In this document: piece by piece, positions 1-64,000 of the stretch
Layout of the letters: the number at the start of each line of letters is the position of its first letter
Numbering within the stretch: position 1 is the stretch's first letter
NCBI GenBank assembly: GCA_964566505.1
Contig: CAZMIM010000001.1
Span: forward strand, 199,690 to 263,689
From: an uncultured Candidatus Saccharibacteria bacterium
GTDB lineage: Bacteria > Patescibacteriota > Minisyncoccia > Phycocordibacterales > PCTT01
Length of the DNA stretch: 64,000 nucleotides
Direction of reading: 5' to 3'
Notes under the pieces: model-generated
Databases searched by the model: none
What the model was told of the DNA's origin: nothing
The model's input: only the letters and a program-made list of their open reading frames with translations
Program-made: the position numbers and the translations under genes

Positions 1-87
1 ATTCTCGGTTTGTTAAGTTCAACCTGAATATATTATATCATAATACAATACACCTTGTCAATGTTTGGGAAGTCAGACTCTCTAAAA

Positions 88-129
88 CAAAAACCAACGG
101 CTCATTTTCAAAATGAGCCGTTGGTTTTT
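88..129. terminator. Rho-independent terminator hairpin (aaaaccaacggctcattttcaaaatgagccgttggtttt); member of a recurring ACGGCTCA..TGAGCCGT hairpin family
   Basis: Perfect 14-bp stem plus T/A runs on both sides; near-identical hairpins at 23243-23272 and 25226-25254. Confidence 0.6.
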
Positions 130-163
130 CTAACCCCTAACACCTAGTGACTAACAACTAGCA

Positions 164-409
164 CTACATCAAGTTTTTTAGTCTATCTTGATATTTTTGT
201 GCCACCTTCATGGTAGCGCTCATTTGATCAAGTCCCTGATCCATAAGCTCTTTTGTCTCCTTTGCGATAGTTTCAAAAAGCTCTGGGTCTTTCTCAAGCA
301 TAGAAAGCATTTGCTCTTGCTGTGCCTCAGGCACATCCTTGAGCTGAGACTTCATCATTTTCTTCATTAACATTTTCTTTAACATGACACGCATTGTAAC
401 ACCCCACAC
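164..409 (-). CDS. hypothetical small Met/Lys-rich protein
   Basis: 81-aa ORF followed by a terminator; no recognisable domain. Confidence 0.3.
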   Translation of the reverse strand: MWGVTMRVMLKKMLMKKMMKSQLKDVPEAQQEQMLSMLEKDPELFETIAKETKELMDQGLDQMSATMKVAQKYQDRLKNLM

Positions 410-494
410 AAAAGCAAGCTAGTACATACCCCAAATTATTGACTCAAGCCCAAAATCACGGTATATTGAGCCGCTTATTATTACAGAAATTTTT

Positions 495-2162
495 ATGTTT
501 AAACGACTATTTTCACGAATATATTCATACGCAAAAAGGCTCTATAACTACATCAAGAGTCTCTACAAACAATTCGGAATAATCGCGGTGCTTGTAACCG
601 TGCTTATGTTGGTAGGTCTTATTATTCTTATCGCAACTGCAGGTAATAGAGATGATGCTATTGAGCAAAACAACCAAAAGGTTGTTAAGACCGCATTTGT
701 TGCGGCACTTTCAAGTAATCAATCCCCTCTTTCTCTTATTGGGCAGATTGAATCTACAAATGAAGCAGACCTACGAGCAGAATCACAAGGAGAGATTACT
801 CGTGTGTATGCACAGCTAGGAGATTATGTGTACGCGGGCTCTGTTTTGGCAGAATTTGAAAACCAAGCAGCACGAGCACAAGTTACTCAAGCAGAGGGTG
901 CTCTAGAGGCAGCAGAGGCACAGCTACTAAAAATTCAATCGGGTTCTCGAGCAGAGGAGCAAGATATTCTTGTTCTTTCAGCTGAAGATGCACGGGTTGC
1001 ACTTGCGCAAGCACAAAATGCAGCTATCGCGGAGATTGAAAATGCATTCTCTTCAGTAGATGACGCACTTTACAACAAAGTGGATGTTCTATTTGATGGA
1101 CCACGAACATACCGACCAGAACTTTCATTTGTTGTTCCAGAAACACAAATAAAAATTGATGTTGAAAGCGGTCGTGTATCAGTAGGGCGAGTACTTTCTA
1201 TTTGGGAAGATGAGATTGACTCCCTTACCACTTCATCAGACCTACAAACTGCACTTGAAAATGCACAAGCATACACAGTACAAACACAAGACTTTCTTGA
1301 TGATGTTGCGCGTGCAGTAAACATACTTCGCCCAAATGCAGAGATTAGCGAGACCACAATCGCTACATGGAAAGCAAATGTCTCATCTGCACGGACAACT
1401 CTAAACGCAACTATTAATGCGCTCATTAGTGAAGTAAATGCTCTCAATGGAACAGAGACAGCTCTTGCTGTAGCAACAACAAACAAAGATATTGGATTCT
1501 CTGGTGGACGAAACGAGGATGTGCAAGCAGCACAGGCTCAAGTAAAACAAGCAAAAGGTGCACTCGCTGTCGCTCGTGCAAACTTTGAAAAGACAATTAT
1601 CCGCACACCAATAAGCGGAACACTTAACAGATTCGCAGTTAAACGAGGAGATTTCGTAACACTCTATGAACCTATTGCAGTAGTTTCAAACAACAACGCT
1701 CTTCTTATCAAAACATACATGACAGAGGAGGATCGTCGTGAGATAGCAGTGGGCGCAAATGTACTAGTGGAGGGTGTATACAACGGAACTGTAACTGCTA
1801 TTGCACCCGGAATTGACCCTATCACCAAAAAGATTGAAGCGACTGTTTCTATCCAAGAGGAAGATTCAACACTTCAAAATGGTGAGTCTGTGCGAATTGA
1901 TATTGTACGAAAAGATGTAACCGCATTTAATGCCAACGACCCAATCCGAGTACCAATTTCTGCACTCAAAATAGAGCCGACAAGAACAGTTGTATTTTCA
2001 CTCGATGAGAATAACGCGCTAGTAGCACACCCTGTTACAGTTGGTCTTATCGTGGGAGACAAAGTGATTATCGAGAAAGGAATCACTCCAGATATGTCTA
2101 TCGTGGTTGATGCGCGAGGACTCAAAGAAGGACAAGTGGTAGAAAAGCAAAATAACCAATAG
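495..2162 (+). CDS. efflux transporter periplasmic adaptor (HlyD/membrane-fusion family) with extended coiled-coil
   Basis: N-terminal TM; long Ala/Gln-rich coiled coil; biotinyl/lipoyl-like hairpin motif IRTPISGTLNRFAVKRGDFV; 3 bp upstream of the RND permease. Confidence 0.75.
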   Translation: MFKRLFSRIYSYAKRLYNYIKSLYKQFGIIAVLVTVLMLVGLIILIATAGNRDDAIEQNNQKVVKTAFVAALSSNQSPLSLIGQIESTNEADLRAESQGEITRVYAQLGDYVYAGSVLAEFENQAARAQVTQAEGALEAAEAQLLKIQSGSRAEEQDILVLSAEDARVALAQAQNAAIAEIENAFSSVDDALYNKVDVLFDGPRTYRPELSFVVPETQIKIDVESGRVSVGRVLSIWEDEIDSLTTSSDLQTALENAQAYTVQTQDFLDDVARAVNILRPNAEISETTIATWKANVSSARTTLNATINALISEVNALNGTETALAVATTNKDIGFSGGRNEDVQAAQAQVKQAKGALAVARANFEKTIIRTPISGTLNRFAVKRGDFVTLYEPIAVVSNNNALLIKTYMTEEDRREIAVGANVLVEGVYNGTVTAIAPGIDPITKKIEATVSIQEEDSTLQNGESVRIDIVRKDVTAFNANDPIRVPISALKIEPTRTVVFSLDENNALVAHPVTVGLIVGDKVIIEKGITPDMSIVVDARGLKEGQVVEKQNNQ

Positions 2163-2164
2163 CT

Positions 2165-5100
2165 ATGTTTTCATTTTGGTCATTTTTTCTTAAGAATAAA
2201 CGATTCAGCCAACTGATTCTCATAGCCCTTATCGGAGCAGGGCTTGTTTCTCTATTCTCTATCCCAAAAGAATCAAATCCTGAAGTAGAGGTTCCTATCG
2301 GAGTTGTGAGCACATTTCTACCTGGAGGTTCTGCAGAAGATGTAGAAACACTCATTACAAATGAGATTGAATCAGGTCTGCAAAATCTTGATGAGGTAAA
2401 GAAAATCACATCAACATCAGCATCGCGTATCTCAAGTATCGTGGTTGAATTTGATGCGAGCGCAAATATAGACAAGGCTATCCAAGACCTCAAAGACGCA
2501 GTGGACACGGTAGCACCAAACCTACCATCAGAAGCAGAAGACCCAGTAGTGGCACAAGTAGATTTCTCTGCTGAGCCAATAATGATTATCTCTGTAGCGA
2601 CCGACAGACCTGCACCAGAGGTAGTATCACTTGCACAAACAATAGAGCGAGAGCTCAAGCGTATTCCAGGTGTATCAGATGTAACTCCACAAGGACTTCG
2701 TGAGCGAGAGGTGCAAGTAATCGTAAACCAAGAGCGACTCCAAGCATTTGGACTTTCTACAGACACTGTTGTTAGAGCGCTTTCAGGAACAAACAGCTCT
2801 CTTCCAGTAGGGACAATCAAAACAAATGGAATCGTATACCCTGTTTCATTCAACGGAGACATAAAAGACCCAAATGAAATCCCTGATATTGCAATCGCAA
2901 ACAACAATGGATTCCCTATATACATTAGAGACATTGCCGATGTATCTATTGGAGTAGAGGAAGCGTCTACTATCTCTCGTATCAGTCTAGAAGTAAACCC
3001 TAGCGAGAACGCAATTTCTTTTTCAGTATTCAAACAAACAGGAGGAAATATTATAGAGACCACCCAGGCTGTAAGAGACAAACTTGAAGAGCTTCAAGAC
3101 GGAGGTGTGCTTTCTGACTCTGAAGTACTTGTTTCTTTTGATGTAGGAGAGTTCATAAAACAAGACCTTTCAAACCTTACATTCACAGCACTGCAAACAG
3201 TCCTTTTGGTAATGATTATTCTATTCTTGGCGGTTGGACTTAAAGAAGCGCTCCTTGCAGGGCTTGCTATCCCGCTTTCATTCTTGCTTTCGTTTATTGG
3301 TCTATCGGCATCTGGAAACACTGTAAACTTTGTGAGCCTTTTCTCACTTATTTTGGCGGTGGGTATTTTGGTGGACTCAGCTATTGTGATTGTTGAAGGA
3401 ATGCACGCAAATTCAATAAAGCGACAAAATGAGTCGATGAATGTTATTGCCTTTCAAACACTCAAAGAGTTCTACAAGCCACTGTTCTCAGGAACAATGA
3501 CAACCATTGCAGTGTTTTTCCCACTATTCTTTATCTCAGGTATTACTGGTGAGTTTATCGCAAGTATTCCATTTACTATGATTTTTGTGCTGACCGCATC
3601 TATTGTGGTAGCACTTGGATTCTTGCCACTTATTGCATCATCAGTCCTTAAATCACAAAGCAACAAAGAAGAAACTTCTCTTGAAGAAAAACGCGTTCGA
3701 TATTCAGACATTGTTGAGAAGTGGTACCAAAGAAAGCTGAATAAAATTCTTGGAAATAAAAAGCGGGAGAAAAAAGTAATAAAGTGGTCTGTGATTGCAT
3801 TCTTTATTGTATTTTCATTCCCTATTATCGGAATTGTTAATGTAGAATTCTTCCCACAAGAAGACTTGGATTTTGTATTTCTTGAAGTAGAAAAAGAGCG
3901 AGGAACAGTTATTGAGGATACTGATTTCGTAACACGACAAGTAGAAGAGATTTTGTATGAGAATGAAAATATTGAGTCATTTGTAACTACGGTTGGTACT
4001 GGTAGTGCGTTTGCAGGGACAGACTTTGGAGGAAGTTCTGACAATGGAAACATTGCAAATATGACCATAAACCTCAAAAAGAATCGAAAAGATTCAAGCT
4101 CAGAGGTGTCGCAACAGCTTCGCGAGGAACTCGCACTTATCAAAGAAGCAGATGTACGAGTAGTACAAACAAACAACGGACCGCCAACTGGTGCCCCTGT
4201 ACTGATTACATTTTTTGGTGACTCACTAGAAGAGCTTGAAACTCTTGCGTCACAGTCAGAAGATATACTCAAAAACATTGAAGGAACGCGTGATGTTTCT
4301 ACAAGCATTAGCGATAGCGGTACGGAGTTCCTGCTGTCTGTAGATCGCTCAAAGGCGACACAGCTTGGCCTATCTCCACTATCTATTGCACAAACACTAC
4401 GAACAGCAATCGTGGGAACGACCGCTACCACAATCAAAACTGATACTGACGATATTGATGTAGTGGTGAAGCTAAACCTTAATCCAAACTACCAAGGCCC
4501 ACATGATACAAACCGAACAACAATAGACAGCATCAGGCAGATAAGTGTGACAACACCTAGCGGTTCTGTGCTACTTGGCTCTGTACTCGATACATCACTT
4601 GATAGAAGTAGCTCAAGCATTCGACACGAGGATACAAAGCGTATCGCGAGTGTATCAAGCCAACTACAAGATGGGGCTGTCGTAGGAGCTATTGTAAGCG
4701 AGTTTCGCGCACAAATAGCAGATGGTGCACTGGTACTACCAGATACTGTTGAAATGCGTGTAGGAGGAGAAACAGAAGACGTAGACCAATCATTTAAAGA
4801 GATGGGGCTCGCATTTATTGCAGGACTTGTTTTGATGCTTGCAATACTCGTGCTTCAGTTTGATTCTATTCGATATGCCCTCTTTATACTTGCTATTATT
4901 CCATTCTCATTTATTGGAATCTTCATAGGACTCGCTCTCACAGGAAAAGCACTATCGTTCCCATCTCTTATGGGTGTGATTGCACTATCTGGAATTTTGG
5001 TAAACAACTCAATCATTCTTATTGATAAAATGAACTCTCTTCGCGAAGAGTATCCAATGCTTGCTATTCGAGATGTGGTGGTTGCGGCAAGCACATCACG

Positions 5101-5275
5101 GCTTCGACCTATCTTGCTTACAACTCTTACAACCGTGATTGGAATCTTTCCACTTACATACGCCGCAGAGCTATGGTCACCGCTCGCGTGGTCTATCATA
5201 TTTGGACTTACATTCTCTGTAGTACTAACGCTGGTACTCGTACCAATCCTTTACGATAGGTGGTGTAAGCGGTAA
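2165..5275 (+). CDS. RND family efflux transporter permease (AcrB/HAE1-like)
   Basis: 1036 aa; 12-TM architecture with two large periplasmic loops typical of AcrB; operon with the adaptor. Confidence 0.9.
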   Translation: MFSFWSFFLKNKRFSQLILIALIGAGLVSLFSIPKESNPEVEVPIGVVSTFLPGGSAEDVETLITNEIESGLQNLDEVKKITSTSASRISSIVVEFDASANIDKAIQDLKDAVDTVAPNLPSEAEDPVVAQVDFSAEPIMIISVATDRPAPEVVSLAQTIERELKRIPGVSDVTPQGLREREVQVIVNQERLQAFGLSTDTVVRALSGTNSSLPVGTIKTNGIVYPVSFNGDIKDPNEIPDIAIANNNGFPIYIRDIADVSIGVEEASTISRISLEVNPSENAISFSVFKQTGGNIIETTQAVRDKLEELQDGGVLSDSEVLVSFDVGEFIKQDLSNLTFTALQTVLLVMIILFLAVGLKEALLAGLAIPLSFLLSFIGLSASGNTVNFVSLFSLILAVGILVDSAIVIVEGMHANSIKRQNESMNVIAFQTLKEFYKPLFSGTMTTIAVFFPLFFISGITGEFIASIPFTMIFVLTASIVVALGFLPLIASSVLKSQSNKEETSLEEKRVRYSDIVEKWYQRKLNKILGNKKREKKVIKWSVIAFFIVFSFPIIGIVNVEFFPQEDLDFVFLEVEKERGTVIEDTDFVTRQVEEILYENENIESFVTTVGTGSAFAGTDFGGSSDNGNIANMTINLKKNRKDSSSEVSQQLREELALIKEADVRVVQTNNGPPTGAPVLITFFGDSLEELETLASQSEDILKNIEGTRDVSTSISDSGTEFLLSVDRSKATQLGLSPLSIAQTLRTAIVGTTATTIKTDTDDIDVVVKLNLNPNYQGPHDTNRTTIDSIRQISVTTPSGSVLLGSVLDTSLDRSSSSIRHEDTKRIASVSSQLQDGAVVGAIVSEFRAQIADGALVLPDTVEMRVGGETEDVDQSFKEMGLAFIAGLVLMLAILVLQFDSIRYALFILAIIPFSFIGIFIGLALTGKALSFPSLMGVIALSGILVNNSIILIDKMNSLREEYPMLAIRDVVVAASTSRLRPILLTTLTTVIGIFPLTYAAELWSPLAWSIIFGLTFSVVLTLVLVPILYDRWCKR

Positions 5276-5321
5276 TATTGAGATAGTTCGCCCGTTCTTT
5301 CCTACCAAACAAACAGTCCTC

Positions 5322-5483
5322 ATGGAACGTTTTATCAGGGTTCACCCCAAGTCTCGCGCTGGTGGTGGAAGCCGACCCAAAACCGAAGGAGGTTCTCCTT
5401 CTGAAAAAGAAGTGGGAGGAGGTCCTCTTTTCAAGTGTGGCGGTGGCAACGGACCACTCTACAAAGATGTCGGTGGTGCATAG
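5322..5483 (+). CDS. possible small Gly-rich protein (53 aa, MERFIRVHPKSRAGGGSRPKTEGGSP...), unannotated by the ORF track
   Basis: ATG..TAG ORF in a GC-rich intergenic block downstream of the RND operon, immediately before a strong bidirectional terminator. Confidence 0.2.
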   Translation: MERFIRVHPKSRAGGGSRPKTEGGSPSEKEVGGGPLFKCGGGNGPLYKDVGGA

Positions 5484-5493
5484 CATGCACCTA

Positions 5494-5530
5494 AAAACCC
5501 CAAATGCAAATGATTTGCATTTGGGGTTTT
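5494..5530. terminator. bidirectional terminator built on the 21-bp palindrome AAATGCAAATGATTTGCATTT extended by CCCC/GGGG
   Basis: Perfect hairpin aaaaccccaaatgcaaatgatttgcatttggggtttt between convergent genes. Confidence 0.65.
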
Positions 5531-5550
5531 GTGCTTGAAATAGGCCTTTT

Positions 5551-6663
5551 TTAACCAAAAGTAAATGTAAATGCTTCAAGACCAGGCTCTTCTGGGATAA
5601 GCTCGAGAACATGCTCTCCCCACGCTTCATCTTCAATAATCCGATACAACTGCTCCTCTCCTACTGTCATATAGCCCCCACTATCCACATCAGCTCCTGC
5701 TCTATCTCCTACTGGCTCTCCATCTACTAACACCTTTACTCGTACTGGCTCATCGCTTGATGCAACCATGAATACTTTTTGTGCCTGATATTTAAACACA
5801 ATAGATGCTCCCGCTTCTGTATTTTCTGCATACTCGCGTGTAACATTCCATAGACCATCAAAGTACAGAGTGCTTGTTTTTAGTGTTTTTGGAAGCTCAT
5901 AGTCACGCTCACCCTCTACTTTTTGTGTTCCATTTCCTAACCTCTCGTTTCGCCAAGCTCCAAAATAAATCTCTGGACTTCGCTTTTGGTTGCTTACAGA
6001 CTCTACATTTTCTGGATTTGAAATATCACCTGAAATCTCTGTATCGAGACCAAGACGCTCGGCTCGCTCAGCAAGTAGTCTTTGTATTACTTCTTCTGTT
6101 TCTTCATATGCGCCCTCTCCGATGTGGTCATACACCACAAAACCGTCTATATCGATAAGATACTTTCGTGGCCAGTAGCGGTTGTTATATGCATTCCATG
6201 TTCGATAATCATTATCTAGAACCACCGGATACTTTACATCAAACTGATCTACTGCTTGTTGTACATTATTGATGTCTTTTTCAAACTCAAACTCTGGAGT
6301 GTGCACCGCCACAATCTCAAGACCTTGGTCTTTATATTTCTCATACCACGCGTTTAGATACGGCAACGTTCGCTGACAGTTAATACAGCTATATGTCCAA
6401 ATATCCAGAAGCACAACCTTGTCTCCAATAAGCTCTGAGATGGTAATACCGTCCTCGTCAGTATTTATAAACCCATGTGTTTGATCTACCTCCTTTGCTC
6501 TAGGATATTTATTTAACTTTTCTTCTATGTCCATTCCCACGCTTGCCACCACATCACCTGTAGTTTGCCCACTTCCTCCTACCTTCATAGACTCAAGCCA
6601 GAATATAATCCCAACAATCGCTACAAGTGTAATTATCAATACTAATGTTTTCTGCTTTCCCAT
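5551..6663 (-). CDS. membrane-anchored thioredoxin-like thiol-disulfide oxidoreductase (TlpA/ResA-like, DipZ C-terminal-like)
   Basis: N-terminal TM; WTYSCINCQ CxxC motif in a redoxin fold; encoded downstream of ccdA. Confidence 0.7.
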   Translation of the reverse strand: MGKQKTLVLIITLVAIVGIIFWLESMKVGGSGQTTGDVVASVGMDIEEKLNKYPRAKEVDQTHGFINTDEDGITISELIGDKVVLLDIWTYSCINCQRTLPYLNAWYEKYKDQGLEIVAVHTPEFEFEKDINNVQQAVDQFDVKYPVVLDNDYRTWNAYNNRYWPRKYLIDIDGFVVYDHIGEGAYEETEEVIQRLLAERAERLGLDTEISGDISNPENVESVSNQKRSPEIYFGAWRNERLGNGTQKVEGERDYELPKTLKTSTLYFDGLWNVTREYAENTEAGASIVFKYQAQKVFMVASSDEPVRVKVLVDGEPVGDRAGADVDSGGYMTVGEEQLYRIIEDEAWGEHVLELIPEEPGLEAFTFTFG

Positions 6664-6794
6664 CCCGATAGTGATAGAAAGTGCATATTAGGCACTTTCG
6701 ATAATTAAATTATTAATTCTTATTCTCAACATATATATCATTTATTTTACATCCCATTCTTCTTTCGTAAATCAATCACTATCGGGACCCATAA

Positions 6795-7571
6795 TTACAA
6801 TACTAACTTGTTAATAAACTCAAAGTTTGCCACCAACGACAGACTCTCTGTAAATGCCAAAATACCAATCACTACCAAAAGTACTCCAAATACCATATTG
6901 AGATACTTAAGCTTTTCTTGATATCGTGAAATCCATCCACCAGCCTGTGTGGCAAATGCCCCTACGAATAGAAACGGTAACGCAAGACCAAGTGAATATG
7001 AGATAAGAAGTCCAAATGCGGCGCCAGGTGAAGATAGCGCAAGGCCAAGTATTGCACCTAGTATTGCACCTACACAAGGCGTCCAGCCAGCAGCAAAAGC
7101 TGCTCCAAACACAAACGAGGTCATGTATCGTGAGTTGAATTTATGTTTTACAGCAATTTGTCGATTCACCTCAAGAAATGGAATCTTTATAAGACCAGCC
7201 AAATACAAACCAAAAATAATCACCAAAGTTCCTCCAAGTCGTGCAAGCCAAGTCTGCACACTTCCGGCAATATCTACCAAAAATGAGTTGAGTATTACGC
7301 CCAACAGCGCAAACACGACGCTGAATCCAATAACAAAAAATATTGCATTAATAAAAGTACTCTTTCGAGATGATTCCCCCTCAACTGACACTCCGCCAAG
7401 ATATGCAAGATAGCCAGGAATTACGGGCAAAATACATGGGGACAGGAATGAAACTATTCCTGCTGTAAATGCCACAAAAAATGATATGTCGCTCATAGGA
7501 TTATTATACCCCAAAGGAGTTAAAGCAAACAAAAAACCGCCTAAGCGGTCTTTTGAATCGAGTGAGTGCAA
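6795..7571 (-). CDS. ccdA: cytochrome c-type biogenesis / disulfide electron transporter CcdA (DsbD family)
   Basis: Polytopic membrane protein with LSPCILPVIPGYL and GWTPCVGAILG motifs, the two conserved Cys of CcdA. Confidence 0.8.
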   Translation of the reverse strand: MHSLDSKDRLGGFLFALTPLGYNNPMSDISFFVAFTAGIVSFLSPCILPVIPGYLAYLGGVSVEGESSRKSTFINAIFFVIGFSVVFALLGVILNSFLVDIAGSVQTWLARLGGTLVIIFGLYLAGLIKIPFLEVNRQIAVKHKFNSRYMTSFVFGAAFAAGWTPCVGAILGAILGLALSSPGAAFGLLISYSLGLALPFLFVGAFATQAGGWISRYQEKLKYLNMVFGVLLVVIGILAFTESLSLVANFEFINKLVL

Positions 7572-7808
7572 TTACTGTGCGTCTTCTGCGTCAGCGTCAG
7601 CCTCCATTGCGTCATCTGAAGCTGCTTCATCATCTGAAGCTGCTGCAGCTGCTGCACTGTCGTCTGTCATTGCGTCTCCTTCCATTACTTCCTCAGTTGT
7701 ATCTCCTTCCACTGCTGCATCCTCGTCACCATTCTTTGTAAGAAGAAGTGCTACTACGATGATTGCAACGATCAGAAGTACGATCAACCATGCATTACCT
7801 TTGTTCAT
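7572..7808 (-). CDS. small membrane-anchored protein with acidic Ala/Asp/Glu-rich tail
   Basis: 78 aa; one TM helix then a low-complexity acidic region. Confidence 0.35.
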   Translation of the reverse strand: MNKGNAWLIVLLIVAIIVVALLLTKNGDEDAAVEGDTTEEVMEGDAMTDDSAAAAAASDDEAASDDAMEADADAEDAQ

Positions 7809-7929
7809 AATAAAACTAAAAGTTAACTTTTAACTTTAACCTCTCACGCACAGAGCGTGGTAGTTATTGCCATTTTAGCGCTTAAAATCGTTACTTTCAA
7901 GGACTTATCCACTTTGCCCATCAAGAGCG

Positions 7930-10002
7930 CTATACGTCAATATTGGCCATCTTGGCGTTGTTTTGGATAAACGCCTTTCGAGAGCTTACTTCTGTACCCA
8001 TAAGAATATCAAAGATTCTATCAGCTTCTTCTGCGTCCTCAACAGTTACTTGCTTGAGCACGCGATTACCTGGATCCATTGTTGTTTCCCATAGCTCTTC
8101 TGCGTTCATCTCTCCAAGACCCTTATATCGTTGTAGGTGAATCTTTCTAGATTTTGCTTTTTTCTCTTCGTCTTGCTCCTCTTCGTCAGAATCTTCTTCG
8201 GGTTCATCCTCTGTATCTTCATCGCCTACTTCTATTCCCTGTGCCTTTAGATATTCTGCTTTTTCATCTTCTGTATATACATACACGAGCTCCTTTCCTT
8301 TCTTTATCTTATATAGAGGTGGTTGTGCAATGTATAGATACCCTCCATCAATAAGCGCTCGGAAATATCGGTAAAACAGAGTCAAAAGAAGTGTTCTAAT
8401 GTGAGCACCATCGACATCGGCGTCGGTTGCGATAATAATTTTGTGATATCGAAGTTTTTCTAGATCAAATGTGTCTCCAATAGCAGTACCAAGCGCAATA
8501 ACAAGGTTTTTAATCTGCTCAGATGAAAGCATCCTGTCGAGTCGTGCTCGCTCCACATTGAGAATCTTTCCTCGAAGTGGGAGTATAGCTTGTGTCTTTC
8601 GGTCTCGCCCTGTTTTTGCTGTACCTCCAGCAGAGTCTCCCTCTACAATAAATAGCTCTGAGTTCTCTGCCTTTTTGCTTGAACAGTCTGCAAGCTTTCC
8701 TGGTAGTGTCATTCCATCAAGTGCACCCTTTCGAAGCACGCTGTCTTTGGCAGCTTTAGCAGCCTTTCGTGCGCGCATAGCAAGAATGCTCTTGTTTATC
8801 ATTTGCTTTGCATCATCTGGATTCTCTTCAAGAAATACAGAAAGAGCTTCTCCAAATACAGACTCTACAGCACCTCGTGCCTCCATAGAACCAAGCTTTG
8901 CCTTTGTTTGCCCCTCAAACTGAATCTCAGGAAGCTTCACAGACACAACGGCAGTTAGGCCCTCTAGGGCATCATCTCCTGCAAGGTTGCCGTCTTTGTC
9001 TTTAAGGATTTTATTGTCACGCGCATAGTTGTTGAGCGTTCGTGTTAGAGCCGTTTTAAATCCAGTGATATGTGTTCCTCCTTCTGGGTTATGGATATTG
9101 TTGGCAAATGGCAATATTCGTGAAGAAATATCATCTGCATATTGAAATGAAACCTCTACCATAACATCATCAATCTCTTTCTCTACATAGAAAATATTTT
9201 TGTGCACTGGCTTGAGTGGAGTGTTATAGAACTGAATAAGAGAAACGAGACCTCCTTCAAAATAAAATGACATTGAGGGCACATCTAGTCCAAGCTCTTT
9301 GAAATAAAAGGCATCTTTGAAATCAATTTTCCCTTCGTACTCTCGTGCGTCATAAACACTAATGCGAAGTCCTTTTACCAAATAAGCCTGCTGTCGCATG
9401 TGAGCGGTAATCTTTTTCCAGTTAAACTCGATTTCTTTGAAAATCTCTGGGTCAGGCTGGAATGTAATAGCTGTTCCTGTCTTTTTTGAAGCACTTACTT
9501 TCTTTACAGCGCCCTTTTTCTTTCCTTGGTTGTACTCTTGTGTGTAGTACCCACCATCACGGTGAACCTCTGCTTTTGTGTATGTTGAAAGAGCGTTTAC
9601 CACAGAAACACCCACTCCGTGAAGACCTCCTGATACCTTATACCCCTCACCACCAAACTTACCTCCGGCGTGGAGTGTAGTCATAATAGTTTCAAGTGCA
9701 GATACTTTTGTTTGTTTGTGCTTGTCTACTGGAATACCTCGTCCGTTGTCAGCTACACGCACCATATTGTCTGGTAGCAAAACGATTTCTACATCGTCAG
9801 CAAAGCCACCCATGGCCTCATCCCGAGAGTTATCAAACACCTCTGTAATAAGGTGATGTAGACCATCTGGACCAGTAGTACCAATATACATACCTGGTCG
9901 TTTTCGTACCGGATCAAGCCCTTCTAGAACAGTAATATCCGAAGCGCTATATGAGCTTTTTTTCTTTGGTTTTTCTTCTTTTTTTGTTTTTTCTTTTGCC
10001 AT
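7930..10002 (-). CDS. gyrB: DNA gyrase subunit B
   Basis: GHKL ATPase motifs (HHLITEVFDNSRDEA, GLHGVGVSVVNALS), Toprim EGDSAGG, C-terminal ...NNAKMANIDV. Confidence 0.93.
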   Translation of the reverse strand: MAKEKTKKEEKPKKKSSYSASDITVLEGLDPVRKRPGMYIGTTGPDGLHHLITEVFDNSRDEAMGGFADDVEIVLLPDNMVRVADNGRGIPVDKHKQTKVSALETIMTTLHAGGKFGGEGYKVSGGLHGVGVSVVNALSTYTKAEVHRDGGYYTQEYNQGKKKGAVKKVSASKKTGTAITFQPDPEIFKEIEFNWKKITAHMRQQAYLVKGLRISVYDAREYEGKIDFKDAFYFKELGLDVPSMSFYFEGGLVSLIQFYNTPLKPVHKNIFYVEKEIDDVMVEVSFQYADDISSRILPFANNIHNPEGGTHITGFKTALTRTLNNYARDNKILKDKDGNLAGDDALEGLTAVVSVKLPEIQFEGQTKAKLGSMEARGAVESVFGEALSVFLEENPDDAKQMINKSILAMRARKAAKAAKDSVLRKGALDGMTLPGKLADCSSKKAENSELFIVEGDSAGGTAKTGRDRKTQAILPLRGKILNVERARLDRMLSSEQIKNLVIALGTAIGDTFDLEKLRYHKIIIATDADVDGAHIRTLLLTLFYRYFRALIDGGYLYIAQPPLYKIKKGKELVYVYTEDEKAEYLKAQGIEVGDEDTEDEPEEDSDEEEQDEEKKAKSRKIHLQRYKGLGEMNAEELWETTMDPGNRVLKQVTVEDAEEADRIFDILMGTEVSSRKAFIQNNAKMANIDV

Positions 10003-10297
10003 AAATGTTTACTTGGTGAGCGAAGCGAGCTTAGAAAACATTTACCCGCCTCAGTTTTTGCTTTTGCAAAAAATGTGTGCGGGTAAGTCGAAAACCTACC
10101 AATCCGCCATATTTTCGCCCTGCGAAACTAAGGCGGATGTGTAAATTATAGTCATTTTCATTCCTTAATTTACTACAAAATGCACCAAAAGGCGCACCTT
10201 TTTAGATACTGTATTATAGCAAAAATATCGCTTTACCTCAATCTATTTACAGAAAAGAGAAAGTGGAAAAGTGGCTTAAAATAGAGTCTATTTTCGT

Positions 10298-12154
10298 TTA
10301 TCGAACCTCAAAACCGTCTTGCGAGTTGAGAGTGTTTGTAACCTTATCCATAACCTCATTTACCTCACTGTCTGTAAGGGTTTTATCCATTGATTGAAAC
10401 ACCATTCGCAAACCATATGACACCCGTCCATCTTTTTTAAACTCATCAAATGGATACATATTTACCAGAAGATTGCTAGCATTTTCTCTAATAATATTTT
10501 CAAGCTCTTCTTGCGCCACTGACTCAGGCACCCACACTGCAATGTCTCGAAGTACAAAAGGATACTGTGAAATCTCTTTGTATTCTTTTCCATCAAAAGA
10601 AAGTTCTTCTAGGTCATCATAATTCTCTGGATCTGGAAGTTTTTCAAACAGCTCACTTAGATTCACTATCATGTTTTCTACCACCAGATCTATACCAAGA
10701 GCTTCTTTGAGTATTTCTGAGACATCTTCTGAAGCAATGAGTTCTACCCTCTCATCATCTTTTGAAAATACTGTTCCTATTTCAAATATTCTTACATTAT
10801 CTGTACCCAAAAGTGGTGCATTGTGTCTTGCGTGCTCAAGCGCTTTTTCAAAACCAATAGAAAGTGTTGGGCGAAGAAACCCTTTGTCTTGAGCCATCGG
10901 CTTTTGAAGCTCTATCTCTCCCTCATCCACAAATGAATATGTTGAAACTTCTGAAAAGCCTTCCCGTACCAAAATATCTTTGATTTTGTTTATCCAATAA
11001 AACTCTTTATGAATCTCCACCGGACCATGTCCTTCGTATGCTTTTTCTTCTTCTATATTTTGATATCCATATACGCGCGCAATCTCCTCTATCACATCCT
11101 CCTCAATATTTATATCCAGCCTATAAAGCGGTCCAGATACATCAAATACACCTGATTCTTTTTCTTCATATGAAAAATCAAGTCTTTCAAATATGTTTTT
11201 AATCTCATCTATAGAAATATTTGTACCAAGTAATTTGTTTACACGCTCATGTCGTACACGAACTACTACTTTTTCTTGAGTATTAGGATATTCATCCAAA
11301 ACATCAGACAAAACCTCGCCACCAGCGAAATCTCTGATTAGCTTTGAAGCACGATTTGAAGCTTCGATGGCAAGCATGGGTGAAATACCTTTCTCAAACC
11401 GAGAAGATGCATCTGTACGAAGACCAAGAGTTTTTGATGTTTTTCGAATATTTTCTGCATCAAAGTTACAAACAGACAAAACAATAGTATGCGTATTCTC
11501 ATCAATACCAGAAACACTTCCTCCTTTTATGCCAGCGATATCAAGAGCCTTCTCATCGTCTGCAATCACCACCATGTCTTTAATAAGAGAAAATGTATTT
11601 CCATCAAGCGTCTCTATTTCTTCTCCATCTTTTGCCGTACGAATTGAAATATTTTTTACACCATCACCTGCAATTTTTTCATAATCAAATGCATGAACAG
11701 GCTGACCAAACTCATACATTACAAAGTTTGTAATATCTACAATGTTGTTAATGGAACGCTGTCCCATAGTCTCAAGACGCTCTACAAGCCATTCTGGTGA
11801 AGGCCCTACTTTTACATTTCGTATCACACGCTTTGTGGCACGTGGTACAAGAGTGCTGTCTTCTACAGAAAGTGCGAGCATGTCTTTTGACTGAAAGTCA
11901 GTAGTCTCTACCTCCGTATCAACCATCTTAAATGGCAAATTAAAAATAAGTGCTACTTCTCCTGCCATTCCTAAATAAGAAAGTGCATCATGCGCTCTGT
12001 TAGGAAGCACATCAATATCAATAATCGCATCTCCGTCTTTCTCCTCAAATCCTTCTACTTCAAATGAGTGAAGTCCTATTTGTTCCGCTATATCTTCTGT
12101 TTTTGGCATCTCACCATCTATGTATTGTGAGAGCCAGTCCTTTGAGAACAACAT
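10298..12154 (-). CDS. pheT: phenylalanine--tRNA ligase beta subunit (short form)
   Basis: B3/4 and B5 domain signatures; immediately downstream of pheS. Confidence 0.88.
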   Translation of the reverse strand: MLFSKDWLSQYIDGEMPKTEDIAEQIGLHSFEVEGFEEKDGDAIIDIDVLPNRAHDALSYLGMAGEVALIFNLPFKMVDTEVETTDFQSKDMLALSVEDSTLVPRATKRVIRNVKVGPSPEWLVERLETMGQRSINNIVDITNFVMYEFGQPVHAFDYEKIAGDGVKNISIRTAKDGEEIETLDGNTFSLIKDMVVIADDEKALDIAGIKGGSVSGIDENTHTIVLSVCNFDAENIRKTSKTLGLRTDASSRFEKGISPMLAIEASNRASKLIRDFAGGEVLSDVLDEYPNTQEKVVVRVRHERVNKLLGTNISIDEIKNIFERLDFSYEEKESGVFDVSGPLYRLDINIEEDVIEEIARVYGYQNIEEEKAYEGHGPVEIHKEFYWINKIKDILVREGFSEVSTYSFVDEGEIELQKPMAQDKGFLRPTLSIGFEKALEHARHNAPLLGTDNVRIFEIGTVFSKDDERVELIASEDVSEILKEALGIDLVVENMIVNLSELFEKLPDPENYDDLEELSFDGKEYKEISQYPFVLRDIAVWVPESVAQEELENIIRENASNLLVNMYPFDEFKKDGRVSYGLRMVFQSMDKTLTDSEVNEVMDKVTNTLNSQDGFEVR

Positions 12155-12156
12155 AT

Positions 12157-12882
12157 TTAAAATTGATTAGTTATACGCACATCTCCTTGGTAGAGAATAC
12201 GAACATCTGGAATACCTGTTTTAAGCATCACAAGCCTATCGATACCAACACCAAATGCAAACCCTTGGTATTTTTCTGAATCAATACCTACAGCCTCAAG
12301 TACTTTTGGATGTACCATTCCAGCTCCCATTATCTCAATCCAGGGATTGCCCTTACTTGAACCCTTTTGACCTTCTGGTCGTCTCATATCAAGCTCTACA
12401 CCCGGTTCTACAAACGGAAAGTATCCAGGACGCATACGTACGTCCATTTCTTCTCCATAAAACTCTGAGAGAAATTTCTTTAGTACTCCACGAAGTGTAG
12501 CAAGAGAAACATTCTCACCAATCATCAAACCTTCGAGCTGATTAAACTGTGCTTCATGTGTAGCGTCTGTTGCTTCATATCGAAAAACCTTTCCAGGAGC
12601 AATAATGGCAAATGGAGGTTTGTGATTTTCCATAAACCTAATTTGTACAGGAGATGTATGAGTACGAAGTAGTTGTCCAAGCTTATTTTCCTTAAGCCAA
12701 AATGTATCCCACATGTCACGCGCCGGGTGATTCTCAGGAATATTTAGAGCATCAAAATTATAATGTTCTGTCTCTATTTGTGGACCTGATGCGATATCAA
12801 ATCCCATATCAGAAAAGATTCTATTAATCTCTCGGATAGCAGTAGTAATAGGATGATGGTGTCCTTTAGGTTTTTCTTTCAT
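12157..12882 (-). CDS. pheS: phenylalanine--tRNA ligase alpha subunit (catalytic core only)
   Basis: Class II aaRS motifs FRYEATDATHEAQFNQLEG and GAGMVHPKVLEAVG. Confidence 0.9.
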   Translation of the reverse strand: MKEKPKGHHHPITTAIREINRIFSDMGFDIASGPQIETEHYNFDALNIPENHPARDMWDTFWLKENKLGQLLRTHTSPVQIRFMENHKPPFAIIAPGKVFRYEATDATHEAQFNQLEGLMIGENVSLATLRGVLKKFLSEFYGEEMDVRMRPGYFPFVEPGVELDMRRPEGQKGSSKGNPWIEIMGAGMVHPKVLEAVGIDSEKYQGFAFGVGIDRLVMLKTGIPDVRILYQGDVRITNQF

Positions 12883-12927
12883 ATATAGGGCTTATTCTAG
12901 CTGAAATGTAGCGTAAATACAAAAATA

Positions 12928-13227
12928 TCAACCAGCTAAAAAATGTAAGATCTTTGGAACAACTTCACCAAAAATAAAATTAAATCGTTGTCCCAAATAA
13001 GGAAAAACATTAGTATCCAAAAAAGAAAGTAATAAATCTCCTATATTGGTTTTGTATATAACCCAAAAAATAAATATAGAAACTATGGACAATCTATATT
13101 GTTGCAACCATAAAGGTTGTTTAAATATATATTTCCTAGAACCTATACTTATCACTCTTTCCTCACCAAAATTTTTTAACAACCATTTTTTTGAATTTTC
13201 ACCAAAAAGTCCATCTTTATTAAACAT
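12928..13227 (-). CDS. hypothetical protein
   Basis: 99-aa ORF in an AT-rich region; no domain recognised. Confidence 0.3.
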   Translation of the reverse strand: MFNKDGLFGENSKKWLLKNFGEERVISIGSRKYIFKQPLWLQQYRLSIVSIFIFWVIYKTNIGDLLLSFLDTNVFPYLGQRFNFIFGEVVPKILHFLAG

Positions 13228-13242
13228 TATAAATAAAGTATT

Positions 13243-13749
13243 TTAATTTATATATTTTTTACTTACAGAATAAAAAACAAATATACCTAATATGGTAAAT
13301 ATTGATTCTATAACCCAAAGTATTGTAGTGCCTGTTATTAGTATTCCCAAAAATCCAAACGCGATAGAGAAGAGCCCAAATACGGCCATAATTGATGTAG
13401 ATACTGTTACAACTTTTTTAGCATTAGAGATATAATATCTTCCCATAATCCACTTTGCTGAGTAGATTACTCCACCCCAAATTATCAGCACTCCAATAAT
13501 TCCCATGAAAATACTTGCAAATAATGAAGATTGATTGAATATTTCCAATAGATTGAATATGTACCCCAAAAAAATTCCTGCAATAATAGGAACAACAAAC
13601 CCAGAAGTTAAAAAATGGGTAATTCCTACATACCAGCCTCTTGCTTGTTTTAATTCTTTCATATTATAAACGTTTTTATTTTTATAAACTTTTACAAACT
13701 TAAGTATAACAAAAATATCCCCCCAACGGGGGATATTTTCTTGAGCCAC
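13243..13749 (-). CDS. hypothetical integral membrane protein
   Basis: 168 aa, about 4 TM helices. Confidence 0.4.
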   Translation of the reverse strand: MAQENIPRWGDIFVILKFVKVYKNKNVYNMKELKQARGWYVGITHFLTSGFVVPIIAGIFLGYIFNLLEIFNQSSLFASIFMGIIGVLIIWGGVIYSAKWIMGRYYISNAKKVVTVSTSIMAVFGLFSIAFGFLGILITGTTILWVIESIFTILGIFVFYSVSKKYIN

Positions 13750-13817
13750 CGGTCGGGTTCGAACCGACGACCTGCCGATTACAAGTCGGCTGCTCTAGCC
13801 AACTGAGCTACGGTGGC
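13744..13817 (-). tRNA. tRNA-Thr (anticodon UGU)
   Basis: Cloverleaf GCCACCG/CGGUGGC acceptor, D-arm GCUCAGUUGGCUAGAGC, anticodon loop CUUGUAA, T-arm GUCGGUUCGAACCCGAC; CCA not encoded. Confidence 0.85.
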
Positions 13818-13861
13818 ATTTAGGAGACCTTATTAAACTACAAAACGATATTTTTTACAAC

Positions 13862-14260
13862 CTATGCGTTCCAGTCAATCTCTCCTCCTTGTGTATCACG
13901 CTTGTGTTTCTCTATATCTTCAAGAAAGTCAGAGCGTTTATTTCCTCGTGCAAGTGTTCTTTCACCTTTGATAAAACGAGACATCTTGCTATCCCCATTA
14001 TTTATTTTTTGATATACACCTTGAGTTGTTCGTACCACAGAATCCTTGATAGCTTTTGTGGCTCGATGCATTTTTTGCGAGTCCATATCAGTCATATGCT
14101 CTCCAATGTGATTGCGCAAATATGTTGCAGAAGAGTCCATTGAGTCCATAAACCCCTTAGGATATACAGAAGCACCCGTTTTCATGTGACGCATCTTAAA
14201 AGCAAACACAAGAATGAGTCCTAGAAGCGCAATCGCGAAAAATATAATGAGTGAAATCAT
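13862..14260 (-). CDS. hypothetical protein with N-terminal TM helix
   Basis: 132-aa ORF, single TM, basic C-terminus. Confidence 0.4.
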   Translation of the reverse strand: MISLIIFFAIALLGLILVFAFKMRHMKTGASVYPKGFMDSMDSSATYLRNHIGEHMTDMDSQKMHRATKAIKDSVVRTTQGVYQKINNGDSKMSRFIKGERTLARGNKRSDFLEDIEKHKRDTQGGEIDWNA

Positions 14261-14266
14261 GATAGA

Positions 14267-14854
14267 TTATGCCCCCACAGCAAATCGTGAGTAGCGAACA
14301 ATTTGGGTGTTTTCTCCAAATTTTTGAACAGCTGCTTTTACAAGATCATCGATTGTCTTGTCGCCGTCTTTGATAAATGTCTGATTCAATAGAACTTTGT
14401 CTTTGAAGTATGAATCCATTTTACCTTGAAGAATCTGTTCTTGCATTTCAGCTGGCTTGTCTTCTACCTCTTTTTTAAATACCTCAAGAGCTGCTTCTTT
14501 ATCAGCATCTGTAATATCTTCTGAAGCCAGGAATTGTGGGTTCATTGCTGCTACATGCATTGCAATATCTCGAGCAAATGCCTGAAACTCTTCATTTTTT
14601 GATACAAAGTCTGTCTCACATGCAATCTCTACCATTGCTCCTACACTTCCTCCTGCGTGAATGTATGAAGCCACAGTACCAGCCTTTAGAGTTCGGTCGC
14701 TCTTCTTCTCTGCAGTTGCTCCACTTCGCTTTTGCAAAATCACAACAGCCTGCTTGAAATCTCCCCCAGCCTCTTCAAGCGCTTTTTTACACTGCATAAT
14801 AGAGATGCCTGTTTCATCTCTAAGTTTCTTTACGTCTTCTGTGGTGATAGTCAT
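14267..14854 (-). CDS. tsf: translation elongation factor Ts (short form)
   Basis: N-terminal UBA-like motif ITTEDVKKLRDETGISIMQCKKALEEAGGD; operon with rpsB. Confidence 0.9.
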   Translation of the reverse strand: MTITTEDVKKLRDETGISIMQCKKALEEAGGDFKQAVVILQKRSGATAEKKSDRTLKAGTVASYIHAGGSVGAMVEIACETDFVSKNEEFQAFARDIAMHVAAMNPQFLASEDITDADKEAALEVFKKEVEDKPAEMQEQILQGKMDSYFKDKVLLNQTFIKDGDKTIDDLVKAAVQKFGENTQIVRYSRFAVGA

Positions 14855-14936
14855 GATAATTAGTTTAGAAAATTACTAAAAAGTAATTACGTTTAATTTA
14901 CAATGTTATATTCTAGCAAAAAATAATACAGCTGTA

Positions 14937-15656
14937 TTATTTCTTTGCGTTTTTGTATGCGTCTACAATCTCCCCAAGGAAGAATGAAATACTTTGCTTT
15001 GTTGAGTCGTTTCCTGGAATCACAACATCTGCTTTTGAATAATCACAGTCGTTGTTAGAAAGTGCAATAACTGGAATACCAAGTCGCTTTGCTTCAGCTG
15101 CTGCGATTGACTCCTTGTTTACATCAACAATAAATAGAGCTGCTGGACGAGTCTTCATATCAACAATTCCTCCAAACTTCTCCTCGAGTGTCTGGATTTC
15201 ACGAGTAAGAAGTAGTTGCTCCTTTTTAGTATATTTATCAAGCTCTCCTCGCTCTTGCTTTTCTTTCAGATCAATAAGCTTCTCTGCTCGCTTTTTAATC
15301 ATTTCAAAGTTTGTAAGAGTTCCTCCAATCCAACGCCTGATTACATATGGTTGTGAGATTGACTCTGCTGAATCAACAATTGCTTTTTGTGCCTCGTTTT
15401 TACTTGAAACAAAAAGAATTTGCTTTCCACCAGCTGCAAGCTCTGACACAAACTTCTTTGCGTACAAAAGTGCTTGGCTTGTTTTTTCAAGATCAAAAAT
15501 CTGTGTATTGCTCTTGTTTCCAAAGATAAAAGCCTCTGACGACGGGTGTCGCTTTGACTTTGAGTATCCGTAGTGCGCACCAACCTCAAACATACGCTCA
15601 ATAAGCGCTTGTTGATCTTTTGAAACAGCTGGTGTCTGTGTATTACTATCTGTCAT
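14937..15656 (-). CDS. rpsB: 30S ribosomal protein S2
   Basis: FEVGAHYGYSKSKRHPS and IPVIALSNNDCD motifs. Confidence 0.93.
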   Translation of the reverse strand: MTDSNTQTPAVSKDQQALIERMFEVGAHYGYSKSKRHPSSEAFIFGNKSNTQIFDLEKTSQALLYAKKFVSELAAGGKQILFVSSKNEAQKAIVDSAESISQPYVIRRWIGGTLTNFEMIKKRAEKLIDLKEKQERGELDKYTKKEQLLLTREIQTLEEKFGGIVDMKTRPAALFIVDVNKESIAAAEAKRLGIPVIALSNNDCDYSKADVVIPGNDSTKQSISFFLGEIVDAYKNAKK

Positions 15657-15797
15657 TTCAATAAATTATTGTGAGTAATTAAATCATCACTCTGTGTGAT
15701 ATTTATACGCTAATACTGTCCGTATCGGCTGATACGGAAATAGAGTCCGTATGCCGAAGTAGAGTACCAAAAAACCCCATTTTTGGCAAGATTTACC

Positions 15798-16805
15798 TTA
15801 TTCCTCCCTTGAGTCAGCCTCTTGAAGTGCTTCTATAATATCTTCAATGTTTCCAGCCAAAATACCCTCAAGATTGTGCCATGACTCTTTTATACGGTGG
15901 TCAGTAACGCGATCCTGCAAAACATTGTATGTTCGTATCTTTTCACTTCTATCTCCTGTACCTACTTGTGATGCGCGCCTTTCTGAATATTTCTTTGCCT
16001 CTTCCTCTTCCTTCATTGCTTGGAGTCGTGCAGCAATAATACTCTTTGCTTTTTCTCGGTTTTTAGCCTGTGAGCGCTCTGCGGTAACCCGAACAGACAT
16101 ACCAGTAGGTTTATGTGTCATGCGTACTGCTGTTTCTACCTTGTTTACGTTTTGTCCTCCTTTTCCTCCTGAGCGTGAAAATTCAACTTCCAAATCGGCG
16201 TCATTTAGCTCTACATTTACCTTTTTGCGCATTGGCAAAATTGCAACTGAAGCAGTAGATGTATGAATACGTCCTGATTTTTCTGTTGCGGGCACACGCT
16301 GAACACGGTGAACACCTGTTTCAAATCGCAGGTTCTTGTATGCGTCTTGTCCTTTTATTTCAAAGCTTGCTTCTTTATATCCACCAAACGAGCTTGATGA
16401 ATCATCGTTTGGCGTAAAGCTCCACCCCATCTTCTGTGCATATTTCTCATACATCAAAGCCAGATCTTGTGCAAAAATAGCAGCCTCTTCACCACCTGCG
16501 CCAGCGCGTACTTCTAGAATAATGTGGTTTGGAGATTGCTCCTCCTCTTCTTCTACCTTTTGTATTTCTTCTATTTGAGTGAGTATTGCGTCAAACTGTG
16601 TTTGTATTGTTTTTCTCTCTTCTTGAGCAAGAGCCTCCATTGAAGGATCTTTTTCTATCATTGCCTCAAGCTCTTCTTTCTCAGCAGAAAGTCGCTCAAG
16701 CTCTGTCGCTAGAAAGCTTGTTTTTGGATTTTCTTTTAGCTCTTGTAGATTAAGGTCTTCCATAGAATTTATAGTATCACGATTAGCACAAAGACCAGCA
16801 CACAT
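15798..16805 (-). CDS. prfA: peptide chain release factor 1
   Basis: GGQ motif (SGGKGGQNVNKVETAVRMTHKPTG) and RF1-type PxT tripeptide (PAT). The true start is probably the internal Met (MEDLNLQEL) near 16761. Confidence 0.88.
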   Translation of the reverse strand: MCAGLCANRDTINSMEDLNLQELKENPKTSFLATELERLSAEKEELEAMIEKDPSMEALAQEERKTIQTQFDAILTQIEEIQKVEEEEEQSPNHIILEVRAGAGGEEAAIFAQDLALMYEKYAQKMGWSFTPNDDSSSSFGGYKEASFEIKGQDAYKNLRFETGVHRVQRVPATEKSGRIHTSTASVAILPMRKKVNVELNDADLEVEFSRSGGKGGQNVNKVETAVRMTHKPTGMSVRVTAERSQAKNREKAKSIIAARLQAMKEEEEAKKYSERRASQVGTGDRSEKIRTYNVLQDRVTDHRIKESWHNLEGILAGNIEDIIEALQEADSREE

Positions 16806-16835
16806 ATGGTGCTGGTCTCTTGTATATGTCTGTAG

Positions 16836-17096
16836 TTATTTTCCAGACCCTGCCTTTTTTGCTCGTGCTTTGAACTTCTCCACACGACCTGCTGTGTCAA
16901 CAATAGTCTCTTTTCCTGTGTAAAACGGGTGAGATGCGCTTGAGATTTCTACTGTATATAGAGGATATTCTTTTCCATCTTTATATTTTGCAGTTTTCTC
17001 TGTCTCTACTGTTGAATATACCAAAAAGTCCTCGCCACTAGTGTTGTCGCGAAAGATTACTTGTCTGTGATTTTCTGGATGAATATCTTTTTTCAT
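16836..17096 (-). CDS. rpmE: 50S ribosomal protein L31
   Basis: [17 protein letters not shown]...HPFYTGK signature. Confidence 0.88.
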
Positions 17097-17184
17097 GAGG
17101 GGTAGAGTACCATTTTATTTTCCATAAAACAAGAGAAAACCTCTAATACATAGTATTAGAGGTTTTACTGAGGGTTTTCTCGAT

Positions 17185-17496
17185 TCATGGAATCAAGCCT
17201 ATTTGAACGCCAGCTTGGGTTTTTTTGTGCTCGACACACATAACAAGCTTTTCATTAGGCTCAATCAAACAAGCTCCGTGTTTCTCTTTCAAAAATCCAG
17301 CTATAAGCTCGTAAGATCTATCTACCCCTACATAATTGACTCCTTCTTTTGAGTTCTTCCTCAGAAGCTTATTGAGTCCATCACCAACTCGTTTAAGCTG
17401 AGGTTTTGTAAGAGGTCTTGGAAATTTCACTAAAAGTTTCCTGACATTTCCGTCAGAAACTCTTCGAAGTTCTATTTCTATTATTTTTATGTTCAT
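17185..17496 (-). CDS. hypothetical protein
   Basis: 103 aa, basic; no domain recognised. Confidence 0.35.
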   Translation of the reverse strand: MNIKIIEIELRRVSDGNVRKLLVKFPRPLTKPQLKRVGDGLNKLLRKNSKEGVNYVGVDRSYELIAGFLKEKHGACLIEPNEKLVMCVEHKKTQAGVQIGLIP

Positions 17497-17560
17497 AATA
17501 CACCTCCGTGTGTATTTCTTATTCCAAAGGCATACTACTTGGACAAAACTGAGTCGTCAA

Positions 17561-18910
17561 CTAACTTCTATTTAGAATATCAATAAGTCCTTGGTATTTT
17601 GCTGCGAGCTCCATCACGCCATCACCATAGAATGCATATGCAGGCTTGTTGGCATTTCCCCATCCAGCAAAGTATCGTAGCGCTGCTAGTCGCTCTGAAG
17701 CCCAAGTACCTTTGTCTGCTCCGTTATCTGCAAGTAGGTTTGCTGATGCCATAAATGCAGTTTGTGGATCCCAAGGATTTGAAGGGGCGTTGTTTCCAAG
17801 AAGCTTTCTAATGTAGTCTTTGTTTTGTTTATACACCCATTCTCCATTTGAGTTCTTTTCATATCCGCCATAATGAACCCATGTTGAAGGAATAAACTGA
17901 GCAGGACCCATAGCACCACCCCATCCATACCATGGCTTTTTAGATACTGGCAACTGATCTGGATCAAGACCAAGTGTTCGTGCAATCACCTCAAATACAG
18001 GCCTGTCGCGTGTTGGGTGCATATCAGTACGCCAGTTTCCTGTTCCTACATTTGCACCAAGGTTAGACTCTTGTGCAATCACTCCAAGAATAAATGCTGG
18101 CCGTACACCTGTTTGTTTTGATGCAAAGTTTGCATACTCAAGCGCCTTTTCAAAAGGAATTGCACTTGAACCACGCAAAGAGAAGAGTTCTGAGCGAATC
18201 TGTGCTGCGCTCTTTTCTTTTTCATTTAAAATCTGTTGATACACTGCCTCTACTCCCTTAGTGATCTCAAGCAGTTGTTGTTTTTCATCTTCTCTCTCTT
18301 CTATTTTTCGTTTCTCGAGAATCTGAATAGAACGAAGCTCTTGCTCCTCTTCTCTTTTGTTTTCAAGTGAAAGTTTTTGAGTTTGTGTATTCTCTTTTGC
18401 AACCTCAATTTCTTCAAAGGAATCCTGAAGACCCTCTTCTATAGCAGAAAATGAATCAAAGTCTTCAAAGAAATCAGATAGATTTTTGTTGCCCAAAACC
18501 ATCTCTACAAGTGAGAGTGAGTCGGTTTCGTATCTCTTACGTAAAAGCTGTGCAAGCGATCTCTTTTCACGCTCAAGCTCTGCGGAAAGGGATTCTATTG
18601 TTCCTTGTTTGCCTACAATATCGTTTGTGAGATTTCTGATTGTTAGGTCACGTGCCTGAATAGCAAGCTGTGACTTTCTAATCTGTGCAGTCAAAATAGC
18701 AACATCACGCTCAAGAGATTGTGTTTCTTCTCGTTTACCATTGAGAATTGCTTCTTGTTGTGCAATTTCTTCTTCAAGAACATCAAGCTCTCTTTGAAGC
18801 TCTGCTCGCCTTGCATCCACTTGAGAGCTTGCTTGTGCATGCACGTCATAAACCCCCAAACAAAATGCGGTGAGAAAAAAATATCCGAGCAATAATACTC
18901 GCGTCTTCAT
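17561..18910 (-). CDS. secreted coiled-coil protein with C-terminal lysozyme-like (lytic transglycosylase / SLT-like) domain
   Basis: Signal peptide; about 250 aa of heptad-rich coiled coil; C-terminal GVIAQESNLG ... GAMGPAQFIPSTW resembling the SLT catalytic motif. Confidence 0.55.
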   Translation of the reverse strand: MKTRVLLLGYFFLTAFCLGVYDVHAQASSQVDARRAELQRELDVLEEEIAQQEAILNGKREETQSLERDVAILTAQIRKSQLAIQARDLTIRNLTNDIVGKQGTIESLSAELEREKRSLAQLLRKRYETDSLSLVEMVLGNKNLSDFFEDFDSFSAIEEGLQDSFEEIEVAKENTQTQKLSLENKREEEQELRSIQILEKRKIEEREDEKQQLLEITKGVEAVYQQILNEKEKSAAQIRSELFSLRGSSAIPFEKALEYANFASKQTGVRPAFILGVIAQESNLGANVGTGNWRTDMHPTRDRPVFEVIARTLGLDPDQLPVSKKPWYGWGGAMGPAQFIPSTWVHYGGYEKNSNGEWVYKQNKDYIRKLLGNNAPSNPWDPQTAFMASANLLADNGADKGTWASERLAALRYFAGWGNANKPAYAFYGDGVMELAAKYQGLIDILNRS

Positions 18911-18960
18911 ATCTGTATTATACCAAAAATAAAAAATGCGACCGAGAGGGTCGCATTCGA

Positions 18961-19623
18961 TTATTCTTCTTTGGGAGCTTCCTCTTTTGGAGCCTCGTCT
19001 GAAGCACTTTCCTCCTTTCCTTTTTCTTCAACTTCGATTGAATCAAAGTCTACTTCTTCTGGTTCCTCTGGCTCTTCAATCTCTTTTGCCTCTGTTGCTA
19101 GAACAATCACATCTTCTGGATCAGCTGTTGGCTCAACTTCATCGCCAAATGAAATATCTGAGATAGTGATTTTATCATCAATTTTTTCAAGAGATGAAAC
19201 ATCTACCACGATTTCATGTGGGAGCTTTGTTGCAGGGGCCTCAACTTCAATTTCATGAAGTACTTTAACCAAAACTGCTCCTTCTTTTTCTGCCGGTGCT
19301 TCTCCAGTAAATTCTACTGGGATTGTAACTGTTACCTTTTGACCCTTCTCAAGTGCGTAGAAATCTACATGAACTGGCTCATCTGAGACTGGGTGAATAT
19401 CTACACGGTGAATAAGCACTTCGTGATCTTCTTTTCCATCATTGAGTGAAATCACTGTAGACTCTCCAGCTTCTTTGTATACCTTCTTAAAATCTGAGAT
19501 TTGTACTGAAATAGGAGTTGATTCAGTCTTTTTTCCATAAACAACAGCGGGAAGAACGCCTTCTCCTCGAAGATTCTCTGTGTTGTCTTTAGTATTTCGC
19601 TGTGTTGCATTAAGCGTAATCAT
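18961..19623 (-). CDS. rplY: 50S ribosomal protein L25 / general stress protein Ctc, with acidic tail
   Basis: L25/Ctc N-terminal beta-barrel signature (RGEGVLPAVVYGK) and acidic C-terminal extension. Confidence 0.82.
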   Translation of the reverse strand: MITLNATQRNTKDNTENLRGEGVLPAVVYGKKTESTPISVQISDFKKVYKEAGESTVISLNDGKEDHEVLIHRVDIHPVSDEPVHVDFYALEKGQKVTVTIPVEFTGEAPAEKEGAVLVKVLHEIEVEAPATKLPHEIVVDVSSLEKIDDKITISDISFGDEVEPTADPEDVIVLATEAKEIEEPEEPEEVDFDSIEVEEKGKEESASDEAPKEEAPKEE

Positions 19624-19664
19624 GAAGGTCGATTATACAGACTTGAACACAAATTACAAGGGTA

Positions 19665-20534
19665 TTAAGCCTTTTTTGTACTAAATAGCTCTATTCTACG
19701 TTTTGAAACTTGTTCAAAGCCTGAAATTGCTTTTTGTGTGTATTTATATGGAGCAACCTCATCTGGTTTTTCATTTAATTCAGCCCGAAGTCCATCAGTA
19801 TATGCCTTTCTTAGCTCTGTGCTTATGTGGACCATGTGCATTCCTCCCTCTATAGCAGACACAAAATCTTCATCAGATAAGCCTGAGCCACCGTGAAGAA
19901 CAAGCGGAACATTTGTTTCTTGTGCTATTTCTCTTATTCTGTCTATATTCAAATTTGGATTCTGACCCCCCTTCAACATTCCATGGAGATTACCGACTGC
20001 AGGAGCAAACAAATCTACACCTGTTTCTTGTACAAACCTCACGGCGTCATTAACTGTAGTTAGTGAGTCATCAGTAATCTGAGCTCCTTCTGGTATTTCA
20101 TCAAGTAGTTTTGATGATGAGCCAATGTAGCCCATTTCTCCTTCTACCAAAATATCTCTTTTCTGTGCCCTCGCATACGAAACACACTCCTTTGCTATGC
20201 GAATATTGTCTTCAAGTGATTCTTTTGCTCCGTCATACACAACCATGTCATATCCTGCATCAATCGCTTCTACAACTCGCTCATATGAGTATGTGTGGTC
20301 AGCGTTTGAAAAAACAGAAACACCCTTTGATTGTGCATTTCTGATAATAGAAATGAAATTATCTACACATATATAGTCACGCTCACCTTCTGATGTTCCA
20401 ATCACAATGGGTGTTTTCATTTCTTGGGATAGACGCACCAATGCATTAACCATTTCAATATTTGAAACATTAAAATGAGCAAGTGCAATACCATTATTTC
20501 GTGCCTCACTAATATGTTCTCGCAGAGTTTTCAT
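19665..20534 (-). CDS. fba: class II fructose-bisphosphate aldolase
   Basis: ALAHFNVSNIEMVNA..., LVLHGGSG, GVDLFAPAVGNLHG motifs of class II aldolases; the ORF extends to 20576 but the start is probably MKTLREH. Confidence 0.88.
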   Translation of the reverse strand: MKTLREHISEARNNGIALAHFNVSNIEMVNALVRLSQEMKTPIVIGTSEGERDYICVDNFISIIRNAQSKGVSVFSNADHTYSYERVVEAIDAGYDMVVYDGAKESLEDNIRIAKECVSYARAQKRDILVEGEMGYIGSSSKLLDEIPEGAQITDDSLTTVNDAVRFVQETGVDLFAPAVGNLHGMLKGGQNPNLNIDRIREIAQETNVPLVLHGGSGLSDEDFVSAIEGGMHMVHISTELRKAYTDGLRAELNEKPDEVAPYKYTQKAISGFEQVSKRRIELFSTKKA

Positions 20535-20586
20535 ACACAATATTATATCATTTGTAAAAAATGTTTCGTGATACAATTTAATGTAT

Positions 20587-20737
20587 GAATCCCGTAGTAT
20601 AAATTAGTTCGTTGAAGTAGTGTTAACTACTTCAACAGAGATTAATTAGATATACTTACGGGAAATGAGAGATAGACTTGGTTGTGTCGAAACCAACTTG
20701 TCTAATTAATCAAACTAATTTTTTACTACGGGATGAA
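20587..20737 (+). mobile_element. MITE-like repeat copy A (~151 bp, about 24-bp terminal inverted repeats ATCCCGTAGTA[T/A]AAATTAGTT)
   Basis: Near-identical to 22795-22946 (inverted) and 32463-32613. Internal hairpins gttgaagtagtgttaactacttcaac and ttggtttcgacacaaccaa. The terminus ...tactacgggATGAA supplies or abuts the pfkB-family start codon. Confidence 0.7.
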
Positions 20738-21728
20738 ATTCGACTTTGTATCAATCGGAGATATTGTTACAGACGCATTTATTGGTCTGCGCACAGACAA
20801 CACACAGGTCACATGTGATATCGATGGACGTCCATGCCAACTTTCAATAAATTTTGGTGACAAGCTTGAGTACAACACTCTTGATGTGATTCCAGCTGTG
20901 GGAAATAGCCCAAATGCATCGGTATCAGCACACCGACTTGGACTTTCATCTGCTCTCGTAACAAACATAGGAGATGATCGTTTTGGAAAAGAAGATTTAG
21001 AAGCACTCAAAAAAGAAGGTGTTTCCACAGATTTTGTAAAAGTTCATAAAGGACGACAGTCAAACTACCATTTCGTACTCCGGGTTGAGGCAGAAAGAAC
21101 CATTTTGGTAAAACACGAAGAATATACATATGAAATACCAAATTTTGATGAAGCACCTTCATGGATATATTTCTCATCAGTAGGAGAAAACTCAATTCCC
21201 TTTCATCACGAAATTGCTAAATACGTAACAGAAAATAATGTAAAGCTAGCGTTCCAACCTGGAACATTTCAAATAAAGCTTGGGTACGAAAAACTTAAAG
21301 ATGTTTATGGGGCTTCAGAACTATTTTTCTGTAACAAAGAAGAGGCTAAAAGAATCCTCAAAACAGACACAGATGACATGAAAGAAATACTAAAGGAAAT
21401 GCATGCACTAGGGCCATCTATAGCAATCATTACTGATGGTCCAAAGGGCGCATATGCATATGACGGAAAAGAGGGGTGGCACATGCCGATGTACCCAGAC
21501 CCAGCACCTCCTGTAGACAGAACTGGTGCCGGTGACTCTTTCTCATCTACTTTTACCTCAGCTTTGGCGCTTGGGCACGACATACCAACAGCTCTTTCAT
21601 GGGGGCCTATCAACTCTATGAGTGTAGTTCAACATGTTGGTGCACAAAAAGGACTTCTATCGCTTGAAGAGCTTAAAAAACACCTTGAAAACGCACCAGA
21701 AGATTACAAACCTGAGAAAATCATATGA
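20733..21728 (+). CDS. PfkB-family carbohydrate/nucleoside kinase (ribokinase-like)
   Basis: C-terminal DRTGAGDSFSSTF signature and N-terminal GG-like motif. Confidence 0.8.
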   Translation: MKFDFVSIGDIVTDAFIGLRTDNTQVTCDIDGRPCQLSINFGDKLEYNTLDVIPAVGNSPNASVSAHRLGLSSALVTNIGDDRFGKEDLEALKKEGVSTDFVKVHKGRQSNYHFVLRVEAERTILVKHEEYTYEIPNFDEAPSWIYFSSVGENSIPFHHEIAKYVTENNVKLAFQPGTFQIKLGYEKLKDVYGASELFFCNKEEAKRILKTDTDDMKEILKEMHALGPSIAIITDGPKGAYAYDGKEGWHMPMYPDPAPPVDRTGAGDSFSSTFTSALALGHDIPTALSWGPINSMSVVQHVGAQKGLLSLEELKKHLENAPEDYKPEKII

Positions 21729-22237
21729 TGAAAAAAGCAGAAAAACTCAGAAACCAAATATGTGAGACAGGGTTTACAAGTGTTCCAGAAAAAGAATACG
21801 GGCCACTATACAAAGAGCACCTATTGCGACAATATGATATTTATATAAAAACGCTCAATCACACCAGTGATGTAAAGCAAAAAGTAAATTCTTTCTTCCT
21901 TACACTCCACACTCTTCTCATCACTGCAATGGGTATTTCGTTTACCCAAGAAAATCCTTTTATTTCCAATGGTGGCCAGTTTGCACTTCCGTTAGTAGGA
22001 ATAATTATTTGTATTATTTGGTGGGCAATTGTGTACTCATACAAACAGAGAAGTATAGTTAAGACAACGGTTGTACAGTGTGTGGAAGATTATCTTCCAC
22101 TATCTCTCTACCAAGTGGAGTGGAAAATGCTAAAAAGCAGACATGGAGGATTTCGGTATCATTTCTTTAAAATAAGTCTCCTTATTCCTTGGGTGTTTAT
22201 TATTCTCTACGCCTTCATCCTTATCTTTTCAGTTTAA
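21725..22237 (+). CDS. hypothetical membrane protein (cytoplasmic N-domain plus 3-4 TM helices)
   Basis: 170-aa ORF overlapping the pfkB stop by 4 bp. Confidence 0.4.
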   Translation: MMKKAEKLRNQICETGFTSVPEKEYGPLYKEHLLRQYDIYIKTLNHTSDVKQKVNSFFLTLHTLLITAMGISFTQENPFISNGGQFALPLVGIIICIIWWAIVYSYKQRSIVKTTVVQCVEDYLPLSLYQVEWKMLKSRHGGFRYHFFKISLLIPWVFIILYAFILIFSV

Positions 22238-22799
22238 TAACCTCTTTATATCGAAAGCAGTCAACTGTGTGATCATTCACGAGCCCTGCCGCCTGCATGA
22301 ATGCGTATATAGTAGTAGAGCCCACAAACTTCATTCCTCTCTTCTTTAAATCTTTTGATAGAGCATCAGACTCTTTTGATGTAGTGGGTATATCTTTTTG
22401 TGTTTTACATTTGTTTATTTTTGGCGCACCTCCTACAAAACCCCAAATATAATCAGAAAAGCTTCCAAACTCTTTTTGTATTTCCTGAAACACTCGAGCG
22501 TTTGTAATTGCTCCTTCTATTTTTAATCTATTTCTAATAATTCCTGCATCTTTTAGAAGTTCTGTTTTCTTTTTCGCGTCATATTTTGCGATTTTTTTAT
22601 AGTTAAAATTATCAAACACTTTTTTAAAATTTGCTCGTTTGTGTAAAATTGTTCTCCACGAAAGACCAGCTTGGAATGTATCCAAGAGCATATATTCGAA
22701 TAGCTTCTTGTCGTCATAGCATGGCACACCCCACTCTGTATCGTGGTAGGCAATCATAAGCCCATCACTTTCCTGTGGCCAGATACATCTATTTTTCAT
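22221..22799 (-). CDS. tag: DNA-3-methyladenine glycosylase I
   Basis: YHDTEWGVP, LDTFQAGLSWRTIL and zinc-binding Cys/His pattern of Tag. Confidence 0.88.
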   Translation of the reverse strand: MKNRCIWPQESDGLMIAYHDTEWGVPCYDDKKLFEYMLLDTFQAGLSWRTILHKRANFKKVFDNFNYKKIAKYDAKKKTELLKDAGIIRNRLKIEGAITNARVFQEIQKEFGSFSDYIWGFVGGAPKINKCKTQKDIPTTSKESDALSKDLKKRGMKFVGSTTIYAFMQAAGLVNDHTVDCFRYKEVIKLKR

Positions 22800-22946
22800 C
22801 CCGTAGTAAAAAATTAGTTTGATTAATTAGACAAGTTGGTTTCGACACAACCAAGTCTATCTCTCATTTCCCGTAAGTATATCTAATTAATCTCTGTTGA
22901 AGTAGTTAACACTACTTCAACGAACTAATTTATACTACGGGATTCA
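22795..22946 (-). mobile_element. MITE-like repeat copy B (inverted relative to copy A)
   Basis: Reverse complement of copy A with a few substitutions; the terminus again abuts the tag start codon (tactacgggATGAAAAAT on the minus strand). Confidence 0.7.
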
Positions 22947-23020
22947 TAGGAATAATAATATCATCACTTTTATGATATATTGATTTTAGTTCGCACCTCT
23001 AACACAAAAAGGTATATTCA

Positions 23021-23224
23021 ATGAACACGCCAACATATCTGCTTGTTACAAAAGCGCTGAAGATGACAGGGCTCAGTATTGCACTTTTTATCTTATGGGT
23101 CATTCTCATAGGATCAATTTTTGGAGAAACCTTTTCTCAAATGCCCCTATACGCTGGAATTGCTCTCAACTTTGGCGGCGCTGGTATTGGCACCTGGCAA
23201 ACAATCAAAATGCTGGGTACATAA
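23021..23224 (+). CDS. hypothetical small membrane protein
   Basis: 67 aa, two hydrophobic helices; followed by a terminator. Confidence 0.3.
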   Translation: MNTPTYLLVTKALKMTGLSIALFILWVILIGSIFGETFSQMPLYAGIALNFGGAGIGTWQTIKMLGT

Positions 23225-23242
23225 ACATGTGCCCAAAAACAC

Positions 23243-23272
23243 AACGGCTCAACTTTTTTAAGTTGAGCCGTT
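23243..23272. terminator. Rho-independent terminator (aacggctcaacttttttaagttgagccgtt)
   Basis: 12-bp perfect stem; same ACGGCTCA/TGAGCCGT stem family as 88-129 and 25226-25254. Confidence 0.6.
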
Positions 23273-23277
23273 TATCT

Positions 23278-24300
23278 TTATAACCCTTCTACTCGCCCGA
23301 GTTTGAAGCTTTCTGCGTGCGTAATGATTCTATTCATAAAAGAAACTGCCTCTACTGGATATTTACCAGATGCAGTTTCGTCAGATAGCATAACAGCACT
23401 TGAGCCGTCATATACTGCATTTGCAACATCTGAAACTTCTGCTCGTGTTGGTTCTGGGCTATTCACCATAGAAAGCATCATTTGTGTTGCCGTGATGGCG
23501 GGTGTGTCATGCCAGCGTCCATTTCTAATCATGTGCTTCTGAGTAAACGGAAGTTCCTCTACAGGTATTTCAACTCCCAAATCACCACGTGCAATCATGA
23601 TTGCGTCTGATCCTTGAATAATTCCATCCATATTATCCACAGAAAGCCTTGTCTCCATTTTTGCAATAACTTTTGCTTTACCTCCAATCATTTCTTTGAG
23701 CTCAAGAACATCTCCTTCATCTTGAACAAACGATATAGCAACAAAATCTACACCTTGAGATAACCCAAATAATACATCTTTTTTATCTTTTTCTGTTAGG
23801 CCAGATAGAGACAGTCGTGTGTCGGGTACGTTAACAGATTTACGTGAATACAAAACTCCGGCTTGAGTAACTCGAGCATAAATACGACTATCATCAACCT
23901 CTGTTACAACCAGCTTTATTGCTCCATTTGCAAGATATAGAGGTTGTTCAATCTTAATATCGCTCACCAGACTTTTGCTGTCTATAAATATTGCTTCTGT
24001 GTCATCTTGATTTATAGAAAATATAACATCCTGTCCATATGAAAGATGTACTCCTTCGTCAGATACTTTTCCCACACGAATACGGGGCCCTTGGAGATCC
24101 TGAAGAATCTTCACATTTAAGTTGTGTTTTTTGTTTATGTCTTCTATTTTTTCTTTACGAGCTAAAAACTCTTCTTCTGTACAATGTGAAAAGTTCATTC
24201 TTGCTATGTCCATCCCAGCAAGTGCAAGCTTTTCTAATGTTTCATATGATTCTGATGTTGGTCCAATAGTTGCTATTATCTTCGTTTTTCGTTTATGCAT
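23278..24300 (-). CDS. pyk: pyruvate kinase (catalytic domains only, no C-terminal regulatory domain)
   Basis: KTKIIATIGPTSES, MDIARMNFSH, MIARGDLGVEIP motifs; the ORF continues to 24426 but the start is probably MHKRK. Confidence 0.85.
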   Translation of the reverse strand: MHKRKTKIIATIGPTSESYETLEKLALAGMDIARMNFSHCTEEEFLARKEKIEDINKKHNLNVKILQDLQGPRIRVGKVSDEGVHLSYGQDVIFSINQDDTEAIFIDSKSLVSDIKIEQPLYLANGAIKLVVTEVDDSRIYARVTQAGVLYSRKSVNVPDTRLSLSGLTEKDKKDVLFGLSQGVDFVAISFVQDEGDVLELKEMIGGKAKVIAKMETRLSVDNMDGIIQGSDAIMIARGDLGVEIPVEELPFTQKHMIRNGRWHDTPAITATQMMLSMVNSPEPTRAEVSDVANAVYDGSSAVMLSDETASGKYPVEAVSFMNRIITHAESFKLGRVEGL

Positions 24301-24462
24301 TTTAAAAAAATAAATAGTAAAGAGAAGTCCCATCATAATACGGAACTCCTCTTTTACATAATTGTGGAAAAATACATCAAAATTAGCATTTTTGTAATAA
24401 GTATTTTTGACAAAAGCAATAAACATTTATATGTTAGACAAGACGCACATTCAAAATAAAAG

Positions 24463-24795
24463 GTGGACAACATGACTATCGAGAGATTTGTTAGCCCAAT
24501 TAAAGAAATGGGAAGAAAACTTGGGTATATTATGTTCTGGTCATTCTATTGTGGACTCCTGAGCGCTACGCGTATGACAATGGGTGTAATGATTTTTTCT
24601 TTAATAGCAACGTTAGTGATGACGCTGTCTAATTGGTTATTTTTTTCAACACCCTGGACACAATTTACAGTAGCTTTTGTTTTCATTCTACTGGGAATTT
24701 ATCCATCAATTAAAATACACAAACTGTACAAGAAACAGGTTGAGTATTTTATACAGACAGCCGTCCCAAAAGAATTTCACAACCTTCTTTACTGA
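24463..24795 (+). CDS. hypothetical membrane protein
   Basis: 110 aa, 3 TM helices; terminator at 24811-24842. Confidence 0.35.
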   Translation: MDNMTIERFVSPIKEMGRKLGYIMFWSFYCGLLSATRMTMGVMIFSLIATLVMTLSNWLFFSTPWTQFTVAFVFILLGIYPSIKIHKLYKKQVEYFIQTAVPKEFHNLLY

Positions 24796-24810
24796 GGGTT
24801 GCTGTAAATA

Positions 24811-24842
24811 AAAAGCGAACCTGCCTCGGTTCGCTTTTTTTA
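24811..24842 (+). terminator. Rho-independent terminator (aaagcgaacctgcctcggttcgcttttttt)
   Basis: 10-bp stem followed by a T-run. Confidence 0.6.
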
Positions 24843-24916
24843 TTCACTTATATATTCAAATCGTGGTTTTTATGATACTTTAAAAAAGAAAAAACTCTCA
24901 ACAAAACAGAGTAATA

Positions 24917-25219
24917 ATGATGTTCCCAATAGATGTTAGTTCCTTCTCTCTTACTAAACGTTTTATTTGCCAAGCAATATCAACCATTTACTATTTTGTT
25001 GTATTTGCTTTTTTCTGGATTACTGAGGCATATTTATTTTTAACTTTCTTTAATGTAGATACAGTCGCAACTATTGTTGCAGAAAATGCTACGGCTCTAT
25101 ACATTATTAATGCAATAGGCACTTTCGCATTTTGTATACATTTTCCAATCTTTACCGGCTTTCGTGGCAAGTTAAGAAAAAGAATTGAAGAATATAACAA
25201 TAAACACTATCGCTCTTAA
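24917..25219 (+). CDS. hypothetical membrane protein
   Basis: 100 aa, 3 TM helices. Confidence 0.35.
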   Translation: MMFPIDVSSFSLTKRFICQAISTIYYFVVFAFFWITEAYLFLTFFNVDTVATIVAENATALYIINAIGTFAFCIHFPIFTGFRGKLRKRIEEYNNKHYRS

Positions 25220-25225
25220 ATAAAC

Positions 25226-25258
25226 AAACGGCTCATTTTGAAAATGAGCCGTTTATCT
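25226..25258. terminator. Rho-independent terminator (aaacggctcattttgaaaatgagccgttt), near-identical to the hairpin at 88-129
   Basis: Perfect 12-bp stem; one-base loop difference (c/g) from the first copy. Confidence 0.6.
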
Positions 25259-25473
25259 TATTCACCTATATATTCAAATCTCTTTGTTTGCTTTCCGTCT
25301 ATTTCTACCAACTCTTCAAACATCGCAATTGGTCGAACCCACAACTTAGACATATCATTGTCATATTGCGCTTCGTATACCACCAGGTCTTCAAGTGTTT
25401 CTGAGTGCTTTGCTACGCCCAACACTTTATACATCCTCCCTGATTTTGAGTGTTTATATAGTCCTGTTTTCAT
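25258..25473 (-). CDS. DUF1653 domain protein
   Basis: YKHSKSGRMYKVLGVAKHSETLEDLVVYEAQYDN...LWVRPIAMFEE matches the conserved DUF1653 pattern. Confidence 0.65.
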   Translation of the reverse strand: MKTGLYKHSKSGRMYKVLGVAKHSETLEDLVVYEAQYDNDMSKLWVRPIAMFEELVEIDGKQTKRFEYIGE

Positions 25474-25518
25474 ACTTTTTGCAATTATTAATTAATATGT
25501 TTTGTTTATTAAAACATA

Positions 25519-26246
25519 TTATTTTTTACCATCAATGATATTTAGAATATCTTCTGCAGAAGATTTACCGAGTGTAGATTCAAATAGTTTTAATGTGTCT
25601 AACTCATACAGCAACACGAGAACTTGGACTACTAATGTTCCAAAAATTGCTTTCATTATAGAATCAACTAACATTTCATAACTTGGAACAAAAAGAAGTG
25701 ATACTAGTAGCAAAATTGCCAAAAAATTCACCAACATCCACTCTTGAGAAGGCATTCTTTCTACTTGCAACGAAACCATTCTCTTACGGGCGAGTTGCAG
25801 TGAATCAAGACTTGCGATCATATTACTAATCGTTTCATTTTTTACAGACGGAAGATTTTCATCACCACCAGTATCTGAAAGTAAGTTTCCCAAAAGAAGT
25901 AATGGTGTTTGATTTATTTACAAAATGATAATCCCACTGACCCGTGCTTAAAATCTTGCTGTAGTGCTTCTTGATGATTTCACCAGCCTTTTTTTTGAGA
26001 AGACTTACTAAGTGTTTCAAAACTTCTATATAGAGCTGATATATTGCCGTCAAACTCAGATATTGTTGATCTAATGTTGTTATATCTATTGTTTTGTCTC
26101 GAAACAAAAAATCCTGTCAAAATCGCAAATATAAAAGTTGAAATTGTCATAAATGTCGATACAGACTCAGATCCAATCTGAATCGGTACAAAGAAATATA
26201 TTATGGCCAAAACTATAAATATAAGACCCGAATGATAATTATTCAT
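25519..26246 (-). pseudogene. three overlapping minus-strand ORFs in three frames (25980-26246, 25862-26107, 25519-25893): possible frameshifted membrane protein gene or separate small genes
   Basis: Contiguous coding-like ORFs with TM segments in shifting frames; no recognised domain. Confidence 0.2.
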
Positions 26247-26275
26247 GTAATATTAATTAAAATAATCTAATAATT

Positions 26276-27256
26276 TTATTTTCGTTTTAATACTCTATTT
26301 ATAGCTTTTTCTATATCACTCTCTTCCATACCATAGTGAGCAATGAGTTCTTCTGGCTTACCTGACTGTCCAAATACATCATCTACACCAACAAACTCAA
26401 TCGGCACAGGGTTTTCACGAGCAAGTACCTCAGCAACAGCGCTCCCCATACCGCCTGCTTTTTGATGCTCTTCTACAGTTACTACTGCTCCTGCTTTTTT
26501 AGCAATAGCAATAACCGCTTTTTCATCAAGAGGTTTTATTGTTGAGAGATTAAGAACACTTATAGCAACCTCATCTTTTAGTGATTCTGCAACACGAAGA
26601 GCTTTGTACACCAGTGCACCAGTTGCAACCACTGCAACTTCTGGCTTTTTTGATTCCCAAAATAGCTCTGCCTTTCCTATCTTAAATGGAGTTTTCTCTG
26701 TTGTAATAATTGGAGTTTTCTCTCGTGCAAGACGAAGATATGTAGGGGAGACAGTTTTAGCACACGCTATTGTTGCTTTTTTTGCTTCAATTGCATCACA
26801 TGGTGAAATCACAACCATTCTTGGAATTACTCGCATAATGGCAATATCCTCTACTGCTTGGTGCGTTCCTCCATCAGGACCCACAGAGACGCCTGCGTGT
26901 GAGCCAGCAATTTTTACTGGCACATTGTTATAGCAAATAGTGGTGCGAATCTGTTCCCAGTTCCTACCTGGTGAAAACATTGCATAACTTGTGATAAATG
27001 GAATCTTGCCCATTGCTGCCATTCCAGACGCCACAGACGCCAGATTTTGCTCAGCAACACCTATTTGGATATATCGCTCAGGAAATGACTTTGCAAATTC
27101 TGTCATACGAGTAGAGTCGGTTAAATCTGCGCAAAGCCCCACTACTTTTTCATCCTTTTTACCCGCTTCAAAAAGCCCTTCTCCAAATCCATTTCGAATA
27201 GGAGTCATGTCTGTCTCATCTGTAAATATTTTTTTATTTAGAGTTTTATTTATCAT
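26276..27256 (-). CDS. tktB: transketolase, C-terminal subunit (pyrimidine-binding plus C-terminal domains)
   Basis: GFGEGLFEAGKKDEKVVGLCADL, YIQIGVAEQNLASVASGMA motifs. Confidence 0.88.
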   Translation of the reverse strand: MINKTLNKKIFTDETDMTPIRNGFGEGLFEAGKKDEKVVGLCADLTDSTRMTEFAKSFPERYIQIGVAEQNLASVASGMAAMGKIPFITSYAMFSPGRNWEQIRTTICYNNVPVKIAGSHAGVSVGPDGGTHQAVEDIAIMRVIPRMVVISPCDAIEAKKATIACAKTVSPTYLRLAREKTPIITTEKTPFKIGKAELFWESKKPEVAVVATGALVYKALRVAESLKDEVAISVLNLSTIKPLDEKAVIAIAKKAGAVVTVEEHQKAGGMGSAVAEVLARENPVPIEFVGVDDVFGQSGKPEELIAHYGMEESDIEKAINRVLKRK

Positions 27257-27648
27257 TAATTATCAGATAATTTCTCAATTCTATGTTTTTTCTTTATTTG
27301 CCAATATGCCTTATCCCTTCCAGATCCACTATCTCCGATTTTCATTAATTCAGCAGGATATTTTTTCTTCGCTTTTTCTAACTTCTCTCTAATCATCTTT
27401 TCTGAATCTAAACCAAGAAGAACAGATAATTCTAAGCAATAAATAATTACATCTGGTATTTCGTCTCTTAATTCTTTCATTTTTTCGGAATTATTTTTTA
27501 CTTCTTCTATAGATGCGCTTTCCCATTGAAAAATCTCTAAAAGCTCAGCAGCTTCAATGCTAATAGATTTAACCAAATCAGAAGGGTTTAAATTATCCCA
27601 ACCTCTTTCTTTCAAATATTCTAAAATATCTTTTTCTAAATCTTTCAT
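27256..27648 (-). CDS. MazG-like nucleotide pyrophosphohydrolase (all-alpha NTP-PPase)
   Basis: IEAAELLEIFQW ... EIPDVIIYCLEL motifs of MazG-type NTP-PPases; inserted between the two transketolase halves. Confidence 0.65.
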   Translation of the reverse strand: MKDLEKDILEYLKERGWDNLNPSDLVKSISIEAAELLEIFQWESASIEEVKNNSEKMKELRDEIPDVIIYCLELSVLLGLDSEKMIREKLEKAKKKYPAELMKIGDSGSGRDKAYWQIKKKHRIEKLSDN

Positions 27649-27653
27649 ACAAT

Positions 27654-28559
27654 TTAATCAAGGTGGCTTGCTTCGATTGTTCCTCGAAGTGTTCGTAGTT
27701 CATTTATGGCCATTTTTCCCTCACTATCACTTGGTGGTTTGCCGTGCCATTCTGCTTTTCGCATAAACTCTTTCACACCTTTGCCTGGAATGGTATGTGC
27801 AATAATCACTGATGGTTTTTCAAATACTGCATGCGCTTGCCCAAATGCAGAATGAATCTCTTCAAAATTATTACCATCTATTTCTATTACATGCCATCCA
27901 AATGATTCCCATTTTGCATCAAGTGGCTCAAGAGGCATTACATCTTCTGTATTTCCGTCAATCTGAATATTATTTCTATCAATCACCACAACAAGGTTAT
28001 GAAGTTCTTCTTTACCTGCAAGCATCGCCGCCTCCCAGCTCTGCCCACAATCAAGCTCTCCGTCACTCATGAGGCAGTAAAAATGCTTATCGCTTGTTTT
28101 TCCGTTGTCAATTCTCTCAGCAAGCGCCATTCCAACTGCTTGTGAAAGTCCTGAGCCAAGCGGACCAGATGATGTTTCAATTCCTGGCAAATACTCTTTG
28201 TGGGGGTGCCCTTGGAGTCGTGATTTAAATTTTCGCAAAGTAGACAACTCTTTTACTGGAAAATATCCAGAGTGCGCCATGGTCGCATACAAAACAGGGC
28301 AAATGTGTCCGTTTGAAAGAATTACTCTGTCTCTATCAGTCCATAGTGGATCTTTTGGTTTATGATTTAATCTTTCAAAATATAGATATGTAAAAATATC
28401 TGCCATACCAAGAGGGCCTGCGGTATGTCCTGAGCCAGCCTCTACAAGCATCTCTATAATAGATGTACGTATATCATTTGCTTTTAGCTCTAGTTCTTTT
28501 ATTCGTTCGTCGCTTAGATGCATATTATAGTGAAGAGAAATATTCAATCGTTCCGGCAA
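27654..28559 (-). CDS. tktA: transketolase, N-terminal subunit (thiamine-diphosphate binding)
   Basis: GSGHTAGPLGMADIF, GHPH, SDGELDCGQSWEA motifs. Confidence 0.88.
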   Translation of the reverse strand: MPERLNISLHYNMHLSDERIKELELKANDIRTSIIEMLVEAGSGHTAGPLGMADIFTYLYFERLNHKPKDPLWTDRDRVILSNGHICPVLYATMAHSGYFPVKELSTLRKFKSRLQGHPHKEYLPGIETSSGPLGSGLSQAVGMALAERIDNGKTSDKHFYCLMSDGELDCGQSWEAAMLAGKEELHNLVVVIDRNNIQIDGNTEDVMPLEPLDAKWESFGWHVIEIDGNNFEEIHSAFGQAHAVFEKPSVIIAHTIPGKGVKEFMRKAEWHGKPPSDSEGKMAINELRTLRGTIEASHLD

Positions 28560-29226
28560 TATCGCCAGAGTTAAAAATAGCAGAGCCAGAAACCAATTTA
28601 TCGACTCCCGCCTCTACAAGCTTTGGAGCAGTTTCTTTATTTACTCCAATATCAACAGCAATTGTACCACGGTAGATACTTCGTAAATCTTTTACTCGTG
28701 TGTATACCCGCTCATCAAGCTCTACTCCATGAAATCCAATCTTGTCACTGCCCATCATTTGTACTGAATCTGCATATTCAAGATAGGGAAGAAGAAGCTT
28801 GATATCAGTAGAAGGACGAATCGCAATACACACTCGCACACCCCTATCATGTGCCCTTTTAATAATGCCTTCCATGCTTTGTGTGCTTTCTATGTGAACA
28901 ACAAGAAGTTTTGCTCCAACATCTATAAAGTGATCTAGAAAATATTGTGGATCTTGCACCATCAAATCAAGCTCAAAATCAATCTCTGTCATTGCTTTCT
29001 TATTTTCATGCATGTCTTGGAACTCTGCCCTACTTTCCTGATTTAGAAATGGCCAGCTAGGCTTTGGAGTGTATAACCCATCCATAACATCAATCTGCAC
29101 ACGCTCAACACCACTGACTTTTGAAACATGTTCAGTAATGTCAGGAAAAGATTCCGGAATAATAGCCGGAACCACAGAAACTTTGCGCCCCATACTATTC
29201 ATCAATTGCTTGAATTCGTCGAGCAT
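28525..29226 (-). CDS. rpe: ribulose-phosphate 3-epimerase family protein
   Basis: QIDVMDGLYTPKPSWPF and VHIES/IAVDIGVN TIM-barrel motifs. Confidence 0.75.
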   Translation of the reverse strand: MLDEFKQLMNSMGRKVSVVPAIIPESFPDITEHVSKVSGVERVQIDVMDGLYTPKPSWPFLNQESRAEFQDMHENKKAMTEIDFELDLMVQDPQYFLDHFIDVGAKLLVVHIESTQSMEGIIKRAHDRGVRVCIAIRPSTDIKLLLPYLEYADSVQMMGSDKIGFHGVELDERVYTRVKDLRSIYRGTIAVDIGVNKETAPKLVEAGVDKLVSGSAIFNSGDIAGTIEYFSSL

Positions 29227-29638
29227 ATCGCTCTTTGTTAGAAAATTCTGTAGAAAGCCAAATCTCTATAGCGCGTATTGCCTCTTGTGAAGTAAGAAAT
29301 CTTGCCCCAAGAGAAAGAATATTCGCATCATTGTGCTCACGAGTAAGTTTTACTATCTCCTCACTTCCTCCATAATACACACCTGCATATATCCCCTTAT
29401 ATCTATTACACACAATCGCCTCACCTTGTCCTGAACCACCAAGAACAATTCCTTTTCTGTGCTCTGGGTCTTCAGAAACAGCCTCAGCAACAGGCCTTAC
29501 AAAATCTACAAAATCATCATCTTCATCTGGCCCAAACGCCCCTTTGTCTACCACCTCATATTCTTTTTCTATAAGCCACGCGATTATGTCTTCTTTTAGG
29601 TCAAAACCTGCGTGGTCTGCTCCAATATATATTTTCAT
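29195..29638 (-). CDS. rpiB: ribose-5-phosphate isomerase B
   Basis: MKIYIGADHAGFDLKE ... GIVLGGSGQGEAIVCNRYKGIYA. Confidence 0.9.
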   Translation of the reverse strand: MKIYIGADHAGFDLKEDIIAWLIEKEYEVVDKGAFGPDEDDDFVDFVRPVAEAVSEDPEHRKGIVLGGSGQGEAIVCNRYKGIYAGVYYGGSEEIVKLTREHNDANILSLGARFLTSQEAIRAIEIWLSTEFSNKERYARRIQAIDE

Positions 29639-29640
29639 AA

Positions 29641-30675
29641 CTATAAACTTTTAGCTGTTTCTATAACATGCCGAACCAAAGTATTGGTATATCCCATTTC
29701 ATTGTCATACCATGCAAGTACTTTCACCATATTTCCACCAACAACCTTTGTCATTGATAAATCTACAATAGACGCATGTGTGTCTCCCACAATGTCTGAT
29801 GAAACCAATGGTTCTTCTGAGGCAGAAAGAATACCCTGCCATCGCTCTTCTTTTGCTGCTTTTCTAAATATCTCATTTACTTCCTCTACAGTGGTTTCTT
29901 TGTTGGTAATAAATGTAATATCAACAAGTGAACCTACCAAAATAGGAACCCTCACAGAAACTCCATCAAAGAAATCAATTCCTTCTACCGCTTTTGTTGT
30001 GGCAGCCGCAGCTCCTGTTGTAGTAGGAATAATATTTGTAATAGCTGCACGCCCACGACGAGGGTCTTTGTGATGTGGTGAATCTACAAGACGCTGACTT
30101 GATGTAACGCCGTGTATTGTATTGAGAACCGCTTTATCTATATCAAGAGACTCCTCCATCACAGACACCACAGGAGAGGCTGCATTTGTAGTACATGAAG
30201 CATTTGCAGATATTTTGCATGTCTTTAACTTATCGTGGTTTACGCCCATCAACACTGTTGCCCCGGGCACGTCTGATTGTGGCTCACCTTTTATTGGGGA
30301 AGAGACAACAACCTTTTTCGCACCAGCATCAATATGAGCACGAGCTCCTTCATAGCTTGCAAAAAATCCAGTCGACTCTACCACAACATCAATATCCATA
30401 TCTTTCCATGGAAGCTCTTTTGGATCTTTTACAGATAGAAAGGGGATTTCTCTTTTATTCACAATAAGCGCGGGATCATCGCCTGTACGCGCCTCAAGAG
30501 AATTAGCATATTTACCATACGCTGAGTCATACCTTAGTAGATACTCAAGGTTTTCAATGTCAGCCAAGTCATTGATGGCAACTACTTCTATCTCAGGATA
30601 ATTTTCAGAGAGACGAAAAAAAGCACGCCCAATTCTCCCAAAACCATTGATTGCTACTCTCACCTTTTTATTCAT
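29641..30675 (-). CDS. gap: type I glyceraldehyde-3-phosphate dehydrogenase
   Basis: VAINGFGRIGR Rossmann motif and ASCTTN catalytic-Cys motif. Confidence 0.93.
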   Translation of the reverse strand: MNKKVRVAINGFGRIGRAFFRLSENYPEIEVVAINDLADIENLEYLLRYDSAYGKYANSLEARTGDDPALIVNKREIPFLSVKDPKELPWKDMDIDVVVESTGFFASYEGARAHIDAGAKKVVVSSPIKGEPQSDVPGATVLMGVNHDKLKTCKISANASCTTNAASPVVSVMEESLDIDKAVLNTIHGVTSSQRLVDSPHHKDPRRGRAAITNIIPTTTGAAAATTKAVEGIDFFDGVSVRVPILVGSLVDITFITNKETTVEEVNEIFRKAAKEERWQGILSASEEPLVSSDIVGDTHASIVDLSMTKVVGGNMVKVLAWYDNEMGYTNTLVRHVIETAKSL

Positions 30676-30705
30676 AAATATAGTTTATTATTTATTAATA
30701 ATACC

Positions 30706-31398
30706 TTATTTGCGTCTTGCACGCTTTGAGCTTTTCCCTGCAGTAAACACAGTTTCTTTCATATAAATAATCGCATCTCCCCATTTGCGCATAATCCTAT
30801 CGTGCATAAACTTTGCATACAAAAATAGAATTATAAGAAATGCACCAAGAACAAGTCCTGTAGTATTTATCAAAAATCGCGCGTCCTGCACGGCACCTCC
30901 AAGGTAATACCCAAGACCCACAAAAATACCACTCCATATTATCTGACTAAAAAACGAAGCGATATAGTGTCTTTTAAATGCCACTCCAAGCATTCCACCT
31001 ATTACCGCCAAAATATCAGTCAAAGCGACCGTTGGAGAAACCTTAAGAAAGAAAAAGAGTTTTCCATAGTGGTCTTTGACCACATTTACCCAGCTTGTAC
31101 CTGGAGTGTGTTCTGCTTCTTCAATACGAGCAATAATTCTTCGAGATTTAGGAAATCGCTTTAGAAAACCTTGCCCTCTTCTCCCAAGCCAGAAAAGTGA
31201 TGCATCTGTAGTGGTAGTAGTAACAAACCAAATCAAAAAGAAAGTGAAGGGGTTAAGTGAGCTGATTGATGCAAAAAACCCACCAGCAAAACCAGCAACG
31301 GGGCCAAGTGCTATAACAAGCAGGGGGTAAATATAGTATCCGTATTCAGAAAGCCATTGAAACAGAGATTGTCCGAAAAACAGTTCTTGTCCTGTCAT
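30706..31398 (-). CDS. DedA/VTT-domain family membrane protein
   Basis: 230 aa with DedA-like topology and conserved G/F-rich re-entrant region. Confidence 0.6.
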   Translation of the reverse strand: MTGQELFFGQSLFQWLSEYGYYIYPLLVIALGPVAGFAGGFFASISSLNPFTFFLIWFVTTTTTDASLFWLGRRGQGFLKRFPKSRRIIARIEEAEHTPGTSWVNVVKDHYGKLFFFLKVSPTVALTDILAVIGGMLGVAFKRHYIASFFSQIIWSGIFVGLGYYLGGAVQDARFLINTTGLVLGAFLIILFLYAKFMHDRIMRKWGDAIIYMKETVFTAGKSSKRARRK

Positions 31399-31650
31399 AT
31401 AGAGTCAGTATACCAGCTTATAATAATTGAAAAAGACAAGCCCCAACAGCACATTGCTGATGGGGCTTCGAGCGTCGTCGGCTTGGGAGTCTGTCACACA
31501 ACCAACTACCTGGTACTCTTTCGGACCTCTGGCGGTCCTTGACTGGTCTCATTGGCTGCAACAAGACTTACTTTCATTATACACCCACAAAGAAGTAATA
31601 CCTCTGTGTACAACATTTGCTTTTTCCAAAACCTCAAGTAATCTCTAGAT

Positions 31651-32379
31651 ATGGAATATCCAATACGAATAAATAGATATCTTTATCTCAACAATATCTG
31701 CAGTCGACGACAAGCAGACCGTTTTATTGAACAAAAACTCGTATATATAAACGGTAAGCCCGCTGTACTAGGGCAACAAGTAGAAGAGGGTGACACTGTA
31801 GAGCTAAAAGGTAGGGCTCAAAAGCATGTATCAAACTATCAATATATTATTTACCACAAACCTCGTGGAGTTGTCAGCCACAACCCACAACGTGGAGAAA
31901 AAGCAGTGACAGACCTTGTAAAAAGTAAGCAAAAAGTAGACCCCATTGGGCGTCTAGACAAAGACTCTACAGGCCTGATGCTTCTCTCAAACGATGGACG
32001 ACTTGTAAACAAAATGCTTCACCCAGATTTTTCACATGAAAAAGAATATGTTGTGAGTGTAAACAAAGAGCTAAAACCAAGCTTCAAGAAAAAAATGGAA
32101 GGTGGGGTAAACATAGAAGGATATGTTACAAAGCCTGCACGCATTAAAATCACAGGAGATAAAACATTTAAAATAATTCTCACAGAAGGTAAAAAACACC
32201 AAATCCGAAGAATGTGCATGGCTCTTGGCTATACAGTAGTTACACTAAAACGCGTACGAATGATGGATATAAAACTTTCTAAACTAAAAGAAGGCGCACA
32301 GCGCCCACTTACAGAAAAAGAAAAGAGTATTCTATTTTCACAGCTTGGAATTACTGAGCAGCCAACACTGCAAAGTTAA
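31651..32379 (+). CDS. rsuA: rRNA pseudouridine synthase, RsuA/RluB family
   Basis: N-terminal S4 domain (RINRYLYLNNICSRRQADRFI), catalytic RLDKDSTGLMLLSNDG. Confidence 0.85.
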   Translation: MEYPIRINRYLYLNNICSRRQADRFIEQKLVYINGKPAVLGQQVEEGDTVELKGRAQKHVSNYQYIIYHKPRGVVSHNPQRGEKAVTDLVKSKQKVDPIGRLDKDSTGLMLLSNDGRLVNKMLHPDFSHEKEYVVSVNKELKPSFKKKMEGGVNIEGYVTKPARIKITGDKTFKIILTEGKKHQIRRMCMALGYTVVTLKRVRMMDIKLSKLKEGAQRPLTEKEKSILFSQLGITEQPTLQS

Positions 32380-32462
32380 GTAGTGTAATCACCATACTGA
32401 AAAATCCAGTAATAAAGGCGATTCTTGTTGCACGGTCCTTTAGCCATGTGTCCATAAAATTC

Positions 32463-32613
32463 TTCATCCTGTAGTAAAAAATTAGTTTGATTAATTAGAC
32501 AAGTTGGTTTCGACACAACCAAGTCTATGTATATCATTTCCCGTATGTCTAATTAATCTCTGTTGAAGTAGTTAGTACTACTTCAACGAACTAATTTATA
32601 CTACGGGATTCAT
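32463..32613 (-). mobile_element. MITE-like repeat copy C
   Basis: About 93% identical to copy B including both TIRs; overlaps the rsuA 3' end region; a 38-codon ORF (MKNFMDTWLK...) starts exactly at its terminus. Confidence 0.65.
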
Positions 32614-32660
32614 ATTTTAATTATACAATGTTCCAATCACCACAACCTATGTATTCCACA

Positions 32661-33980
32661 CTAAATCTCAGACAGATCCCTATCTGTAAATAGGTTAAGT
32701 GTCCACTCAAGTGCTGTTCGAGCCTTGGCACGAGCACCAAATATCTTAGAGAGATATGCTGTTCTGTATATCCACCATGCAATAAATCCAGAAAATCTCA
32801 TACCAAATAGCCTAGCGAGCGCTCCACCCTTACCAAGAGACACGATAAATCCCTTATCTTCGGCATGAAATGGAGCTCTATCTGAATTTCCTTCTACCAT
32901 ATTAAAAATATTACGAGCAGCAACAACTCCTTGCTTTACCGCAAATTGCGCTCGTGTTGGATATGCTTTTGTGTCGTCATCTCTATGTGGCACCCATCCA
33001 ATATCTCCAATAGCAAAAACATGTTCATGTGAGGGGAGAGAGAGCGCACGATTTGTCTTTACTCTACCACTACGCTCATCGAGTGAAATTTCTTTTGAAG
33101 ATTTATACATTGTATTGTTTGCTGTAACGCCAGCAGTCCATATAACAGTCCCACCACTTATGTGTGTGTCTCCTACCCACACCCCACTCTCATCAACTTT
33201 TGAAACCCGTGAGTTTAGTAATACACGTACCTTTCCTTTTGCCTCCAAAATCTCCTGCGTCTTTTTTGCAAACCATTCTTCTTCTACTGAAATAAGCTGT
33301 GCACCACCTTGAACTACATGGATAGAAGAAAGAGGGTAAAGCTCTGGATAAATTTTCCTGAGCTCCCCATTTAAAATATCCCCCATTTCACCAGCAAGCT
33401 CAACACCAGAAGGACCACCTCCAACAATAATAAATGTTAGAAGTTGTTTCTTTTTATCTTCTTCTGAAACAAGCTGTGCCTCTTCAAAGCGGTTCAGAAT
33501 ATGATTTTTGATTTTGCGTGCATCCTCCAGGTCATTCATGGTCATACAGTATTTCTCTGCTCCTTCTACACCAAAAAAGTTTGTTTTTGAGCCTGTTGCA
33601 AGAACCAAATAATCATAAGAAACTAGCCCGCCTTTTATATGATCACTATGTTCATCTGAAACACTTTGATTTAGATAAGTAATTTGCTTTCTATCAAAAT
33701 CAATCTCTGTAACCTCTCCTTCTACAAAATCATCCAAACAACACTCTGGAAGTGAGCGAATTGACTGTGTGATACTACCTGGCAAAAGGTTACCAATGGC
33801 AACCTCGTGAATCATTGGTTTGAATACAAAATAATCGTTTTTGTTGATTATTGTGATAAATACATCATCTCTATTATGAAAAAGTTCGTGCAATCCAAGA
33901 TATGTATATAGACCAGCAAAGCCAGCCCCAACGATAACTATTCGTTTTTTACCTCCACCTCGCTCTTGAATACTTGCCAT
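32661..33980 (-). CDS. ndh: type II NADH dehydrogenase (NDH-2) / FAD-dependent pyridine nucleotide-disulfide oxidoreductase
   Basis: KKRIVIVGAGFAGL and TIIVGGGPSGVE dinucleotide-binding motifs; C-terminal membrane-anchoring region. Confidence 0.82.
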   Translation of the reverse strand: MASIQERGGGKKRIVIVGAGFAGLYTYLGLHELFHNRDDVFITIINKNDYFVFKPMIHEVAIGNLLPGSITQSIRSLPECCLDDFVEGEVTEIDFDRKQITYLNQSVSDEHSDHIKGGLVSYDYLVLATGSKTNFFGVEGAEKYCMTMNDLEDARKIKNHILNRFEEAQLVSEEDKKKQLLTFIIVGGGPSGVELAGEMGDILNGELRKIYPELYPLSSIHVVQGGAQLISVEEEWFAKKTQEILEAKGKVRVLLNSRVSKVDESGVWVGDTHISGGTVIWTAGVTANNTMYKSSKEISLDERSGRVKTNRALSLPSHEHVFAIGDIGWVPHRDDDTKAYPTRAQFAVKQGVVAARNIFNMVEGNSDRAPFHAEDKGFIVSLGKGGALARLFGMRFSGFIAWWIYRTAYLSKIFGARAKARTALEWTLNLFTDRDLSEI

Positions 33981-34013
33981 ATAAACGCATTATATCAGAG
34001 AAATAAAAAAAAC

Positions 34014-34460
34014 CGTCCTATCGGCCAGCGCAACGAGGTGTTTTGGTGTAGCCCACCGTGATGGGCGACGTGCGATTCGAGCCACCCATAGGGTACTTTC
34101 TTTATCGCAACACTTCTCGTGCGCTGGCCGATCAAGGATCGGCTCAGGTGCTGTCTTCTAGCTCCTTTTATACATCCACACCAGGTGGCGCAAAAAGGGG
34201 ACGGAAGACAGACTTGTTTGTTCTGACGAAACATCGTTTTTGGATACGAGTCAGCAGCTTGTTGAACCGTGGAATACGATACAGATTAGATTCTTCGTTG
34301 ATCGAGGTACGAAGATACAGACAGTATTTTGCCCGTGCGCCCTTCGCATCGGGATGGAGATGACCATCGCGAGATCGAGTTGAATCATTTCGTCTGTTAA
34401 TTCGAAAGAACAGTGTCCTTGTCTAAGGGACTTGTGTGGAGAATGCCGGGACATTCAGTA
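34014..34460 (-). ncRNA. candidate structured non-coding RNA (unclassified), GC-rich about 450-nt intergenic block
   Basis: No credible ORF. Local GC is about 55-60% against a ~38% background. Nested helices, e.g. 34022-34037 pairs with 34116-34130 (15 bp), ATGGG/CCCAT and GTCTGTCTTC/GAAGACAG stems. Bounded by the nth terminator (about 34470-34520) and a T9 tract at 34005-34013 on the minus strand. Confidence 0.3.
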
Positions 34461-34533
34461 CAGACGTATTGAGTACGTATACGAAAAAACACATTTCTGT
34501 GTACTAGACAAAAATGTGTTTGTATACTCCTCT

Positions 34534-35208
34534 TTATTTTGATTTTGGCCACCTATTTGCCGCCTCTGGATATATTTTTGTAAGAAAATGCTCCTCACAA
34601 TCATGTTCTCTGGCAGTACACACTTCGCGTCCATATGTAATAAATCTATAGGTTAGGTCAAACCACTCATCGCGGGGTAATAACCCCATTAAATCTCTCT
34701 CAATAATGTCAGGATTCTTTGAATCCGTAAGGTCAAATTTTTGCGCAAACCTTCGCACATGTGTGTCCACCGCAATACCTTCCACCACATCATATGCATT
34801 ACCAAGAACTACATTTGCGGTCTTTCGTCCCACACCTGGAAGCTCACGCATTTCCTCCATAGTACGAGGAACTACCCCACCATATTTCTCAACAAGCGCT
34901 TTTGCCATGCCTATAATATTTTTTGCTTTGTTTTTATAAAAACCAGTAGAGTAAATATCTTTTTGAAACTCTTCTAAGTCTGCATTCGCATAATCCTCTG
35001 CAGTTTTGTACTTTTGAAACAAATCTTTTGTCACCATATTCACCCGCTCATCAGTACATTGCGCAGATAAAATAACAGCCACAAGCATCTCTAGTGGGTT
35101 TGAATATTCAAGAACTGTTTTTATCTTTCCTGGATAAGCTTCTTTGAGTGCTTTTGAGATTTTTTGTGCACGTTCTTTTCGCTCTTTATGTTTTTCCTTA
35201 TCAGACAT
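34534..35208 (-). CDS. nth: endonuclease III-like HhH-GPD DNA glycosylase
   Basis: HhH motif LPGVGRKTANVVL; HhH-GPD fold. Only two C-terminal Cys, so possibly lacks a complete FeS cluster. Confidence 0.75.
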   Translation of the reverse strand: MSDKEKHKERKERAQKISKALKEAYPGKIKTVLEYSNPLEMLVAVILSAQCTDERVNMVTKDLFQKYKTAEDYANADLEEFQKDIYSTGFYKNKAKNIIGMAKALVEKYGGVVPRTMEEMRELPGVGRKTANVVLGNAYDVVEGIAVDTHVRRFAQKFDLTDSKNPDIIERDLMGLLPRDEWFDLTYRFITYGREVCTAREHDCEEHFLTKIYPEAANRWPKSK

Positions 35209-35636
35209 TAGATTTCTATTTTCTTACACACATATGCACCCAGAATAAAAAGAAGAAGAGATAGAGTTGCCGATATCATACAATACTGACAAATAGCATT
35301 TAAAACAAAGAGCTGTAGATAAACAAGATATAGACTTACGCCCAATCCAATCAACGGAAGTACTAGGAGCTTTTTAGCAAACGCCATATTTTTTGACCCA
35401 AGCACATAAAGACCCCCAAAGAAAAGTGATAGGTAGAAAAGAAGCCCGAACCCAGCAAGGGGAACACCAAACACTTCTGAATATATACTTGAAAGCACAA
35501 CATCACATCCTTCTACAATAGAGCAAATTACTTCTGTGTTTGAAAGATGAGAAATAGTTAAATACCCAGAATCAAGGATTCCTACAAATGATAGTAAAAC
35601 AATTATCCAAAATGTTGCTTGAACTTTTTCTGACAT
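35208..35636 (-). CDS. vitamin K epoxide reductase (VKOR) family membrane oxidoreductase
   Basis: Loop Cys pair (CSIVEGC) and TM CxxC (CQYC) in a 4-TM scaffold. Confidence 0.65.
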   Translation of the reverse strand: MSEKVQATFWIIVLLSFVGILDSGYLTISHLSNTEVICSIVEGCDVVLSSIYSEVFGVPLAGFGLLFYLSLFFGGLYVLGSKNMAFAKKLLVLPLIGLGVSLYLVYLQLFVLNAICQYCMISATLSLLLFILGAYVCKKIEI

Positions 35637-35641
35637 AGTCT

Positions 35642-36070
35642 CTATTTAGATGAACACCGATCACATGTGCCGAACATTTCAAAAGAGTGGTCTGTGATTT
35701 TGTTAAACTTCTCAGACTGCTCTAGTACTTGCCTAGAAAGAGAATCTGACTCACATATATAAAACTTTTCTATATAACCACAATCAGTACATACGATATG
35801 GTGGTGATGATCATCTCCATTAAATTCATAAAACATACTATCACGACGCATATCGACTTCTCGAAGTATTCCTTTATCTTTAAATAGTTTTAGATTTCGA
35901 TAAATCGTAACAAAGTGCACACCGCTATCTGCAAGAACATCAATAACATCGTCTGCACTAAATGGCCCCGAAAAAGCCATCACGATTGAGATTAGTTTGA
36001 TTCGCAAAGATGTAGATTTGATACCAGCAGAAGATAAAATTGATTTTGCTGAAGAGTTGTTTGAATGCAT
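35642..36070 (-). CDS. Fur-family metalloregulator (Zur-like by context)
   Basis: Winged-helix HFVTIYRNLKLF...; His-rich HHHH..CTDCG and C-terminal CDRC metal sites; divergent from the ZIP transporter. Confidence 0.85.
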   Translation of the reverse strand: MHSNNSSAKSILSSAGIKSTSLRIKLISIVMAFSGPFSADDVIDVLADSGVHFVTIYRNLKLFKDKGILREVDMRRDSMFYEFNGDDHHHHIVCTDCGYIEKFYICESDSLSRQVLEQSEKFNKITDHSFEMFGTCDRCSSK

Positions 36071-36124
36071 AGTAAAATATTACGTTGACATCAATATAGG
36101 GCTATATTACACTGTCTCTGGACT

Positions 36125-36145
36125 AAATGCAAATGATTTGCATTT
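36125..36145. promoter_or_regulatory. perfect 10-1-10 palindrome AAATGCAAATgATTTGCATTT in the fur/ZIP divergent promoter; candidate Fur/Zur operator
   Basis: Lies 38 bp upstream of the ZIP ATG and 55 bp upstream of the fur start; the same 21-mer recurs at 5502-5522 and 61204-61224. Confidence 0.4.
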
Positions 36146-36182
36146 GAAATAGGAGAGAGAAAACCTCAAAAAACACGAAAAA

Positions 36183-36947
36183 ATGAGCGTAGTCACATAC
36201 ACACTACTCGCTGCATCTTCAATAATGCTTATTTCACTCGTGGGAGTATTGTTTACATGGACTACCTTCAAAGTATTCATGGAACGAAACCTCCCCTACC
36301 TCGGCGCATTGTCTGCCGGAGTGTTTGGGATTGTAGCATTGCACTTAATTATGGAAGCGGCGCACATACTCGAAAATACTGCGATGATTGTATTGTATGC
36401 AGTCGTTGGAGTGTTTGCTCTCTGGAAGATTGGTACATGGTTTCCAGAGTCACACCACCACGAATCAGCCGAGTGCACAGACACTCATTCAAAGCGTGGC
36501 GCAAAGCACATGCTTATAGGAGACTCTCTTTGTAATATTGCCGATGGAGCCATTATCGCTCCTGCGTTTATGATAAGCGTACCACTTGGTATAAGCGCAA
36601 CAATCGGCATACTCACGCACGAAATCGTGCAAGAGATTGGAGAGTTCTTTCTATACAAAAAAGCAGGATACAGTACCAGAAAAGCCCTTGCGCTAAACTT
36701 CCTGTCTGCATCTACGATTTTCATCGGGGCTGGAGCAGGACTTGTTTTATCTCAACAACAGGATTTTCTTGGACCACTTCTTGCTATGGCTGGTGGAGGC
36801 TTCATCTATATGGTGATAGTCGACATGATGCCAAGCTCGTACAAAACAATGAAAGCTTCAGGAAAATACAGACAACACGGCCTTTCCTTTGTTGCTGGCG
36901 TTGTTTTGATGACAACTGTTTTGCTTTTTGGGCACATGGGACATTAA
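36183..36947 (+). CDS. zupT: ZIP-family divalent metal (zinc) transporter
   Basis: HEIVQEIGEF and His-rich loop HHHESAECTDTH; 8-TM ZIP architecture. Confidence 0.85.
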   Translation: MSVVTYTLLAASSIMLISLVGVLFTWTTFKVFMERNLPYLGALSAGVFGIVALHLIMEAAHILENTAMIVLYAVVGVFALWKIGTWFPESHHHESAECTDTHSKRGAKHMLIGDSLCNIADGAIIAPAFMISVPLGISATIGILTHEIVQEIGEFFLYKKAGYSTRKALALNFLSASTIFIGAGAGLVLSQQQDFLGPLLAMAGGGFIYMVIVDMMPSSYKTMKASGKYRQHGLSFVAGVVLMTTVLLFGHMGH

Positions 36948-37476
36948 AACGTGTCTCTCCCCTTTCAAAGCCCTCGCATCTTATGATGCGGGGGCTTTCT
37001 TGCATAAACACAAAATATGTTGTATTGTGTTTACAGAAACTGAACACTCACAAACCGAGGATATTTCCATGACCAGCGAGCCAGTGCTTGTCTTCATGTG
37101 TCTGTTAGTAGCCACTTTGTGCCTTTGGTACTACACAAGGCTAAGGTTTTTGAACGGAAATGAAGTCAACAAAATCCACGTTGTGTCAGCTATCGTGGTG
37201 TGTGTATCTGGAGTGATAATGTCATTCCATGGATGGTTTCAAATACAGGAGCTCCAAACGGTTTGGAGCGTCATTGAAACACTCTCAAGCGTTACATTAG
37301 CTGGAGTTATGCTTATGTGTAGCTTCCAGACATACTTCATGTTCAAAAAACGAAGAGAGACATACAATAGAAGGAGGTATGAATCAAACATCATTCCACT
37401 TCTAGATTTGCACATACCCACAATACTTTTGGCGTTAATTGTTACATCAACAATCGCTTCGACTTTCACCGGATAA
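36928..37476 (+). CDS. hypothetical membrane protein
   Basis: 4 TM helices; the start is probably the internal Met near 37069. Confidence 0.35.
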   Translation: MGTWDIKTCLSPFKALASYDAGAFLHKHKICCIVFTETEHSQTEDISMTSEPVLVFMCLLVATLCLWYYTRLRFLNGNEVNKIHVVSAIVVCVSGVIMSFHGWFQIQELQTVWSVIETLSSVTLAGVMLMCSFQTYFMFKKRRETYNRRRYESNIIPLLDLHIPTILLALIVTSTIASTFTG

Positions 37477-37516
37477 AATTCGAAAACCAAAAACCCCACA
37501 CTCTGTGTGGGGTTTT

Positions 37517-38050
37517 CTACATCTCTCTTGAGTCGTATGCCCAATGTATAAGCGATTGTCTTTGTTTTGTTCTGCATGCCCAGTCACCTTTTCTACAATT
37601 TTTAGTAAGTTGTGCCATGTGGCGCCTGTATGCCTTCCACCTCTTTATTTGTCTCTCATCTTCTTCAGGGATCCTTCTGCCTGAATAATACCGGCAATAC
37701 CACTCAAACCACCCTCGTGGGTCGTGCTTTTCATTTATCCATCCCTTCTTTCTCCATACAGAAAGTGGCTGACTTGCATGCACTCCAAAAAAATTGAGCG
37801 AATCGTCATGCTCCTCTGGAGAAAGTTTTGCCTTCTTAAACCAATCCTTAGGGTACTCGTCTTTTGTGTCTGTCATATATTTGCCTCCAAATACTCCTAG
37901 CTCTAGCATTTCTTTTGGTGAAAGGTCTGGTTTGAATTCTGGGTCAAAGTTTTTACCCATTGGTTCTACACGCTCGTATCGATAACCTTTCTGCATCTTG
38001 TTATTAACAACAACTTCTTTAGCCATATATAAAAACAAGATAATACACAA
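37517..38050 (-). CDS. conserved hypothetical protein (Trp/Arg-rich, DUF-like)
   Basis: MLELGVFGGKY ... GWFEWYCRYYSGRR ... RQIKRW pattern looks like a conserved domain of unknown function. Confidence 0.45.
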   Translation of the reverse strand: MCIILFLYMAKEVVVNNKMQKGYRYERVEPMGKNFDPEFKPDLSPKEMLELGVFGGKYMTDTKDEYPKDWFKKAKLSPEEHDDSLNFFGVHASQPLSVWRKKGWINEKHDPRGWFEWYCRYYSGRRIPEEDERQIKRWKAYRRHMAQLTKNCRKGDWACRTKQRQSLIHWAYDSREM

Positions 38051-38480
38051 GAAGCGCCAAACTTCCCCACCAACCCAGAATAGATACTAAAAATGATGCA
38101 GTAATTTTTCTTTGCATTTGTTTTGGAAGCAGTTTCTCTGAAAGCCCATTTCTCTCTTGTTTCAAAAGATAAGGACTTACTACAAATGTAAGGAATAGAC
38201 CATTAAGCACCAGAAGCACCGCAAGTATGGTGTGCACATACGATGTCCATACTCGCTCTACAGATGAGTAAAATAGCACACCACCAAAAATTGCCAGAAG
38301 TGTCCCAATCCATATAAGTGGTTTTGTTACTTTATGAGCCGTTGTTGTTGCTCTTGTCCAGTAACCTGAGTTACGGCCGAGAAACCCATGTAGATCGATC
38401 ACCGTTACGGCACCAAGACCTATTACGAATCCTGAGATAAATATAAACAGCCCTAAGAATTCTTGAGTTAATATTTCCAT
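38019..38480 (-). CDS. hypothetical integral membrane protein
   Basis: 153 aa, 4 TM helices. Confidence 0.45.
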   Translation of the reverse strand: MEILTQEFLGLFIFISGFVIGLGAVTVIDLHGFLGRNSGYWTRATTTAHKVTKPLIWIGTLLAIFGGVLFYSSVERVWTSYVHTILAVLLVLNGLFLTFVVSPYLLKQERNGLSEKLLPKQMQRKITASFLVSILGWWGSLALLVYYLVFIYG

Positions 38481-38536
38481 ACATACTAATCATACCAAAA
38501 TAAAAAACACCCCGCGTGCGAGGTGTTTTTTATTAA

Positions 38537-38737
38537 TTACCAGTCTTCTTCTTCGTCATCGTCGAATGAAGGCATATCATCGTCTTCATCCTCTTCTTCG
38601 TCCTCATCAGAATCATCATCTTCCATTTCTTCGTCTTCCATTTCTTCATCCTCGAGGTCGAAGTCGTTTTCAAATTCTTCCATCATCATTTTGTTTGTGA
38701 TGTTAGTTCTTTTTGTTAATAGAACTGGCCCGTACAA
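38537..38737 (-). CDS. small, extremely acidic protein (Asp/Glu-rich tail ending in Trp)
   Basis: About 50-66 aa with about 60% D/E in the C-terminal 45 residues; the start is probably an internal Met. Confidence 0.4.
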   Translation of the reverse strand: MYGPVLLTKRTNITNKMMMEEFENDFDLEDEEMEDEEMEDDDSDEDEEEDEDDDMPSFDDDEEEDW

Positions 38738-38835
38738 TTACTTTGGTGGGCCAAACCGACCATACGCGCGTTGCGTCCCCCACATTGTATTTCTATTTCC
38801 AAAAAAGGCAATACTTTTTTATAGAAAAATAACCC

Positions 38836-39174
38836 CTATACAGAGGGGTCATTTACTTTATCCACATCTTGAATATTTTCTTGCCCTTTAATGCCCCACT
38901 GCCACTTTGGTTTTTCTCCCCTTTTATATGCAATACGTAAAAATGCAGATGTAAGAATTGCTACAGGTAAGAAAAAAGTAAATACCATTTCTTTTCCTGA
39001 GCTTGACTCATCAATAGTAAGTGCAAATAAGATCACAGCACCTAAAAATACAAGAGTAACTAGCCAACCTTGCCATGTTGCAGGTGTCCATCCCCAGCCA
39101 AAAATCTTTCGCTTAAACCAATACCCCTCTTGATTGTCTTTTAGATATGCGATATATCGGCTGAATATATTCAT
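38836..39174 (-). CDS. hypothetical membrane protein
   Basis: 112 aa, 2-3 TM helices. Confidence 0.4.
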   Translation of the reverse strand: MNIFSRYIAYLKDNQEGYWFKRKIFGWGWTPATWQGWLVTLVFLGAVILFALTIDESSSGKEMVFTFFLPVAILTSAFLRIAYKRGEKPKWQWGIKGQENIQDVDKVNDPSV

Positions 39175-39175
39175 A

Positions 39176-39595
39176 TTATTTAAATATTACTTGTATCTCG
39201 AGTGCGTCGTCATGTTCTGGTAAGCCAGATGCGTTTGCTTTTTGAAGTATTAGTGTCCCCCGCTCCCCATACTCAGGTCTTTCAAAATCTATTGTCGCTG
39301 TAAATGGCACAAAATCTGTGGTCATCCATTCATCTTGTGCGGTTGCATAACCTTCTGCGATTATGAGGCCATCCCAGTTAGTAAGAACAATTGGAAAGTT
39401 TGCTTCAAAAAACCATTGTCCGCGTGCTTCACCTGTAATCTCAAGTGGTGACGATATTGTTTCTCCATCTGAAATATTTGAAGAAATTAGGTCATTATAA
39501 ACCGTTGGCGCATGCGCTTCTTCAAATGAAAGTAAGTAATATCCTAAAAATACCACCGCGAGTAATATAATTGCTGAGATAAGATTTCTTTTCAT
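39176..39595 (-). CDS. secreted Gmad2 immunoglobulin-like domain protein
   Basis: Signal peptide; EITGEARGQWFFEANFPIVL ... EWMTTDFVPF ... matches the Gmad2 (PF10648) pattern. Confidence 0.6.
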   Translation of the reverse strand: MKRNLISAIILLAVVFLGYYLLSFEEAHAPTVYNDLISSNISDGETISSPLEITGEARGQWFFEANFPIVLTNWDGLIIAEGYATAQDEWMTTDFVPFTATIDFERPEYGERGTLILQKANASGLPEHDDALEIQVIFK

Positions 39596-39749
39596 GAGTT
39601 TATTATAACACCAGTTTTATAACTGGAGACTAGGTCACTCTCGTGGATATTTCGCTTGTTGGCCGACTCGGGCTAGAACCGTGTTCGGTCAAGCCCTGTT
39701 TGACGGAATAGCTCTATTTTACACCCATTAAACGACGCGTCTCGAGCGC

Positions 39750-40055
39750 TTAAGAAATAGTTTGTTTAGCCGATTCCTCGATCTCTTTTTCTAGGACTGA
39801 GATCTCCTGCTTTAAATCTCCATCCGACACTTCAATATCCCAACTCTTATTGGTGTTTGCATACCAAATACCTTTTCCGGAAAGTCTTGAGATGTGAATT
39901 CGCACCAAGCTCAATAGCTCTTTTGTTTCCTTTTCGAGTCTATCCATCAGACCGGGCATCTGAGCAAACGCACCTGTTATGTAGTGCCAGTTCTCAGCTT
40001 CAAGAACACGACCCCCGATCATAATATCTTCAAACCTGGTGAGAGTGTAATTCAT
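39750..40055 (-). CDS. hypothetical protein
   Basis: 101-aa ORF. Confidence 0.35.
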   Translation of the reverse strand: MNYTLTRFEDIMIGGRVLEAENWHYITGAFAQMPGLMDRLEKETKELLSLVRIHISRLSGKGIWYANTNKSWDIEVSDGDLKQEISVLEKEIEESAKQTIS

Positions 40056-40075
40056 GGATTGCGAATCTACATTGA

Positions 40076-40463
40076 TTAGGAGAAATATTGGTTAATAACA
40101 CTGAGGCTTCCCAGATCAATACTCAGTTCCTTTCTCACAGGAAGCTCTATAAGTCGGTTATGTGTTAGCTTGTGCGTTTCCAAGATCCTTTGGGTTTTCA
40201 AAGCATTTGTCCTGTTCAAACCTATAGTATCGATATGCTCATTTAACAACCTTTCTAAGATTACTAGCGCGTCACGATGCTTAATAAAACGCTCGTAGCG
40301 CTTTATGATGCGGTAACTCACGATACCAAAGAGAAAAGCAAAGAATGCTCCATAAACTTTTATGAATATTTGGCACCGCGAATAGAACCCAAATAAAAAA
40401 TACTGCGGTCCAGATAACAACTGCAAGTTCACGATTATTGAAAATACCAAGAATATCAAACAT
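40076..40463 (-). CDS. small 2-TM membrane protein downstream of and co-oriented with the STAND gene (two overlapping frames; possible frameshift)
   Basis: ORFs 40281-40463 and 40076-40459 overlap in different frames; both have TM segments. Confidence 0.3.
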
Positions 40464-40473
40464 GGTACTTCTA

Positions 40474-43400
40474 TTAACTTCGTCGACTTGTTACTTTCTT
40501 GGAGGATTTCTTTTTCGCTATTTTCTTTGTCGTCTTTTTGGCAACCTTCTTTTTAGGTGTAACAAACTTTGTACAGTCAATAGAAACAGGAGTGACTCCC
40601 TTTATCTTGCTAAATTCTTCTTTTATACGAGGAAGTGTCCGTATACTGCTATTAACAATAATGAGAAAGATGCCGTAATCTGCACCATACCCTCGCATGT
40701 ATTGACTCAAGCTCTTGTATGACTTTGAGGAGCTGACGCTTGTTGAACGAATGTCGCTATTTGATGTAAGTTTAACTTCCAAAATAACAGGACCTACAAA
40801 TCCGTATCGAATTATCAAATCGACTCGTTTGTCATCTAGCAAATCAGGCTCTCGCAAAAGATCAACGTGAAAACCTCGTTTAAGCATCACGTTTTCAATC
40901 TGTGATTTTAATGTCTTCTGAATCAATTTCTCGTACTCCTGTTTCTTCGTTTCGTAAATCTTACCTGTGAGAATAAGTTCATATGCTCCCTCTCCCTCAA
41001 TCCATCGACGTAAATCGGTATCAATCGCGTCATGTAAATGACGAGCCAGGTCTGCAGAAGTAATGATCCGCTTATCATCGTACTCCCGTGCTGAATTATA
41101 TTTTCGAACAGCTTCGGCAAACTGTGACGGTTTACCAATGGTATTGAGGTATGAACGGCGTAAGCTAACCATGCGAGCTGCAAGCCAATTCGCCCCCTCT
41201 TTTTTATTACCAACTAAAGCAATCTTTTCTTCAAGTAAACGCAAAGGCTTGTAGTCCCCATACTCTTTTAAGTTTTCGAAGTACGCATAAACTATTTCCC
41301 ATAAATATTGAGCATAAGGATGGTAACCGTCGCCGAGTGCCCAAACCTCGAGAGCCTTATCTATAAGATCTAAAAATTTTTCTTCGAATCCATAACTTTT
41401 TAATTCCATGAGTGGTTTTGCAAACTCTTTCCCAAAATGAAGTTCATCCTCAAAAGGCGTTACATCTTGAACAACACCAGATCTTGGTCTTATAGCACTT
41501 GCTGCAACTCTTGCCTGCACCTGTTCTAAGCGCCAATGTACTGCTTCTGGCTTAGCATACTTAGTAATGAGCAAACCATTAGCCTTTGTAGCAATAGCTT
41601 TCTCGTCATTAGACCCTTCTATGTATTCCGAAAAGATTTCCTTGAGGAAACCCTCATCCGGCTGAAGTAGTTCAGCCACAGACAAAGATTGCTCTCGATC
41701 ATACCTTCGGAATTGTGTCTCTCGCACAAAATCACGAAGGATCTGTCCAGCTGCAGTTAAATTATATTGCTCTGCTGCTTCGATAAGTGAGTCTGGTTGC
41801 CACCTCCACAAATCGCTATCTCGGTCGTTATAAATCCTTATCACAGAGTTTAGTTCTTCCGCAGAAAAATCGGGTACTAATTCAAACACGGTCTTTAAAT
41901 TTTCACTGTGCGCGAATGGTATAAAGCGAGCTATATTTGATCGATACGGTGTTATATCTATACCTCGATGTTTTGCTGCAGCAAGAGCATCTCCAAAAAC
42001 TATTGCTGCTCCGCTTGTAGTGTAGTTTCTGCTCGAACCTCCATCAGTCTCCGAATTTATTGTTAATCCGCGCTCTGCAGGATCGTGCCTAAGTACCTCC
42101 TGACGAATAAGCGTATCGAATCGCTCCCGATCAGCATCGCTCATTAATTTTTCGAGTTTCTCGACATTTGAATTGTAATCATGGAAAACTCGTGTCATGT
42201 ATTGTTGTGGAGCTGGTTCAAGTGCATTACGAAACTCCGAAAGAATTCTTTCATCGTACACATGCTCATGATCTGACGGTGGTTGTCTGCGTGCCTCCTC
42301 ATATTCTCTATAAGAATCAGGTAATTTTTCACGCCCTGCCTCATAAATAGCATCTGAGTCTTCGTCTCCTCGCAACTTAATACGAATTAAAGTATTCATT
42401 AAATGCATTTTGTGTAAGCCAGCTTCTAGCATCATATCTATATATTGACCAACATCAGACGGTGTGAGTATCTCTGCAAATAAATCTTGTGCAAAATATA
42501 AACCATTCTCTCCATCATCACTGTTCTGGATTTGACGAATGAGATTAGGAATAAAATCAGGATTCTCTTCACGCAAAAAATGCATTAATCCAATTACAAA
42601 CTGCGATTCTCCGCGTGTGTGTGCAACGGAGTAGTGTAAAGATTTTACAATTACCTCTAAGACAATTTCTCGCATCTCTTCGTCTGCAACAGCGCGAATA
42701 TGATCAACTAGCACATGGTCTTTGTCTTTGAAAATCGAGGAATCGTCCAGAAATTCCCTACGAAGTTGTTCATCTTCGTTATATTTTCGCAAGAAACGCT
42801 TCAGAGCACCGAGTCCCGTAACCTCGAAGAGTCCATATCTTCCGTGCAAATCATTGCTCCTTATGAGTTTTATGAATGCATCGACACTTTCATCTTTGTT
42901 AGGGTCAAGTTCACTACACAAAGAAACAAACTCCCTCATGACGAGTTCATCAGGAGCATTGGTCAAATCTGGTAATTCATCGATAACTGTCGGATCTCCA
43001 AGTTTTGCTAATGCCAATAATGCATGGCGCGGCAAGACTCCATTGTCAGATTGTCCAGATGCATAACTTATGAGCCGCCCACGCCAATAAGTGATATCAA
43101 TCTCCAATCCAGCACGTAATAAATAAGAAATTACATAAGATATGTTTCCTAAAGGAACATAGTACTTTGTTTCATTCGAGGTGAATGCCTCAGCCTCTTC
43201 AGTTTGTGCCTTTAAAAAAGATTCTAGGCTTGATGAATAGAACCCAGGAAGAGACGAGGTGAGCTGCCCAGGAATCCATTGTAATTTTGTATTGTGATAA
43301 GAAACAGAATCGATAAACAAACGCTCTTTGGTGGTGTCGGGAATAAATTTTGGATTAACTCTACTTAGGAAGTTGAAGAAGGCCTCGTCGACAACCTTAA

Positions 43401-44568
43401 ATGCCTGTCCATGAATTCCAGAGAAATCCAAAAGCTGACCGAGTATATCTCGATCCATATCAACAAAAAAACTAAGAGTGTTATACCAAGATGGATAAAA
43501 TTCATTTATCGTTTCGTCAGCAGCAAAACTAAAAGTTGCCCGTCTTGGTTCTGGGAATCGTGTCAATTCTTTTGCTGCAAGATATTCTTGAAATTCAGCA
43601 TTCTCAAATTCAATACTGTTCGTGTCCTCTTTTGAAATTTGCAATAATGAATTTTTCAAAAGGATATCGATACCTACTTGGGCAAGTACCATTAACTTGA
43701 TATCGGACCTTACATCGTCAAAAAAAGTTACTAACTCATCGCGAGTAATTGAATTCGCTTGATAAATCTCCATTGTCAAAGCCAACTTCTCCAACAGTCG
43801 CTTTAACACTTGCTCCATTTCACGAATATCTTGATTATTCTGAGCTTCAATTCTTAATTTTGAATAGATAAAATGTTCAAAAAGTTCATTTCTTGATATC
43901 TCCTGTACATCAGTAACTGACTTATCAGTCATAAACTGCTCAAAGAGAAAAAGATAGCGTGGAATTTGGATAATAATCCTTCCATGAAATTGCATTGCTC
44001 GCTGCATTAACACATCAATGTCAGCAGAGCTACGGCTTCCACTAGAGAGATATTCCCTGAGCTGATTCGAGGTAAATGGTTTTATGGAAATAAAACGATA
44101 TTTAGAAAAGACATTTGCATATCTTTCCATAAATACCCAACGACTTGATATATAAATAATTAGATTTGGGTACTGACGGGATATATTCTGGACCTCCTGA
44201 AGAATGTCAGAAAAATGTGATGAGGGAACCTCATCTAAAGCATCAAGTAATAATGCTTTTGGTTTCTTTGTTCCTTTCTTCACAAAGTTACTTATTTCCT
44301 CGAAAGAATTTGGAGATCGAAGAGGAATAAACTTAGTTGTAAATCCTTTGCTCTGAAATTCCACATCAATTCTCTTCATTAACTCTGTTTTGCCAATACC
44401 AGGCTCTCCAACCACTATCGTATTTTTATCTTGGGTAAGATCAGAGATAGTAGTTGGACTAGCATCGTCAAAAACAAAACCATGACCATATTTCCCATAC
44501 TCTTCTTTTGCCTCCTTAAAAGTAGAGGATACTTCTGTTACTGGGAATATATATCGAGAATCATCCAT
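40474..44568 (-). CDS. NACHT/STAND-family P-loop NTPase (1364 aa) with long alpha-helical middle region, C-terminal PD-(D/E)xK-like nuclease motif and Lys-rich tail
   Basis: Walker A GEPGIGKT and NACHT-type Walker B ALLLDALDE near the N-terminus; about 900 aa helical repeats; C-terminal RVDLIIRYGFVGPVILEVKL (D...E.K) then KKKVAKKTTKKIAKKKSSKK tail. Confidence 0.8.
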   Translation of the reverse strand: MDDSRYIFPVTEVSSTFKEAKEEYGKYGHGFVFDDASPTTISDLTQDKNTIVVGEPGIGKTELMKRIDVEFQSKGFTTKFIPLRSPNSFEEISNFVKKGTKKPKALLLDALDEVPSSHFSDILQEVQNISRQYPNLIIYISSRWVFMERYANVFSKYRFISIKPFTSNQLREYLSSGSRSSADIDVLMQRAMQFHGRIIIQIPRYLFLFEQFMTDKSVTDVQEISRNELFEHFIYSKLRIEAQNNQDIREMEQVLKRLLEKLALTMEIYQANSITRDELVTFFDDVRSDIKLMVLAQVGIDILLKNSLLQISKEDTNSIEFENAEFQEYLAAKELTRFPEPRRATFSFAADETINEFYPSWYNTLSFFVDMDRDILGQLLDFSGIHGQAFKVVDEAFFNFLSRVNPKFIPDTTKERLFIDSVSYHNTKLQWIPGQLTSSLPGFYSSSLESFLKAQTEEAEAFTSNETKYYVPLGNISYVISYLLRAGLEIDITYWRGRLISYASGQSDNGVLPRHALLALAKLGDPTVIDELPDLTNAPDELVMREFVSLCSELDPNKDESVDAFIKLIRSNDLHGRYGLFEVTGLGALKRFLRKYNEDEQLRREFLDDSSIFKDKDHVLVDHIRAVADEEMREIVLEVIVKSLHYSVAHTRGESQFVIGLMHFLREENPDFIPNLIRQIQNSDDGENGLYFAQDLFAEILTPSDVGQYIDMMLEAGLHKMHLMNTLIRIKLRGDEDSDAIYEAGREKLPDSYREYEEARRQPPSDHEHVYDERILSEFRNALEPAPQQYMTRVFHDYNSNVEKLEKLMSDADRERFDTLIRQEVLRHDPAERGLTINSETDGGSSRNYTTSGAAIVFGDALAAAKHRGIDITPYRSNIARFIPFAHSENLKTVFELVPDFSAEELNSVIRIYNDRDSDLWRWQPDSLIEAAEQYNLTAAGQILRDFVRETQFRRYDREQSLSVAELLQPDEGFLKEIFSEYIEGSNDEKAIATKANGLLITKYAKPEAVHWRLEQVQARVAASAIRPRSGVVQDVTPFEDELHFGKEFAKPLMELKSYGFEEKFLDLIDKALEVWALGDGYHPYAQYLWEIVYAYFENLKEYGDYKPLRLLEEKIALVGNKKEGANWLAARMVSLRRSYLNTIGKPSQFAEAVRKYNSAREYDDKRIITSADLARHLHDAIDTDLRRWIEGEGAYELILTGKIYETKKQEYEKLIQKTLKSQIENVMLKRGFHVDLLREPDLLDDKRVDLIIRYGFVGPVILEVKLTSNSDIRSTSVSSSKSYKSLSQYMRGYGADYGIFLIIVNSSIRTLPRIKEEFSKIKGVTPVSIDCTKFVTPKKKVAKKTTKKIAKKKSSKKVTSRRS

Positions 44569-44587
44569 AACAACAAATTATTACAAC

Positions 44588-44899
44588 CTACTTATGCCTA
44601 GCAGCACGAAGAAGTTTACGTGCCAAGGCCTCAAGCTCAGCGTCAGATCCTGCAGTTTTCTTCCTTACAGATTTTGAAGGTCGACCGAGAAAGTATTCGT
44701 AATCCTTCATAAACAAATCTGCGAGTATCACTAGATCTCTAATTTTCAAACTTCGCTCTCCTCTTTCAATAAGAGAAATAGCGGTTGGAGAATCAAATTC
44801 CAGTATTTGAGCAAGGTTTGTTTGTGAATATCCAGCTTCAAGTCGACATTCACGTATCTTCTCACCTAATTGTTTATCGAATTCATGGTCAGTCGCCAT
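44588..44899 (-). CDS. XRE-family helix-turn-helix transcriptional regulator
   Basis: HTH_XRE motif LGEKIRECRLEAGYSQTNLAQIL; 19 bp upstream of and co-oriented with the STAND gene. Confidence 0.75.
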   Translation of the reverse strand: MATDHEFDKQLGEKIRECRLEAGYSQTNLAQILEFDSPTAISLIERGERSLKIRDLVILADLFMKDYEYFLGRPSKSVRKKTAGSDAELEALARKLLRAARHK

Positions 44900-45020
44900 A
44901 ACTACTGCATTATATTATCCACAATTTGATTTGAAAAGATTAATCAAAATGATAAACTTGTTTATATAAGGAGTAGTGGTAGCAATCAAGCAATTAGAAG
45001 AATCATTATGAAAACAGCAT

Positions 45021-46289
45021 ATGAAAAAACTTGCTTGGTCTACAACCCAACAAAAGGTTAACGATCTGCTCCCCCAGGAGGTTAATCCCCGCACTATTTC
45101 CGACAAGCAAATGTCGGATCTTAAAAGAAGCCTCAAGAAATACAATCTTGTGGAGATTCCCGCTATTGATGTAGATGGGACGATATTAGCTGGTCATCAG
45201 CGTATTAAGGCACTGCAACTCCTTGGGCGCGGTGAGGATATGATTGATGTCCGTGTACCCAACCGAAAACTCACCAAGGAAGAATCTAAAACATATCTCA
45301 TAGCGTCCAACAAGCTTGGCGGTGACTGGGATTTTGATCTTCTGAAGTCTTTTGATTTCGATACCTTGGAGTTCGCAGGGTTTGATCCCATCGAAGTCGG
45401 GGAACTCTTCGACAGAGATAACGAAGTTGCCGAAGAAGACTTTGATGTTGAGAAAGAACTAAAAAAGATTAAGAAGCCAAAAACAAAGCTTGGCGACATC
45501 GTTGTTCTTGGTAATCACCGTATTCTATGTGGCGACTCCACTAAGAAAGAGAACCTGAAGAGACTCTTCGGGAACAAAAAGGCATCGATGATATACAGCG
45601 ACCCTGTATACAACATTGATATCGACTATGACGGTGGTATTGGCGGAAAGAAAGAATACGGCGGAGATGTAAACGATACACGTTCGTTCGATGAGTACCG
45701 CACATTCCTCAACGACAGCATGGAAGCAGCACTTGCCGTTTCCAAAGAAGACCTACATATCTTCTATTGGTGCGATCAGATATACATCGGCGTTGTACAA
45801 AACCTGTACCGGTGGCTTGGTATTGCTAATAAGCGTGTGTGTTTGTGGCTCAAGAATAATCAGAACCCTGTTCCCTCGGTTGCGTTCAATAAAGCGTATG
45901 AACCTGCGGTATACGGCGTACGAGGCAAACCATACCTCGCCAACATACATAACCTCAACGAGGTAATGAATAAGGAACTCGGTACTGGCAATTCCCTGCT
46001 CGACGACATCTGGACAGCAAAACGTCTGACCGCCAAAGAGTACGAGCACGCCACATCAAAACCGCCACAGCTTCACGAGAAAGCGATTAAACGCTGCACC
46101 AAACCAAACGACATTATTCTCGACAGTTTCCTTGGTTCTGGCAGCACCCTTATTGCCGCAGAATCACTTGGTCGAAGAGTATATGGGTGTGAACTTGAAC
46201 CTGCGTTCTGCGATCTCATCGTTCGGAGATGGGAAAAGCTAACAGGCAAGAAAGTGTCCTATGAAAAAGACAAAGGTACTGGTAAATAA
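45021..46289 (+). CDS. ParB-like nuclease domain fused to a DNA methyltransferase (N6-A/N4-C class)
   Basis: N-terminal ParB/Srx fold (EIPAIDVDGTILAGHQRIKA); MTase motif IV-like SDPVYN and motif I LDSFLGSGSTLIAAE. Confidence 0.75.
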   Translation: MKKLAWSTTQQKVNDLLPQEVNPRTISDKQMSDLKRSLKKYNLVEIPAIDVDGTILAGHQRIKALQLLGRGEDMIDVRVPNRKLTKEESKTYLIASNKLGGDWDFDLLKSFDFDTLEFAGFDPIEVGELFDRDNEVAEEDFDVEKELKKIKKPKTKLGDIVVLGNHRILCGDSTKKENLKRLFGNKKASMIYSDPVYNIDIDYDGGIGGKKEYGGDVNDTRSFDEYRTFLNDSMEAALAVSKEDLHIFYWCDQIYIGVVQNLYRWLGIANKRVCLWLKNNQNPVPSVAFNKAYEPAVYGVRGKPYLANIHNLNEVMNKELGTGNSLLDDIWTAKRLTAKEYEHATSKPPQLHEKAIKRCTKPNDIILDSFLGSGSTLIAAESLGRRVYGCELEPAFCDLIVRRWEKLTGKKVSYEKDKGTGK

Positions 46290-46830
46290 ACTGCTTGCGG
46301 AAATTGAGAAAGCTCCTGTTATACAAGTGGCGTGCGATAAGGTAGGTATCTCAAGAAACACCTTCTACCGTTGGATCAAAGAGGACTCTGAGCTTATGGA
46401 GCGCATGAGTGAAGCCATGTCTCTTGGCACTGGGTTGGCAAATGATGTTGCGATAAGTAACGTTTTAGAGGGTGTAAAAAGAAAAGATCCGATGTACACA
46501 AAGTACTGGCTGAGCCACAAACATCCTGACTTCAGGAGACCCTTCGTCCATAAGGTTGACTCTGATGATCTACTCACTCATTTCCGGTCTGTTATGGAAG
46601 GTATACGGAAACGTGAAATTGCTCAAGAAATTGCAGATGAAGCAACCAGAATTGAAGGCGTAAGATTAGAGAAGGCACGAGAAGAAGTACAGGGATTCAT
46701 GGACAAGTGGAAAAATGTAATAAGCGAATCTCAACACAAAGAAGCCAGGAAACTATTCGAAGAATGGAAAGAAGACTTCCTCAGTGAAAAAGCTAGCCAA
46801 GCACAGCGCCTTAAAAAGCCAAAGAAATAA
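46261..46830 (+). CDS. HTH-domain protein resembling phage terminase small subunit / DNA-packaging HTH proteins
   Basis: N-terminal HTH VACDKVGISRNTFYRWIKED; overlaps the MTase gene end by 29 bp. Confidence 0.45.
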   Translation: MKKTKVLVNKLLAEIEKAPVIQVACDKVGISRNTFYRWIKEDSELMERMSEAMSLGTGLANDVAISNVLEGVKRKDPMYTKYWLSHKHPDFRRPFVHKVDSDDLLTHFRSVMEGIRKREIAQEIADEATRIEGVRLEKAREEVQGFMDKWKNVISESQHKEARKLFEEWKEDFLSEKASQAQRLKKPKK

Positions 46831-47173
46831 ATCCCCAAATAGTTATTACAACGAACACAGCAATAATGATCCAATACTTCTTGTTCCTTCTTGTGGTTTC
46901 TTGTTTTTCTTCCGCAATAACTTCTTCAATATCTTTTTCAGAATCCATTTCTTGAAGAATCTTCTTTGCTCTTGGCGAGTCTAAAGGAATCATGTCTGTA
47001 CTCTGACATTTTGCACATGCCGGGTGATACGAACTAGATCGCCATACTGAATAAATAAGACCAGGAACAAGAAAGCAGAGCCATAGTACGATTTCAACAC
47101 CAAGACTTCCTTTTGCTAATCTTTTCGGTTTACCAACGTGACCGCACTGGGTACAAATTAATGTTTTTGCCAT
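46811..47173 (-). CDS. zinc-ribbon plus TM small protein
   Basis: CTQCGH...CAKCQS Cys4 ribbon followed by two TM helices. Confidence 0.4.
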   Translation of the reverse strand: MAKTLICTQCGHVGKPKRLAKGSLGVEIVLWLCFLVPGLIYSVWRSSSYHPACAKCQSTDMIPLDSPRAKKILQEMDSEKDIEEVIAEEKQETTRRNKKYWIIIAVFVVITIWGFISLAF

Positions 47174-47503
47174 AGATTTTTTAATGACGAATAAATCTTA
47201 TGGCGGGTAACAAAAAGCCCGCCACCAAGTAGAGCCGAAGCTCATATCCCAAGTTTCCCTGGAATAGCTCAAGGAGAGACCCTTGATGACGGGTTCTTTA
47301 TTCTCCTTGAGACTTTTATATTCGGACCATACCGCCACAAACGTGTCGGGTTAGGTCGCTATATTGTGATGTCGAGCTCTTCGCTCAACATATACATAAT
47401 ATCGCTAAATAAAGGTGGTGTTAAGCAAGAAGCGAGTATGCGACGAATCACTGGTTCTGCATAGCTTAGCAAGACTAGTTTTCTCTGGCATTAATGGTTC
47501 CCT

Positions 47504-48883
47504 ATGGAACTAGCGAATATTACTCAATCAGCGTCTCAGCAAGCTGTCCAAATTGAGAAAGTAAAATATGTACTTTATGCTCGTAAATCGACCGAGCAAG
47601 ATGAGAAACAAGCACTCTCAATTGAGTCTCAAGTTAAAGAAATGCTTGCAATAGCTGAGCGAGAGAATCTAGAGATTGTTGATATTAGACGTGAGTCCCA
47701 CTCAGCAAAAAACTCGGGACAACGACCAGTCTTTAAAGAAATTCTTGAGGATATACGAAGAGAACGGTTCAACGGAATTCTCGTTTGGCATCCAGATAGA
47801 CTCAGCAGAAACGCTGGAGACTTAGGATCAGTTGTTGACCTTATGGACGAGAAATTACTTGTCCAAATAAGAACATACAGCCAAATATTCACCAACAACC
47901 CAAATGAGAAATTCCTCCTTATGATTCTTTGTTCTCAAGCGAAACTTGAGAACGACAACAAAAGCATCAACGTAAAGCGTGGTTTGAGGACAAGAGTTGA
48001 AATGGGACTTTGGCCAGCCCCTGCTCCAACTGGATATTTGAAAGAAAAACGAATGGATCGTAAATGCGAAACCATCATTGATCCAGAACGAGCGCCGGTT
48101 ATTAAACAAATGTTTGAGAAAGTCGCCTATGAAAAGTGGTCGGGGCGCAAACTCTATAACTGGCTCAAATTTGATCTCAATTTCAAAACTGTTGGAGGAA
48201 ACAAGAATCTCACGCTAGGAAATATCTATGTCATCCTCCAAAATCACTTTTACTACGGCACATTTGAATATCCAAAGAAGAGCGGTAATTGGTATCAAGG
48301 AAAACACAAACCAATCATCACTAAAGAGCTTTTTGATCAGGCACAGATGCAGCTTAAAGGAAACGAGCTAAAGACTCGAAAAGAAAAAGAGTTTGCGTTC
48401 ACAAGGCTAATGATCTGCGGACTCTGTGGATCTGGAATTACCGCTGATGAAAAATACAAAAAATTGAAAGACGGCACTGTAAACACTCACATATACTATG
48501 GCTGCACTAAAGTACGAGATAGAAACTGTAAGTGTGGCTACATTAACGAAGCTGATTTGATAGCTCAGTTTGAGAAGCTAATTGATGAGATTAATTTGGA
48601 TGAAATTGGTATTAAAGAAAAGATTAAACAGGAAGTGGTTCGTTTCAAGAAATTTCAGCAAATGCTAGTAGGTAATATCCAGAAAATTGAAGTGGTAGAT
48701 ATAGATATACGAAATTATACGATATATCTTCTTAGAGAAGGTTCGATAGCAGAAAAACGAGAGCTGTTGGGTAATTTAAAAAGCAAAATTTTCCTTGCGA
48801 ATAAAGAAATTAGGCTTTCTCAAGATCTAACCTCTTTAGAGTCATTGCATTCACAACGACAATCACCGTTGAGAGGCTCATGA
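47504..48883 (+). CDS. large serine recombinase (resolvase/invertase catalytic domain, recombinase domain and zinc-ribbon)
   Basis: Catalytic YARKSTEQDE...SIESQ; C-terminal CGLCGS...YYGCTK...CKCG zinc ribbon; coiled-coil tail. Confidence 0.85.
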   Translation: MELANITQSASQQAVQIEKVKYVLYARKSTEQDEKQALSIESQVKEMLAIAERENLEIVDIRRESHSAKNSGQRPVFKEILEDIRRERFNGILVWHPDRLSRNAGDLGSVVDLMDEKLLVQIRTYSQIFTNNPNEKFLLMILCSQAKLENDNKSINVKRGLRTRVEMGLWPAPAPTGYLKEKRMDRKCETIIDPERAPVIKQMFEKVAYEKWSGRKLYNWLKFDLNFKTVGGNKNLTLGNIYVILQNHFYYGTFEYPKKSGNWYQGKHKPIITKELFDQAQMQLKGNELKTRKEKEFAFTRLMICGLCGSGITADEKYKKLKDGTVNTHIYYGCTKVRDRNCKCGYINEADLIAQFEKLIDEINLDEIGIKEKIKQEVVRFKKFQQMLVGNIQKIEVVDIDIRNYTIYLLREGSIAEKRELLGNLKSKIFLANKEIRLSQDLTSLESLHSQRQSPLRGS

Positions 48884-50795
48884 CAAGCGCACCTATTTCA
48901 GGGCGCAAAAAGAAACCCCACACAGCAAATACTCCGGCTGCTGCGGGAATGGCAACGATATTGTACCCAAGTGCCCAGACGAGGTTCTGAATCATCTTTG
49001 CGTATACCTTCTTTGAGAGCGTTATGAGGCGCACGATATCTTGAGGGTCATTGTCGGTAAGCACCACATCGCCAGATTCAACCGCGACATCGGTGCCTGC
49101 GCCAATGGCGACTCCTGCGTCGGCTTGTGTGAGTGCAGGAGCATCGTTCACTCCATCACCGACCATAAGCACTACACTGCCATCCTCCTGAAGCTTCTTG
49201 ATGTGAGTGTATTTATCTTCCGGCAAGACATTTGCAAAATAGGTATCAATGCCAAGTTCTTCTGATACCGACTGTGCGACCTGTTCGTTGTCGCCGGTAA
49301 GCATAGCGACTTTCACACCCATGCCGTGTAGCTTTTGGACCGCCTCCTTTGAAGATTCTTTTATCGCATCGGAGAGAACCAGATATCCGAGCACCGCTTC
49401 CTTACTTGCTACAAAGACGAGCGTGCCATTTAGATTAGTGGGAGCGTCAAGATGTAAGTTTAAACTTCGAACCAGACGTTCGTTTCCTGCAAAGTATTCC
49501 GTGCCCTCAATTTCTGCTTTCACACCCTGTCCTGCAACATTTTGAAAATTATCAATATCGGAAATAGATACCTTTTGCTCTCGTGCATATTTGAGTATTG
49601 ACTGTCCGATGATATGTGAAGAATGCTGTTCGAGAGACGCTGCGATGGAGAGAATGTTGTTTGTATCTTGCTCTGCCAGAGGAATAACATCGGTCACGCC
49701 GAATTCTCCCTTAGTGAGCGTTCCTGTCTTATCAAACACTACATAGTCAGCTTTTCGTATTGTCTCTATCTTCGAAAGGTCTTTGATGAAAAATCCGTTC
49801 TTCACGGCAAGTGACGTGGTGATGGTTGTCACTGTAGGAATCGCAAGACCAAGCGCATGCGGACATGCAATAACGAGCACCGTAATAGCGAGCGTCACAG
49901 CGAACACAAACGGCTGACCGATCACTAGTGTCCACACGAGAAGCGTACCGAGTGCCGTGATGCCAGCAACAAAGGTGAGTACGGCAGATGCTTTATCCGC
50001 AATTCTCTGTGAACGTGGCTTTGTTTGACCGGCTTGTGCTATGAGCTTTTGTATTTGCCCGACTGTTGAATGCTCTCCAACACGGGAGAGCTTGATGGTA
50101 AGCGATCCATCAAGACAAATTGATCCCGCGACCACTTGAGCATCCACTTCTTTCTTCACCGGCTTTGACTCACCGCTTATAAGCGACTCATCTACATTTG
50201 CGAATCCTTTGGTAATAACACCATCCGCTGGAATCTTTTCACCCGGCTTCACTATGACAATATCGCCCTCCTGAAGCTCGGCGATATCGACATCAACTTC
50301 CGTGCCATTCTCAAGCTTATGCGCTTTCTTCGGCAAGAGCTTTGCGACTTCGGAGAGCGCATCTCCTGCAGCAGAGCTTGATTTGGCCTCGAGGTAATGT
50401 CCGAAAAGAAGTACCCACACGAGGGTGGAGATTTCAAGATAAAACTCAGCATGAAGTGAGGTAATAAACGTTGAGGCAACGGAAAAAAGATACCCGCTAC
50501 CCACCGCAAGCGACACGAGTGTCATCATGCCGTATTTGCGAGATTTTATTTCATGCCACGCGTGCTGGAAGAATACGAGCGCAAACCCAAAGATAATTGT
50601 TGCAATCCCAAACTGTATCCACTTGTTAAGTCCGAAGGAGATGCCAAGTATCTCTGATACTTTCGGATGTACGAGTACGAGTGGAATGAGGAGAAATGTG
50701 ACAATCCAGAATCGTCTTAAGTACTGCGCGGCAGATCCGTGACTCATTCCATGTGCTCCATGACTTGCGTGATTGTGATGGTGCTCATGTGCCAT
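48810..50795 (-). CDS. copA: copper-translocating P1B-type ATPase (no N-terminal HMA domain; His-rich N-terminus)
   Basis: CPH motif (IACPHALGLAIP), DKTGTLT, GDGVNDAPAL; N-terminal MAHEHHHNHASHGAHGMSH. GC is noticeably higher than the surrounding genes. Confidence 0.88.
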   Translation of the reverse strand: MAHEHHHNHASHGAHGMSHGSAAQYLRRFWIVTFLLIPLVLVHPKVSEILGISFGLNKWIQFGIATIIFGFALVFFQHAWHEIKSRKYGMMTLVSLAVGSGYLFSVASTFITSLHAEFYLEISTLVWVLLFGHYLEAKSSSAAGDALSEVAKLLPKKAHKLENGTEVDVDIAELQEGDIVIVKPGEKIPADGVITKGFANVDESLISGESKPVKKEVDAQVVAGSICLDGSLTIKLSRVGEHSTVGQIQKLIAQAGQTKPRSQRIADKASAVLTFVAGITALGTLLVWTLVIGQPFVFAVTLAITVLVIACPHALGLAIPTVTTITTSLAVKNGFFIKDLSKIETIRKADYVVFDKTGTLTKGEFGVTDVIPLAEQDTNNILSIAASLEQHSSHIIGQSILKYAREQKVSISDIDNFQNVAGQGVKAEIEGTEYFAGNERLVRSLNLHLDAPTNLNGTLVFVASKEAVLGYLVLSDAIKESSKEAVQKLHGMGVKVAMLTGDNEQVAQSVSEELGIDTYFANVLPEDKYTHIKKLQEDGSVVLMVGDGVNDAPALTQADAGVAIGAGTDVAVESGDVVLTDNDPQDIVRLITLSKKVYAKMIQNLVWALGYNIVAIPAAAGVFAVWGFFLRPEIGALVMSLSTVIVVVNAMTLKRLDLEKA

Positions 50796-50797
50796 AG

Positions 50798-51295
50798 TTA
50801 GATCGTCATAAATACTTCACCCTTTGCGCCATCGTGGGTGATCTCATAGATAACAAAATCAGACGTTTTTGGTCCGGGCATTCCTGGAGAGCCAGAGGGC
50901 ATACCTGCCATGCCGATACCTTTGATGTCGGGACGTTCAGCAAGTAATTTCTGAACCGCTTCCTCCGGTACGTGCCCCTCAACAACATAGCCGTCAATTT
51001 CCATTGTGTGACAACTCTCAAGCTCGTATGGCACATCGAATTGCTCTTTGATCGACTGCATGTCTGCTATGCCCTCAATATCAACACCGTATCCTTTCTT
51101 CTCTAAGTACGCTGCGTATTGTCCGCAACATCCGCAACTTGGTGATTTATAAATTGTCGCCAGGAGCCCGTTCGCAGGAGCTTCAGAGATTGTGTCTCCT
51201 TTTGGGAGTGTTTGCATCGCCATGACACCGATAACACCGATGACTGCAACAACGAGTATGCCGATAATAAGGTTGCTCTTCATACTAGTTTTCAT
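50798..51295 (-). CDS. DUF411 domain metal-binding protein (copper-resistance associated)
   Basis: SPSCGCCGQY and ESCHTMEIDGYVVEGHVP motifs of DUF411; signal/TM N-terminus. Confidence 0.65.
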   Translation of the reverse strand: MKTSMKSNLIIGILVVAVIGVIGVMAMQTLPKGDTISEAPANGLLATIYKSPSCGCCGQYAAYLEKKGYGVDIEGIADMQSIKEQFDVPYELESCHTMEIDGYVVEGHVPEEAVQKLLAERPDIKGIGMAGMPSGSPGMPGPKTSDFVIYEITHDGAKGEVFMTI

Positions 51296-51758
51296 TGAAC
51301 CATGTTTGTAGCCAACCTTTCATTTGCTCAACTTCAGCTGACTGACTTGCAATGATGTTGTTTGCAAGTTCAATAAGCTCTGGGCGATCTGTCTGCTCTA
51401 GTAGGTTCTCTGACATTCTGATCGCACCAAGATGATGTACAATCATGCCGCGAAGCCATGCCTCCTCGTATGCATCACCAGTTTGTCCGCGACCAATAAG
51501 CATCATTTCATCCATCATGTGCATCAATTCGCCATCACCGTTCACGATTTCATCTTCGTAAGAACCTCCCATGTGTTCTTCCATTTCCTCGTACATGGAT
51601 TCATTTGAGAAGAAACCGCGATGCGGCATATTGTTGGCACCAAAGAAGTAGCCGAGAAGCAGGCCGACGATAAGGGCGAGAAGACCAATAATGATTGTTT
51701 GATTTTTGTTTTCCATACTATTTTTTCTTAGCTTTATTAAATATACTGATAATCTCAC
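51285..51758 (-). CDS. DUF305 domain protein (copper-resistance associated)
   Basis: GMIVHHLGAIRMSE matches the DUF305 HH..M core; N-terminal TM. Confidence 0.65.
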   Translation of the reverse strand: MRLSVYLIKLRKNSMENKNQTIIIGLLALIVGLLLGYFFGANNMPHRGFFSNESMYEEMEEHMGGSYEDEIVNGDGELMHMMDEMMLIGRGQTGDAYEEAWLRGMIVHHLGAIRMSENLLEQTDRPELIELANNIIASQSAEVEQMKGWLQTWFNEN

Positions 51759-51996
51759 TGATCGCTTTTTTCTCCTGCCCCTGTTTCATCTGATGAATGA
51801 CGTGCTCGGAGAGGTGATTCTCAAGCATCAGATCCTCAACGGCCGAGAGTGCGCTGCGTACTGCGGATGACTGCGTAATAATATCTACGCAGTACTGCTC
51901 CTCATCGACCATCTTTTGGAGTCCGCGTACCTGACCCTCAACGCGCCGGAGACGATTTTGCACCTGTTTTTTGGTAGCTGCTTTCATATGCAACAT
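51718..51996 (-). CDS. csoR: CsoR/RcnR-family metal-sensing transcriptional repressor
   Basis: LRRVEGQVRGLQKMVDEEQYCVDIITQSSAVRSAL with conserved Cys/His metal ligands; the start is probably the second ATG (51987). Confidence 0.85.
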   Translation of the reverse strand: MLHMKAATKKQVQNRLRRVEGQVRGLQKMVDEEQYCVDIITQSSAVRSALSAVEDLMLENHLSEHVIHQMKQGQEKKAISEIISIFNKAKKK

Positions 51997-51998
51997 AT

Positions 51999-52015
51999 TA
52001 TACCCCTAGGGGGTA
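51999..52015. promoter_or_regulatory. CsoR-type operator ATACCCCTAGGGGGTAT overlapping a TATAAT -10 box immediately upstream of csoR
   Basis: GC-rich interrupted palindrome of the ATACCCnnnGGGGTAT type used by CsoR family repressors; minus-strand reading GTATACCCCCTAGGGGTATAAT-ATG. Confidence 0.6.
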
Positions 52016-52183
52016 TACGTGTACAGGTGGTATCCACAACAAGAAAGTCACCCGTTCGGGGGTGACTTTCTTGTTTGATTACTGCACTCAGCAGGTATGC
52101 AATTTATCGGAATAGATAATCAATCGGCTTTTTGACGATTCTCGTGCGCTCGTGGAGCGTAGAGATCTCGTGCTAGCTCGATT

Positions 52184-52257
52184 TGGCTGCCGGACAGGGA
52201 CTCGAACCCCGATTTCTTGGACCAAAACCAAGCGTCCTGCCATTAGACGATCCGGCA
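52184..52257 (-). tRNA. tRNA-Gln (anticodon UUG), U1-A72 pair, G73, CCA encoded
   Basis: UGCCGGA/UCCGGCA acceptor, anticodon stem CUUGG/CCAAG with loop UUUUGGU, T-arm CGGGGUUCGAGUCCCUG. Confidence 0.85.
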
Positions 52258-52316
52258 ATGTATTTAATTTTTATATATCTGCCAAATTTCAAGGTCCAAC
52301 TTGGACCGCAATACAA

Positions 52317-52349
52317 AATCTTGCAAGCATCCTACCATTAGACGATCCG
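52317..52349 (-). repeat. 30-bp direct duplicate (1 mismatch) of the tRNA-Gln 5' end plus 4-nt upstream flank; head of a degenerate pseudo-tRNA (about 52262-52349)
   Basis: cct[g/a]ccattagacgatccggcaatgtatt occurs at 52232-52264 and 52317-52349; the downstream part has lost the anticodon and T-arm pairing. Confidence 0.6.
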
Positions 52350-52419
52350 GCAATGTATTACCTAAAAACTGGCAATATACAAAACAGATTACCGTAGTAA
52401 TCTGCTTTGTGCAACGAAT

Positions 52420-53349
52420 TTATACCTTGAGATGCTTTCTGATTGCAAGGAAACTTGATAGTGCTCCTAGTAGTATTCCTGCCACAAGTAGTATCAAGAA
52501 CATTTGTCCAAAGTGATCAACATAATAGTCGAACACATTTGTAGCTCCGAAGAAGCTTTCTGTAAACGGCCCTAGCCAAATAGTTACTGGGTAGAAAATT
52601 ATTAGCGCAAATACCGCAGACACTACCCCATACATCATTCCCTCAAGAATAAATGGCCACCGTATATATGAGTTGCTAGCACCCACAAGCTTCATCACCG
52701 CAATCTCCTCACGCGCAGTGTATATAGCAAGCCTAATAGTGTTGAATACAATAGCAATCGAGATGATCACAAACATCACTAGTATCGCAAATGAAAGTGT
52801 GTCGATAGAGTTTATAAGTCGTGAGAGTTTGTCGATTGCCTCTTTGTTTTGGAAATAGTTTACCTTCTCAATAATCTGCGTGTTGCCTGCCCCGAGCGCG
52901 TTGTCTGACTCTAGGAAATTGGCGATACTCTCATACTGAGATGTTTCTTGTGCACGAATATTTAGGTGTGCACCAAGCGGGTTCTCATCAAGCTCATCAA
53001 GTGCTTGGATAATAAGCTGATCATTCTCGTGTCGGCGTGTGAATTCTTCTAACGCCTGCTCTCGTGATATATATTCTACAGATGAAGTCTCTGGAAGTTG
53101 TTCCAAGTCACCTTTAAGCGCCAATATTTCTGGCTCTGTTGCATCAAGTGTGAAATACACATTCACATCCACCTTTGATTGAAGCTGTCCGAGAGAAGAC
53201 TCGAGCATTGCGTCAAGGAAAATAAGAGACCCGAGCACAAAAAGTGTTACAGTCGTTACCAAAATACTTGCAGCAGTAATAAATGCGTTACGCCAAAAGC
53301 TTACAAACCCCGCTTTTATTACTCGTTTTGTTGAAGTCCAAAGATCCAT
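52420..53349 (-). CDS. ftsX: cell-division ABC transporter permease FtsX
   Basis: N-terminal TM, large periplasmic domain, 3 C-terminal TMs; downstream of ftsE. Confidence 0.82.
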   Translation of the reverse strand: MDLWTSTKRVIKAGFVSFWRNAFITAASILVTTVTLFVLGSLIFLDAMLESSLGQLQSKVDVNVYFTLDATEPEILALKGDLEQLPETSSVEYISREQALEEFTRRHENDQLIIQALDELDENPLGAHLNIRAQETSQYESIANFLESDNALGAGNTQIIEKVNYFQNKEAIDKLSRLINSIDTLSFAILVMFVIISIAIVFNTIRLAIYTAREEIAVMKLVGASNSYIRWPFILEGMMYGVVSAVFALIIFYPVTIWLGPFTESFFGATNVFDYYVDHFGQMFLILLVAGILLGALSSFLAIRKHLKV

Positions 53350-53351
53350 AA

Positions 53352-54077
53352 TTATATTTTATATTTACCGTGTTCGTCGTCGCTCACTATTTTACCATTC
53401 TCCATAGTAATAACTCGCTTTTTAAGTGAATCGATTACACCTTTGTTGTGAGTGGTGAGAATAACCGTTGTGCCAAGATCATTAATTTTTTTGAGAATCT
53501 GCACAATATCGTGAGTGTTAATAGGGTCAAGGTTTCCTGTAGGCTCATCTGCAATCACCAAATCAGGTTGGTTCACAATCGCTCGCGCGATAGCAAGCCG
53601 TTGCTTTTCTCCACCTGAGAGCTCTCCAGGGAAATTCCAAATCTTGTCTCCTAGGTCTACAAGGTCAAGTACATGAGGTACATCAGACTCAATATCTTCA
53701 TCGCTTCGCCCCGCCGCTTCCATAGCAAAAGCAATATTTTCAAACGCTGTCTTGTGAGGAAGAAGTCTAAAGTCCTGAAACACCATACCAATTCGGCGCC
53801 TATACAAGTTGAGCTCTTTTTTATCTAGGTCGTGTACTCTTATTCTATCGAAAAACACATCTCCTGAAGTTGGTCGCTCCTCTGCAAGAATCATTTTCAA
53901 AAGCGTACTCTTTCCTGCTCCTGAGTGCCCCACAATAGAAACAAACTCTTTTGGATATACATCCAAAGACACGCCATCGAGCGCATTTACTCCTCCTATG
54001 TATTCCTTCTTTACTTTATTGAAATGTAAAAGTGGCTCTTTTTTCTTCGAGTCACCCTCGTCTGTGTGGTGTGTCAT
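53352..54077 (-). CDS. ftsE: cell-division ABC transporter ATP-binding protein FtsE
   Basis: Walker [10 protein letters not shown], signature [14 protein letters not shown], Walker [12 protein letters not shown]. Confidence 0.9.
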
Positions 54078-54089
54078 GTGTGATTATTA

Positions 54090-54965
54090 TTACAATTCGC
54101 GTTCTGCTTCTATAAACGCTTCTATATCCCCATCTAGAACCGAGTCTACCGAGCGCACCTCTACATCAGTACGATGGTCTTTGACCATCTGATACGGATG
54201 AAAGACATACGAACGAATCTGTGACCCCCATTCATTTGCAGTATTTGCAGATACTGAGAGCCCTTTCTCTACCTTCTTTCTATCTTCTTCTCTCTTATGA
54301 TACAACTTACCCGAAAGTATTGAAAGTGCCTTTACACGATTTGCTTCCTGTGTTCTCTCGCTATCCGACTGAGCAGAAATTCCTGTTGGCGTATGCACAA
54401 TACGCACTGCTGTTTCGCGCTTGTTTACATTTTGCCCACCTGGACCACTAGATTTTGAAAATTCTATTTCTAGCTCGCTCTCATCGATTTCCACACTCTT
54501 CACATCTGGCAAACTTGGTACTACCTCCACCATTGCAAATGATGTATGCCTCTTTTTGTTTGAATCAAATGGAGAAATACGCACAAGCCGGTGTACACCC
54601 GACTCATTTTTAAGTGTTCCATATGAGCGTGAGCCAATCACTTCAAATGTAATATTTCTATATCCACCATGGTCTGTAGAATGCTCGTGAACCGTCATTT
54701 GTGTCCAACCTTTTGAAGAAATATATCCTGAATACATGTTGTACAAAATACGCACAAAATCTTCTGAATCTTGTCCGCCTGCGCCAGCAAAAATTGTTAT
54801 TACAGCATCTCCTTTGTCATATTTTCCAAGTCCTTCTTTTTCGTCTTTGAGCTCTTGGTACCTATTTATTACCTCCTGCGCAAAGCGTTTATCTTCCCAA
54901 AAATCAGGTGCAGACATTTGCCCCTCTATCTCCTGTATTTCTTTTTCGATTTGCTCTTTATCCAT
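54090..54965 (-). CDS. prfB: peptide chain release factor 2 (contiguous frame, no programmed +1 frameshift)
   Basis: SPF tripeptide (RISPFDSNKKRHTS) and GGQ (SGPGGQNVNK). The start is probably MDKEQ at 54965; the ORF extends to 55004 through a tandem-repeat leader. Confidence 0.85.
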   Translation of the reverse strand: MDKEQIEKEIQEIEGQMSAPDFWEDKRFAQEVINRYQELKDEKEGLGKYDKGDAVITIFAGAGGQDSEDFVRILYNMYSGYISSKGWTQMTVHEHSTDHGGYRNITFEVIGSRSYGTLKNESGVHRLVRISPFDSNKKRHTSFAMVEVVPSLPDVKSVEIDESELEIEFSKSSGPGGQNVNKRETAVRIVHTPTGISAQSDSERTQEANRVKALSILSGKLYHKREEDRKKVEKGLSVSANTANEWGSQIRSYVFHPYQMVKDHRTDVEVRSVDSVLDGDIEAFIEAEREL

Positions 54966-54968
54966 ATT

Positions 54969-55002
54969 GTTACGTAGCGTGTTACGTAGCATGCTACGTA
55001 AC
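54969..55002 (-). repeat. three tandem 12-nt repeats each containing the TACGTA palindrome, immediately upstream of (or translated into) the prfB N-terminus
   Basis: gttacgtagcgt / gttacgtagcat / gctacgtaacaa with 12-nt periodicity, 3 nt from the prfB ATG. Confidence 0.5.
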
Positions 55003-55021
55003 AAAACATCTGAGCCAATGG

Positions 55022-55095
55022 GCGGAATTGAACCGCCGGCCTCGCCCTTACCATGGGCGCGCTCTGACCGACTGAGCTACATTGGCTAGTGAACA
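55022..55095 (-). tRNA. tRNA-Thr (anticodon GGU)
   Basis: GCCAAUG/CAUUGGC acceptor, D-arm GCUCAGUCGGUCAGAGC, anticodon stem CGCCC/GGGCG with loop AUGGUAA, T-arm GGCGGUUCAAUUCCGCC. Confidence 0.85.
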
Positions 55096-55175
55096 AATCC
55101 TATTATACATTGATTGGGTTTTCAATATTATGCTACAATCCTTCAGGGTAAAATTGTTCATAAACCAAAAAATAA

Positions 55176-55385
55176 ATGAACCGTTCAGACATTCGGCCAA
55201 ACCAAGTACTTCTGTTTTTGGATGAAAATGGAGAACCCACAGGAGAGCGCGGACAAGCAATTCCTAAAGACTCAAGATATGAACTTGAAAAAGCATATTC
55301 TGAGTTTGTGGTAAATGTGCTTCTTCTTCCTGAGAAGACCACCCGCGACACATGGCCTGTAAATAGAGTCAAGGGGGCCATTTAA
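55176..55385 (+). CDS. hypothetical small protein
   Basis: 69-aa ORF between tRNAs; no domain recognised. Confidence 0.25.
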   Translation: MNRSDIRPNQVLLFLDENGEPTGERGQAIPKDSRYELEKAYSEFVVNVLLLPEKTTRDTWPVNRVKGAI

Positions 55386-55475
55386 TAGCCCTGACTATCC
55401 CAAACCCCAGCACAATCGTGCTGGGGTTTCCAATACAAAATACCGCACCTTACGGCACGGTATTTTGTATGATTG

Positions 55476-55546
55476 TTGCGGGGCCGGGAATTGCACCCGG
55501 GTCTGGAGGTTATGAGCCTCCCGAGATACTACTTCTCCACCCCGCT
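55476..55546 (-). tRNA. tRNA-Met (anticodon CAU), initiator-like (1:72 mismatch, short variable loop)
   Basis: AGCGGGG acceptor with A1 opposite A72 (mismatch as in bacterial initiators), D-stem GAGA/UCUC, anticodon stem GGAGG/CCUCC with loop CUCAUAA, T-stem CCGGG/CCCGG with unusual T-loop UGCAAUU. Confidence 0.7.
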
Positions 55547-55827
55547 ATAATTAGCTTAGAAGAATAAGCGTGTAGAGAGCATAATACTATATTTTTTATA
55601 TTCTGACAAACAAAAAACTCGCCTCCCCCAGCCCGACACACCCACTGGGAGTCGATAGGGAGACGAGTTTTGGCCATAGAGACACCTGTATCCAATTGCG
55701 TACTCGCGATTGCTCATGTCGCGAACAAAAGGAACGTCACCACGGTCAAAGCCATTGTATATACACTAATATATTCGTCAATCTTTTATTGAAAAAAAGG
55801 CTTAAATATACTATGCTATCGAGTATT

Positions 55828-55901
55828 GTCGGGGTAGCTCAGTTGGTTAGAGCGTAGGACTCATAAACCTAAGGTCGGCGGTTCAATTCCGCCCCCCGGC
55901 A
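55828..55901 (+). tRNA. tRNA with CAU anticodon (elongator Met or lysidine-modified Ile2)
   Basis: GUCGGGG/CCCCGGC acceptor, D-arm GCUCAGUUGGUUAGAGC, anticodon loop CUCAUAA, T-arm GGCGGUUCAAUUCCGCC. Confidence 0.8.
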
Positions 55902-55946
55902 CTAGGCGTGATTTTTATTTACTTTTGTAATATAATCATCACGCAC

Positions 55947-55995
55947 ATGCAGCGGTAGCTCCAGAATATTAGATAGAGGTTAGAGCACAAGTGCT
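55947..55995 (+). pseudogene. truncated/disrupted duplicate of the tRNA-Asp 5' half
   Basis: cacatgcagcggtagctc (18 nt) and ggttagagcac repeated from the intact tRNA-Asp 90 bp downstream; the D-loop is interrupted and there is no anticodon or T-arm. Confidence 0.4.
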
Positions 55996-56036
55996 CCTAA
56001 AAAAACTATCTCATATTTTGGAGTTATCCTGCACAT

Positions 56037-56111
56037 GCAGCGGTAGCTCAATTTGGTTAGAGCACCCGCCTGTCACGCGGGAGGTTGCGGGTTCAAGTCC
56101 CGTCCGTTGCG
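56037..56111 (+). tRNA. tRNA-Asp (anticodon GUC)
   Basis: GCAGCGG/CCGUUGC acceptor, D-arm GCUCAAUUUGGUUAGAGC, anticodon stem CCCGC/GCGGG with loop CUGUCAC, T-arm GCGGGUUCAAGUCCCGU. Confidence 0.85.
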
Positions 56112-56120
56112 CATTAAACA

Positions 56121-56146
56121 AAAACCGGCATATGCCGGTTTTTGTT
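56121..56146. terminator. bidirectional terminator (aaaaccggcatatgccggttttt)
   Basis: Perfect 8-bp stem with flanking A/T runs between the tRNA cluster and rmuC. Confidence 0.6.
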
Positions 56147-57191
56147 ATTCCTCTGGTTTATTCAGTGTCTCAGTCTCTATTCCTGGTGACTCTCCTGTAA
56201 TCCGCATTACATCCTTATCAATCTTCCCTAGCTCTTTATACGCTCTGTTGTAGTGATTCACCGTTGTGCCAAGAGTGTTTCCGATCTTTCCCATATACTC
56301 TTCATATACTTTCATATGGCGCCCAAGTTCTCCTACCCTCTTTCGAATCTCTTTTGCCTGCTCCTCAATCTGCAAACTTCGCAAACCTTGTAGAACTGTT
56401 TGAAGATACGCCATGAAAGAAGTTGGAGAAACAATAATCACCTTCTTTTGCTGAAACGCGTACTCAATCAAATCCCGAGTGGATGTCTTTACTGCTCCAA
56501 CTTGGTTTATCAAAAGATCATAATAAATACCCTCTGATGGAATAAACATAAACGCAAAGTCCATTGTGTCTTCCTCTGGTCGAATATATTTTGAGGTTTC
56601 ATCAATTCTGTTTTTCAAATCCTGTTTAAACAGCTTCTCAAGTCGCTCACGCTCTGTCTTGTCGTTTGTCTCAAGAATACGGTTGTAGTTTTCAAGTGAA
56701 AACTTTGAGTCTACTGGAAGTATTTTGTTTTTATCCAAAAAGATTACCGCATCTACTATCTCACCATTTGAAAATCCATACTGCATTTGAAATCGCTCTG
56801 GTGGCAATACATTTTTAAGAACTGTCTCAAGATAATACTCACCCAGCACTCCGCGCTGTTTTGGGTTTTTCAAAATATCCTGAAGATTTTGAAGCTGGTC
56901 GGCAAATGACACCACCTGCTTGTTTGTCTCATCTAGTTTGGTGAGTCCCTCTGTTACGTCTTTGATAATTTTTGCTGATTCAGAAAACTGTGTGTGAATC
57001 GCTTTTTGCATTCGCTCTGTACTCTCCCCAAGCTTTTGATCTACTGTACGAGAAAGGTCATTGATTTGGTTTTGTATATAAAGCATTCCTTTATCATCGG
57101 TTTCATCTTTTTTGCGACCCACAAAAAACCACAAAACCCCTACGTTGAGGGCTATAAATACCAAACCAATAATAACAATAACCGTTGTCAT
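56145..57191 (-). CDS. rmuC: DNA recombination protein RmuC
   Basis: N-terminal TM, long coiled coil, conserved RmuC C-terminal domain (VIIVSPTSFMAYLQTVLQGL). Confidence 0.82.
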   Translation of the reverse strand: MTTVIVIIGLVFIALNVGVLWFFVGRKKDETDDKGMLYIQNQINDLSRTVDQKLGESTERMQKAIHTQFSESAKIIKDVTEGLTKLDETNKQVVSFADQLQNLQDILKNPKQRGVLGEYYLETVLKNVLPPERFQMQYGFSNGEIVDAVIFLDKNKILPVDSKFSLENYNRILETNDKTERERLEKLFKQDLKNRIDETSKYIRPEEDTMDFAFMFIPSEGIYYDLLINQVGAVKTSTRDLIEYAFQQKKVIIVSPTSFMAYLQTVLQGLRSLQIEEQAKEIRKRVGELGRHMKVYEEYMGKIGNTLGTTVNHYNRAYKELGKIDKDVMRITGESPGIETETLNKPEE

Positions 57192-57210
57192 ACCACTATC
57201 ATATCAGTGC

Positions 57211-59943
57211 TTATGACTTTTTCCAAAACATGAGTGAATCAAGCGTATATGCACTTTTAAATACGATATATTTTGAAACTTCAATGGTAGCAATATTAAG
57301 GAGTGCAACACCTACAAGAATCAAAACTTCGTAGAAATGAAGTGTTGTGAGCTGAAGCAATGCACGAAGTGGCGCGAGAGTAAGAGCCACAAAAAGTAGA
57401 GCCAAGCTAATTAAAGATGAAAGAATAAGGAATTTATTATTAAAGAGTTTTATTTTCCAAATAGGCTGTGAAAAACTTTTCAATGAAACAATAAAGAAGA
57501 GTGCATCGAGTGAGAGTGTAACAAACATCATTGTTCGAACTTCTTCAATCGGCACACCAAAGCGCAACAGCACAAGGAAAAGCAAAAGTGTTATCACTCC
57601 AGTGATTGCACCGATAAGAGCAATCAGAGTTCGTACACTTCCATCCAGCAAATGCGCAGATGCATTTTTCTGAGGCTTTCGCTTCATTACACTATCTTCT
57701 GCTGGCTCGAAAGCGAATGCAAAGTTTAAAAGACCTCCTTCGATAATATTCACCCACAAAATCTGTGCTGGCAAAATAGGAAGCGCGACACCAAATACAA
57801 GCGCCCCCATAACCAAAAATATCTCTCCAAAACTTGTAGATACCAAGTGGGTCACAATACGCTTTAGATTATCAATAATCCTTCTTCCCTCTTTTATAGC
57901 AGCCGTAATTACGCCAAAGCTATTTTCCAAAAGCACCAAATCAGATGCTTCTTTTGCTACATCTGTTCCAGAACCCACAGCCACGCCAATATCCGCATTG
58001 AAAAGTGCAGGAGCGTCATTGATACCATCACCCGTCATTGCCACAACCTCATCATGCGCACGCAATATATTTACCACTCTAAGTTTGTGAGACGGAAGCA
58101 TTCGAGCAAATACATCACGCTCCATCACAAGATCAAAAAGTTCTTTGTCAGTCAAAGATTCTGTTTCTGCACCAAGTACAGTACGAGCCCGAGAGCGTAC
58201 TATTCCTGCCTCACGTGCAATCGCTCGTGCAGTTTCAGGGTTATCGCCAGTAGCCATTACTACCCGAGCGCCAGCCTCTTGGGCTATCTTTATTTGAGAT
58301 GGCACATCCTCACGAATAGGGTCATTGAAAGAAAGATATCCTGCAAAAACAAGGTTTTTCAACACTTTCTCATCAAGCGCTCCGTGCTCGTTTTTAGGAA
58401 TTGAGTCATATGATACATCCATATATGCCACCGCAATCATTCGAGAACCTTTTTTACTCTCTTTCTTTTGCTCACTCAAAAATGCATTTTCAATATCTTT
58501 TGTTTTGTGAACCGTATCCTCACCACGATATACATCGCCTGAAAGCGTTAGTAGCTTCTCCGGCTCTCCTGAAAGATACAGGCGATATGCTCCGTTTTTT
58601 TGATGAAGTGATGCCGCAAAGCGATTTTCAGAGCTAAAAGCCAAAAAGTCTACACGAGGTTCTTTTTGGTGCACATCAACCTGTTCAGTAAAATGCTCAA
58701 GTCCATATGTCAAAATAGCTTTCTCTATAGGGCGCCCATGAACAACTTTATGCTCTCCCCCCTTCTCGTCATATTCATCTTCAATAAATGCATCTGATGC
58801 TGCAATAGCAATACGCAATATTTCTGTATTTAAAACTTCGCTATCACCATCTTGTATGTCAGAGAAGCTAATAAAACCATTAAGCACCATCTGTGCTTGT
58901 GTTAGTGTCCCTGTTTTGTCTGTCAAAATCACAGTCGTACTCCCAAGTGTCTCTGCTGCCAAAAGGTTCCGCACAAGACCTCCTGCTTTTAGTATTCGCT
59001 CCATACCAATAGCAAGCACCACAGTCACGGCGGCAGGAAGCCCCTCGGGCACCACCGACACCGCAATTGCAATAGCTACCAAAACCATTTCCACCAAATC
59101 ACCACCCCGCAAAAGACCCAGCCCAAAAATAAGTACCGTTCCTGCCACCACTACAATAGATAGAAATCGTGCAAGTGTTTTTATATTTTTCTGTATTGGT
59201 GTCTCTACACCATCTTTCTCTATTAACTGACTCGCGATTGCGCCGATTTGTGTATCTTCACCAATATCCACTACAACACCGCGTGCAGATCCAGATACCG
59301 CAAGCGTGCCCATCCATGCCATATTTGACTGCTCTGCCACAGCTCTGTCCTCTGCAATCAGTCGTGCGTCTTTTGAAACAGGCGCCCACTCACCTGTAAG
59401 CGCTGATTCATTTACCTCAAATTCTGTCTCTTCAAGAAGTCGAATATCTGCAGGTATAGATTGCCCCGCATCAAGCTCTACCACATCACCCACCACCAAC
59501 TCACTTGCTAATATCTTTTTCTTTTTTCCTTCTCTTATAACAGTTGCATATTTTTGAACAGATGCACTAAGTCTATCGAATGCCTTTGATGCGCGACCTT
59601 CTTGAAATACCCCAATCAAAACATTTATAAGTACCGCCAAGAAAATCACTGCAGTATCAACATTGTGCCCCAAGAGAAGTGTCGCAAACCCCGCAACCAC
59701 CAATATTAAAACAAGCGGACTTTTAAATTGTGAAATAATACGCGACCACAAACCACCTCCAGTATCTGAGTCGAATTCATTTCTACCGTATCGTTTTTGG
59801 AGAGCTTCTGCCCTTTTATATGTTATTCCATTTGAAAAATCGCTTGAGAGTCGTACCTCAAGCTGTGTTTTATCAATCTGATACCACCTAACACCAATAG
59901 CTGTATGTTGTGATGTATCAGTATCAACCTTATTCATGTTCAT
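57211..59943 (-). CDS. cation-transporting P-type ATPase (P2-type, Ca2+/Mg2+-like)
   Basis: DKTGTLTQ phosphorylation motif, TGDN, VAMTGDGINDAPAL; 10-TM topology. Confidence 0.88.
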   Translation of the reverse strand: MNMNKVDTDTSQHTAIGVRWYQIDKTQLEVRLSSDFSNGITYKRAEALQKRYGRNEFDSDTGGGLWSRIISQFKSPLVLILVVAGFATLLLGHNVDTAVIFLAVLINVLIGVFQEGRASKAFDRLSASVQKYATVIREGKKKKILASELVVGDVVELDAGQSIPADIRLLEETEFEVNESALTGEWAPVSKDARLIAEDRAVAEQSNMAWMGTLAVSGSARGVVVDIGEDTQIGAIASQLIEKDGVETPIQKNIKTLARFLSIVVVAGTVLIFGLGLLRGGDLVEMVLVAIAIAVSVVPEGLPAAVTVVLAIGMERILKAGGLVRNLLAAETLGSTTVILTDKTGTLTQAQMVLNGFISFSDIQDGDSEVLNTEILRIAIAASDAFIEDEYDEKGGEHKVVHGRPIEKAILTYGLEHFTEQVDVHQKEPRVDFLAFSSENRFAASLHQKNGAYRLYLSGEPEKLLTLSGDVYRGEDTVHKTKDIENAFLSEQKKESKKGSRMIAVAYMDVSYDSIPKNEHGALDEKVLKNLVFAGYLSFNDPIREDVPSQIKIAQEAGARVVMATGDNPETARAIAREAGIVRSRARTVLGAETESLTDKELFDLVMERDVFARMLPSHKLRVVNILRAHDEVVAMTGDGINDAPALFNADIGVAVGSGTDVAKEASDLVLLENSFGVITAAIKEGRRIIDNLKRIVTHLVSTSFGEIFLVMGALVFGVALPILPAQILWVNIIEGGLLNFAFAFEPAEDSVMKRKPQKNASAHLLDGSVRTLIALIGAITGVITLLLFLVLLRFGVPIEEVRTMMFVTLSLDALFFIVSLKSFSQPIWKIKLFNNKFLILSSLISLALLFVALTLAPLRALLQLTTLHFYEVLILVGVALLNIATIEVSKYIVFKSAYTLDSLMFWKKS

Positions 59944-60676
59944 CTATTGTACTCTTCTCAAGAGATGGATTGATAATAGGCTCCTCTTTTTTTACCTCTT
60001 TTTTCTCCTCCTCTATCTCCTCTTCTTGTATGTCTTGATCTCGTGAAAATCCAAACAATGAAAATATAACAATGCTTGAAAGCACAATACCCAAAAGGTT
60101 GATCACAAAAAGAAGCAATCCTCCTGCAAAAAGATCTCGTGAAAATAATGACACTGAAATACCTACTGCCGAGAGCGGTGGCAAAAGCGACACGGTAATG
60201 GCAACACCTGGCAAAATATTTGGTGCATTTTGTTTAACCCAAGAAAATGACGCAATACCTCCTGAGAAAAATGCTACGAGAAAGAATAGAAAGTTTGGCG
60301 TTGATGATAGAAGTAACTGTTCTGTTACTTCGCGCTCGTTCACCACAAATGCAGTTACAAAAGATACTCCAAACACAACAAGTATTGCTCTCCATAATAT
60401 TTTAAGAGAGCGCATTATTGCATCCCTACTTGATGTCACAATACCCATTCCAAATGAAAGTATTGGAAATAGAATCGGAGCAATAAGCATAGCTCCTACA
60501 ATAACTATAGGGTTATCTAGAAGTAGCCCCAATGCAGAGATAAAAGCAGAGAACGAAAGAAAGATGTAGAAGTTTGCATTTGCACGACTTTCTTCTGTGA
60601 GTGTTTCGATTGTTTTTCGTCTTTGAAAAAATGATGCCCACAATACTGGCTGTGACTCTTTCTTTGTTGGTTCCAT
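59930..60676 (-). CDS. DUF389-family membrane protein
   Basis: Multi-TM protein with conserved DUF389 (TIGR00341-like) N-terminal pattern and acidic C-terminal tail. Confidence 0.5.
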   Translation of the reverse strand: MEPTKKESQPVLWASFFQRRKTIETLTEESRANANFYIFLSFSAFISALGLLLDNPIVIVGAMLIAPILFPILSFGMGIVTSSRDAIMRSLKILWRAILVVFGVSFVTAFVVNEREVTEQLLLSSTPNFLFFLVAFFSGGIASFSWVKQNAPNILPGVAITVSLLPPLSAVGISVSLFSRDLFAGGLLLFVINLLGIVLSSIVIFSLFGFSRDQDIQEEEIEEEKKEVKKEEPIINPSLEKSTIDEHE

Positions 60677-60755
60677 ATATCTCTATTATAGCGAGGAGAC
60701 TCGCTTGGCTCAAGATAATTGCAAATCAACCACCCGAGTAGTAACATATCGATAT

Positions 60756-61205
60756 ATGCATGACAAAATACAACAACAAATGCAGGACGCTCTCAAAGCG
60801 CGAGACGAGCTAAGACTCTCTGTGCTTCGAGGAATGATTTCTGCATTTACAAATGAGCTTGTGGCAACAAAAAGAACACCGCAAGAAAAGCTAGCGGATG
60901 ACGAGGTTATTGCAGTTATTACTCGACTCGCAAAGCAAAGAAAAGAGTCTATTACACAGTTTAATGCTGGAAATCGACCTGATTTAGCAGAAAAAGAAGA
61001 AAAAGAGCTCTCTATTCTCCAAGAGTACCTCCCTGAAATGATAAGTATGGATGAAATAAAGAAGGTTGTGGAAGAGAAAAAATCTTCACTTGGTGTAGAA
61101 GACAAAAGCAAAATGGGAATGCTTATGGGAGCTGTTATGGGAGAATTGAAAGGAAAAGCAGAAGGAAATGACGTAAAACAAGCTGTAGAAGAAGCTCTTT
61201 CCTAA
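60756..61205 (+). CDS. yqeY: GatB/YqeY domain protein
   Basis: MQDALKARDELRLSVLRGMISAFTNE ... helical YqeY domain; the ORF extends upstream to 60705. Confidence 0.78.
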   Translation: MHDKIQQQMQDALKARDELRLSVLRGMISAFTNELVATKRTPQEKLADDEVIAVITRLAKQRKESITQFNAGNRPDLAEKEEKELSILQEYLPEMISMDEIKKVVEEKKSSLGVEDKSKMGMLMGAVMGELKGKAEGNDVKQAVEEALS

Positions 61206-61224
61206 ATGCAAATGATTTGCATTT
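61204..61224. repeat. third copy of the 21-bp palindrome AAATGCAAATGATTTGCATTT, overlapping the yqeY stop codon
   Basis: Identical 21-mer to 5502-5522 and 36125-36145; followed by a separate terminator at 61231-61256. Confidence 0.6.
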
Positions 61225-61230
61225 GGCTGT

Positions 61231-61256
61231 CAGACCGCTCAATAGAGCGGTTTTTG
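61231..61256 (+). terminator. Rho-independent terminator (accgctcaatagagcggttttt)
   Basis: 7-bp stem plus T5. Confidence 0.55.
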
Positions 61257-61544
61257 ATTTATATATACATATACATGTGTATAACCATGTTGATAACTTT
61301 CTAATATCTAAATAATAAGTCTCTGATAACCTTAGGATATCTTTACTCCAAAAACACAAAGTCCCCACAAATGTGGGGATTTTTATGTGGATAAAATGTT
61401 TATTGAGAGCTTATTACAGAAGCTTCCTGTATCTCCCCTCCCATTTTTAGCTCTACATACTGGCTCGCAAGCACTAAAAGTGCAGACAGTGCAATAATTC
61501 CCGCAAATCCAAGTAGAAATTTAAAATAACTTTTGTTGAACATA

Positions 61545-62195
61545 TTATTTTATTGAGCTTTTAAGTGATTGTAGTTCTAAATCTTGTGGAAGCTCCTTGA
61601 TTCCAAGGTTTACAAAATCGCGTGCTTTCTTTGTATCTTTTAATACATGTTGGAAAAACTCCACAGCCTTGAAATATGTTGGGAGATATTTAGGCGCAAT
61701 CTGTTGAGCTTTATTGTAATACTCTTCTGCCTTTGTATAATCTCGCAAGTCATATGCATAAAGATCCGCCAAGTTAGCCGCTACAATAGCATTGCCAGGC
61801 TCTATGGCAAGTACGTACAACCACACTTCCTCTGCATCAGAATATGCTCCTGCATTCTTCCAATATATACCAATGTCAATCCATGCATCTGTGTTATATA
61901 TGTTTTCTTTTGCCATATTTATAACAAATTGAAGAAAATCCTTTGACTGCTTTGAAAGCTTTGATATATCGATGTTTCTGTCTAACGATGGAGCTTCAAC
62001 GCCTGAATCAGTATCCACAATAGGCACAACCTCAATAGTTTCCTCTATGTTTAGAATACCGTCTGCTACATCTTCTGTATCTTCTGTTGGGCTTTTATCT
62101 ATATCACCATCTAATGTATTCATCTGATATACAGCCCCTGCAATAATAAGAGCAAGAATAACTGCCAATATAATTATTATGTATCTATATTTCAT
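61545..62195 (-). CDS. membrane-anchored tetratricopeptide-repeat protein
   Basis: N-terminal TM; TPR-like helical repeats (AEEYYNKAQQIAPKY...). Confidence 0.6.
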   Translation of the reverse strand: MKYRYIIIILAVILALIIAGAVYQMNTLDGDIDKSPTEDTEDVADGILNIEETIEVVPIVDTDSGVEAPSLDRNIDISKLSKQSKDFLQFVINMAKENIYNTDAWIDIGIYWKNAGAYSDAEEVWLYVLAIEPGNAIVAANLADLYAYDLRDYTKAEEYYNKAQQIAPKYLPTYFKAVEFFQHVLKDTKKARDFVNLGIKELPQDLELQSLKSSIK

Positions 62196-62420
62196 CCCGT
62201 TAGTAATTATTTATTATAATCTTTTTTTTCATTTGGCGTATCTTTCTAACAATACGTAATTCATTATATCCCGTTATTTTATTGAATTACTAACGGGACG
62301 AATGATACGGCCATTATATCAACATTTCCCTCTTTGATAAGCATCCTATCAGTTTGGGAGAGTCAGACTCTCCCAAACTTAAATAAACTCGGGTACACCC
62401 TGAATAAACTCGGGTACACA

Positions 62421-62450
62421 AAAACCCCGCCGAAGCGGGGTTTTTGTTAG
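62421..62450 (-). terminator. Rho-independent terminator (aaaaccccgccgaagcggggttttt)
   Basis: GC-rich 8-bp stem with flanking A/T runs, downstream of the surface-protein gene. Confidence 0.6.
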
Positions 62451-62478
62451 TTCGAGATTACTCGCAACTAATTAAGAA

Positions 62479-64000
62479 TTAGTGTGAGAATACTCGTACC
62501 GCGAAGTCCTGTCCAACTGATGGGTATCCAGGTACTCCATAACCGTTTGTCCAGTCAAGATTGCTGTTCATAGCAGCAGTTTGAGTTGGAGTGGTTGTTG
62601 AGAACGGAGTCCAAACAAAGTTGTCTACGCTACCTGCCTCAACAGTTGACACAGTTCCCATGTTCTCTGCAAGTGATGGATATGCGCTATCCGCTCGTAG
62701 ATTAACATTGAGTGTTTCTGTGTTTGCTGCTGAAAGTCCTGAGATTGATGATGCTCGAAGAGCAAATGTCTTAGAACCTCCTGCTGGAATTCGTCGATCT
62801 ACATTTGTGTTGTCAAATGCAATTGATACAACTTGTGAGCCAGTTACACCTGCAGCTTCAGCTGCTGATGAGTTAACTGCTCCTGATGGTCCAAATAGTT
62901 GGAATCCAGTTGTTGTCGCACCTGTTGTAGCAACATCGAATTGTAGTCTTCGAAGACCAATGTCTCGTCCTGTACCTGCTGTGATCTTGATCTTGTAAAG
63001 ATCTGAACCAGCTGCAAGTGTAGTTGAAGTTGTTACATCTTCAACTGTTGGAACGCTTCGGAACACACGTAGACCATTTGTATCAGTATCTGATGAAGAT
63101 GGGCTGATAGTTGTTCCTGACGCTACTCCTGTTCCGTAGTTACCGTTGAGACCGTTGTTGTCTCCATCGTAGTTTACTTCTAGGAATGCTCCGAATGCTC
63201 CTGATGCTGAGTTAGCATTTTGTCCTGCGAGATCACCCTTAATAGTGATTGTCTCGAATTCACCTGCCTCAACTGTCACTGGTGTTGATAGTGTTGTTGT
63301 AGCATTGTCGGCGTTTGTACCAACAAAGTTTGCTTCTCCAACCTTAACACCGTCGTGCCATAGAGTCACCTTCTGATCTACAAGATCTGTTGGTGAGTTT
63401 GAAGCTGTGTTTCCAAGTGCAAGTGCAAGTTGCTTAATCTGCACATCCTCTGCAGTTCCTGCCTCAAATCGAAGAGCAGCAAGTGTAACACCTGTTGTTC
63501 CCGCTTGTGCAATTGTGTAAAGGATTGATGTGTCTGCTGACACTGTGTAAGAACCTCCTGTTGCTGATGTCATAGCCTGTCCTGATGATGTTGACCATGT
63601 CTCAGTAATAGTTGTTCCTGAAGATACTCCTGAAGCTGCTGAGTATGATGACGCATTGTCATCATTTCCAAATGTGAAGCTTCCTGAAGTAGCTGATGTT
63701 GACACGTCACATGTAAGTGAAAGAGTCTTCGCTGTTCCCTTAGGAACTGTGATTCCTGTTCCATCAAATGTGAATGTGATGTCTTCTCCAGTTGAGTGAC
63801 TTGATGCAGGATTAACAATGTTTGATCCTGTTGTCACTGCTGTTGATCCGTCCCATAGCTGACATCCTGTTAGGTATGTCGCAACGTTTGTTGAGTATGA
63901 GAGTTTTGCTGGGAATGATGTTACCCGTAGATCTTCTCCTGAAGATGTTGCATCGAATACGTATCGAGCAAACTCAAAGTCTTGTGCTCCTGCGATCACA
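62479..64000 (-). CDS. large Thr/Ser/Gly/Ala/Val-rich secreted or cell-surface protein, C-terminal part (the gene continues past the window end)
   Basis: ORF open to the window edge; low-complexity beta-rich composition typical of S-layer/adhesin-like proteins. Confidence 0.5.
   Translation of the reverse strand, partial: VIAGAQDFEFARYVFDATSSGEDLRVTSFPAKLSYSTNVATYLTGCQLWDGSTAVTTGSNIVNPASSHSTGEDITFTFDGTGITVPKGTAKTLSLTCDVSTSATSGSFTFGNDDNASSYSAASGVSSGTTITETWSTSSGQAMTSATGGSYTVSADTSILYTIAQAGTTGVTLAALRFEAGTAEDVQIKQLALALGNTASNSPTDLVDQKVTLWHDGVKVGEANFVGTNADNATTTLSTPVTVEAGEFETITIKGDLAGQNANSASGAFGAFLEVNYDGDNNGLNGNYGTGVASGTTISPSSSDTDTNGLRVFRSVPTVEDVTTSTTLAAGSDLYKIKITAGTGRDIGLRRLQFDVATTGATTTGFQLFGPSGAVNSSAAEAAGVTGSQVVSIAFDNTNVDRRIPAGGSKTFALRASSISGLSAANTETLNVNLRADSAYPSLAENMGTVSTVEAGSVDNFVWTPFSTTTPTQTAAMNSNLDWTNGYGVPGYPSVGQDFAVRVFSH

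Follow-up and report, generated by a model that had tools for sequence, protein, structure and literature searches.

Mobile islands that combine a site-specific recombinase with exchangeable cargo, many of them phage satellites, comprise the described systems closest to the locus reported here. P4-like satellites possess defined cargo hotspots, and cf-PICIs carry both TerL and the capsid, portal and protease genes. Large serine recombinases (LSRs) are employed by the satellites Vibrio PLE and marine VEIME (module 3), some of which also carry TerS homologues and defence genes (PMC6002521; PMC9618062). Staphylococcal SCC/SCCmec elements are inserted by an LSR (Ccr) at the 3' end of a conserved gene, with short flanking direct repeats, tandem accretion and a cargo of resistance and defence genes (PMC11470126). 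Prochlorococcus tycheposons are tRNA-adjacent islands of streamlined genomes, in which the cargo separates the tRNA from the core module (bioRxiv 10.1101/2020.12.28.424599).

The window analysed here, a stretch of 64,000 nucleotides from an uncultured Candidatus Saccharibacteria bacterium, most likely contains one integrated copy of a mobile island family specific to the ultra-small CPR bacteria (Patescibacteria) and very widespread among them, for which no description was found in the literature. The family unites a serine integrase with a linked LOOT RNA, genes for phage DNA packaging, and defence or metal-resistance cargo that can be exchanged. The copy in the window, 12.5 kb in size, inserted beside a tRNA-Gln gene and with limits inferred at 39664-52182, is most likely an LSR-integrated island resembling a phage satellite (Table 1). 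The same strain is present in source samples such as SRR15635857, SRR15635848 and SRR15635858. An initial annotation had already proposed an integrative element of about 40-52 kb with defence and metal-resistance cargo, and the end motifs at 39.66-52.18 kb bracket this block. The five ORFs on which the proposal was based (ParB-MTase, TerS-like HTH protein, zinc-ribbon membrane protein, LSR and XRE-type HTH protein) were all recovered at the positions given for them, as were the STAND NTPase gene and the copper cluster (48810-51996) on either side of them.

Table 1. Features of the island and of its probable target tRNA gene in the window
Feature	Coordinates	Strand	Basis
Distal end region D	39656..39749	+	conserved motif, nhmmer
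Two small ORFs (101 aa, 127 aa), slot a, downstream of the STAND gene	39750..40459	-	ORF list
STAND-type P-loop NTPase with HEAT-like repeats, 1364 aa, slot a	40474..44568	-	weak Pfam matches
XRE-family HTH protein	44588..44899	-	Pfam HTH_31 2e-8, HTH_3 2e-7
ParB/Srx-domain and beta-class N6/N4 DNA methyltransferase fusion (MTase)	45021..46289	+	Pfam, PHROGs, PADLOC
TerS-like HTH protein, 189 aa	46261..46830	+	PHROGs TerS families, context in relatives
Transmembrane protein of 120 aa with two CxxC pairs, slot b	46811..47173	-	ORF
LOOT RNA (RF03000)	47231..47357	-	Rfam, 51.8 bits vs gathering score 46.4
Large serine recombinase (integrase; Rec), 459 aa	47504..48883	+	three Pfam domains, phrog_95
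P1B-type ATPase (copA), slot c	48810-50795	-	Pfam
DUF411, slot c	50798-51295	-	Pfam
DUF305, slot c	51285-51758	-	Pfam
CsoR, slot c	51718-51996	-	Pfam
tRNA-proximal end region T	52137..52183	+	exact core match, trailer motif
tRNA-Gln(UUG)	52184..52257	-	ARAGORN, Rfam

The recombinase, recognized earlier by its YARKST...SIESQ stretch and zinc ribbon, is a genuine LSR: the stretch forms the catalytic region, Pfam detects the Resolvase (9.5e-24), Recombinase (1.9e-13) and Zn_ribbon_recom (7e-8) domains, and PHROGs assign the protein to the integrase family (9e-68). Residues Y25, R27, S29, D98, R99 and R102 are invariant across 30 homologues, and the nearest solved structures are those of the SPbeta LSR (5e-16) and TP901-1 Int. 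The Rec gene of the window copy runs 74 nt into copA, and its product is extended by about 18 aa at the C-terminus, so that this copy could be rearranged at that junction. The LSR family comprises at least 568 loci in a one-genome-per-species collection, nearly all of them in Patescibacteria, and about 60 IMG/VR contigs; homologues at 73-85% identity are found in many CPR lineages. This unusual conservation could be taken to mean that the region is a resident part of the chromosome, with Rec domesticated as a housekeeping or phase-variation enzyme and the MTase belonging to a core restriction-modification system. We regard this reading as highly improbable: hundreds of CPR genomes contain this backbone among differing neighbours and with differing cargo, as expected of the mobile-element backbone originally suggested, several contigs carry two copies, and no invertible segment enclosed by a pair of inverted repeats was found. 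Comparison with related genomes, which had been recommended, also argues against residence, as the block is not syntenic. The 80 relatives anchored on FtsE-FtsX (FtsE-FtsX-tRNA-Gln) retain the flanking synteny, none of them has the distal motif D, and only one of the 80 carries a close Rec homologue near tRNA-Gln. Finally, the MTase is an orphan without a cognate nuclease; no restriction enzyme gene adjoins it, and it has no partner of this kind in the relatives either.

The conserved backbone starts with the ParB-MTase gene, which is separated by a 121-nt gap from the divergently transcribed HTH gene, in agreement with the divergent pair placed earlier at 44.9-45.0 kb. The fusion contains the previously noted SDPVYN and FLGSGST motifs along with a ParB GHQR motif, and matches Pfam N6_N4_Mtase (1e-31), PADLOC MTase_II (1e-65) and, across residues 8-419, the methyltransferase family phrog_498 (4e-90); its ParB-like N-terminus, not detected by Pfam, is confirmed by PHROGs (phrog_620, 3e-25, residues 8-149). 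SDPVYN is the commonest form of motif IV, present in 16 of the 32 members (out of 50) in which the pattern was matched. The ParB-MTase is encoded in 48 of 84 loci, adjoining TerS. The resemblance of the next protein to terminase small subunits is borne out by its match to the TerS family phrog_4102 (2e-9) and by the position of its homologues directly upstream of TerL in most relatives; its match to Pfam Sf6_terminase (5e-4) lies under the gathering score. The AF2 model of this protein consists of an HTH followed by an 85-residue helix, and its top fold matches, weak and non-significant, are the Sf6 and phBC6A51 small terminases. Its identity to the TerS proteins of 132-147 aa that precede TerL in relatives is 38-42%, and it represents the long form typical of TerL-less variants, with full-length homologues in L015 and L029 and among 86 database proteins. 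Most relatives encode TerL (PHROGs match 3e-75), which is absent from the window copy; the window holds a conserved TerL-less variant of the usual module of ParB-MTase, TerS, TerL and Rec.

Among the 64 loci with enough upstream sequence, the full MTase-TerS-TerL-Rec module is found in 29 (37 when near-complete versions are counted) and MTase-TerS-Rec in 10, and the module is retained even where Rec is only 43-50% identical. Clustering of the proteins encoded by 1608 ORFs revealed no recurrent capsid, portal or tail cluster, and with deposited phage genomes TerL and Rec share no more than about 25% identity. The phage-type genes detected with PHROGs, the missing TerL, the overlap of Rec with copA, the altered Rec C-terminus and the classification of related contigs as viral by IMG/VR would all suit a decaying prophage, that is, a temperate CPR phage that lost its structural genes, became immobile and gathered cargo by chance. 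We find such a remnant improbable. Hundreds of species-level genomes share this short layout with its full-length ORFs intact, the search for relatives in which structural genes follow TerL gave none, the variant without TerL is a conserved form in its own right, marked by a distinct full-length TerS-like protein of 180-196 aa, and conservation extends to the end motifs.

We propose that the backbone is interrupted by three slots for exchangeable cargo, extending from D to the repressor (a), from TerL or LOOT to Rec (b) and from Rec to the tRNA (c); across the family these slots hold Shedu, CBASS, Thoeris, restriction-modification (R-M), STAND or copper-resistance genes, and in the window they are filled by the STAND NTPase (a), a small membrane protein with a zinc ribbon (b) and an operon for copper efflux (c). 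The XRE protein, with PADLOC matches to HTH, CapH and control-protein, is probably the master repressor of the element; it had been regarded as the partner of the STAND protein, yet its position is that of the repressor in relatives, occupied there by XRE proteins with or without an M78 peptidase or by LexA/S24 proteins, so that it is probably not a STAND partner only. The STAND protein, a candidate defence cargo, shows weak nSTAND3, NACHT and AAA matches, all under the Pfam thresholds, and only marginal PADLOC matches, and the two small ORFs downstream of its gene belong to no Pfam or PADLOC family. In relatives, slot a contains Shedu, CBASS, Thoeris, caspase-like or ThiF genes. The long TerL-Rec intervals examined encode mainly Type I, Type III and other R-M-like genes together with a PIF1-like helicase, and homologues of CopA, CsoR or both are encoded downstream of Rec at 13 further loci (L001, L002, L007, L015, L024, L027, L034, L039, L053, L074, L076, L217 and L251). 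Identical Rec proteins are accompanied by different left-hand cargo, the homology beginning about 90 nt upstream of the MTase, and homology between species often ends at the Rec stop codon.

The LOOT RNA points away from the recombinase, 147 nt from the start of Rec and 58 nt from the downstream ORF, and its position relative to Rec is fixed. Using our own covariance model, linkage to Rec was observed in 42 of 85 Rec-anchored sources, with strong covariation (90.5% of cells paired, compensatory changes in 26 of 28 pairs). We propose that LOOT is a backbone component of the element; with low confidence, it may act as a leader or regulator at the junction of rec and cargo. The 120-aa zinc-ribbon protein, initially counted as backbone, is instead the variable first gene of the slot behind LOOT: it has no family match in Pfam or PHROGs, its homologues occupy this place in L003 and L015, and unrelated small membrane proteins are found there in other loci.

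Both ends of the island carry candidate att sites, at 39.66-39.70 kb and 52.17-52.19 kb. The latter falls within one of the two areas suggested earlier for an att search (52.0-52.4 kb); the other (47.2-47.5 kb) holds the LOOT RNA and no att-like site. The D motif, originally noticed through a blastn match to L002 and L005, is a conserved sequence of about 45 nt (39656-39703) with the core ACTCGGGCTAG at 39666-39676, an arm AACCGTGTTCGGTCAAGCCCTG similar to the 3' end of a tRNA, and TTGGC at 39659-39663, which repeats the 3' terminus of tRNA-Gln; a second GTCTCGAGC box lies at 39733-39749. With nhmmer, the motif was located near Rec in about 28 loci, always on the Rec strand and in 27 of them upstream, at a distance of 1-10 kb. 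It occurs once in the window and never in 100 shuffles, its conservation ends abruptly at the outer edge, and it shows neither an Rfam match nor a fold signal. Region T comprises TCTCGTGCGC at 52140-52149, the core TCTCGTGCTAG at 52166-52176, which is the window's single exact core match and lies within the tRNA-Gln trailer, and TTGGC at 52183-52187. The tRNA-Gln, probably the integration target, faces the element with its 3' end; the tRNA encountered first beyond Rec (Ser 24, Gln 16, Trp 3, Glu 3, Asn 1, Asp 1) turns its 3' end toward Rec in every locus (48 of 48), and the conserved palindromic trailer follows it in 25 of 48 loci vs 2 of 197 other tRNAs. The repeats of the tRNA terminus are short (4-9 nt), and the D tail agrees more closely with the tRNA terminus of its own locus than with termini from other loci (permutation p = 0.009; CAGCTTTGT in L041 and CGAGCCA in L025 are examples). 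In L007 a T-like site abuts D, as expected for tandem islands. The exact crossover point can be predicted in two ways, the shared CTAG core fitting some of the covariation and the tRNA terminus other parts of it. No circular (attP) junction was recovered, the predicted attP patterns being absent from IMG/VR, and no empty attB site was recovered in a close relative, the closest FtsX relatives being only 53-65% identical.

These observations suggest a mechanism of mobility that, taken as a whole (a CPR tRNA island, LSR insertion and satellite-like spread), we favour with some reserve. The LSR would insert the element, in circular form, at the trailer or 3' terminus of a tRNA gene: that of tRNA-Gln in the window and those for Ser, Trp or Glu elsewhere. 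The tRNA-proximal end would start with the palindromic (A)AGTCGTG-CTAG-CACGAGAC, and the distal end would close with ...GGGCTTGACCGACCACGGTT-CTAG-CNCGAGAC-GGC followed by the 4-9-nt repeat of the tRNA terminus. In the circle the joined ends would yield a quasi-palindrome of about 32 bp around a tRNA-end-like core, an arrangement that an LSR attP site would be expected to have. Mobilisation by the LSR, with recombination at the predicted end sites, is the part that we hold to be quite probable. The repressor (XRE here, LexA/S24 or HTH with M78 elsewhere) would keep the element silent, and the ParB-MTase, TerS and, in most members, TerL would form a phage-type DNA-recognition and packaging unit without capsid, tail and lysis genes. 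The element might then spread as a phage satellite that packages itself into the capsids of a helper phage, a step that we advance tentatively, at somewhat short of even confidence; the window copy, having no TerL, would need the large terminase of the helper, like the SaPI-type satellites.

No helper phage was identified, which leaves some room for an SCC-like island independent of phages. Such an island would be integrated and excised at the tRNA site by the LSR and transferred between cells by transformation, vesicles or other means, natural transformation having been reported for some CPR bacteria, and its ParB-MTase, TerS and TerL would serve defence, by interfering with phage packaging, or the protection and partitioning of its own DNA. 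Consistent with this, defence genes dominate the cargo, L002 and L007 parallel the staphylococcal layout (tandem at the 3' end of a conserved gene, LSR, cargo), and Rec occurs without MTase, TerS and TerL in 17 of the 64 loci, some of them with D and T (L038 and L052, for example), which implies that the packaging module is unnecessary for the integrated state. However, the module is of the type found in phages, and intact TerS and TerL are tightly co-inherited with Rec across deep divergence, down to 43% Rec identity, for which a role in the transmission of the element itself is the simplest explanation. We therefore consider a phage-independent island unlikely and retain the satellite-like reading.

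In comparison with known systems, Rec shares the three-domain architecture of the phage large serine integrases (SPbeta SprA/YokA, TP901-1, A118, phiC31, Bxb1), and the reconstructed attP of the island is, like theirs, predicted to be quasi-palindromic; unlike them, Rec would be directed to the tRNA 3' terminus or trailer, is only about 25% identical, and has no recombination directionality factor (RDF) identified in the island. With SCC/SCCmec the island has in common LSR insertion at a 3' end, short repeats, tandem accretion and resistance or defence cargo, whereas those elements target rlmH rather than a tRNA and are not known to carry phage packaging genes or a linked ncRNA. Tycheposons are similarly tRNA-adjacent, with cargo between the tRNA and the core module, but they and the P4-like satellites mostly use tyrosine recombinases and have different core genes, and the ParB-MTase/TerS/TerL trio has not been reported for them. 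PLE lacks terminase genes and inserts into Vibrio repeats, not into tRNA trailers, the probable target of the island; proteins of PLE and VEIME bear no close sequence relationship to those of the island, and encapsidation has been shown experimentally for both, whereas for the present family it is a prediction. Compared with the PICI/SaPI satellites, the island has an LSR in place of a tyrosine recombinase, no recognised primase or replication module, a backbone that includes the ParB-MTase and a linked structured RNA, and CPR bacteria as hosts; unlike cf-PICIs, the majority of members combine TerL with a lack of capsid, portal and protease genes, and a TerL-encoding satellite without capsid genes fits no satellite family known to us. 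At the same time, PICIs, SaPIs and cf-PICIs resemble the island in size (about 7-20 kb), in the integrase at one end, in the divergent repressor module, in a small terminase of their own that redirects packaging, in the lack of tail and lysis genes and in the accessory cargo including defence genes, the SaPIs being similar to the TerS-only form found in the window.

The block at about 40-52 kb, which the initial annotation took for an integrative element with defence and metal-resistance cargo, is supported as such by comparative genomics, with candidate ends at 39.66 and 52.18 kb. The five open reading frames reported around 44588-48883 are all present exactly as described, and so are the neighbouring STAND-like NTPase and copper cluster. 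The features considered here are collected in the table.

Features of the predicted island and its immediate surroundings (window coordinates)
Feature	Position	Strand	Match or description
Acidic 66-aa ORF	38537-38737	-	Just outside the island; almost wholly acidic (DEEMEDEEMEDDDSDEDEEEDEDDD run)
Left-flank gene	38836-39174		
Distal end motif (D)	39656-39749		TTGCTGGCCGTCTCGNG-CTAG-AACCGTGGTCGGTCAAGCCCTG; second GTCTCGNGC box about 60 nt further in
Predicted island	about 39664-52182		
XRE-type HTH protein	44588-44899	-	Pfam
ParB-MTase (MTase)	45021-46289	+	Pfam N6/N4 DNA methyltransferase, 1e-31
TerS-like HTH protein, 189 aa	46261-46830	+	PHROGs small-terminase families, 2e-9
Zinc-ribbon protein, 120 aa			Two CxxC pairs, hydrophobic segments; no family match
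LOOT RNA (RF03000)	47231-47357	-	Rfam, 51.8 bits against a gathering score of 46.4
Large serine recombinase (Rec)	47504-48883	+	Pfam Resolvase PF00239, 9.5e-24; Recombinase PF07508, 1.9e-13; Zn_ribbon_recom PF13408, 7e-8
Overlap of Rec with convergent copA ORF	48810-48883		74 nt
Inverted repeat	52000-52016		ATACCCC-TAG-GGGGTAT, 4 nt upstream of the CsoR start codon (51996)
Stem-loop	52038-52075		Perfect 16-bp stem, 6-nt loop, then TTTG
tRNA-proximal end region (T)	52137-52183		
tRNA trailer	52166-52176		8 nt from tRNA-Gln
tRNA-Gln(UUG)	52184-52257	-	
Partial tRNA-Gln copy	52324-52359		36 nt of the 5' half, 94% identical, 59 nt upstream of the intact gene; takes in 7 nt of its upstream flank

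The proposal of a serine recombinase with a zinc ribbon is borne out by three Pfam domains, and on its sequence features Rec can be regarded as a bona fide three-domain large serine recombinase (LSR): the catalytic-domain residues YARKS29T, D98, R99 and R102 are invariant among 30 homologues, an SPbeta LSR profile match covers residues 15-410, and among solved structures SPbeta SprA/YokA and TP901-1 Int come closest. The family is unusually tight, the best 120 database proteins all being 73-85% identical to Rec, with names that include Moraniibacteriota, Parcubacteria and WS5. A scan of one genome per species yielded at least 568 Rec-encoding loci, nearly all of them in Patescibacteria MAGs, to which IMG/VR adds about 60 contigs with the family; the best match among deposited phages (INPHARED) is about 25% identical for Rec and likewise for the terminase protein TerL of related loci. 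Several genomes, or even single contigs, contain two copies of the family (L020/L029, L007/L018, L168/L175, L177/L184, L201/L202, L204/L205 and L225/L226), each Rec often with its own MTase-TerS(-TerL) module, which fits the presence of multiple or tandem elements per genome. Five loci of the Rec/TerL family (L061, L047, L010, L035, L064) and one protein (P0118) are found in MAGs with non-CPR labels (Nanoarchaeia, Woesearchaeota, Omnitrophota, Gammaproteobacteria, Bdellovibrionales and Dysgonamonadaceae) that could reflect either mis-binned CPR contigs or true transfer across phyla or domains.

LSRs recombine attP with attB, sites about 40-50 bp long that are imperfect inverted repeats around a central dinucleotide. 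One of the candidate ends falls within 52.0-52.4 kb, where a recombinase site had been suggested; the other lies at 39.66 kb and not at 47.2-47.5 kb, the second interval proposed, in which no att-like site was identified and which holds the LOOT RNA. The distal end was recognized by blastn as a short non-coding match of window 39656-39747 to two other loci, L002 and L005. With nhmmer, the motif (D) is found in about 28 loci, invariably on the Rec strand and 1-10 kb upstream of Rec, the exception being L007, where it lies behind Rec and a copper cluster; at its outer edge conservation ends abruptly. D was rejected as a structured RNA, with no Rfam family, fold z-scores of -0.2 and -0.8 and no compensatory pattern by eye. 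On the other side, 48 loci have a tRNA in range, and in every one of them the first such gene past Rec is encoded on the strand opposite to Rec and points its 3' end toward it (Ser 24, Gln 16, Trp 3, Glu 3, Asn 1, Asp 1). Directly 3' of these tRNAs lies a conserved palindromic trailer, CCA-AGTCGTG-CTAG-CACGAGAC, present at 25 of the 48 against 2 of the 197 other tRNAs in the fetched loci. D and T, the tRNA-proximal region, have CTAGCNCGAGAC in common in direct orientation. Furthermore, the outermost letters of D track the tRNA type (CCAGC at Gln loci, CCCGC at Ser loci), and among loci sharing a tRNA type they fit the tRNA terminus of their own locus better than the termini of the others (permutation p = 0.009), as exemplified by CAGCTTTGT in L041, CGAGCCA in L025 and GCCAA in the window.

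Reconstructed by joining the two ends, the sequence forms a quasi-palindrome of 28-32 bp around a tRNA-end-like core, as would be expected for an LSR attP. The preferred reading places the crossover at the tRNA 3' terminus, with the trailer and the body of D as the putative two ends of the element. The predicted circle joint on the tRNA strand would run through GGTTCTAGCCCGAGTCGGCCAA into ATCGAGCTAGCACGAGATC, and the predicted empty site would run from tRNA-Gln through CCGGCAGCCAA into CAAGCGAAATATCCACGAG. The alternative, a crossover within the shared CTAG, agrees with the covariation of the D inner arm and the tRNA-side arm (the 'CTTGAG' loci); the attB/attP hybrids that it predicts were seen in no fetched locus. 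Under the preferred crossover at the tRNA terminus and under its alternative alike, the window element would measure about 12.5 kb. Two D copies in L002 and a T-like trailer abutting D in L007 have the appearance of islands accreted in tandem at a single tRNA.

Comparison with related genomes, which had been recommended, was performed on 80 metagenomic FtsX-anchored loci that retain the right-hand synteny of the window (tRNA-Thr, an ORF, FtsE, FtsX and, a few kb on, tRNA-Gln). D is present in none of the 80, and a close Rec homologue in only one (L095), directly after tRNA-Gln. A resident chromosomal region, with the right-hand flank kept in these relatives on the one side and the end motif missing from all of them on the other, is scarcely credible. 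Mobility is strongly implied by this comparative genomics, and insertion of an island at tRNA 3' ends by an LSR is the best-supported model, one that we consider quite probable. Two further FtsX-syntenic loci, which lack this Rec family, carry a distant LSR directly after tRNA-Gln (33-35% identical; L091 8815-9804 and L152 5976-7094), and in these bacteria the tRNA-Gln 3' flank seems to act as a general LSR hotspot. In three FtsX-anchored loci a homologue of the left-flank gene lies about 2 kb from tRNA-Gln, a faint hint that the flanks of the element were once neighbours. The exact empty site (attB) was not recovered among the FtsX-anchored relatives, which, at 53-65% FtsX identity in the metagenome scan, are too distant for it. 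L114 has a 43-nt copy of the tRNA-Gln 3' half followed by a T-like trailer and purD, with no island, and is ambiguous as an empty site because the tRNA half is duplicated. It mirrors the partial tRNA-Gln copy of the window, and both may be scars of past recombination at the hotspot.

An exact-protein look-up returned no records for Rec and FtsE and, for Gmad2 and the TerS-like protein, only contigs of about 1.2-1.3 kb, of which the Gmad2 one matches the window at 100% identity; this indicates the same strain in those samples (SRR15635848, SRR15635857 and SRR15635858). A search of IMG/VR for a circular junction found neither of two predicted attP patterns and no D arm. The sole match to the palindrome TCGTGCTAGCACGAGA is an unrelated conserved sequence linked to neither tRNA nor Rec. 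Just outside the island, the acidic ORF overlaps a Ser-rich ORF on the opposite strand and may be low-complexity, non-coding sequence.

Upstream of Rec, the suggested ParB-MTase fusion matches phrog_498 (DNA methyltransferase) at 4e-90 over residues 8-419 and, at its N-terminus (residues 8-149), ParB-like PHROGs families, with phrog_620 the best at 3e-25; the ParB-like part is undetected by Pfam. The motifs quoted for it, SDPVYN and FLGSGST, are real and, like GHQR of the ParB domain, are common forms across the family; the protein joins a ParB/Srx-like domain to a beta-class N6/N4 MTase in which motif IV precedes motif I. It has no cognate restriction endonuclease, its neighbours being the HTH protein and the TerS-like gene, and MTase is followed by TerS in 44 loci, mostly with TerL too. 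The resemblance of the 189-aa protein to small terminases is recovered with PHROGs; the Pfam Sf6_terminase match (5e-4) is under the gathering score, and for the AlphaFold model, an HTH domain followed by an 85-residue helix, the top Foldseek matches are small terminases (Sf6 gp1, phBC6A51) at a non-significant E > 1.

Mapping of 84 loci revealed a recurrent co-linear module of ParB-MTase, TerS (132-147 aa), TerL (475-479 aa; phrog_38, 3e-75) and Rec, with terL directly downstream of, and co-oriented with, the TerS homologue in about 30 fetched genome loci having both. In the 64 loci whose upstream sequence is long enough, the full MTase-TerS-TerL set precedes Rec in 29 (37 counting near-complete versions), MTase-TerS without TerL in 10, and Rec stands alone in 17. 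The window, in which tblastn with two TerL queries found no TerL, belongs to the TerL-less group, characterized by its own longer conserved TerS-like protein (full-length identity of 54-58% in L015 and L029; 86 database homologues, mostly of 150-197 aa). Since the module is retained where Rec is merely 43-50% identical, its linkage to Rec is old. TerL is part of the ancestral module and is missing from the window copy, an ordinary and apparently intact representative of the TerL-less sub-form.

Portal, capsid, tail and lysis genes form no recurrent cluster among 1608 clustered ORFs and were found neither in the window (Pfam, PHROGs) nor in any relative examined, so that an intact prophage was rejected; the long TerL-Rec intervals that were checked contain mainly Type I, Type III and other R-M-like genes and no structural ones. 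A decaying prophage could be read from phage-type genes that have lost their structural partners, and is improbable beside relatives that share this lack and a window copy that looks intact for its sub-form. No replication domain (primase, helicase, ori) was detected in the window element or the recurrent clusters; proteins of 135 aa and of 258-276 aa with no functional annotation also recur in the loci. An ICE or IME was likewise rejected, as no Pfam family of relaxase, oriT or type IV secretion/coupling proteins is represented among the element ORFs.

ParB-domain proteins are often linked to phage terminase genes, and a packaging role has been proposed for them. The phage-type ParB-MTase/TerS/TerL set without structural genes, the repressor slot and the length of 7-20 kb lead us to suggest tentatively a satellite-like life cycle using helper phage capsids, to which we assign somewhat less than an even chance. 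The TerL-less window copy would then rely on the TerL of a helper, SaPI-style, and MTase might protect the element DNA. PICI-like features are present in the window: a 12.5-kb island with Rec, an XRE HTH and a TerS-like protein, and no structural or lysis genes. No helper phage or complete prophage was found in IMG/VR, all TerL relatives there lying in the same Rec-linked modules. A rival reading, an SCC-like island with defence or maintenance as the task of its phage-type module, is rather unlikely.

Cargo varies between loci and occupies three positions. Slot a is to the left of MTase. The gene next to MTase there, divergent from it or just upstream, is of repressor type and encodes an XRE HTH protein, in some loci accompanied by an M78 peptidase, or a LexA/S24 protein; further out come Shedu SduA, CBASS (CD-NTase/SMODS with Cap15 or SAVED), Thoeris ThsB, caspase-like or ThiF genes or, in the window, the 1364-aa STAND-like NTPase. 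The HTH gene that the initial annotation placed in the STAND operon is, judged by position, most likely the repressor of the element; it may be co-transcribed with the STAND gene as well. Slot b lies between TerL and Rec and contains the zinc-ribbon gene, previously listed with the backbone; the ORF family behind LOOT is variable, and this gene is cargo. Slot c, downstream of Rec, holds in the window the copper cluster (P-type ATPase, DUF411, DUF305 and CsoR by Pfam); CopA and/or CsoR homologues follow Rec in 13 further loci, and Type I R-M with Shedu in one more. Two contigs with an identical Rec (P0055) are 89% identical in DNA over the stretch that begins about 90 nt ahead of MTase and finishes with Rec, and have entirely different left-hand regulators and cargo; interspecies DNA homology, moreover, often breaks off no more than a few bases from the Rec stop codon, and the backbone is therefore stable with recombination-prone edges. 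Window Rec has about 18 additional C-terminal residues relative to the family consensus, which ends in ...NKxIxLxx; this extension and the overlap with copA suggest that a recombination junction lies precisely where Rec would naturally stop. The inverted repeat ahead of CsoR resembles a CsoR box and is a putative CsoR operator for the copper operon, and the stem-loop between CsoR and the T region looks like a terminator that would insulate the tRNA from that operon.

The name of the LOOT RNA presumably derives from the OD1, OP11 and TM7 lineages. Listed in Rfam simply as sRNA, it sits in the 330-nt gap separating the zinc-ribbon gene from Rec and, by Rfam, adjoins Rec in eight other loci. A covariance model of these nine copies, searched against 85 sources (84 Rec-anchored loci and the window), identified LOOT in 42. 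In about 30 of the 42, LOOT occupies the strand opposite to Rec, 135-220 nt upstream of it, and in 6 it occupies the same strand, 45-100 nt downstream; transcription is directed away from Rec in both arrangements. Where a downstream ORF was called, it starts 41-80 nt past LOOT in 21 of 28 cases; its family varies, often a small membrane or zinc-ribbon protein. In the alignment of the 42 Rec-linked copies, itself fitted to the model, 90.5% of cells are paired (slid controls, 30-45%) and 26 of 28 pairs have double changes. Its recurrent, fixed placement beside Rec argues for LOOT as a backbone component at the edge of slot b. A role for LOOT as guide or bridge RNA at the att sites was tried and rejected: in a comparison of the longest shared or complementary stretch, the match of D to LOOT of its own locus was not consistently better than to LOOT of other loci, the sole 10-mer being that of the window, and this simple test of complementarity to the end motifs gave no consistent signal.

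CPR/Patescibacteria comprise a large share of bacterial diversity, with tiny genomes and few recognised mobile elements, and to our knowledge how they swap defence and resistance genes is largely unknown. One family with a fixed backbone, three cargo slots, defined ends and hundreds of loci would account for much of this gene traffic. That such islands, as a hitherto unrecognised class of capsid-less, terminase-encoding phage satellites with a tRNA-trailer serine integrase, are the main transfer vehicle of these bacteria, with LOOT as partner of the integrase module, is a bolder proposal that we regard as doubtful; LOOT might, for example, regulate expression of rec and cargo or act as a cofactor marking the cargo-capture slot, by analogy with the intI/attI arrangement of integrons. 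The main text of the LOOT-defining paper does not discuss LOOT, and full-text literature searches, with the supplement of that paper outside their scope, returned no account of the CPR element family or of a LOOT-recombinase link. The family is very widespread and apparently undescribed, and LOOT, orphaned since 2017, gains with Rec a genomic context that is its first concrete and testable one; this context and the exposed element family are of more value than the window copy alone. Related serine integrases with predictable tRNA-linked att sites are potential tools for hard-to-manipulate CPR bacteria and could also serve more generally, and TerL-based pipelines such as IMG/VR likely count these islands as viruses. 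Among known systems, the element works most like the PICI/SaPI, PLE and VEIME satellites, and SCC elements and tRNA-linked islands are closest in manner of integration. It differs from all of these in combining an LSR acting at tRNA trailers, TerL without capsid genes and no recognisable replication module with a backbone that includes a ParB-MTase and a dedicated structured RNA.

Follow-up and report, generated by a model that had tools for sequence, protein, structure and literature searches.

A putative csoR-copM-copG-copB copper-resistance operon as probable, recently acquired cargo of a phage-like element in a Patescibacteria genome

The window, here meaning the whole 64,000-nucleotide stretch of DNA analysed from an uncultured Candidatus Saccharibacteria bacterium, carries a block at 48810-52017 in which all four genes lie on the minus strand. 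They encode a CsoR-family repressor, a DUF305 protein, a DUF411 protein and a P1B ATPase; Pfam matches bear out the co-oriented families named in an initial annotation of this DNA. The features of the locus are as follows.

44588-44899, minus strand: HTH regulator (Pfam)
45021-46289, plus strand: DNA methylase (Pfam)
46261-46830, plus strand: TerS-like HTH protein (Pfam)
46811-47173, minus strand: zinc-ribbon membrane protein, 120 aa
47504-48883, plus strand: large serine recombinase, 459 aa, with Resolvase, Recombinase and Zn_ribbon_recom domains
48810-50795, minus strand: copB-type (P1B-3) ATPase, predicted copper-exporting, 661 aa (Pfam and TIGR01511)
48822-52037: inserted block of ~3.2 kb, delimited by the limits of homology to loci L005/L007 and to L086/87 and L095
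50798-51283, minus strand: DUF411/CopG-like gene, 161 aa (PF04214, 84 bits)
51285-51716, minus strand: DUF305/CopM-like gene, 143 aa (PF03713, 65.6 bits)
51718-51987, minus strand: csoR, 89 aa (Pfam PF02583, 97 bits)
51997-52025, minus strand: sigma-70-like promoter, a consensus prediction with 10/12 matches
51999-52017, minus strand: predicted CsoR-type operator, TATACCCC-CTA-GGGGTATA, with 8-nt arms and a 3-nt spacer
52038-52117: conserved 80-nt stretch at the end of the element, with 85% identity to L086/L087 and L095
52184-52257, minus strand: tRNA-Gln(TTG) (ARAGORN; Rfam 58 bits)

The DUF305 protein carries a single DUF305 repeat together with an N-terminal membrane anchor and a stretch rich in Met, His and Glu. 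It scores 58.7 bits against the NCBIfam CopM model, under the cut-off of 90, and each of the two repeats in Synechocystis CopM (5FEJ) can be aligned with it, at up to 52 bits. The DUF411 protein combines an N-terminal membrane anchor with a CGCC motif and matches Pseudomonas aeruginosa CopG (PDB 6WIS, E = 7e-23), with the CxCC, SCHT and GMPxGSPGM motifs kept in the alignment. The ATPase contains E1-E2_ATPase and Hydrolase domains (Pfam) and passes the TIGR01511 copper ATPase model with 575 bits (cut-off 397). Its N-terminus is His-rich (MAHEHHHNHASHGAHGMSHGS), its TM4 motif is CPH, and its other motifs include DKTGT, YNIVAIP and MSLST; a Pfam search found no HMA domain. The original description (CPx ATPase, His-rich N-terminus, HMA domain absent) therefore holds, but the name copA does not: judged by CPH, MSLST and the His-rich N-terminus, the pump is of the CopB type (P1B-3). 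Stop-to-start gaps between the operon genes are only 1-2 nt, the csoR/DUF305 and DUF305/DUF411 junctions both read TAG-T-ATG (stop, then start), and Shine-Dalgarno sequences are absent at the junctions. The reading of csoR-copM(DUF305)-copG(DUF411)-copB as a putative copper-resistance operon, already made in the initial annotation, is supported by these family and motif matches and by an operator lying on the promoter.

On the plus strand the operator reads TATACCCCTAGGGGGTATA, and the 17-mer reported originally covers 52000-52016. It is the sole exact match within the window, the chance expectation for a site with three or fewer mismatches is 0.03, and it fits exactly the CsoR box ATACCCCnnnGGGGTAT of Corynebacterium glutamicum (PMC5057107). 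The predicted -35 hexamer TGTACA (52025-52020) and the predicted -10 box TATAAT (52002-51997) are 17 nt apart; the operator lies in this spacer, and the -10 box overlaps its right arm. The operator/-10/ATG arrangement recurs ahead of csoR in some 18 related loci, and homologous loci also share a -35 that fits TTGnnn/TTTACn. The uniqueness of the site, its recurrence and its fit to the C. glutamicum box uphold the earlier proposal of a CsoR-type palindrome fused to TATAAT upstream of csoR. The ORF finder's csoR start, 51996, is unlikely; the start is probably 51987, on a predicted leaderless mRNA, because 51996 abuts the -10 box, the csoR ATG lies 6-9 nt past that box in all homologous loci, and the homologues are annotated with 89 aa.

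Alignment to the solved structures 4M1P, 4ADZ and 2HH7 places the sensor fingerprint of CsoR at C33-H58-H62, with Y32 and E78, residues that are conserved within the clade. By this alignment the protein is an x-C-H-H variant, like Thermus CsoR, and not the canonical C-H-C; the CsoR-family assignment of the initial annotation stands. The x-C-H-H type is an accepted copper-sensor group (PMC8643695). Copper specificity is nevertheless not assured, since the third ligand is His and the Thermus counterpart is reported to respond to several metals in vitro, which release it from DNA (PMC5057107). Regulator and pump might thus answer to another metal, e.g. Ni/Co (as RcnR) or Zn/Cd. The X-Y-Z ligands Cys-His-His are the same as in RcnR, the metal sensed is not predictable from the fingerprint alone (PMC4235346), and the RcnR and FrmR NCBIfam models match CsoR weakly. 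However, CsoR lacks the N-terminal "W"-position His required by RcnR and has the second-shell Tyr and Glu that Cu(I) CsoRs typically pair (PMC4235346), and the operator shows the interrupted G/C tracts of CsoR binding sites (PMC5057107, PMC5947656). The operon partners are all copper-associated (a TIGR01511 ATPase above cut-off, CopG-like and CopM-like proteins), and sister loci add a multicopper oxidase. A specificity other than copper is quite unlikely.

For a copper-responsive operon, the following mechanism is proposed. At low copper, a CsoR tetramer would sit on the palindrome, which takes up the promoter spacer and runs into the -10 box, and RNA polymerase would be blocked. Cu(I) bound at Cys33'-His58-His62, coupled via Tyr32 and Glu78, would make CsoR leave the DNA. 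Derepression would then yield a leaderless polycistronic mRNA whose four genes are translationally coupled. CopB would pump copper from the cytoplasm, and the membrane-anchored CopG-like and CopM-like proteins would handle it at the outer face of the membrane.

The GC content of the cassette is 47.2%, against 39.7% for the remainder of the window, where other 3187-bp segments never exceed 42.9% (cassette z = 3.8). The shift noted originally is real, but its size was overstated (50% against 38%). The tetranucleotide distance of the cassette (z = 5.6) is exceeded by 0 of 272 segments; in the sliding-window check suggested in the initial annotation, the cassette is the most atypical 3.2-kb stretch. 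Its tetranucleotides are nearer to the flanks of L005 and L007 than to its host. Across 22 further Patescibacteria loci, copB GC follows flank GC (r = 0.89; mean GC3 difference ~0), so the copy in the window would not yet have drifted to host composition.

Related copies occur in other surroundings. The operon shares 88% DNA identity with UBA2105 and 83% with L007, in differing contexts; the 88%-identical copy sits in an unrelated Patescibacteria genome of 46% GC, DNA homology to L005 and L007 is limited to 48827/48847-52017, and more copies with 92-94% amino acid identity lie in yet other contexts. Cassette proteins reach 93-99% identity, versus 76% for host FtsX and its best non-self relative. 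The closest relative, L085, has prfB-ftsE-ftsX-tRNA-Gln with the cassette absent. Apparent horizontal acquisition, as first proposed, is well supported on four independent bases: synonymous and tetranucleotide composition, near-identical copies in unrelated contexts, the contrast of cassette and FtsX identity, and the comparison with empty sites. A nearest-neighbour check on the cassette genes finds the closest copies in other Patescibacteria. Comparison shows the apparent donor to be another Patescibacteria lineage of ~46-47% GC, not a different phylum, and the transfer to be seemingly recent.

A native, vertically inherited cassette, its high GC reflecting Ala/Gly/Val-rich membrane proteins, has been weighed against this. 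CopB homologues with 57-93% identity occur in Patescibacteria only (relatives from other phyla follow at ≤49%), the L021 cassette is likewise downstream of ftsE-ftsX and tRNA-Gln, and copB GC at codon positions 1 and 2 (0.483) is inside the host range. Yet the shift falls on synonymous sites (GC3 0.467 in copB and 0.470 in the DUF411 gene, gene mean 0.324) as well as on tetranucleotide usage, the cassette is missing from this site in the relatives that are nearest by core genes, the 88% DNA identity covers the operon only, in a genome of other GC and context, non-self FtsX stays at 76% at best, and the insertion destroyed two stop codons. Vertical inheritance is highly improbable and already largely refuted.

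The left junction lies at ~48821/48822 and the right one between 52018 and 52037. With L086/87 and L095, the empty-site loci, homology ends at 52038 and at the recombinase C-terminus. In these loci tRNA-Gln (anticodon TTG in L086/87, CTG in L095), the 80-nt hairpin segment and the recombinase stop follow one another with nothing between; in the window the cassette lies between hairpin segment and recombinase. The segment contains a perfect 16-bp hairpin (52038-52075), which comes directly after the recombinase stop in the empty-site loci and is likely the recombinase terminator. The insertion would have placed the cassette exactly where the recombinase stop codon meets this terminator. The native stops of recombinase and copB are both lost at the window junction: the last ~19 aa of the recombinase are read from the copB antisense strand, and CopB exceeds its homologues by 3 aa at the C-terminus, the final EKA being read from recombinase-gene DNA. 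An assembly chimera, in which a 3.2-kb fragment of another population was joined into the contig, would require two precise misjoins. Both insert flanks belong to one element that is contiguous in L086 and L095, and both interrupted ORFs stay open, ending soon past the junction. The source is a metagenome-assembled contig, similar cassettes are common in the same sample type and the cassette composition is foreign, but a misassembly has very little probability.

The carrier itself is degenerate. Besides the recombinase, whose best NCBIfam match is the SCCmec recombinase CcrB, far under cut-off, the recognisable remainder of the element is 44588-47173. The order methylase, TerS, TerL, recombinase is kept in L011-13, L030, L086 (where the methylase is annotated ParB_N + N6_N4_Mtase) and viral contigs. 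The label "phage-like" rests on these homologues elsewhere, since the window copy, unlike homologous modules, has no TerL gene in the window, and also no phage structural genes and no defined left end. In recombinase-bearing loci a convergent tRNA-Gln or tRNA-Ser lies 0.1-10 kb past the recombinase stop, and relatives L085 and L086/87 have tRNA-Gln(TTG) downstream of ftsX; tRNA-Gln(TTG) is a probable integration target of the element.

The 80-nt segment accompanies the recombinase at two different tRNA-Gln genes, which marks it as element DNA and puts the cassette inside the element. Comparison shows the cassette as apparent cargo within a degenerate phage-like element (HTH, methylase, TerS-like, recombinase), not merely adjoining it; the original placement between recombinase and tRNA-Gln is correct and is refined accordingly. 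The cassette might instead have landed independently at a tRNA-Gln hotspot and only abut the element, for which no att sites or ends are defined. Further scars are seen at tRNA-Gln (the window has a tandem half-copy, and L085 a 3' end that is repeated), the close cassette copies of UBA2105 and L007 have no homologous recombinase beside them, and CopB has just one distant match on viral contigs. Independent landing is unlikely, though it keeps some weight: the hairpin segment, placed right after the recombinase stop in L086/87 and L095, is found on the tRNA side of the cassette in the window, and at least five other loci have copper genes at the same place relative to homologous recombinases (copper genes on the 3' side in L011, L012, L013, L017, L030 and L109). 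The whole explanation, a self-regulated copper-detoxification operon recently acquired as cargo of a phage-like element, is given a probability of about 75%, with function taken from homology and origin from comparison.

The operon is of an ordinary kind. Gram-positive CsoR operons (C. glutamicum, B. subtilis copZA, S. aureus copAZ, M. tuberculosis cso) likewise combine a DUF156 repressor with an interrupted G/C palindrome at a P1B ATPase promoter; the S. aureus CsoR sites ATACCtataGGGGGTAC and ATACCctggGTGGGTAT resemble the window site (PMC5947656), and in M. tuberculosis cso, as here, csoR is inside the operon it represses. In contrast to these operons, the window has no CopZ chaperone, a CopB-type rather than CopA-type pump, predicted co-transcription of two extracytoplasmic proteins (DUF305 and DUF411), a C-H-H rather than C-H-C triad, a predicted leaderless mRNA with downstream genes without Shine-Dalgarno sequences, and a Patescibacterium host. 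Thermus thermophilus CsoR (TTHA1719, PDB 3AAI) shares the x-C-H-H pattern, with His for one Cu(I)-ligand Cys (PMC8643695), and acts as the repressor of a cop operon to which its own gene belongs (PMC10318464). Its operator CCCCACCCCACCTGGGGTGGGG, however, lacks the AT-rich ends of the window site (PMC10318464), and it has an extra N-terminal His5 (PMC5057107) that is absent here. 3AAI is among the PDB matches of the window CsoR (E = 2.9e-10), which is less similar to Thermus CsoR than to Geobacillus or Streptomyces CsoR.

SCCmec is mobilised by large serine recombinases. The S. aureus copB-mco and copXL systems, on plasmids or associated with SCCmec, ACME or COMER, resemble the window in having a His-rich P1B-3 pump, CsoR repression and horizontal transfer, and in some cases a multicopper oxidase goes with them (PMC5947656, PMC10233261). 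The S. aureus regulator is a CsoR of the core genome that works in trans; in the window, csoR and the pump move together. Partner genes are CopL or MCO there and CopM-like and CopG-like here, and the carrier in the window is a phage-like module, integrated at a tRNA, that has methylase, TerS and TerL relatives. The Vibrio parahaemolyticus DUF411 gene copG is beside copA and copper-induced (PMC12341060). P. aeruginosa CopG and Synechocystis CopM are periplasmic, whereas their window counterparts have N-terminal TM-helix anchors, and Synechocystis CopM has two DUF305 repeats against one in the window protein, which is under the NCBIfam CopM cut-off.

The delivery route, in the little-known, ultra-small Patescibacteria, is the noteworthy part; a literature search found no copper-resistance cargo on such phage-like elements in this group. 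Temperate phages and phage-derived islands of the tRNA-integrating, large-serine-recombinase type carry accessory "moron" genes next to their attachment site. As in those elements, gene conservation ends with the recombinase, a tRNA in convergent orientation comes shortly after it, and the variable accessory DNA between the two spans 0-10 kb; unlike them, the window copy lacks TerL and structural genes. Recombinase homologues of 46-76% identity lie on 27 IMG/VR contigs, where the module is classed as viral. On one IMG/VR contig, L092, large ORFs past the recombinase resemble tail and lysis genes by N-terminal sequence alone.

CsoR-controlled copper export is already well understood, and the operon described here brings no new mechanism; the notable point is that it was inserted precisely, as cargo, into a phage-like element that recurs among Patescibacteria. 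Four co-oriented genes, assigned through Pfam and NCBIfam, make up the cassette. It is flanked, as the initial annotation had it, by a large serine recombinase gene (47504-48883, plus strand) and by tRNA-Gln(TTG) (52184-52257, minus strand).

Features of the copper cassette
51999-52017: predicted CsoR-type operator, TATACCCC-CTA-GGGGTATA, upstream of csoR
51718-51987, minus strand: csoR (PF02583, 97 bits)
51285-51716, minus strand: DUF305 gene (PF03713)
50798-51283, minus strand: DUF411 gene (PF04214)
48810-50795, minus strand: P1B ATPase gene (TIGR01511 copper ATPase, 575 bits, cut-off 397)

At the three gene junctions the sequence is TAG-T-ATG, TAG-T-ATG and TAA-CT-ATG; none of them has a Shine-Dalgarno sequence, and the cassette has the look of a single, translationally coupled transcript. 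On the coding strand, the operator enters the −10 box (TATAAT, 52002-51997) directly, as had been claimed, and TGTACA lies 17 nt upstream, a promoter match at 10 of 12 positions (TGTACA / TATAAT, 17-nt spacing). The site combines an interrupted G/C tract with AT-rich inverted repeats at a copper-efflux promoter, as in a canonical CsoR operator; it fits the published Corynebacterium glutamicum CsoR box ATACCCCnnnGGGGTAT (PMC5057107) and resembles the sites of Staphylococcus aureus copA and copX, where CsoR binding was demonstrated (PMC5947656). Its overlap with the −10 box is kept in related loci. The proposed CsoR-type operator holds at the sequence level, and it is a predicted site of a recognised type; no other exact match occurs in the window, and with three mismatches allowed chance would give 0.03 sites.

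About 18 related loci share one layout: a −35 element (TTGnnn or TTTACn), the palindrome, a −10 element (TATAAT, TATACT or TATCAT) that in each case overlaps the right arm of the palindrome, and an ATG 6-9 nt further on. This spacing leaves no room for a leader; the cassette mRNA is therefore probably leaderless, with csoR starting at ATG 51987 and not at ATG 51996, which abuts the −10 box. From ATG 51987 the product is 89 aa long, matching the annotation of homologues. One Patescibacteria contig (L022) carries two csoR copies (1158-1467 and 6647-6938), about 78% identical to the window csoR, each with its own ATACCCC..GGGG operator overlapping a −10 box.

The repressor belongs to the DUF156 (CsoR/RcnR) family (PF02583, 97 bits with a cut-off of 22.8, aligned over positions 2-78 of the 78-position model), and its best PDB matches are the CsoR structures 4M1P, 4ADZ and 2HH7. 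In terms of the CsoR/RcnR fingerprint (PMC4235346), alignment to solved CsoRs places the X-Y-Z ligand positions at C33-H58-H62. The canonical Cys-His-Cys triad (Mycobacterium tuberculosis C36, H61, C65) is not present: His replaces the second Cys, H62 aligning with that residue of 4M1P, 4ADZ, 2HH7 and 5FMN. The motif NHLSEHV and the x-C-H-H pattern are kept across the Patescibacteria CsoR clade, and the window protein is by alignment a member of the x-C-H-H, Thermus-type group, which, after Thermus thermophilus CsoR, is still assigned to copper sensors (PMC8643695). An RcnR-like Ni/Co sensor was rejected: the N-terminus (MKAATKK) has no His and offers no W-position metal ligand, and the second-shell pair Y32 and E78, aligned with M. 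tuberculosis Y35 and E81, is present. The x-C-H-H type of CsoR is the less studied one, and the clade offers natural variants of it, with a promoter-operator that is compact, conserved and predicted to be leaderless; these could be examined in vitro with no need to culture the organism.

P1B-3 (CopB-type) pumps are recognised by CPH in the fourth core TM helix, by YN(x)4P and MSxST in the final two, and by DKTGT. The window ATPase has CPH in TM4 (LVIACPHALGLAI), DKTGT at residue 354, and YNIVAIP and MSLST in its final two helices; the same motifs occur in all other copB-clade members examined, one of which reads MSAST. A second ATPase in L012, a related locus, is CPC-type and lacks the copB-clade motifs. 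The pump had been named copA, a CPx P1B ATPase with a His-rich N-terminus and no HMA domain. The P1B assignment, the His-rich N-terminus (MAHEHHHNHASHGAHGMSHGS) and the absence of a Pfam HMA domain stand, but the name does not: a P1B-1 (CopA-type) pump was rejected on CPH in place of CPC, the missing HMA domain, and a score of 402 bits against a cut-off of 1316 for the Escherichia coli CopA equivalog. Its motifs make it a predicted CopB-type P1B-3 copper ATPase, and His-rich N-termini replacing HMA domains are a hallmark of P1B-3 pumps, as in S. aureus CopB and CopX (PMC5947656, PMC10233261).

Both accessory proteins have recognisable relatives. The DUF411 protein is CopG-like (PF04214, 84 bits; E = 7e-23 to Pseudomonas aeruginosa CopG 6WIS) and keeps CGCC (CxCC), SCHT and GMPSGSPGM. 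The DUF305 protein scores above the cut-off for PF03713 (65.6 bits) and at 58.7 bits against a cut-off of 90 for the NCBIfam CopM model; its single DUF305 repeat aligns to both repeats of Synechocystis CopM 5FEJ. A hydrophobic N-terminal anchor on each suggests that both should act outside the membrane.

The likely mechanism, as predicted from these features, is as follows: apo-CsoR would sit on the promoter spacer and −10 box and block transcription; Cu(I) binding would release it from the DNA; the four genes would then be co-expressed, CopB exporting cytoplasmic copper and the CopG-like and CopM-like proteins handling copper at the cell surface. Because csoR leads the operon, the circuit would be negatively autoregulated. 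The operon shares its functional kind with the CsoR copper-efflux operons of Gram-positive bacteria, but adds the Thermus-type triad, the CopB pump and the CopG/CopM-type accessories. Ecologically, it comes closest to S. aureus copB-mco and copXL, CsoR-repressed P1B-3 pumps spread on plasmids and SCCmec-associated elements (PMC5947656, PMC10233261).

Composition sets the cassette apart from its surroundings. A GC shift had been put at about 50% against about 38%; the shift is real, but the values are 47.2% for the cassette and 39.7% for the rest of the window. GC3 reaches 0.467 in copB and 0.470 in the DUF411 gene, against a gene mean of 0.324, and GC at codon positions 1 and 2 of copB is ordinary. 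In a sliding-window analysis of tetranucleotide usage, the check proposed in the initial annotation, the cassette is the most atypical 3.2-kb stretch (z = 5.6; 0 of 272 windows exceed it), and its usage is nearer to the flanks of L005 and L007, two loci with close cassette copies, than to its own host. In 22 other Patescibacteria loci copB follows the composition of the local genome (r = 0.89; mean GC3 difference about 0), which argues that the gene is compositionally at home elsewhere.

A search for nearest taxonomic neighbours had also been proposed. CopB relatives 57-93% identical occur in about 30 Patescibacteria species representatives, and the next, in Chloroflexota and Bacteroidota, reach at most 49%; this gap argues that the operon circulates within Patescibacteria, to which the window host belongs; its homologues bear the names Campbellbacteria, Wolfebacteria or Paceibacteria. 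The closest cassette copies are in UBA2105 (L001-L005; 88% at the DNA level, 93-99% in amino acids over the four proteins) and L007 (83% DNA), both in genomes of about 46-47% GC. DNA similarity to them is limited to 48827/48847-52017, from operator to stop codon, and the contexts are unrelated: a tRNA-Ala lies upstream in L007, and a restriction-modification and helicase neighbourhood surrounds the UBA2105 copies. More copB copies, 92-94% identical, occur in yet different settings.

In L116-L119, copB (92-93% identical to that of the window) has no adjacent csoR or DUF305 gene; a DsbA-like gene, three genes of about 192 aa, a DUF411 gene and a 57-aa ORF precede it, and this cassette adjoins a UvrD helicase, a DpnII restriction-modification system and a KAP NTPase. 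Cassette composition is thus itself mosaic.

Core genes are much less alike. The best non-self FtsX in a search of 5.8 billion proteins is only 76% identical, and the nearest relative, L085 (FtsE 83%, FtsX 76%, PrfB 72%), matches the gene order of the window up to ftsX and tRNA-Gln(TTG) and lacks the cassette. Vertical inheritance, with raised GC imposed by protein composition, was rejected because the shift lies in GC3 with codon positions 1 and 2 ordinary, and because L085 has no cassette. Together with the 88% DNA copy elsewhere, these comparisons bear out the horizontal acquisition first proposed and show the window copy to be a recent arrival, passed between Patescibacteria lineages.

Empty-site loci resolve the insertion. 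L086/L087 (FtsX 72%) and L095 (IMG/VR) share the order tRNA-Gln, about 40 nt, an 80-nt segment ending in a 16-bp hairpin, and the recombinase stop, with TerS-like and then methylase genes beyond the recombinase. The window retains the 80-nt segment at 52038-52117 (85% identity), split from the recombinase by the 3.2-kb cassette. The segment accompanies the recombinase at two different tRNA-Gln genes, TTG in L086 and CTG in L095; it is therefore element DNA, and the cassette lies inside the phage-like element as cargo. An assembly chimera as the source of this arrangement was rejected, the flanks being contiguous in L086 and L095.

At the left junction (about 48821/48822), the native stop codons of both copB and the recombinase gene are lost. 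CopB, 645 aa in its NCBI-annotated form, is extended by three residues (EKA) encoded in recombinase DNA, and the C-terminus of the recombinase is altered by a 19-residue read-through into the antisense strand of copB. The two ORFs now converge with a 74-nt overlap (48810-48883), and the recombinase is parted from its terminator hairpin, now 3.2 kb off at 52038-52075. Transcripts of either unit should extend antisense into its neighbour; copper-induced antisense transcription into the recombinase gene is thus conceivable and, speculatively, could tie metal stress to element stability. Rfam reports only the tRNA, and weak, sub-threshold Thr-leader and RNAI matches over the hairpin were dismissed. 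A repeat search of 38-57 kb finds no direct or inverted repeats flanking the cassette, and about 25 homologous loci reveal no evident common core site just past the recombinase stop to explain cargo capture. The case is a clean and datable transfer from one Patescibacteria lineage to another, with empty-site loci as the control and junctions at base-level resolution. Cases this resolved appear uncommon, since these bacteria, uncultivated and with reduced genomes, have been met almost exclusively in metagenome bins; literature searches on copper systems and serine-recombinase prophages in Patescibacteria/CPR returned nothing specific.

The carrier itself looks like a decayed remnant. Its recombinase is of the large serine type (PF00239, PF07508 and PF13408 above cut-offs; catalytic motif YARKSTEQ), and a methylase and a TerS-like gene are present. 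No TerL homologue is found in the window element, and no structural genes are recognised between 40 and 49 kb; for these reasons it is called a degenerate phage-like element and not an intact prophage. From about 40 kb on, tetranucleotide usage is slightly atypical. No direct repeat of the tRNA-Gln 3' end marks the far end of the element within the window, and L085 yields no left boundary because synteny stops right after tRNA-Gln, its next genes (DEAD helicase, che cluster) having no counterpart in the window. The minus strand of 40474-44899, which borders the methylase/recombinase module on its left, encodes a small HTH_3/HTH_31 regulator and, next to it, a protein of 1364 aa. The larger protein, probably a defence protein, has a NACHT-like ATPase at its N-terminus and a Lys-rich C-terminal tail, and weakly matches EruA, an antiphage protein.

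Similar modules recur. Recombinase homologues (46-76% identity) occur on 27 IMG/VR contigs, with the order methylase, TerS-like, TerL-like, recombinase wherever upstream sequence suffices; TerL is present in L011-L013, L030 and most viral contigs. The methylase of L086 is annotated ParB_N + N6_N4_Mtase, and in one of the IMG/VR contigs, L092, large ORFs past the recombinase look tail- or lysis-like by eye from their N-terminal sequences. Several IMG/VR contigs (L099-L103, L114) have a very uniform module, in which a pair of adjacent methylase genes and a tandem pair of TerL-like genes (43-46% identity to the TerL of L030) come ahead of the recombinase.

Convergent tRNA-Gln/tRNA-Ser genes lie 0.1-10 kb past the recombinase stop in the window, L086/L087, L095, L094, L106, L097, L030, L011 and L017, and the DNA in between is variable. 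In L011, L017 and L030 this stretch holds copper genes (CsoR, CopB, multicopper oxidase, DsbA-like and rhodanese-domain proteins); L012 and L013 also carry copper genes on the recombinase 3' side. CopB is essentially absent from IMG/VR contigs (one match, at 45%), and the cargo link accordingly draws on genome contigs and one viral contig, L109, with a P-type ATPase fragment and a DUF305 gene beside the recombinase. A Patescibacteria family of phage-derived elements that integrate at tRNA-Gln/tRNA-Ser in the gene order methylase, TerS, TerL, large serine recombinase, with a cargo slot at the recombinase stop that repeatedly gains copper operons, is a tentative reading to which we give a probability of roughly 0.3; if true, temperate phages or their remnants would be a main route of metal-resistance exchange among these tiny, host-dependent bacteria. 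The recurrence of a serine-recombinase phage-like module with copper genes in several Patescibacteria genomes suggests that copper stress is a real selective force on them.

Other traces lie near the tRNA. A degenerate tandem copy of tRNA-Gln (52290-52359, minus strand), uncalled by ARAGORN and Rfam, is found 95 nt upstream of the complete gene. Its 36-nt 5' half keeps 94% identity, its anticodon region carries about 11 extra nt, and its T-arm is decayed. The copy may be the scar of an earlier integration or excision. In L085 (11020-11200) the final 17 nt of tRNA-Gln(TTG), GAATCCCTGTCCGGCAG, recur about 150 nt downstream. An integrative element, either small or since excised, seems to have left this footprint, which suggests that tRNA-Gln(TTG) is a recurrent integration target.

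A second metal-related neighbourhood lies at 35208-38480, with VKOR, a Fur-family regulator, a ZIP transporter and two uncharacterised genes. GC3 is raised (0.39-0.46) in the ZIP gene and two neighbours at 36928-38050, and the uncharacterised genes (37517-38050 and 38019-38480) have homologues (59-71%) within about 10 kb of copB in the related loci L019 and L025.

What the first reader, a model, noticed from the sequence alone, without database searches (positions are those of the whole stretch)
52184..52420. tRNA-Gln followed by a 30-bp duplicate of its 5' end (degenerate pseudo-tRNA): likely integration/excision scar at the island edge
The segment cct[g/a]ccattagacgatccggcaatgtatt occurs twice, 85 bp apart, at 52232-52264 and 52317-52349. 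The first copy is the 5' acceptor/D-arm of an intact tRNA-Gln(UUG). The second begins a roughly 90-nt tRNA-like sequence whose anticodon and T arms no longer pair. tRNA genes are classic integration targets, and partial tRNA repeats mark att sites. The island (recombinase, cop cassette) lies on the 3' side of this tRNA.
Basis: seen in the sequence. Interest (0 to 1): 0.55.

Follow-up and report, generated by a model that had tools for sequence, protein, structure and literature searches.

The report
Truncated tRNA-Gln copy upstream of gene
Just upstream of an intact glutamine tRNA gene in a candidate-phyla-radiation bacterium lies a dead, truncated copy of that gene's first 29 bases; it is a scar of DNA rearrangement at a tRNA hot spot, of a kind that recurs across this phylum and often encloses homing-endonuclease genes, and it is not the junction of the neighbouring copper-resistance/recombinase island.

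Summary
The repeat is real: 36 nt (7-nt leader plus tRNA positions 1-29) occur at 52229-52264 and 52324-52359, 34/36 identical and 95 nt apart.

The tRNA-Gln(UUG) is on the minus strand. The extra copy therefore lies upstream of the gene, between ftsX and the tRNA, on the side away from the island. It is not a tRNA by ARAGORN, nor by Rfam at E<=10. It ends in a disrupted anticodon arm and a fold-back palindrome.

A metagenome contig (L089) with an almost identical tRNA has the same fragment, junction and palindrome in a different gene context without the island. A pattern scan found 32 more cases of a truncated 5' tRNA-Gln copy followed by an intact tRNA-Gln in Patescibacteria-like contigs. 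In larger versions a GIY-YIG or LAGLIDADG endonuclease gene sits between fragment and tRNA.

The island (cop cassette, large serine recombinase (LSR), methylase, STAND NTPase; about 39.6-52.1 kb) lies 3' of the tRNA. Homologous recombinases sit 3' of tRNA-Gln in eight other loci, none with a window-type fragment.

Verdict: a real pseudo-tRNA scar at a genuine integration hot spot, but not the island's att site. The mechanism is only partly resolved.

The parts
52184..52257 (-). Intact tRNA-Gln(UUG) with encoded CCA.
   Evidence: ARAGORN. Rfam tRNA 58.4 bits. Clean cloverleaf as the minimum-free-energy fold. 71/72 identical to the tRNA-Gln of L089.
52229..52264 (-). Repeat copy B: 7-nt leader AATACAT plus tRNA positions 1-29 (acceptor 5' strand, D arm, first 3 nt of the anticodon stem).
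   Evidence: the repeat finder family D1. 25-mer search.
52324..52359 (-). Repeat copy A: the truncated 5' copy (pseudo-tRNA fragment), 34/36 identical to copy B. It keeps the T in the D loop that relatives have.
   Evidence: Not called as tRNA by ARAGORN or by Rfam at E<=10.
52265..52323 (-). 59-nt spacer between the copies. It consists of 16 nt that replace the anticodon loop, the palindrome, and an AT-rich stretch with promoter-like hexamers.
   Evidence: Global alignment to the tRNA 3' part is not significant (p=0.26). Only GT.TT..GGTCCAAG aligns locally (p=0.057). No homologue in 124 loci except the identical L081. TTGGCA-17-TACATT promoter-like match.
52293..52307 (-). Fold-back palindrome GGTCCAAGTTGGACC. 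Its first 8 nt equal tRNA positions 35-42 (end of the anticodon loop plus the 3' strand of the anticodon stem).
   Evidence: Read directly from the sequence. The self-complementary match is reported. L089 has the longer form GGTCCAAGAAATTCTTGGAC at the same place.
52379..52410 (-). Hairpin plus T run immediately after the ftsX stop codon; probably the ftsEX terminator. It separates ftsX from the fragment.
   Evidence: Inverted repeat I3, 14-nt arms, 93% complementary.
52420..53349 (-). ftsX, the core gene upstream of the fragment. ftsE lies at 53352-54077.
   Evidence: Pfam FtsX_ECD and FtsX. In L082 ftsX is followed 42 nt later by tRNA-Gln(UUG) with no fragment.
52038..52115 (-). Conserved module 3' of the tRNA: CTATTCCG, then the hairpin GCATACCTGCTGAGTGCAGTA, then a terminator hairpin.
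   Evidence: Conserved in L083/84/85, L014, L016, L059 and L076, always downstream of tRNA-Gln, with compensatory changes in the hairpin.
48810..51996 (-). cop cassette: CsoR-type repressor, DUF305, DUF411 and a P-type ATPase. GC content is 0.45-0.48 against about 0.40 elsewhere.
   Evidence: Pfam. Composition. L052 also has tRNA-Gln followed by csoR and the ATPase.
47504..48883 (+). Large serine recombinase of the island, convergent with the tRNA.
   Evidence: Pfam Resolvase, Recombinase and Zn_ribbon_recom. Homologues at 33-65% identity lie 3' of tRNA-Gln in L014, L063, L078, L029, L053, L045, L083/84 and L088.
47231..47357 (-). LOOT RNA (RF03000), divergent from the recombinase gene and part of the island.
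   Evidence: Rfam 51.8 bits. Also present in the recombinase islands of L083 (79 bits) and L053 (71 bits).
39596..39750 (-). Candidate distal end of the island. It holds the second CTATTCCG (39704-39711) and a weak tRNA-Gln 3'-end-like 23-mer (39658-39680). Core genes resume at 39595.
   Evidence: Genes at 37.5-39.6 kb are neighbours of tRNA-Gln in relatives L013, L052 and L064. 23-mer scan. The alignment is only p=0.008 and is not the best in a window-wide control. Tentative.

Best explanation
The second copy is a dead, truncated 5' copy of the tRNA-Gln gene.

Anatomy:
- It keeps the 7-nt leader and positions 1-29.
- Its anticodon loop is replaced by 16 unrelated bases.
- Eight bases of the anticodon arm (positions 35-42) follow, and these fold back on themselves in a palindrome.
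- There is no T arm. The only possible 3' acceptor strand is a weak TTTGGCA that needs two G-U pairs, so the copy cannot make a tRNA.
- It sits upstream of the intact gene, between the ftsX terminator and the tRNA.

Proposed origin: it is a partial-duplication scar created at the tRNA gene itself. It is not the junction of the recombinase/cop island, which was inserted independently on the tRNA's 3' side by a large serine recombinase family that recurrently occupies that flank.

The scar is old. A second genome (L089) shares the same junction and palindrome. The 5' block has stayed nearly identical to the gene while the spacer diverged. The most likely reason is gene conversion from the intact copy 95 nt away (inferred).

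It belongs to an architecture that recurs in Patescibacteria: a truncated 5' tRNA copy, then hairpin(s), then an intact tRNA. In its complete form this architecture encloses a GIY-YIG or LAGLIDADG endonuclease gene.

The mechanism I commit to, at about 45%, is a break or insertion in the tRNA gene caused by such a homing-endonuclease-type cassette. It was repaired with duplication of the 5' part so that a working tRNA was kept, and the endonuclease gene was later lost.

Shown: the anatomy, the non-functionality, the position relative to the island, the recurrence, and the association with endonuclease genes.
Inferred: the endonuclease origin of this particular copy, and gene conversion.
For: Anatomy and non-functionality.

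Independence from the island:
- The fragment lies on the ftsX side.
- The recombinase homologue lies 3' of tRNA-Gln, convergent, in 9 distinct loci.
- No window-type fragment occurs in the other loci.
- L089 has the fragment, the same GCTTG|CA junction and a GGTCCAAG...CTTGGAC palindrome next to a 71/72-identical tRNA. Its neighbours are Dus, dnaX and DUF3298, with no recombinase.

Recurrence:
- 32 of 40 occurrences of the two-copy pattern in metagenome contigs consist of a non-tRNA fragment followed by an intact tRNA-Gln. Only 3 are true tandem tRNAs.
- In an unbiased set of 51 ftsX-linked loci, 5 have an upstream 5' fragment, against a null of 0/265.

Endonuclease link:
- GIY-YIG ORFs lie between fragment and tRNA in L011, L047, L124 and L088.
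- LAGLIDADG ORFs do so in L063, L030 and L018, and in L062 and L060 for tRNA-Asp.
- GIY-YIG ORFs are enriched within 100 nt of tRNAs: 8 of 27 against 4.5% expected, P=1.6e-5.

Constraint:
- Fragment identity between window and L089 is about 35/36, while the spacer is barely alignable.
- Hairpins after the fragment show compensatory changes in another subclass.
Against: - The window has no GIY-YIG or LAGLIDADG gene or recognisable remnant, and the 59-nt spacer has no homologue in any endonuclease-bearing locus.
- The window/L089 subclass differs from the endonuclease-bearing cases. Its fragment ends at position 29-30 and resumes at 35-42/46, rather than ending at 19-26. It has no hairpin inserted in the D loop. 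It also duplicates 7-15 nt of upstream flank, which fits a local tandem or fold-back duplication at least as well.
- Gene conversion is inferred from two genomes only. The two mismatches in the window show that it is not currently homogenising.
- The metagenome scan required both copies to carry the same 14-mer 60-90 nt apart. Frequencies from it are therefore biased towards short, well-preserved forms.
- The ~80-aa GIY-YIG proteins are catalytic domain only, and none has been shown to cut tRNA genes.
Confidence: 0.55

Rival explanations
1. Spontaneous local rearrangement with no mobile DNA involved. Replication slippage or fold-back template switching at the anticodon hairpin duplicated the leader and the 5' two-thirds of the gene. 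The upstream copy then decayed, except where gene conversion keeps it like the gene.
For: - The upstream flank is duplicated together with the tRNA part: 7 nt in the window and 15 nt in L089.
- The copy ends in a near-perfect palindrome built from the anticodon-stem strand. That is typical of fold-back events.
- There is no endonuclease gene or remnant in the window.
Against: - The same general architecture recurs in dozens of unrelated contigs and at three different tRNA species. It is repeatedly linked to two unrelated endonuclease families. Chance slippage does not predict this.
- True tandem tRNA-Gln pairs are rare, 3 of 40 occurrences.
Confidence: 0.25
2. One reading: the partial repeat is the att scar (attL/attR remnant) of the recombinase/cop island that integrated into tRNA-Gln.
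For: - tRNA-Gln is clearly the target region of this island family.
- Partial tRNA repeats are common att scars in these genomes.
- A weak tRNA-3'-end-like 23-mer lies at the candidate distal end of the island.
Against: - The fragment is on the side of the tRNA away from the island, and the two copies enclose 59 nt only.
- The repeat is the 5' part of the tRNA.
- Serine recombinases exchange at a 2-bp core and leave no long repeats (established knowledge of the family).
- Eight other loci with the homologous recombinase lack the fragment.
- L089 has the fragment without the island.
- There is no third copy in 64 kb.
- The distal 23-mer is not significant in a window-wide control.
Confidence: 0.05
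3. The fragment is a functional cis element rather than junk. It would be a tRNA-like leader or insulator: a short transcript or structure from the native promoter, ending in a hairpin, that controls or insulates transcription or processing of the tRNA-Gln behind it, or acts as a decoy for a tRNA-binding protein.
For: - The 5' block is conserved between the window and L089 at tRNA-like level, while the flanks are saturated.
- The palindrome is retained in both despite indels.
- In another subclass the hairpin after the fragment keeps pairing through three compensatory changes in five sequences.
- ORF-less short forms are common and stable across samples.
Against: - The fold of the window's fragment region is not exceptional: z=-1.6, with 14 of 200 shuffles folding as well.
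- The palindrome is not followed by a proper T run, and no terminator is called there.
- The closest relatives L082 and L083 do without the fragment.
- Fragment end points and hairpins vary widely between lineages.
- Gene conversion explains the conservation without any function.
Confidence: 0.12
4. The fragment is the remnant of a vanished integrase-type element with a '5'-type' attachment site. The element carried the leader and 5' part of tRNA-Gln in its attP, inserted into the anticodon-stem region, and was later almost entirely deleted. This left the displaced chromosomal 5' part plus 59 nt.
For: - The sharp boundary in or near the anticodon stem-loop, which is the classical crossover region for tRNA-targeting integrases.
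- In several metagenome cases the fragment's acceptor sequence differs from that of the intact tRNA, as if the two came from different lineages (L087, L093, L099, L107, L118, L120, L123).
Against: - No integrase is seen between fragment and tRNA in any of the examples examined. What is found there is endonuclease ORFs or hairpins.
- Known tRNA-targeting elements restore the 3' part, not the 5' part.
- In the window and L089 the two copies share leader and sequence, so they derive from the same gene.
Confidence: 0.08
5. The second copy is a functional tRNA paralogue, that is, a simple tandem tRNA-Gln array.
For: Its acceptor 5' strand and D arm are intact. A TTTGGCA 3' of the palindrome could pair with the 5' strand using two G-U pairs.
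Against: - ARAGORN makes no call, and Rfam gives no tRNA hit at E<=10.
- There is no T arm and no anticodon loop.
- L089 lacks any 3' acceptor strand.
- Rfam calls only the intact gene in L089.
Confidence: 0.01

Closest known systems
Partial tRNA direct repeats at attL/attR of integrative elements that target tRNA genes (sublocation classes of Williams 2002; recalled from my own knowledge)
   Same: A piece of a tRNA gene is duplicated next to an intact, functional copy at a locus that is demonstrably an integration hot spot. Classical 3'-end repeats are indeed present downstream of tRNA-Gln in 13 of 51 related loci.
   Different: - Here the 5' part plus leader is duplicated, not the 3' part.
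- The copies bracket 59 nt, not an element.
- The neighbouring island uses a serine, not a tyrosine, recombinase.
- The island lies on the other side of the gene.
Partial host-gene duplications created by free-standing homing endonuclease genes. Examples are fungal mitochondrial genes with duplicated ends next to GIY-YIG or LAGLIDADG ORFs, and phage T4 segB in the tRNA cluster (my own knowledge; several hits describe the mitochondrial cases).
   Same: In related contigs a GIY-YIG or LAGLIDADG ORF is flanked by a truncated copy and an intact copy of the same gene. The host keeps a working gene while the selfish ORF sits inside the locus.
   Different: - The host gene is a bacterial tRNA.
- The duplicated part is the 5' part.
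- The GIY-YIG proteins are ~80-aa catalytic domains without a recognisable DNA-binding domain.
- The window's copy has no ORF at all.
[quoted passage not shown] 2026, PMC13011429)
   Same: Same phylum. Selfish or self-splicing insertions in tRNA genes, sometimes with homing endonuclease genes, are unusually frequent there.
   Different: - Those are true introns at position 35/36 of tRNA-Asn and tRNA-Asp, with a 3' exon only.
- Here a complete tRNA follows the insert, and no group I intron is detected by Rfam.
- The paper does not mention tRNA-Gln, GIY-YIG or duplications.
Large serine recombinase integrative elements (phiC31, Bxb1, A118, SCCmec-type)
   Same: The island's recombinase has the three defining domains. 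Its family occupies one conserved chromosomal site in many genomes, with the gene at the element's edge.
   Different: - The site is the 3' flank of tRNA-Gln in Patescibacteria.
- Its att sites are not resolved here.
- This system explains the island, not the 5' fragment.
tRNA pseudogenes and decayed tandem tRNA duplicates
   Same: A non-functional tRNA-derived sequence next to its parent gene.
   Different: - The decay is not gradual. Identity is 94% up to position 29 and then drops to background.
- The same junction is shared with a second genome.

Membership tests
Functional tRNA (tandem tRNA-Gln paralogue) | Detected by tRNA covariance or heuristic models (Rfam RF00005 at >=29 bits; ARAGORN). 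| tested here: not met
   Only 52184-52257 is called. There is no tRNA hit on 52258-52359 even at E<=10.
Functional tRNA (tandem tRNA-Gln paralogue) | Complete cloverleaf: anticodon arm with a 7-nt loop, T arm, and a 3' acceptor strand. | tested here: not met
   After position 29 the sequence diverges. There is no T arm. Only a weak TTTGGCA is a possible 3' strand in the window, and none exists in L089.
att direct repeat of a tRNA-targeting integrative island | The two repeat copies flank the island. | tested here: not met
   The copies are 95 nt apart and lie on the ftsX side. The island lies 3' of the tRNA.
att direct repeat of a tRNA-targeting integrative island | The repeat is the 3' portion of the tRNA, restored by the element. 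| tested here: not met
   The repeat is the leader plus positions 1-29. No copy of the 3' end at <=3 mismatches exists in the window.
att direct repeat of a tRNA-targeting integrative island | The repeat co-occurs with the island in relatives and is absent from island-free relatives. | tested here: not met
   L089 has the fragment without the recombinase or the cop cassette. Loci with the recombinase (L014, L083, L078, L029, L053, L045) lack such a fragment.
Large serine recombinase integrative element (the island, not the fragment) | Recombinase with Resolvase, Recombinase and zinc-ribbon domains. | tested here: met
   Pfam E-values 9.5e-24, 1.9e-13 and 7e-08.
Large serine recombinase integrative element (the island, not the fragment) | Site-specific: homologues occupy the same chromosomal site in different genomes. 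| tested here: met
   The homologue is convergent and 3' of tRNA-Gln in 9 distinct loci, at about 90-2,300 nt (3.3 kb in the window).
Large serine recombinase integrative element (the island, not the fragment) | Defined attL/attR hybrid sites with a short common core. | tested here: inconclusive
   CTATTCCG occurs only at 52108-52115 and 39704-39711, both on the minus strand, and the reconstructed sites show some dyad symmetry. However, the proximal module also exists in recombinase-free loci, and the distal evidence is weak.
Homing-endonuclease cassette with partial tRNA duplication (architecture defined here from related contigs) | A truncated 5' copy of a tRNA lies upstream of an intact copy of the same tRNA. 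| tested here: met
   The same architecture occurs in L011, L047, L063, L124, L088 and in 32 metagenome occurrences.
Homing-endonuclease cassette with partial tRNA duplication (architecture defined here from related contigs) | An endonuclease ORF (GIY-YIG or LAGLIDADG) lies between the fragment and the intact tRNA. | tested here: not met
   The spacer is 59 nt with no ORF. tblastn finds no GIY-YIG or LAGLIDADG hit in the whole window.
Homing-endonuclease cassette with partial tRNA duplication (architecture defined here from related contigs) | A hairpin follows or interrupts the fragment. | tested here: met
   The palindrome GGTCCAAGTTGGACC lies at 52293-52307. It differs from the D-loop twin hairpins of the ORF-bearing cases.
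Homing-endonuclease cassette with partial tRNA duplication (architecture defined here from related contigs) | The endonuclease cuts the uninterrupted tRNA gene (homing). | not testable with these tools
   This needs cleavage assays or population data.
Group I intron in a tRNA gene | A group I catalytic core lies between a 5' exon and a 3' exon. | tested here: not met
   Rfam finds no Intron_gpI hit in the window or at 52100-52480 at E<=10. In addition, a complete tRNA follows the insert, not a 3' exon.

The most novel reading that the evidence does not exclude
The window's fragment is an ORF-less member of an apparently undescribed class of selfish insertions in Patescibacteria. In this class, homing-endonuclease cassettes (GIY-YIG or LAGLIDADG) invade intron-less tRNA genes (Gln, Thr, Asp). 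They preserve tRNA function by duplicating the gene's 5' part instead of by splicing. What is left behind is a truncated 5' copy, structured hairpins and a rebuilt tRNA. After loss of the ORF, the fragment-plus-hairpin leader persists and may be kept by selection or gene conversion.
Probability: 0.4. Interest if true: 0.7.

Novelty: new variant of a known kind. Interest (0 to 1): 0.5.

Why it matters
The feature in the window is itself modest: a pseudo-tRNA fragment. Following it up gives three results.

1. Partial tRNA repeats next to an island are not automatically that island's att site. Here the island has a serine recombinase and lies on the tRNA's 3' flank, while the repeat on the 5' side has separate histories.

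2. tRNA-Gln in Paceibacteria-like genomes is a crowded hot spot. It carries a recombinase family specific for its 3' flank and common 3'-end scars. It also carries a recurrent 5'-fragment architecture that in fuller versions holds homing-endonuclease genes.

3. If the endonuclease link holds, it shows a way for homing endonucleases to colonise tRNA genes without an intron, in a phylum already known for unusual tRNA and rRNA introns.

There is also a practical consequence. Such fragments can mislead tRNA annotation and island-boundary prediction in candidate-phyla-radiation (CPR) genomes.

Tried and rejected
- **Third copy or distal att.** Searches for the 5' 25-mer and for the tRNA 3' 32-mer and 18-mer at <=3 mismatches found nothing beyond the known copies.
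- **Is the spacer a decayed tRNA 3' half?** The global alignment is not significant (p=0.26). Only GGTCCAAG aligns locally (p=0.057).
- **Homologues of the 59-nt spacer.** blastn-short against 124 loci plus the window gave only noise.
- **Close relatives with or without the island.** The nearest FtsX is 76% identical. The exact-protein look-up found only a 1.1-kb contig identical to the window. The recombinase is not on record as an exact product.
- **Exact att sites of the island.**
  - The conserved module after the tRNA looked like the element's end, but it also occurs in recombinase-free loci.
  - The distal tRNA-like 23-mer plus flank aligns at only p=0.008 and is beaten by chance tiles elsewhere in the window.
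  - L033 shares the sequences flanking the distal junction, but its ORFs are unrelated.
  - The att sites are left unresolved.
- **Terminator/antiterminator or tRNA-like fold for the fragment.** The fold z-score is -1.6, no terminator is called at the palindrome, and the only promoter-like match would start transcription inside the tRNA.
- **Group I intron or other Rfam family in the region.** None found.
- **Literature.** No paper was found that links GIY-YIG, candidate-phyla-radiation (CPR) bacteria and tRNA, or serine recombinases and tRNA-Gln. The one related paper concerns tRNA group I introns.
Full report
**1. The observation**

ARAGORN finds six tRNA genes in the window. One is tRNA-Gln(UUG) at 52184-52257 on the minus strand. 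Rfam scores it 58.4 bits, and it folds into a clean cloverleaf.

The repeat finder reports a 36-nt direct repeat at 52229-52264 and 52324-52359, 34/36 identical, with a spacing of 95. A 25-mer from it occurs exactly twice in the window, against 0 expected in shuffles.

Read on the coding (minus) strand, the repeat is AATACAT plus tRNA positions 1-29. That covers the acceptor 5' strand, the D arm and the first bases of the anticodon stem. Its coordinates for the second copy are about 10 nt off, and the spacing is 95, not 85.

Because the gene is on the minus strand, the extra copy lies upstream of the tRNA. It sits between the hairpin that follows ftsX (52379-52410) and the gene. An independently assembled 1.1-kb Logan contig (L081) is identical across the fragment and into the tRNA.

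**2. What the second copy is**

It is not a tRNA. ARAGORN does not call it, and a permissive Rfam scan of 52100-52480 (E<=10) returns only the intact gene.

Identity stops sharply after position 29. The remaining 59 nt do not align significantly with the tRNA's 3' part (global p=0.26). The exception is GGTCCAAG, which equals positions 35-42 (local p=0.057).

Those eight bases are the first arm of a 15-nt palindrome, GGTCCAAGTTGGACC (52293-52307). No T arm follows. A TTTGGCA could pair weakly with the 5' strand, but the fold is unremarkable (z=-1.6).

No terminator is called at the palindrome. The only promoter-like match (TTGGCA-17-TACATT) would start transcription inside the tRNA.

The two mismatches are C in the gene against T in the fragment, at positions 19 and 24. 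At position 19 the fragment keeps the T found in the relatives' tRNA-Gln.

**3. The organism and the neighbourhood**

The FtsX protein places the window among Patescibacteria (Paceibacteria/Parcubacteria-type MAGs). The nearest relatives are only 72-76% identical.

On the minus strand the order is:
- prfB-like gene, ftsE, ftsX;
- the fragment, then tRNA-Gln;
- a conserved 75-nt module;
- csoR, DUF305, DUF411 and a P-type ATPase.

On the plus strand follow a large serine recombinase (47504-48883), an HTH protein and an N6/N4 methylase. A LOOT RNA and a 1,364-aa STAND NTPase lie on the minus strand.

The cop genes have a higher GC content.

Genes at 37.5-39.6 kb have homologues that are direct neighbours of tRNA-Gln in relatives such as L013 and L052. 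The island therefore spans roughly 39.6-52.1 kb, on the tRNA's 3' side.

**4. The island and tRNA-Gln**

Homologues of the recombinase (33-65% identity) occur in L014, L063, L078, L029, L053, L045, L083/L084 and L088. In every case the gene is convergent with a tRNA-Gln (CUG or UUG) and lies about 90-2,300 nt 3' of it. This recombinase family therefore occupies the 3' flank of tRNA-Gln.

None of L014, L083, L078, L029, L053 or L045 has a 5' fragment upstream of the tRNA. L063 and L088 do have one, but of the endonuclease type described in section 7, not the window type.

A module downstream of the tRNA is conserved in L083/85, L014, L016, L059 and L076. It consists of CTATTCCG, the hairpin GCATACCTGCTGAGTGCAGTA (with compensatory changes between genomes) and a terminator. 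Three of those loci lack the recombinase, so the module is not simply the element's end.

CTATTCCG occurs only twice in the window. The second copy is at 39704-39711, 24 nt before a weak tRNA-3'-end-like 23-mer. That evidence is not robust. I leave the att sites unresolved.

LOOT RNA recurs in the islands of L083 and L053.

**5. The fragment is independent of the island**

- The closest relative with the same gene order (L082, 76% FtsX identity) has ftsX followed 42 nt later by tRNA-Gln(UUG), with no fragment.
- A metagenome contig (L089) carries a tRNA-Gln(UUG) that is 71/72 identical to the window's. Upstream of it is the same fragment, with the same junction (GGACGCTTG|CA) and an AT-rich replacement of the anticodon loop. 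After that the similarity resumes (GGTCCAAGAAAT, positions 35-46) and runs into a palindrome (GTCCAAGAAATTCTTGGAC). Fifteen nt of leader are duplicated.
- Removing the central AAATTC from L089's palindrome gives exactly the window's palindrome.
- L089's neighbours are Dus, dnaX and a DUF3298 protein. No window protein, and no recombinase, has a homologue there.

The structure therefore predates the split of the two lineages and is unrelated to the island. The fragment is about 35/36 identical between the two genomes while the spacer is barely alignable. This calls for constraint. With an intact copy 95-99 nt away, gene conversion is the simplest source (inference).

**6. A recurrent architecture**

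I scanned metagenome contigs for GGATCGTCTAATGG, a 60-90-nt gap, then GGATCGTCTAATGG. This gave 39 loci and 40 occurrences.

- In 32 occurrences (about 28 distinct sequences) the upstream copy is not a tRNA and the downstream copy begins an intact tRNA-Gln.
- Only three are true tandem tRNA pairs.
- Fragments end mostly at positions 19-24. A second group ends at positions 30-35 and includes L089 (30), L100 (31) and L091/96 and L095 (35); by the same measure the window ends at 29 and L107 ends near 31.
- The fragments are followed by hairpins. These are often GC-rich twin hairpins inserted in the D loop. In one subclass it is a long AT-rich hairpin that keeps pairing through three compensatory changes in five sequences.

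In the unbiased set of 51 ftsX-linked loci with an intact tRNA-Gln:
- 5 have a 5' fragment within 1.5 kb upstream (window, L011, L023, L063, L074), against 0 of 265 shuffled controls;
- 13 have a 3'-end fragment downstream.

**7. The link to endonuclease genes**

Where the gap is larger, it holds an endonuclease gene.

- ~80-aa GIY-YIG ORFs (Pfam E 1e-13 to 1e-18) lie between a fragment and an intact tRNA in L011, L124 and L088 (tRNA-Gln) and in L047 (tRNA-Thr). They lie next to 3' copies in L123 and L076.
- LAGLIDADG ORFs lie 7-17 nt upstream of intact tRNA-Gln in L063, L030 and L018, and of tRNA-Asp in L062 and L060. Decayed pieces of the same tRNA lie just upstream of each ORF.
- GIY-YIG ORFs are enriched near tRNAs: 8 of 27 within 100 nt against 4.5% expected, P=1.6e-5. 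One caveat is that the loci were chosen around tRNA-Gln.

The searchable literature has no description of this. The nearest work is on group I introns in Patescibacteria tRNA genes (PMC13011429). It does not mention tRNA-Gln, GIY-YIG or duplications.

**8. Explanation and its limits**

I regard these points as shown:
- the copy is a dead, truncated 5' duplicate;
- it is not the island's att site;
- it is one instance of a recurrent Patescibacteria architecture.

I infer, at about 45%, that this instance descends from an endonuclease-type insertion or break in the tRNA gene, repaired with duplication of the 5' part and followed by loss of the ORF.

Against this:
- the window has no endonuclease remnant;
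- the window/L089 subclass differs from the ORF-bearing cases in its boundary and in lacking a D-loop hairpin;
- it duplicates leader sequence, which fits a spontaneous fold-back or tandem duplication about as well (rival, 25%).

**9. Verdict**

As a single feature it is ordinary. Its value lies in the pattern it exposes. I rate it a new variant of a known kind, interest 0.5.

Noticed in passing
window 47504-48883 (+); L014 14846-16102, L063 16606-17955, L078 9188-9832, L029 7292-8290, L053 14768-15886, L045 14264-15025, L083 12022-13308, L088 5648-6739: A family of large serine recombinases always sits convergent to a tRNA-Gln gene (CUG or UUG) and a few hundred nt 3' of it, in 9 distinct Patescibacteria loci. 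It appears to be a recombinase lineage specific for the tRNA-Gln 3' flank. Its att sites were not resolved.
   Followed up: partly
window 52038-52115 (-); L083 11968-12047, L014 ~14745-14830, L016 ~11345-11430, L059 ~13330-13410, L076 ~17845-17760: A ~75-nt module lies downstream of tRNA-Gln: CTATTC(C/T)G, a hairpin GCATACCTGCTGAG(A/T)GCAGTA with compensatory changes (CTGC/GCAG, CCGC/GCGG, CCGG/CCGG), and a terminator hairpin. It is about 96% conserved in the hairpin across genomes whose FtsX is only 55-65% identical. It is present with and without the recombinase. Its function is unknown (small RNA, or a protein or recombinase site?).
   Followed up: partly
L011 12880-13282; L047 1-407; L124 617-1070; L088 4700-5290; L123 1466-1990; L076 17940-18350: ~80-aa GIY-YIG-domain-only ORFs are nested between a truncated copy and an intact copy of tRNA-Gln or tRNA-Thr, or between an intact tRNA and a 3' copy. 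In L076 an 85-nt direct repeat (tRNA positions 53-72 plus 65 nt of flank) brackets the ORF.
   Followed up: partly
L063 13527-14351; L030 11039-11850; L018 10694-11504; L062 1569-2340; L060 3620-4379: LAGLIDADG ORFs end 7-17 nt before intact tRNA-Gln or tRNA-Asp genes. They are preceded by decayed pieces of the same tRNA: the D arm for Gln, and TGGTTAG plus the anticodon loop CCTGTCAC for Asp. No group I intron is called there.
   Followed up: partly
L086, L088, L097, L122, L123, L124 (positions); L011 12893-12932; L047 ~45-84: GC-rich twin hairpins (for example CCCCGCCAAAGCGGGG TCCCGCTGAGGCGGGA) are always inserted after G18G19 in the D loop of the non-functional tRNA copies. This holds in both tRNA-Gln and tRNA-Thr fragments. 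L088 also has a 20-nt complementary insert in the anticodon loop.
   Followed up: partly
L082 11041-11199; L052 13071-13220; L006, L007, L016, L031, L054, L059, L060, L072, L074 (offsets): In 13 of 51 loci the tRNA-Gln is followed, 110-320 nt downstream, by a 15-20-nt direct repeat of its 3' end. Several of these also have an inverted copy of the T-arm/acceptor 3' strand in between. This may be a small scar bounded by direct repeats, or a miniature element.
   Followed up: partly
window 47231-47357 (-); L083 15785-15912; L053 18964-19079: LOOT RNA (Rfam RF03000) recurs inside the recombinase islands, divergent from the recombinase/methylase operon. Its role is unknown.
   Followed up: partly
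window 48810-52020; L052 12999-15752: The cop cassette has a CsoR-type operator palindrome, ATACCCCTAGGGGGTAT, at 52000-52016. The same order (tRNA-Gln, csoR, P-type ATPase) occurs in the distant relative L052, which has no recombinase. The ATPase ORF and the recombinase ORF overlap convergently at 48810-48883.
   Followed up: partly
window 40474-46830: The island cargo looks defence-like. It includes a 1,364-aa STAND-type NTPase (nSTAND3/HEAT, weak hits), an XRE-type HTH protein (44588-44899), an N6/N4 DNA methylase (45021-46289) and a small HTH protein (46261-46830). L083 has a ParB-methylase and a small protein in the same positions.
   Followed up: no
window 52140-52183 (-); L076 13210-13252; L023 downstream of the 3' fragment; L033 14322-14337, 14857-14880: CACGAGA-type repeats (TCGAGCTAGCACGAGATC...CACGAGCGCACGAGAA) directly follow the tRNA-Gln 3' end or its displaced 3' fragment in several genomes. 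A related motif (CGAGACGCGTCG) lies at the window's candidate distal junction (39730-39750).
   Followed up: no
L045 4288-4498 (-): A group I intron (Rfam 66 bits) lies in a relative's locus near the tRNA cluster. This is consistent with the reported abundance of group I introns in Patescibacteria.
   Followed up: no
L081 (whole contig, 1149 nt): The only other contig encoding the identical FtsX stops inside tRNA-Gln at position 46. This is probably an assembly-graph branch caused by other organisms sharing the tRNA's 5' two-thirds. It was not taken as evidence for strain variation.
   Followed up: no
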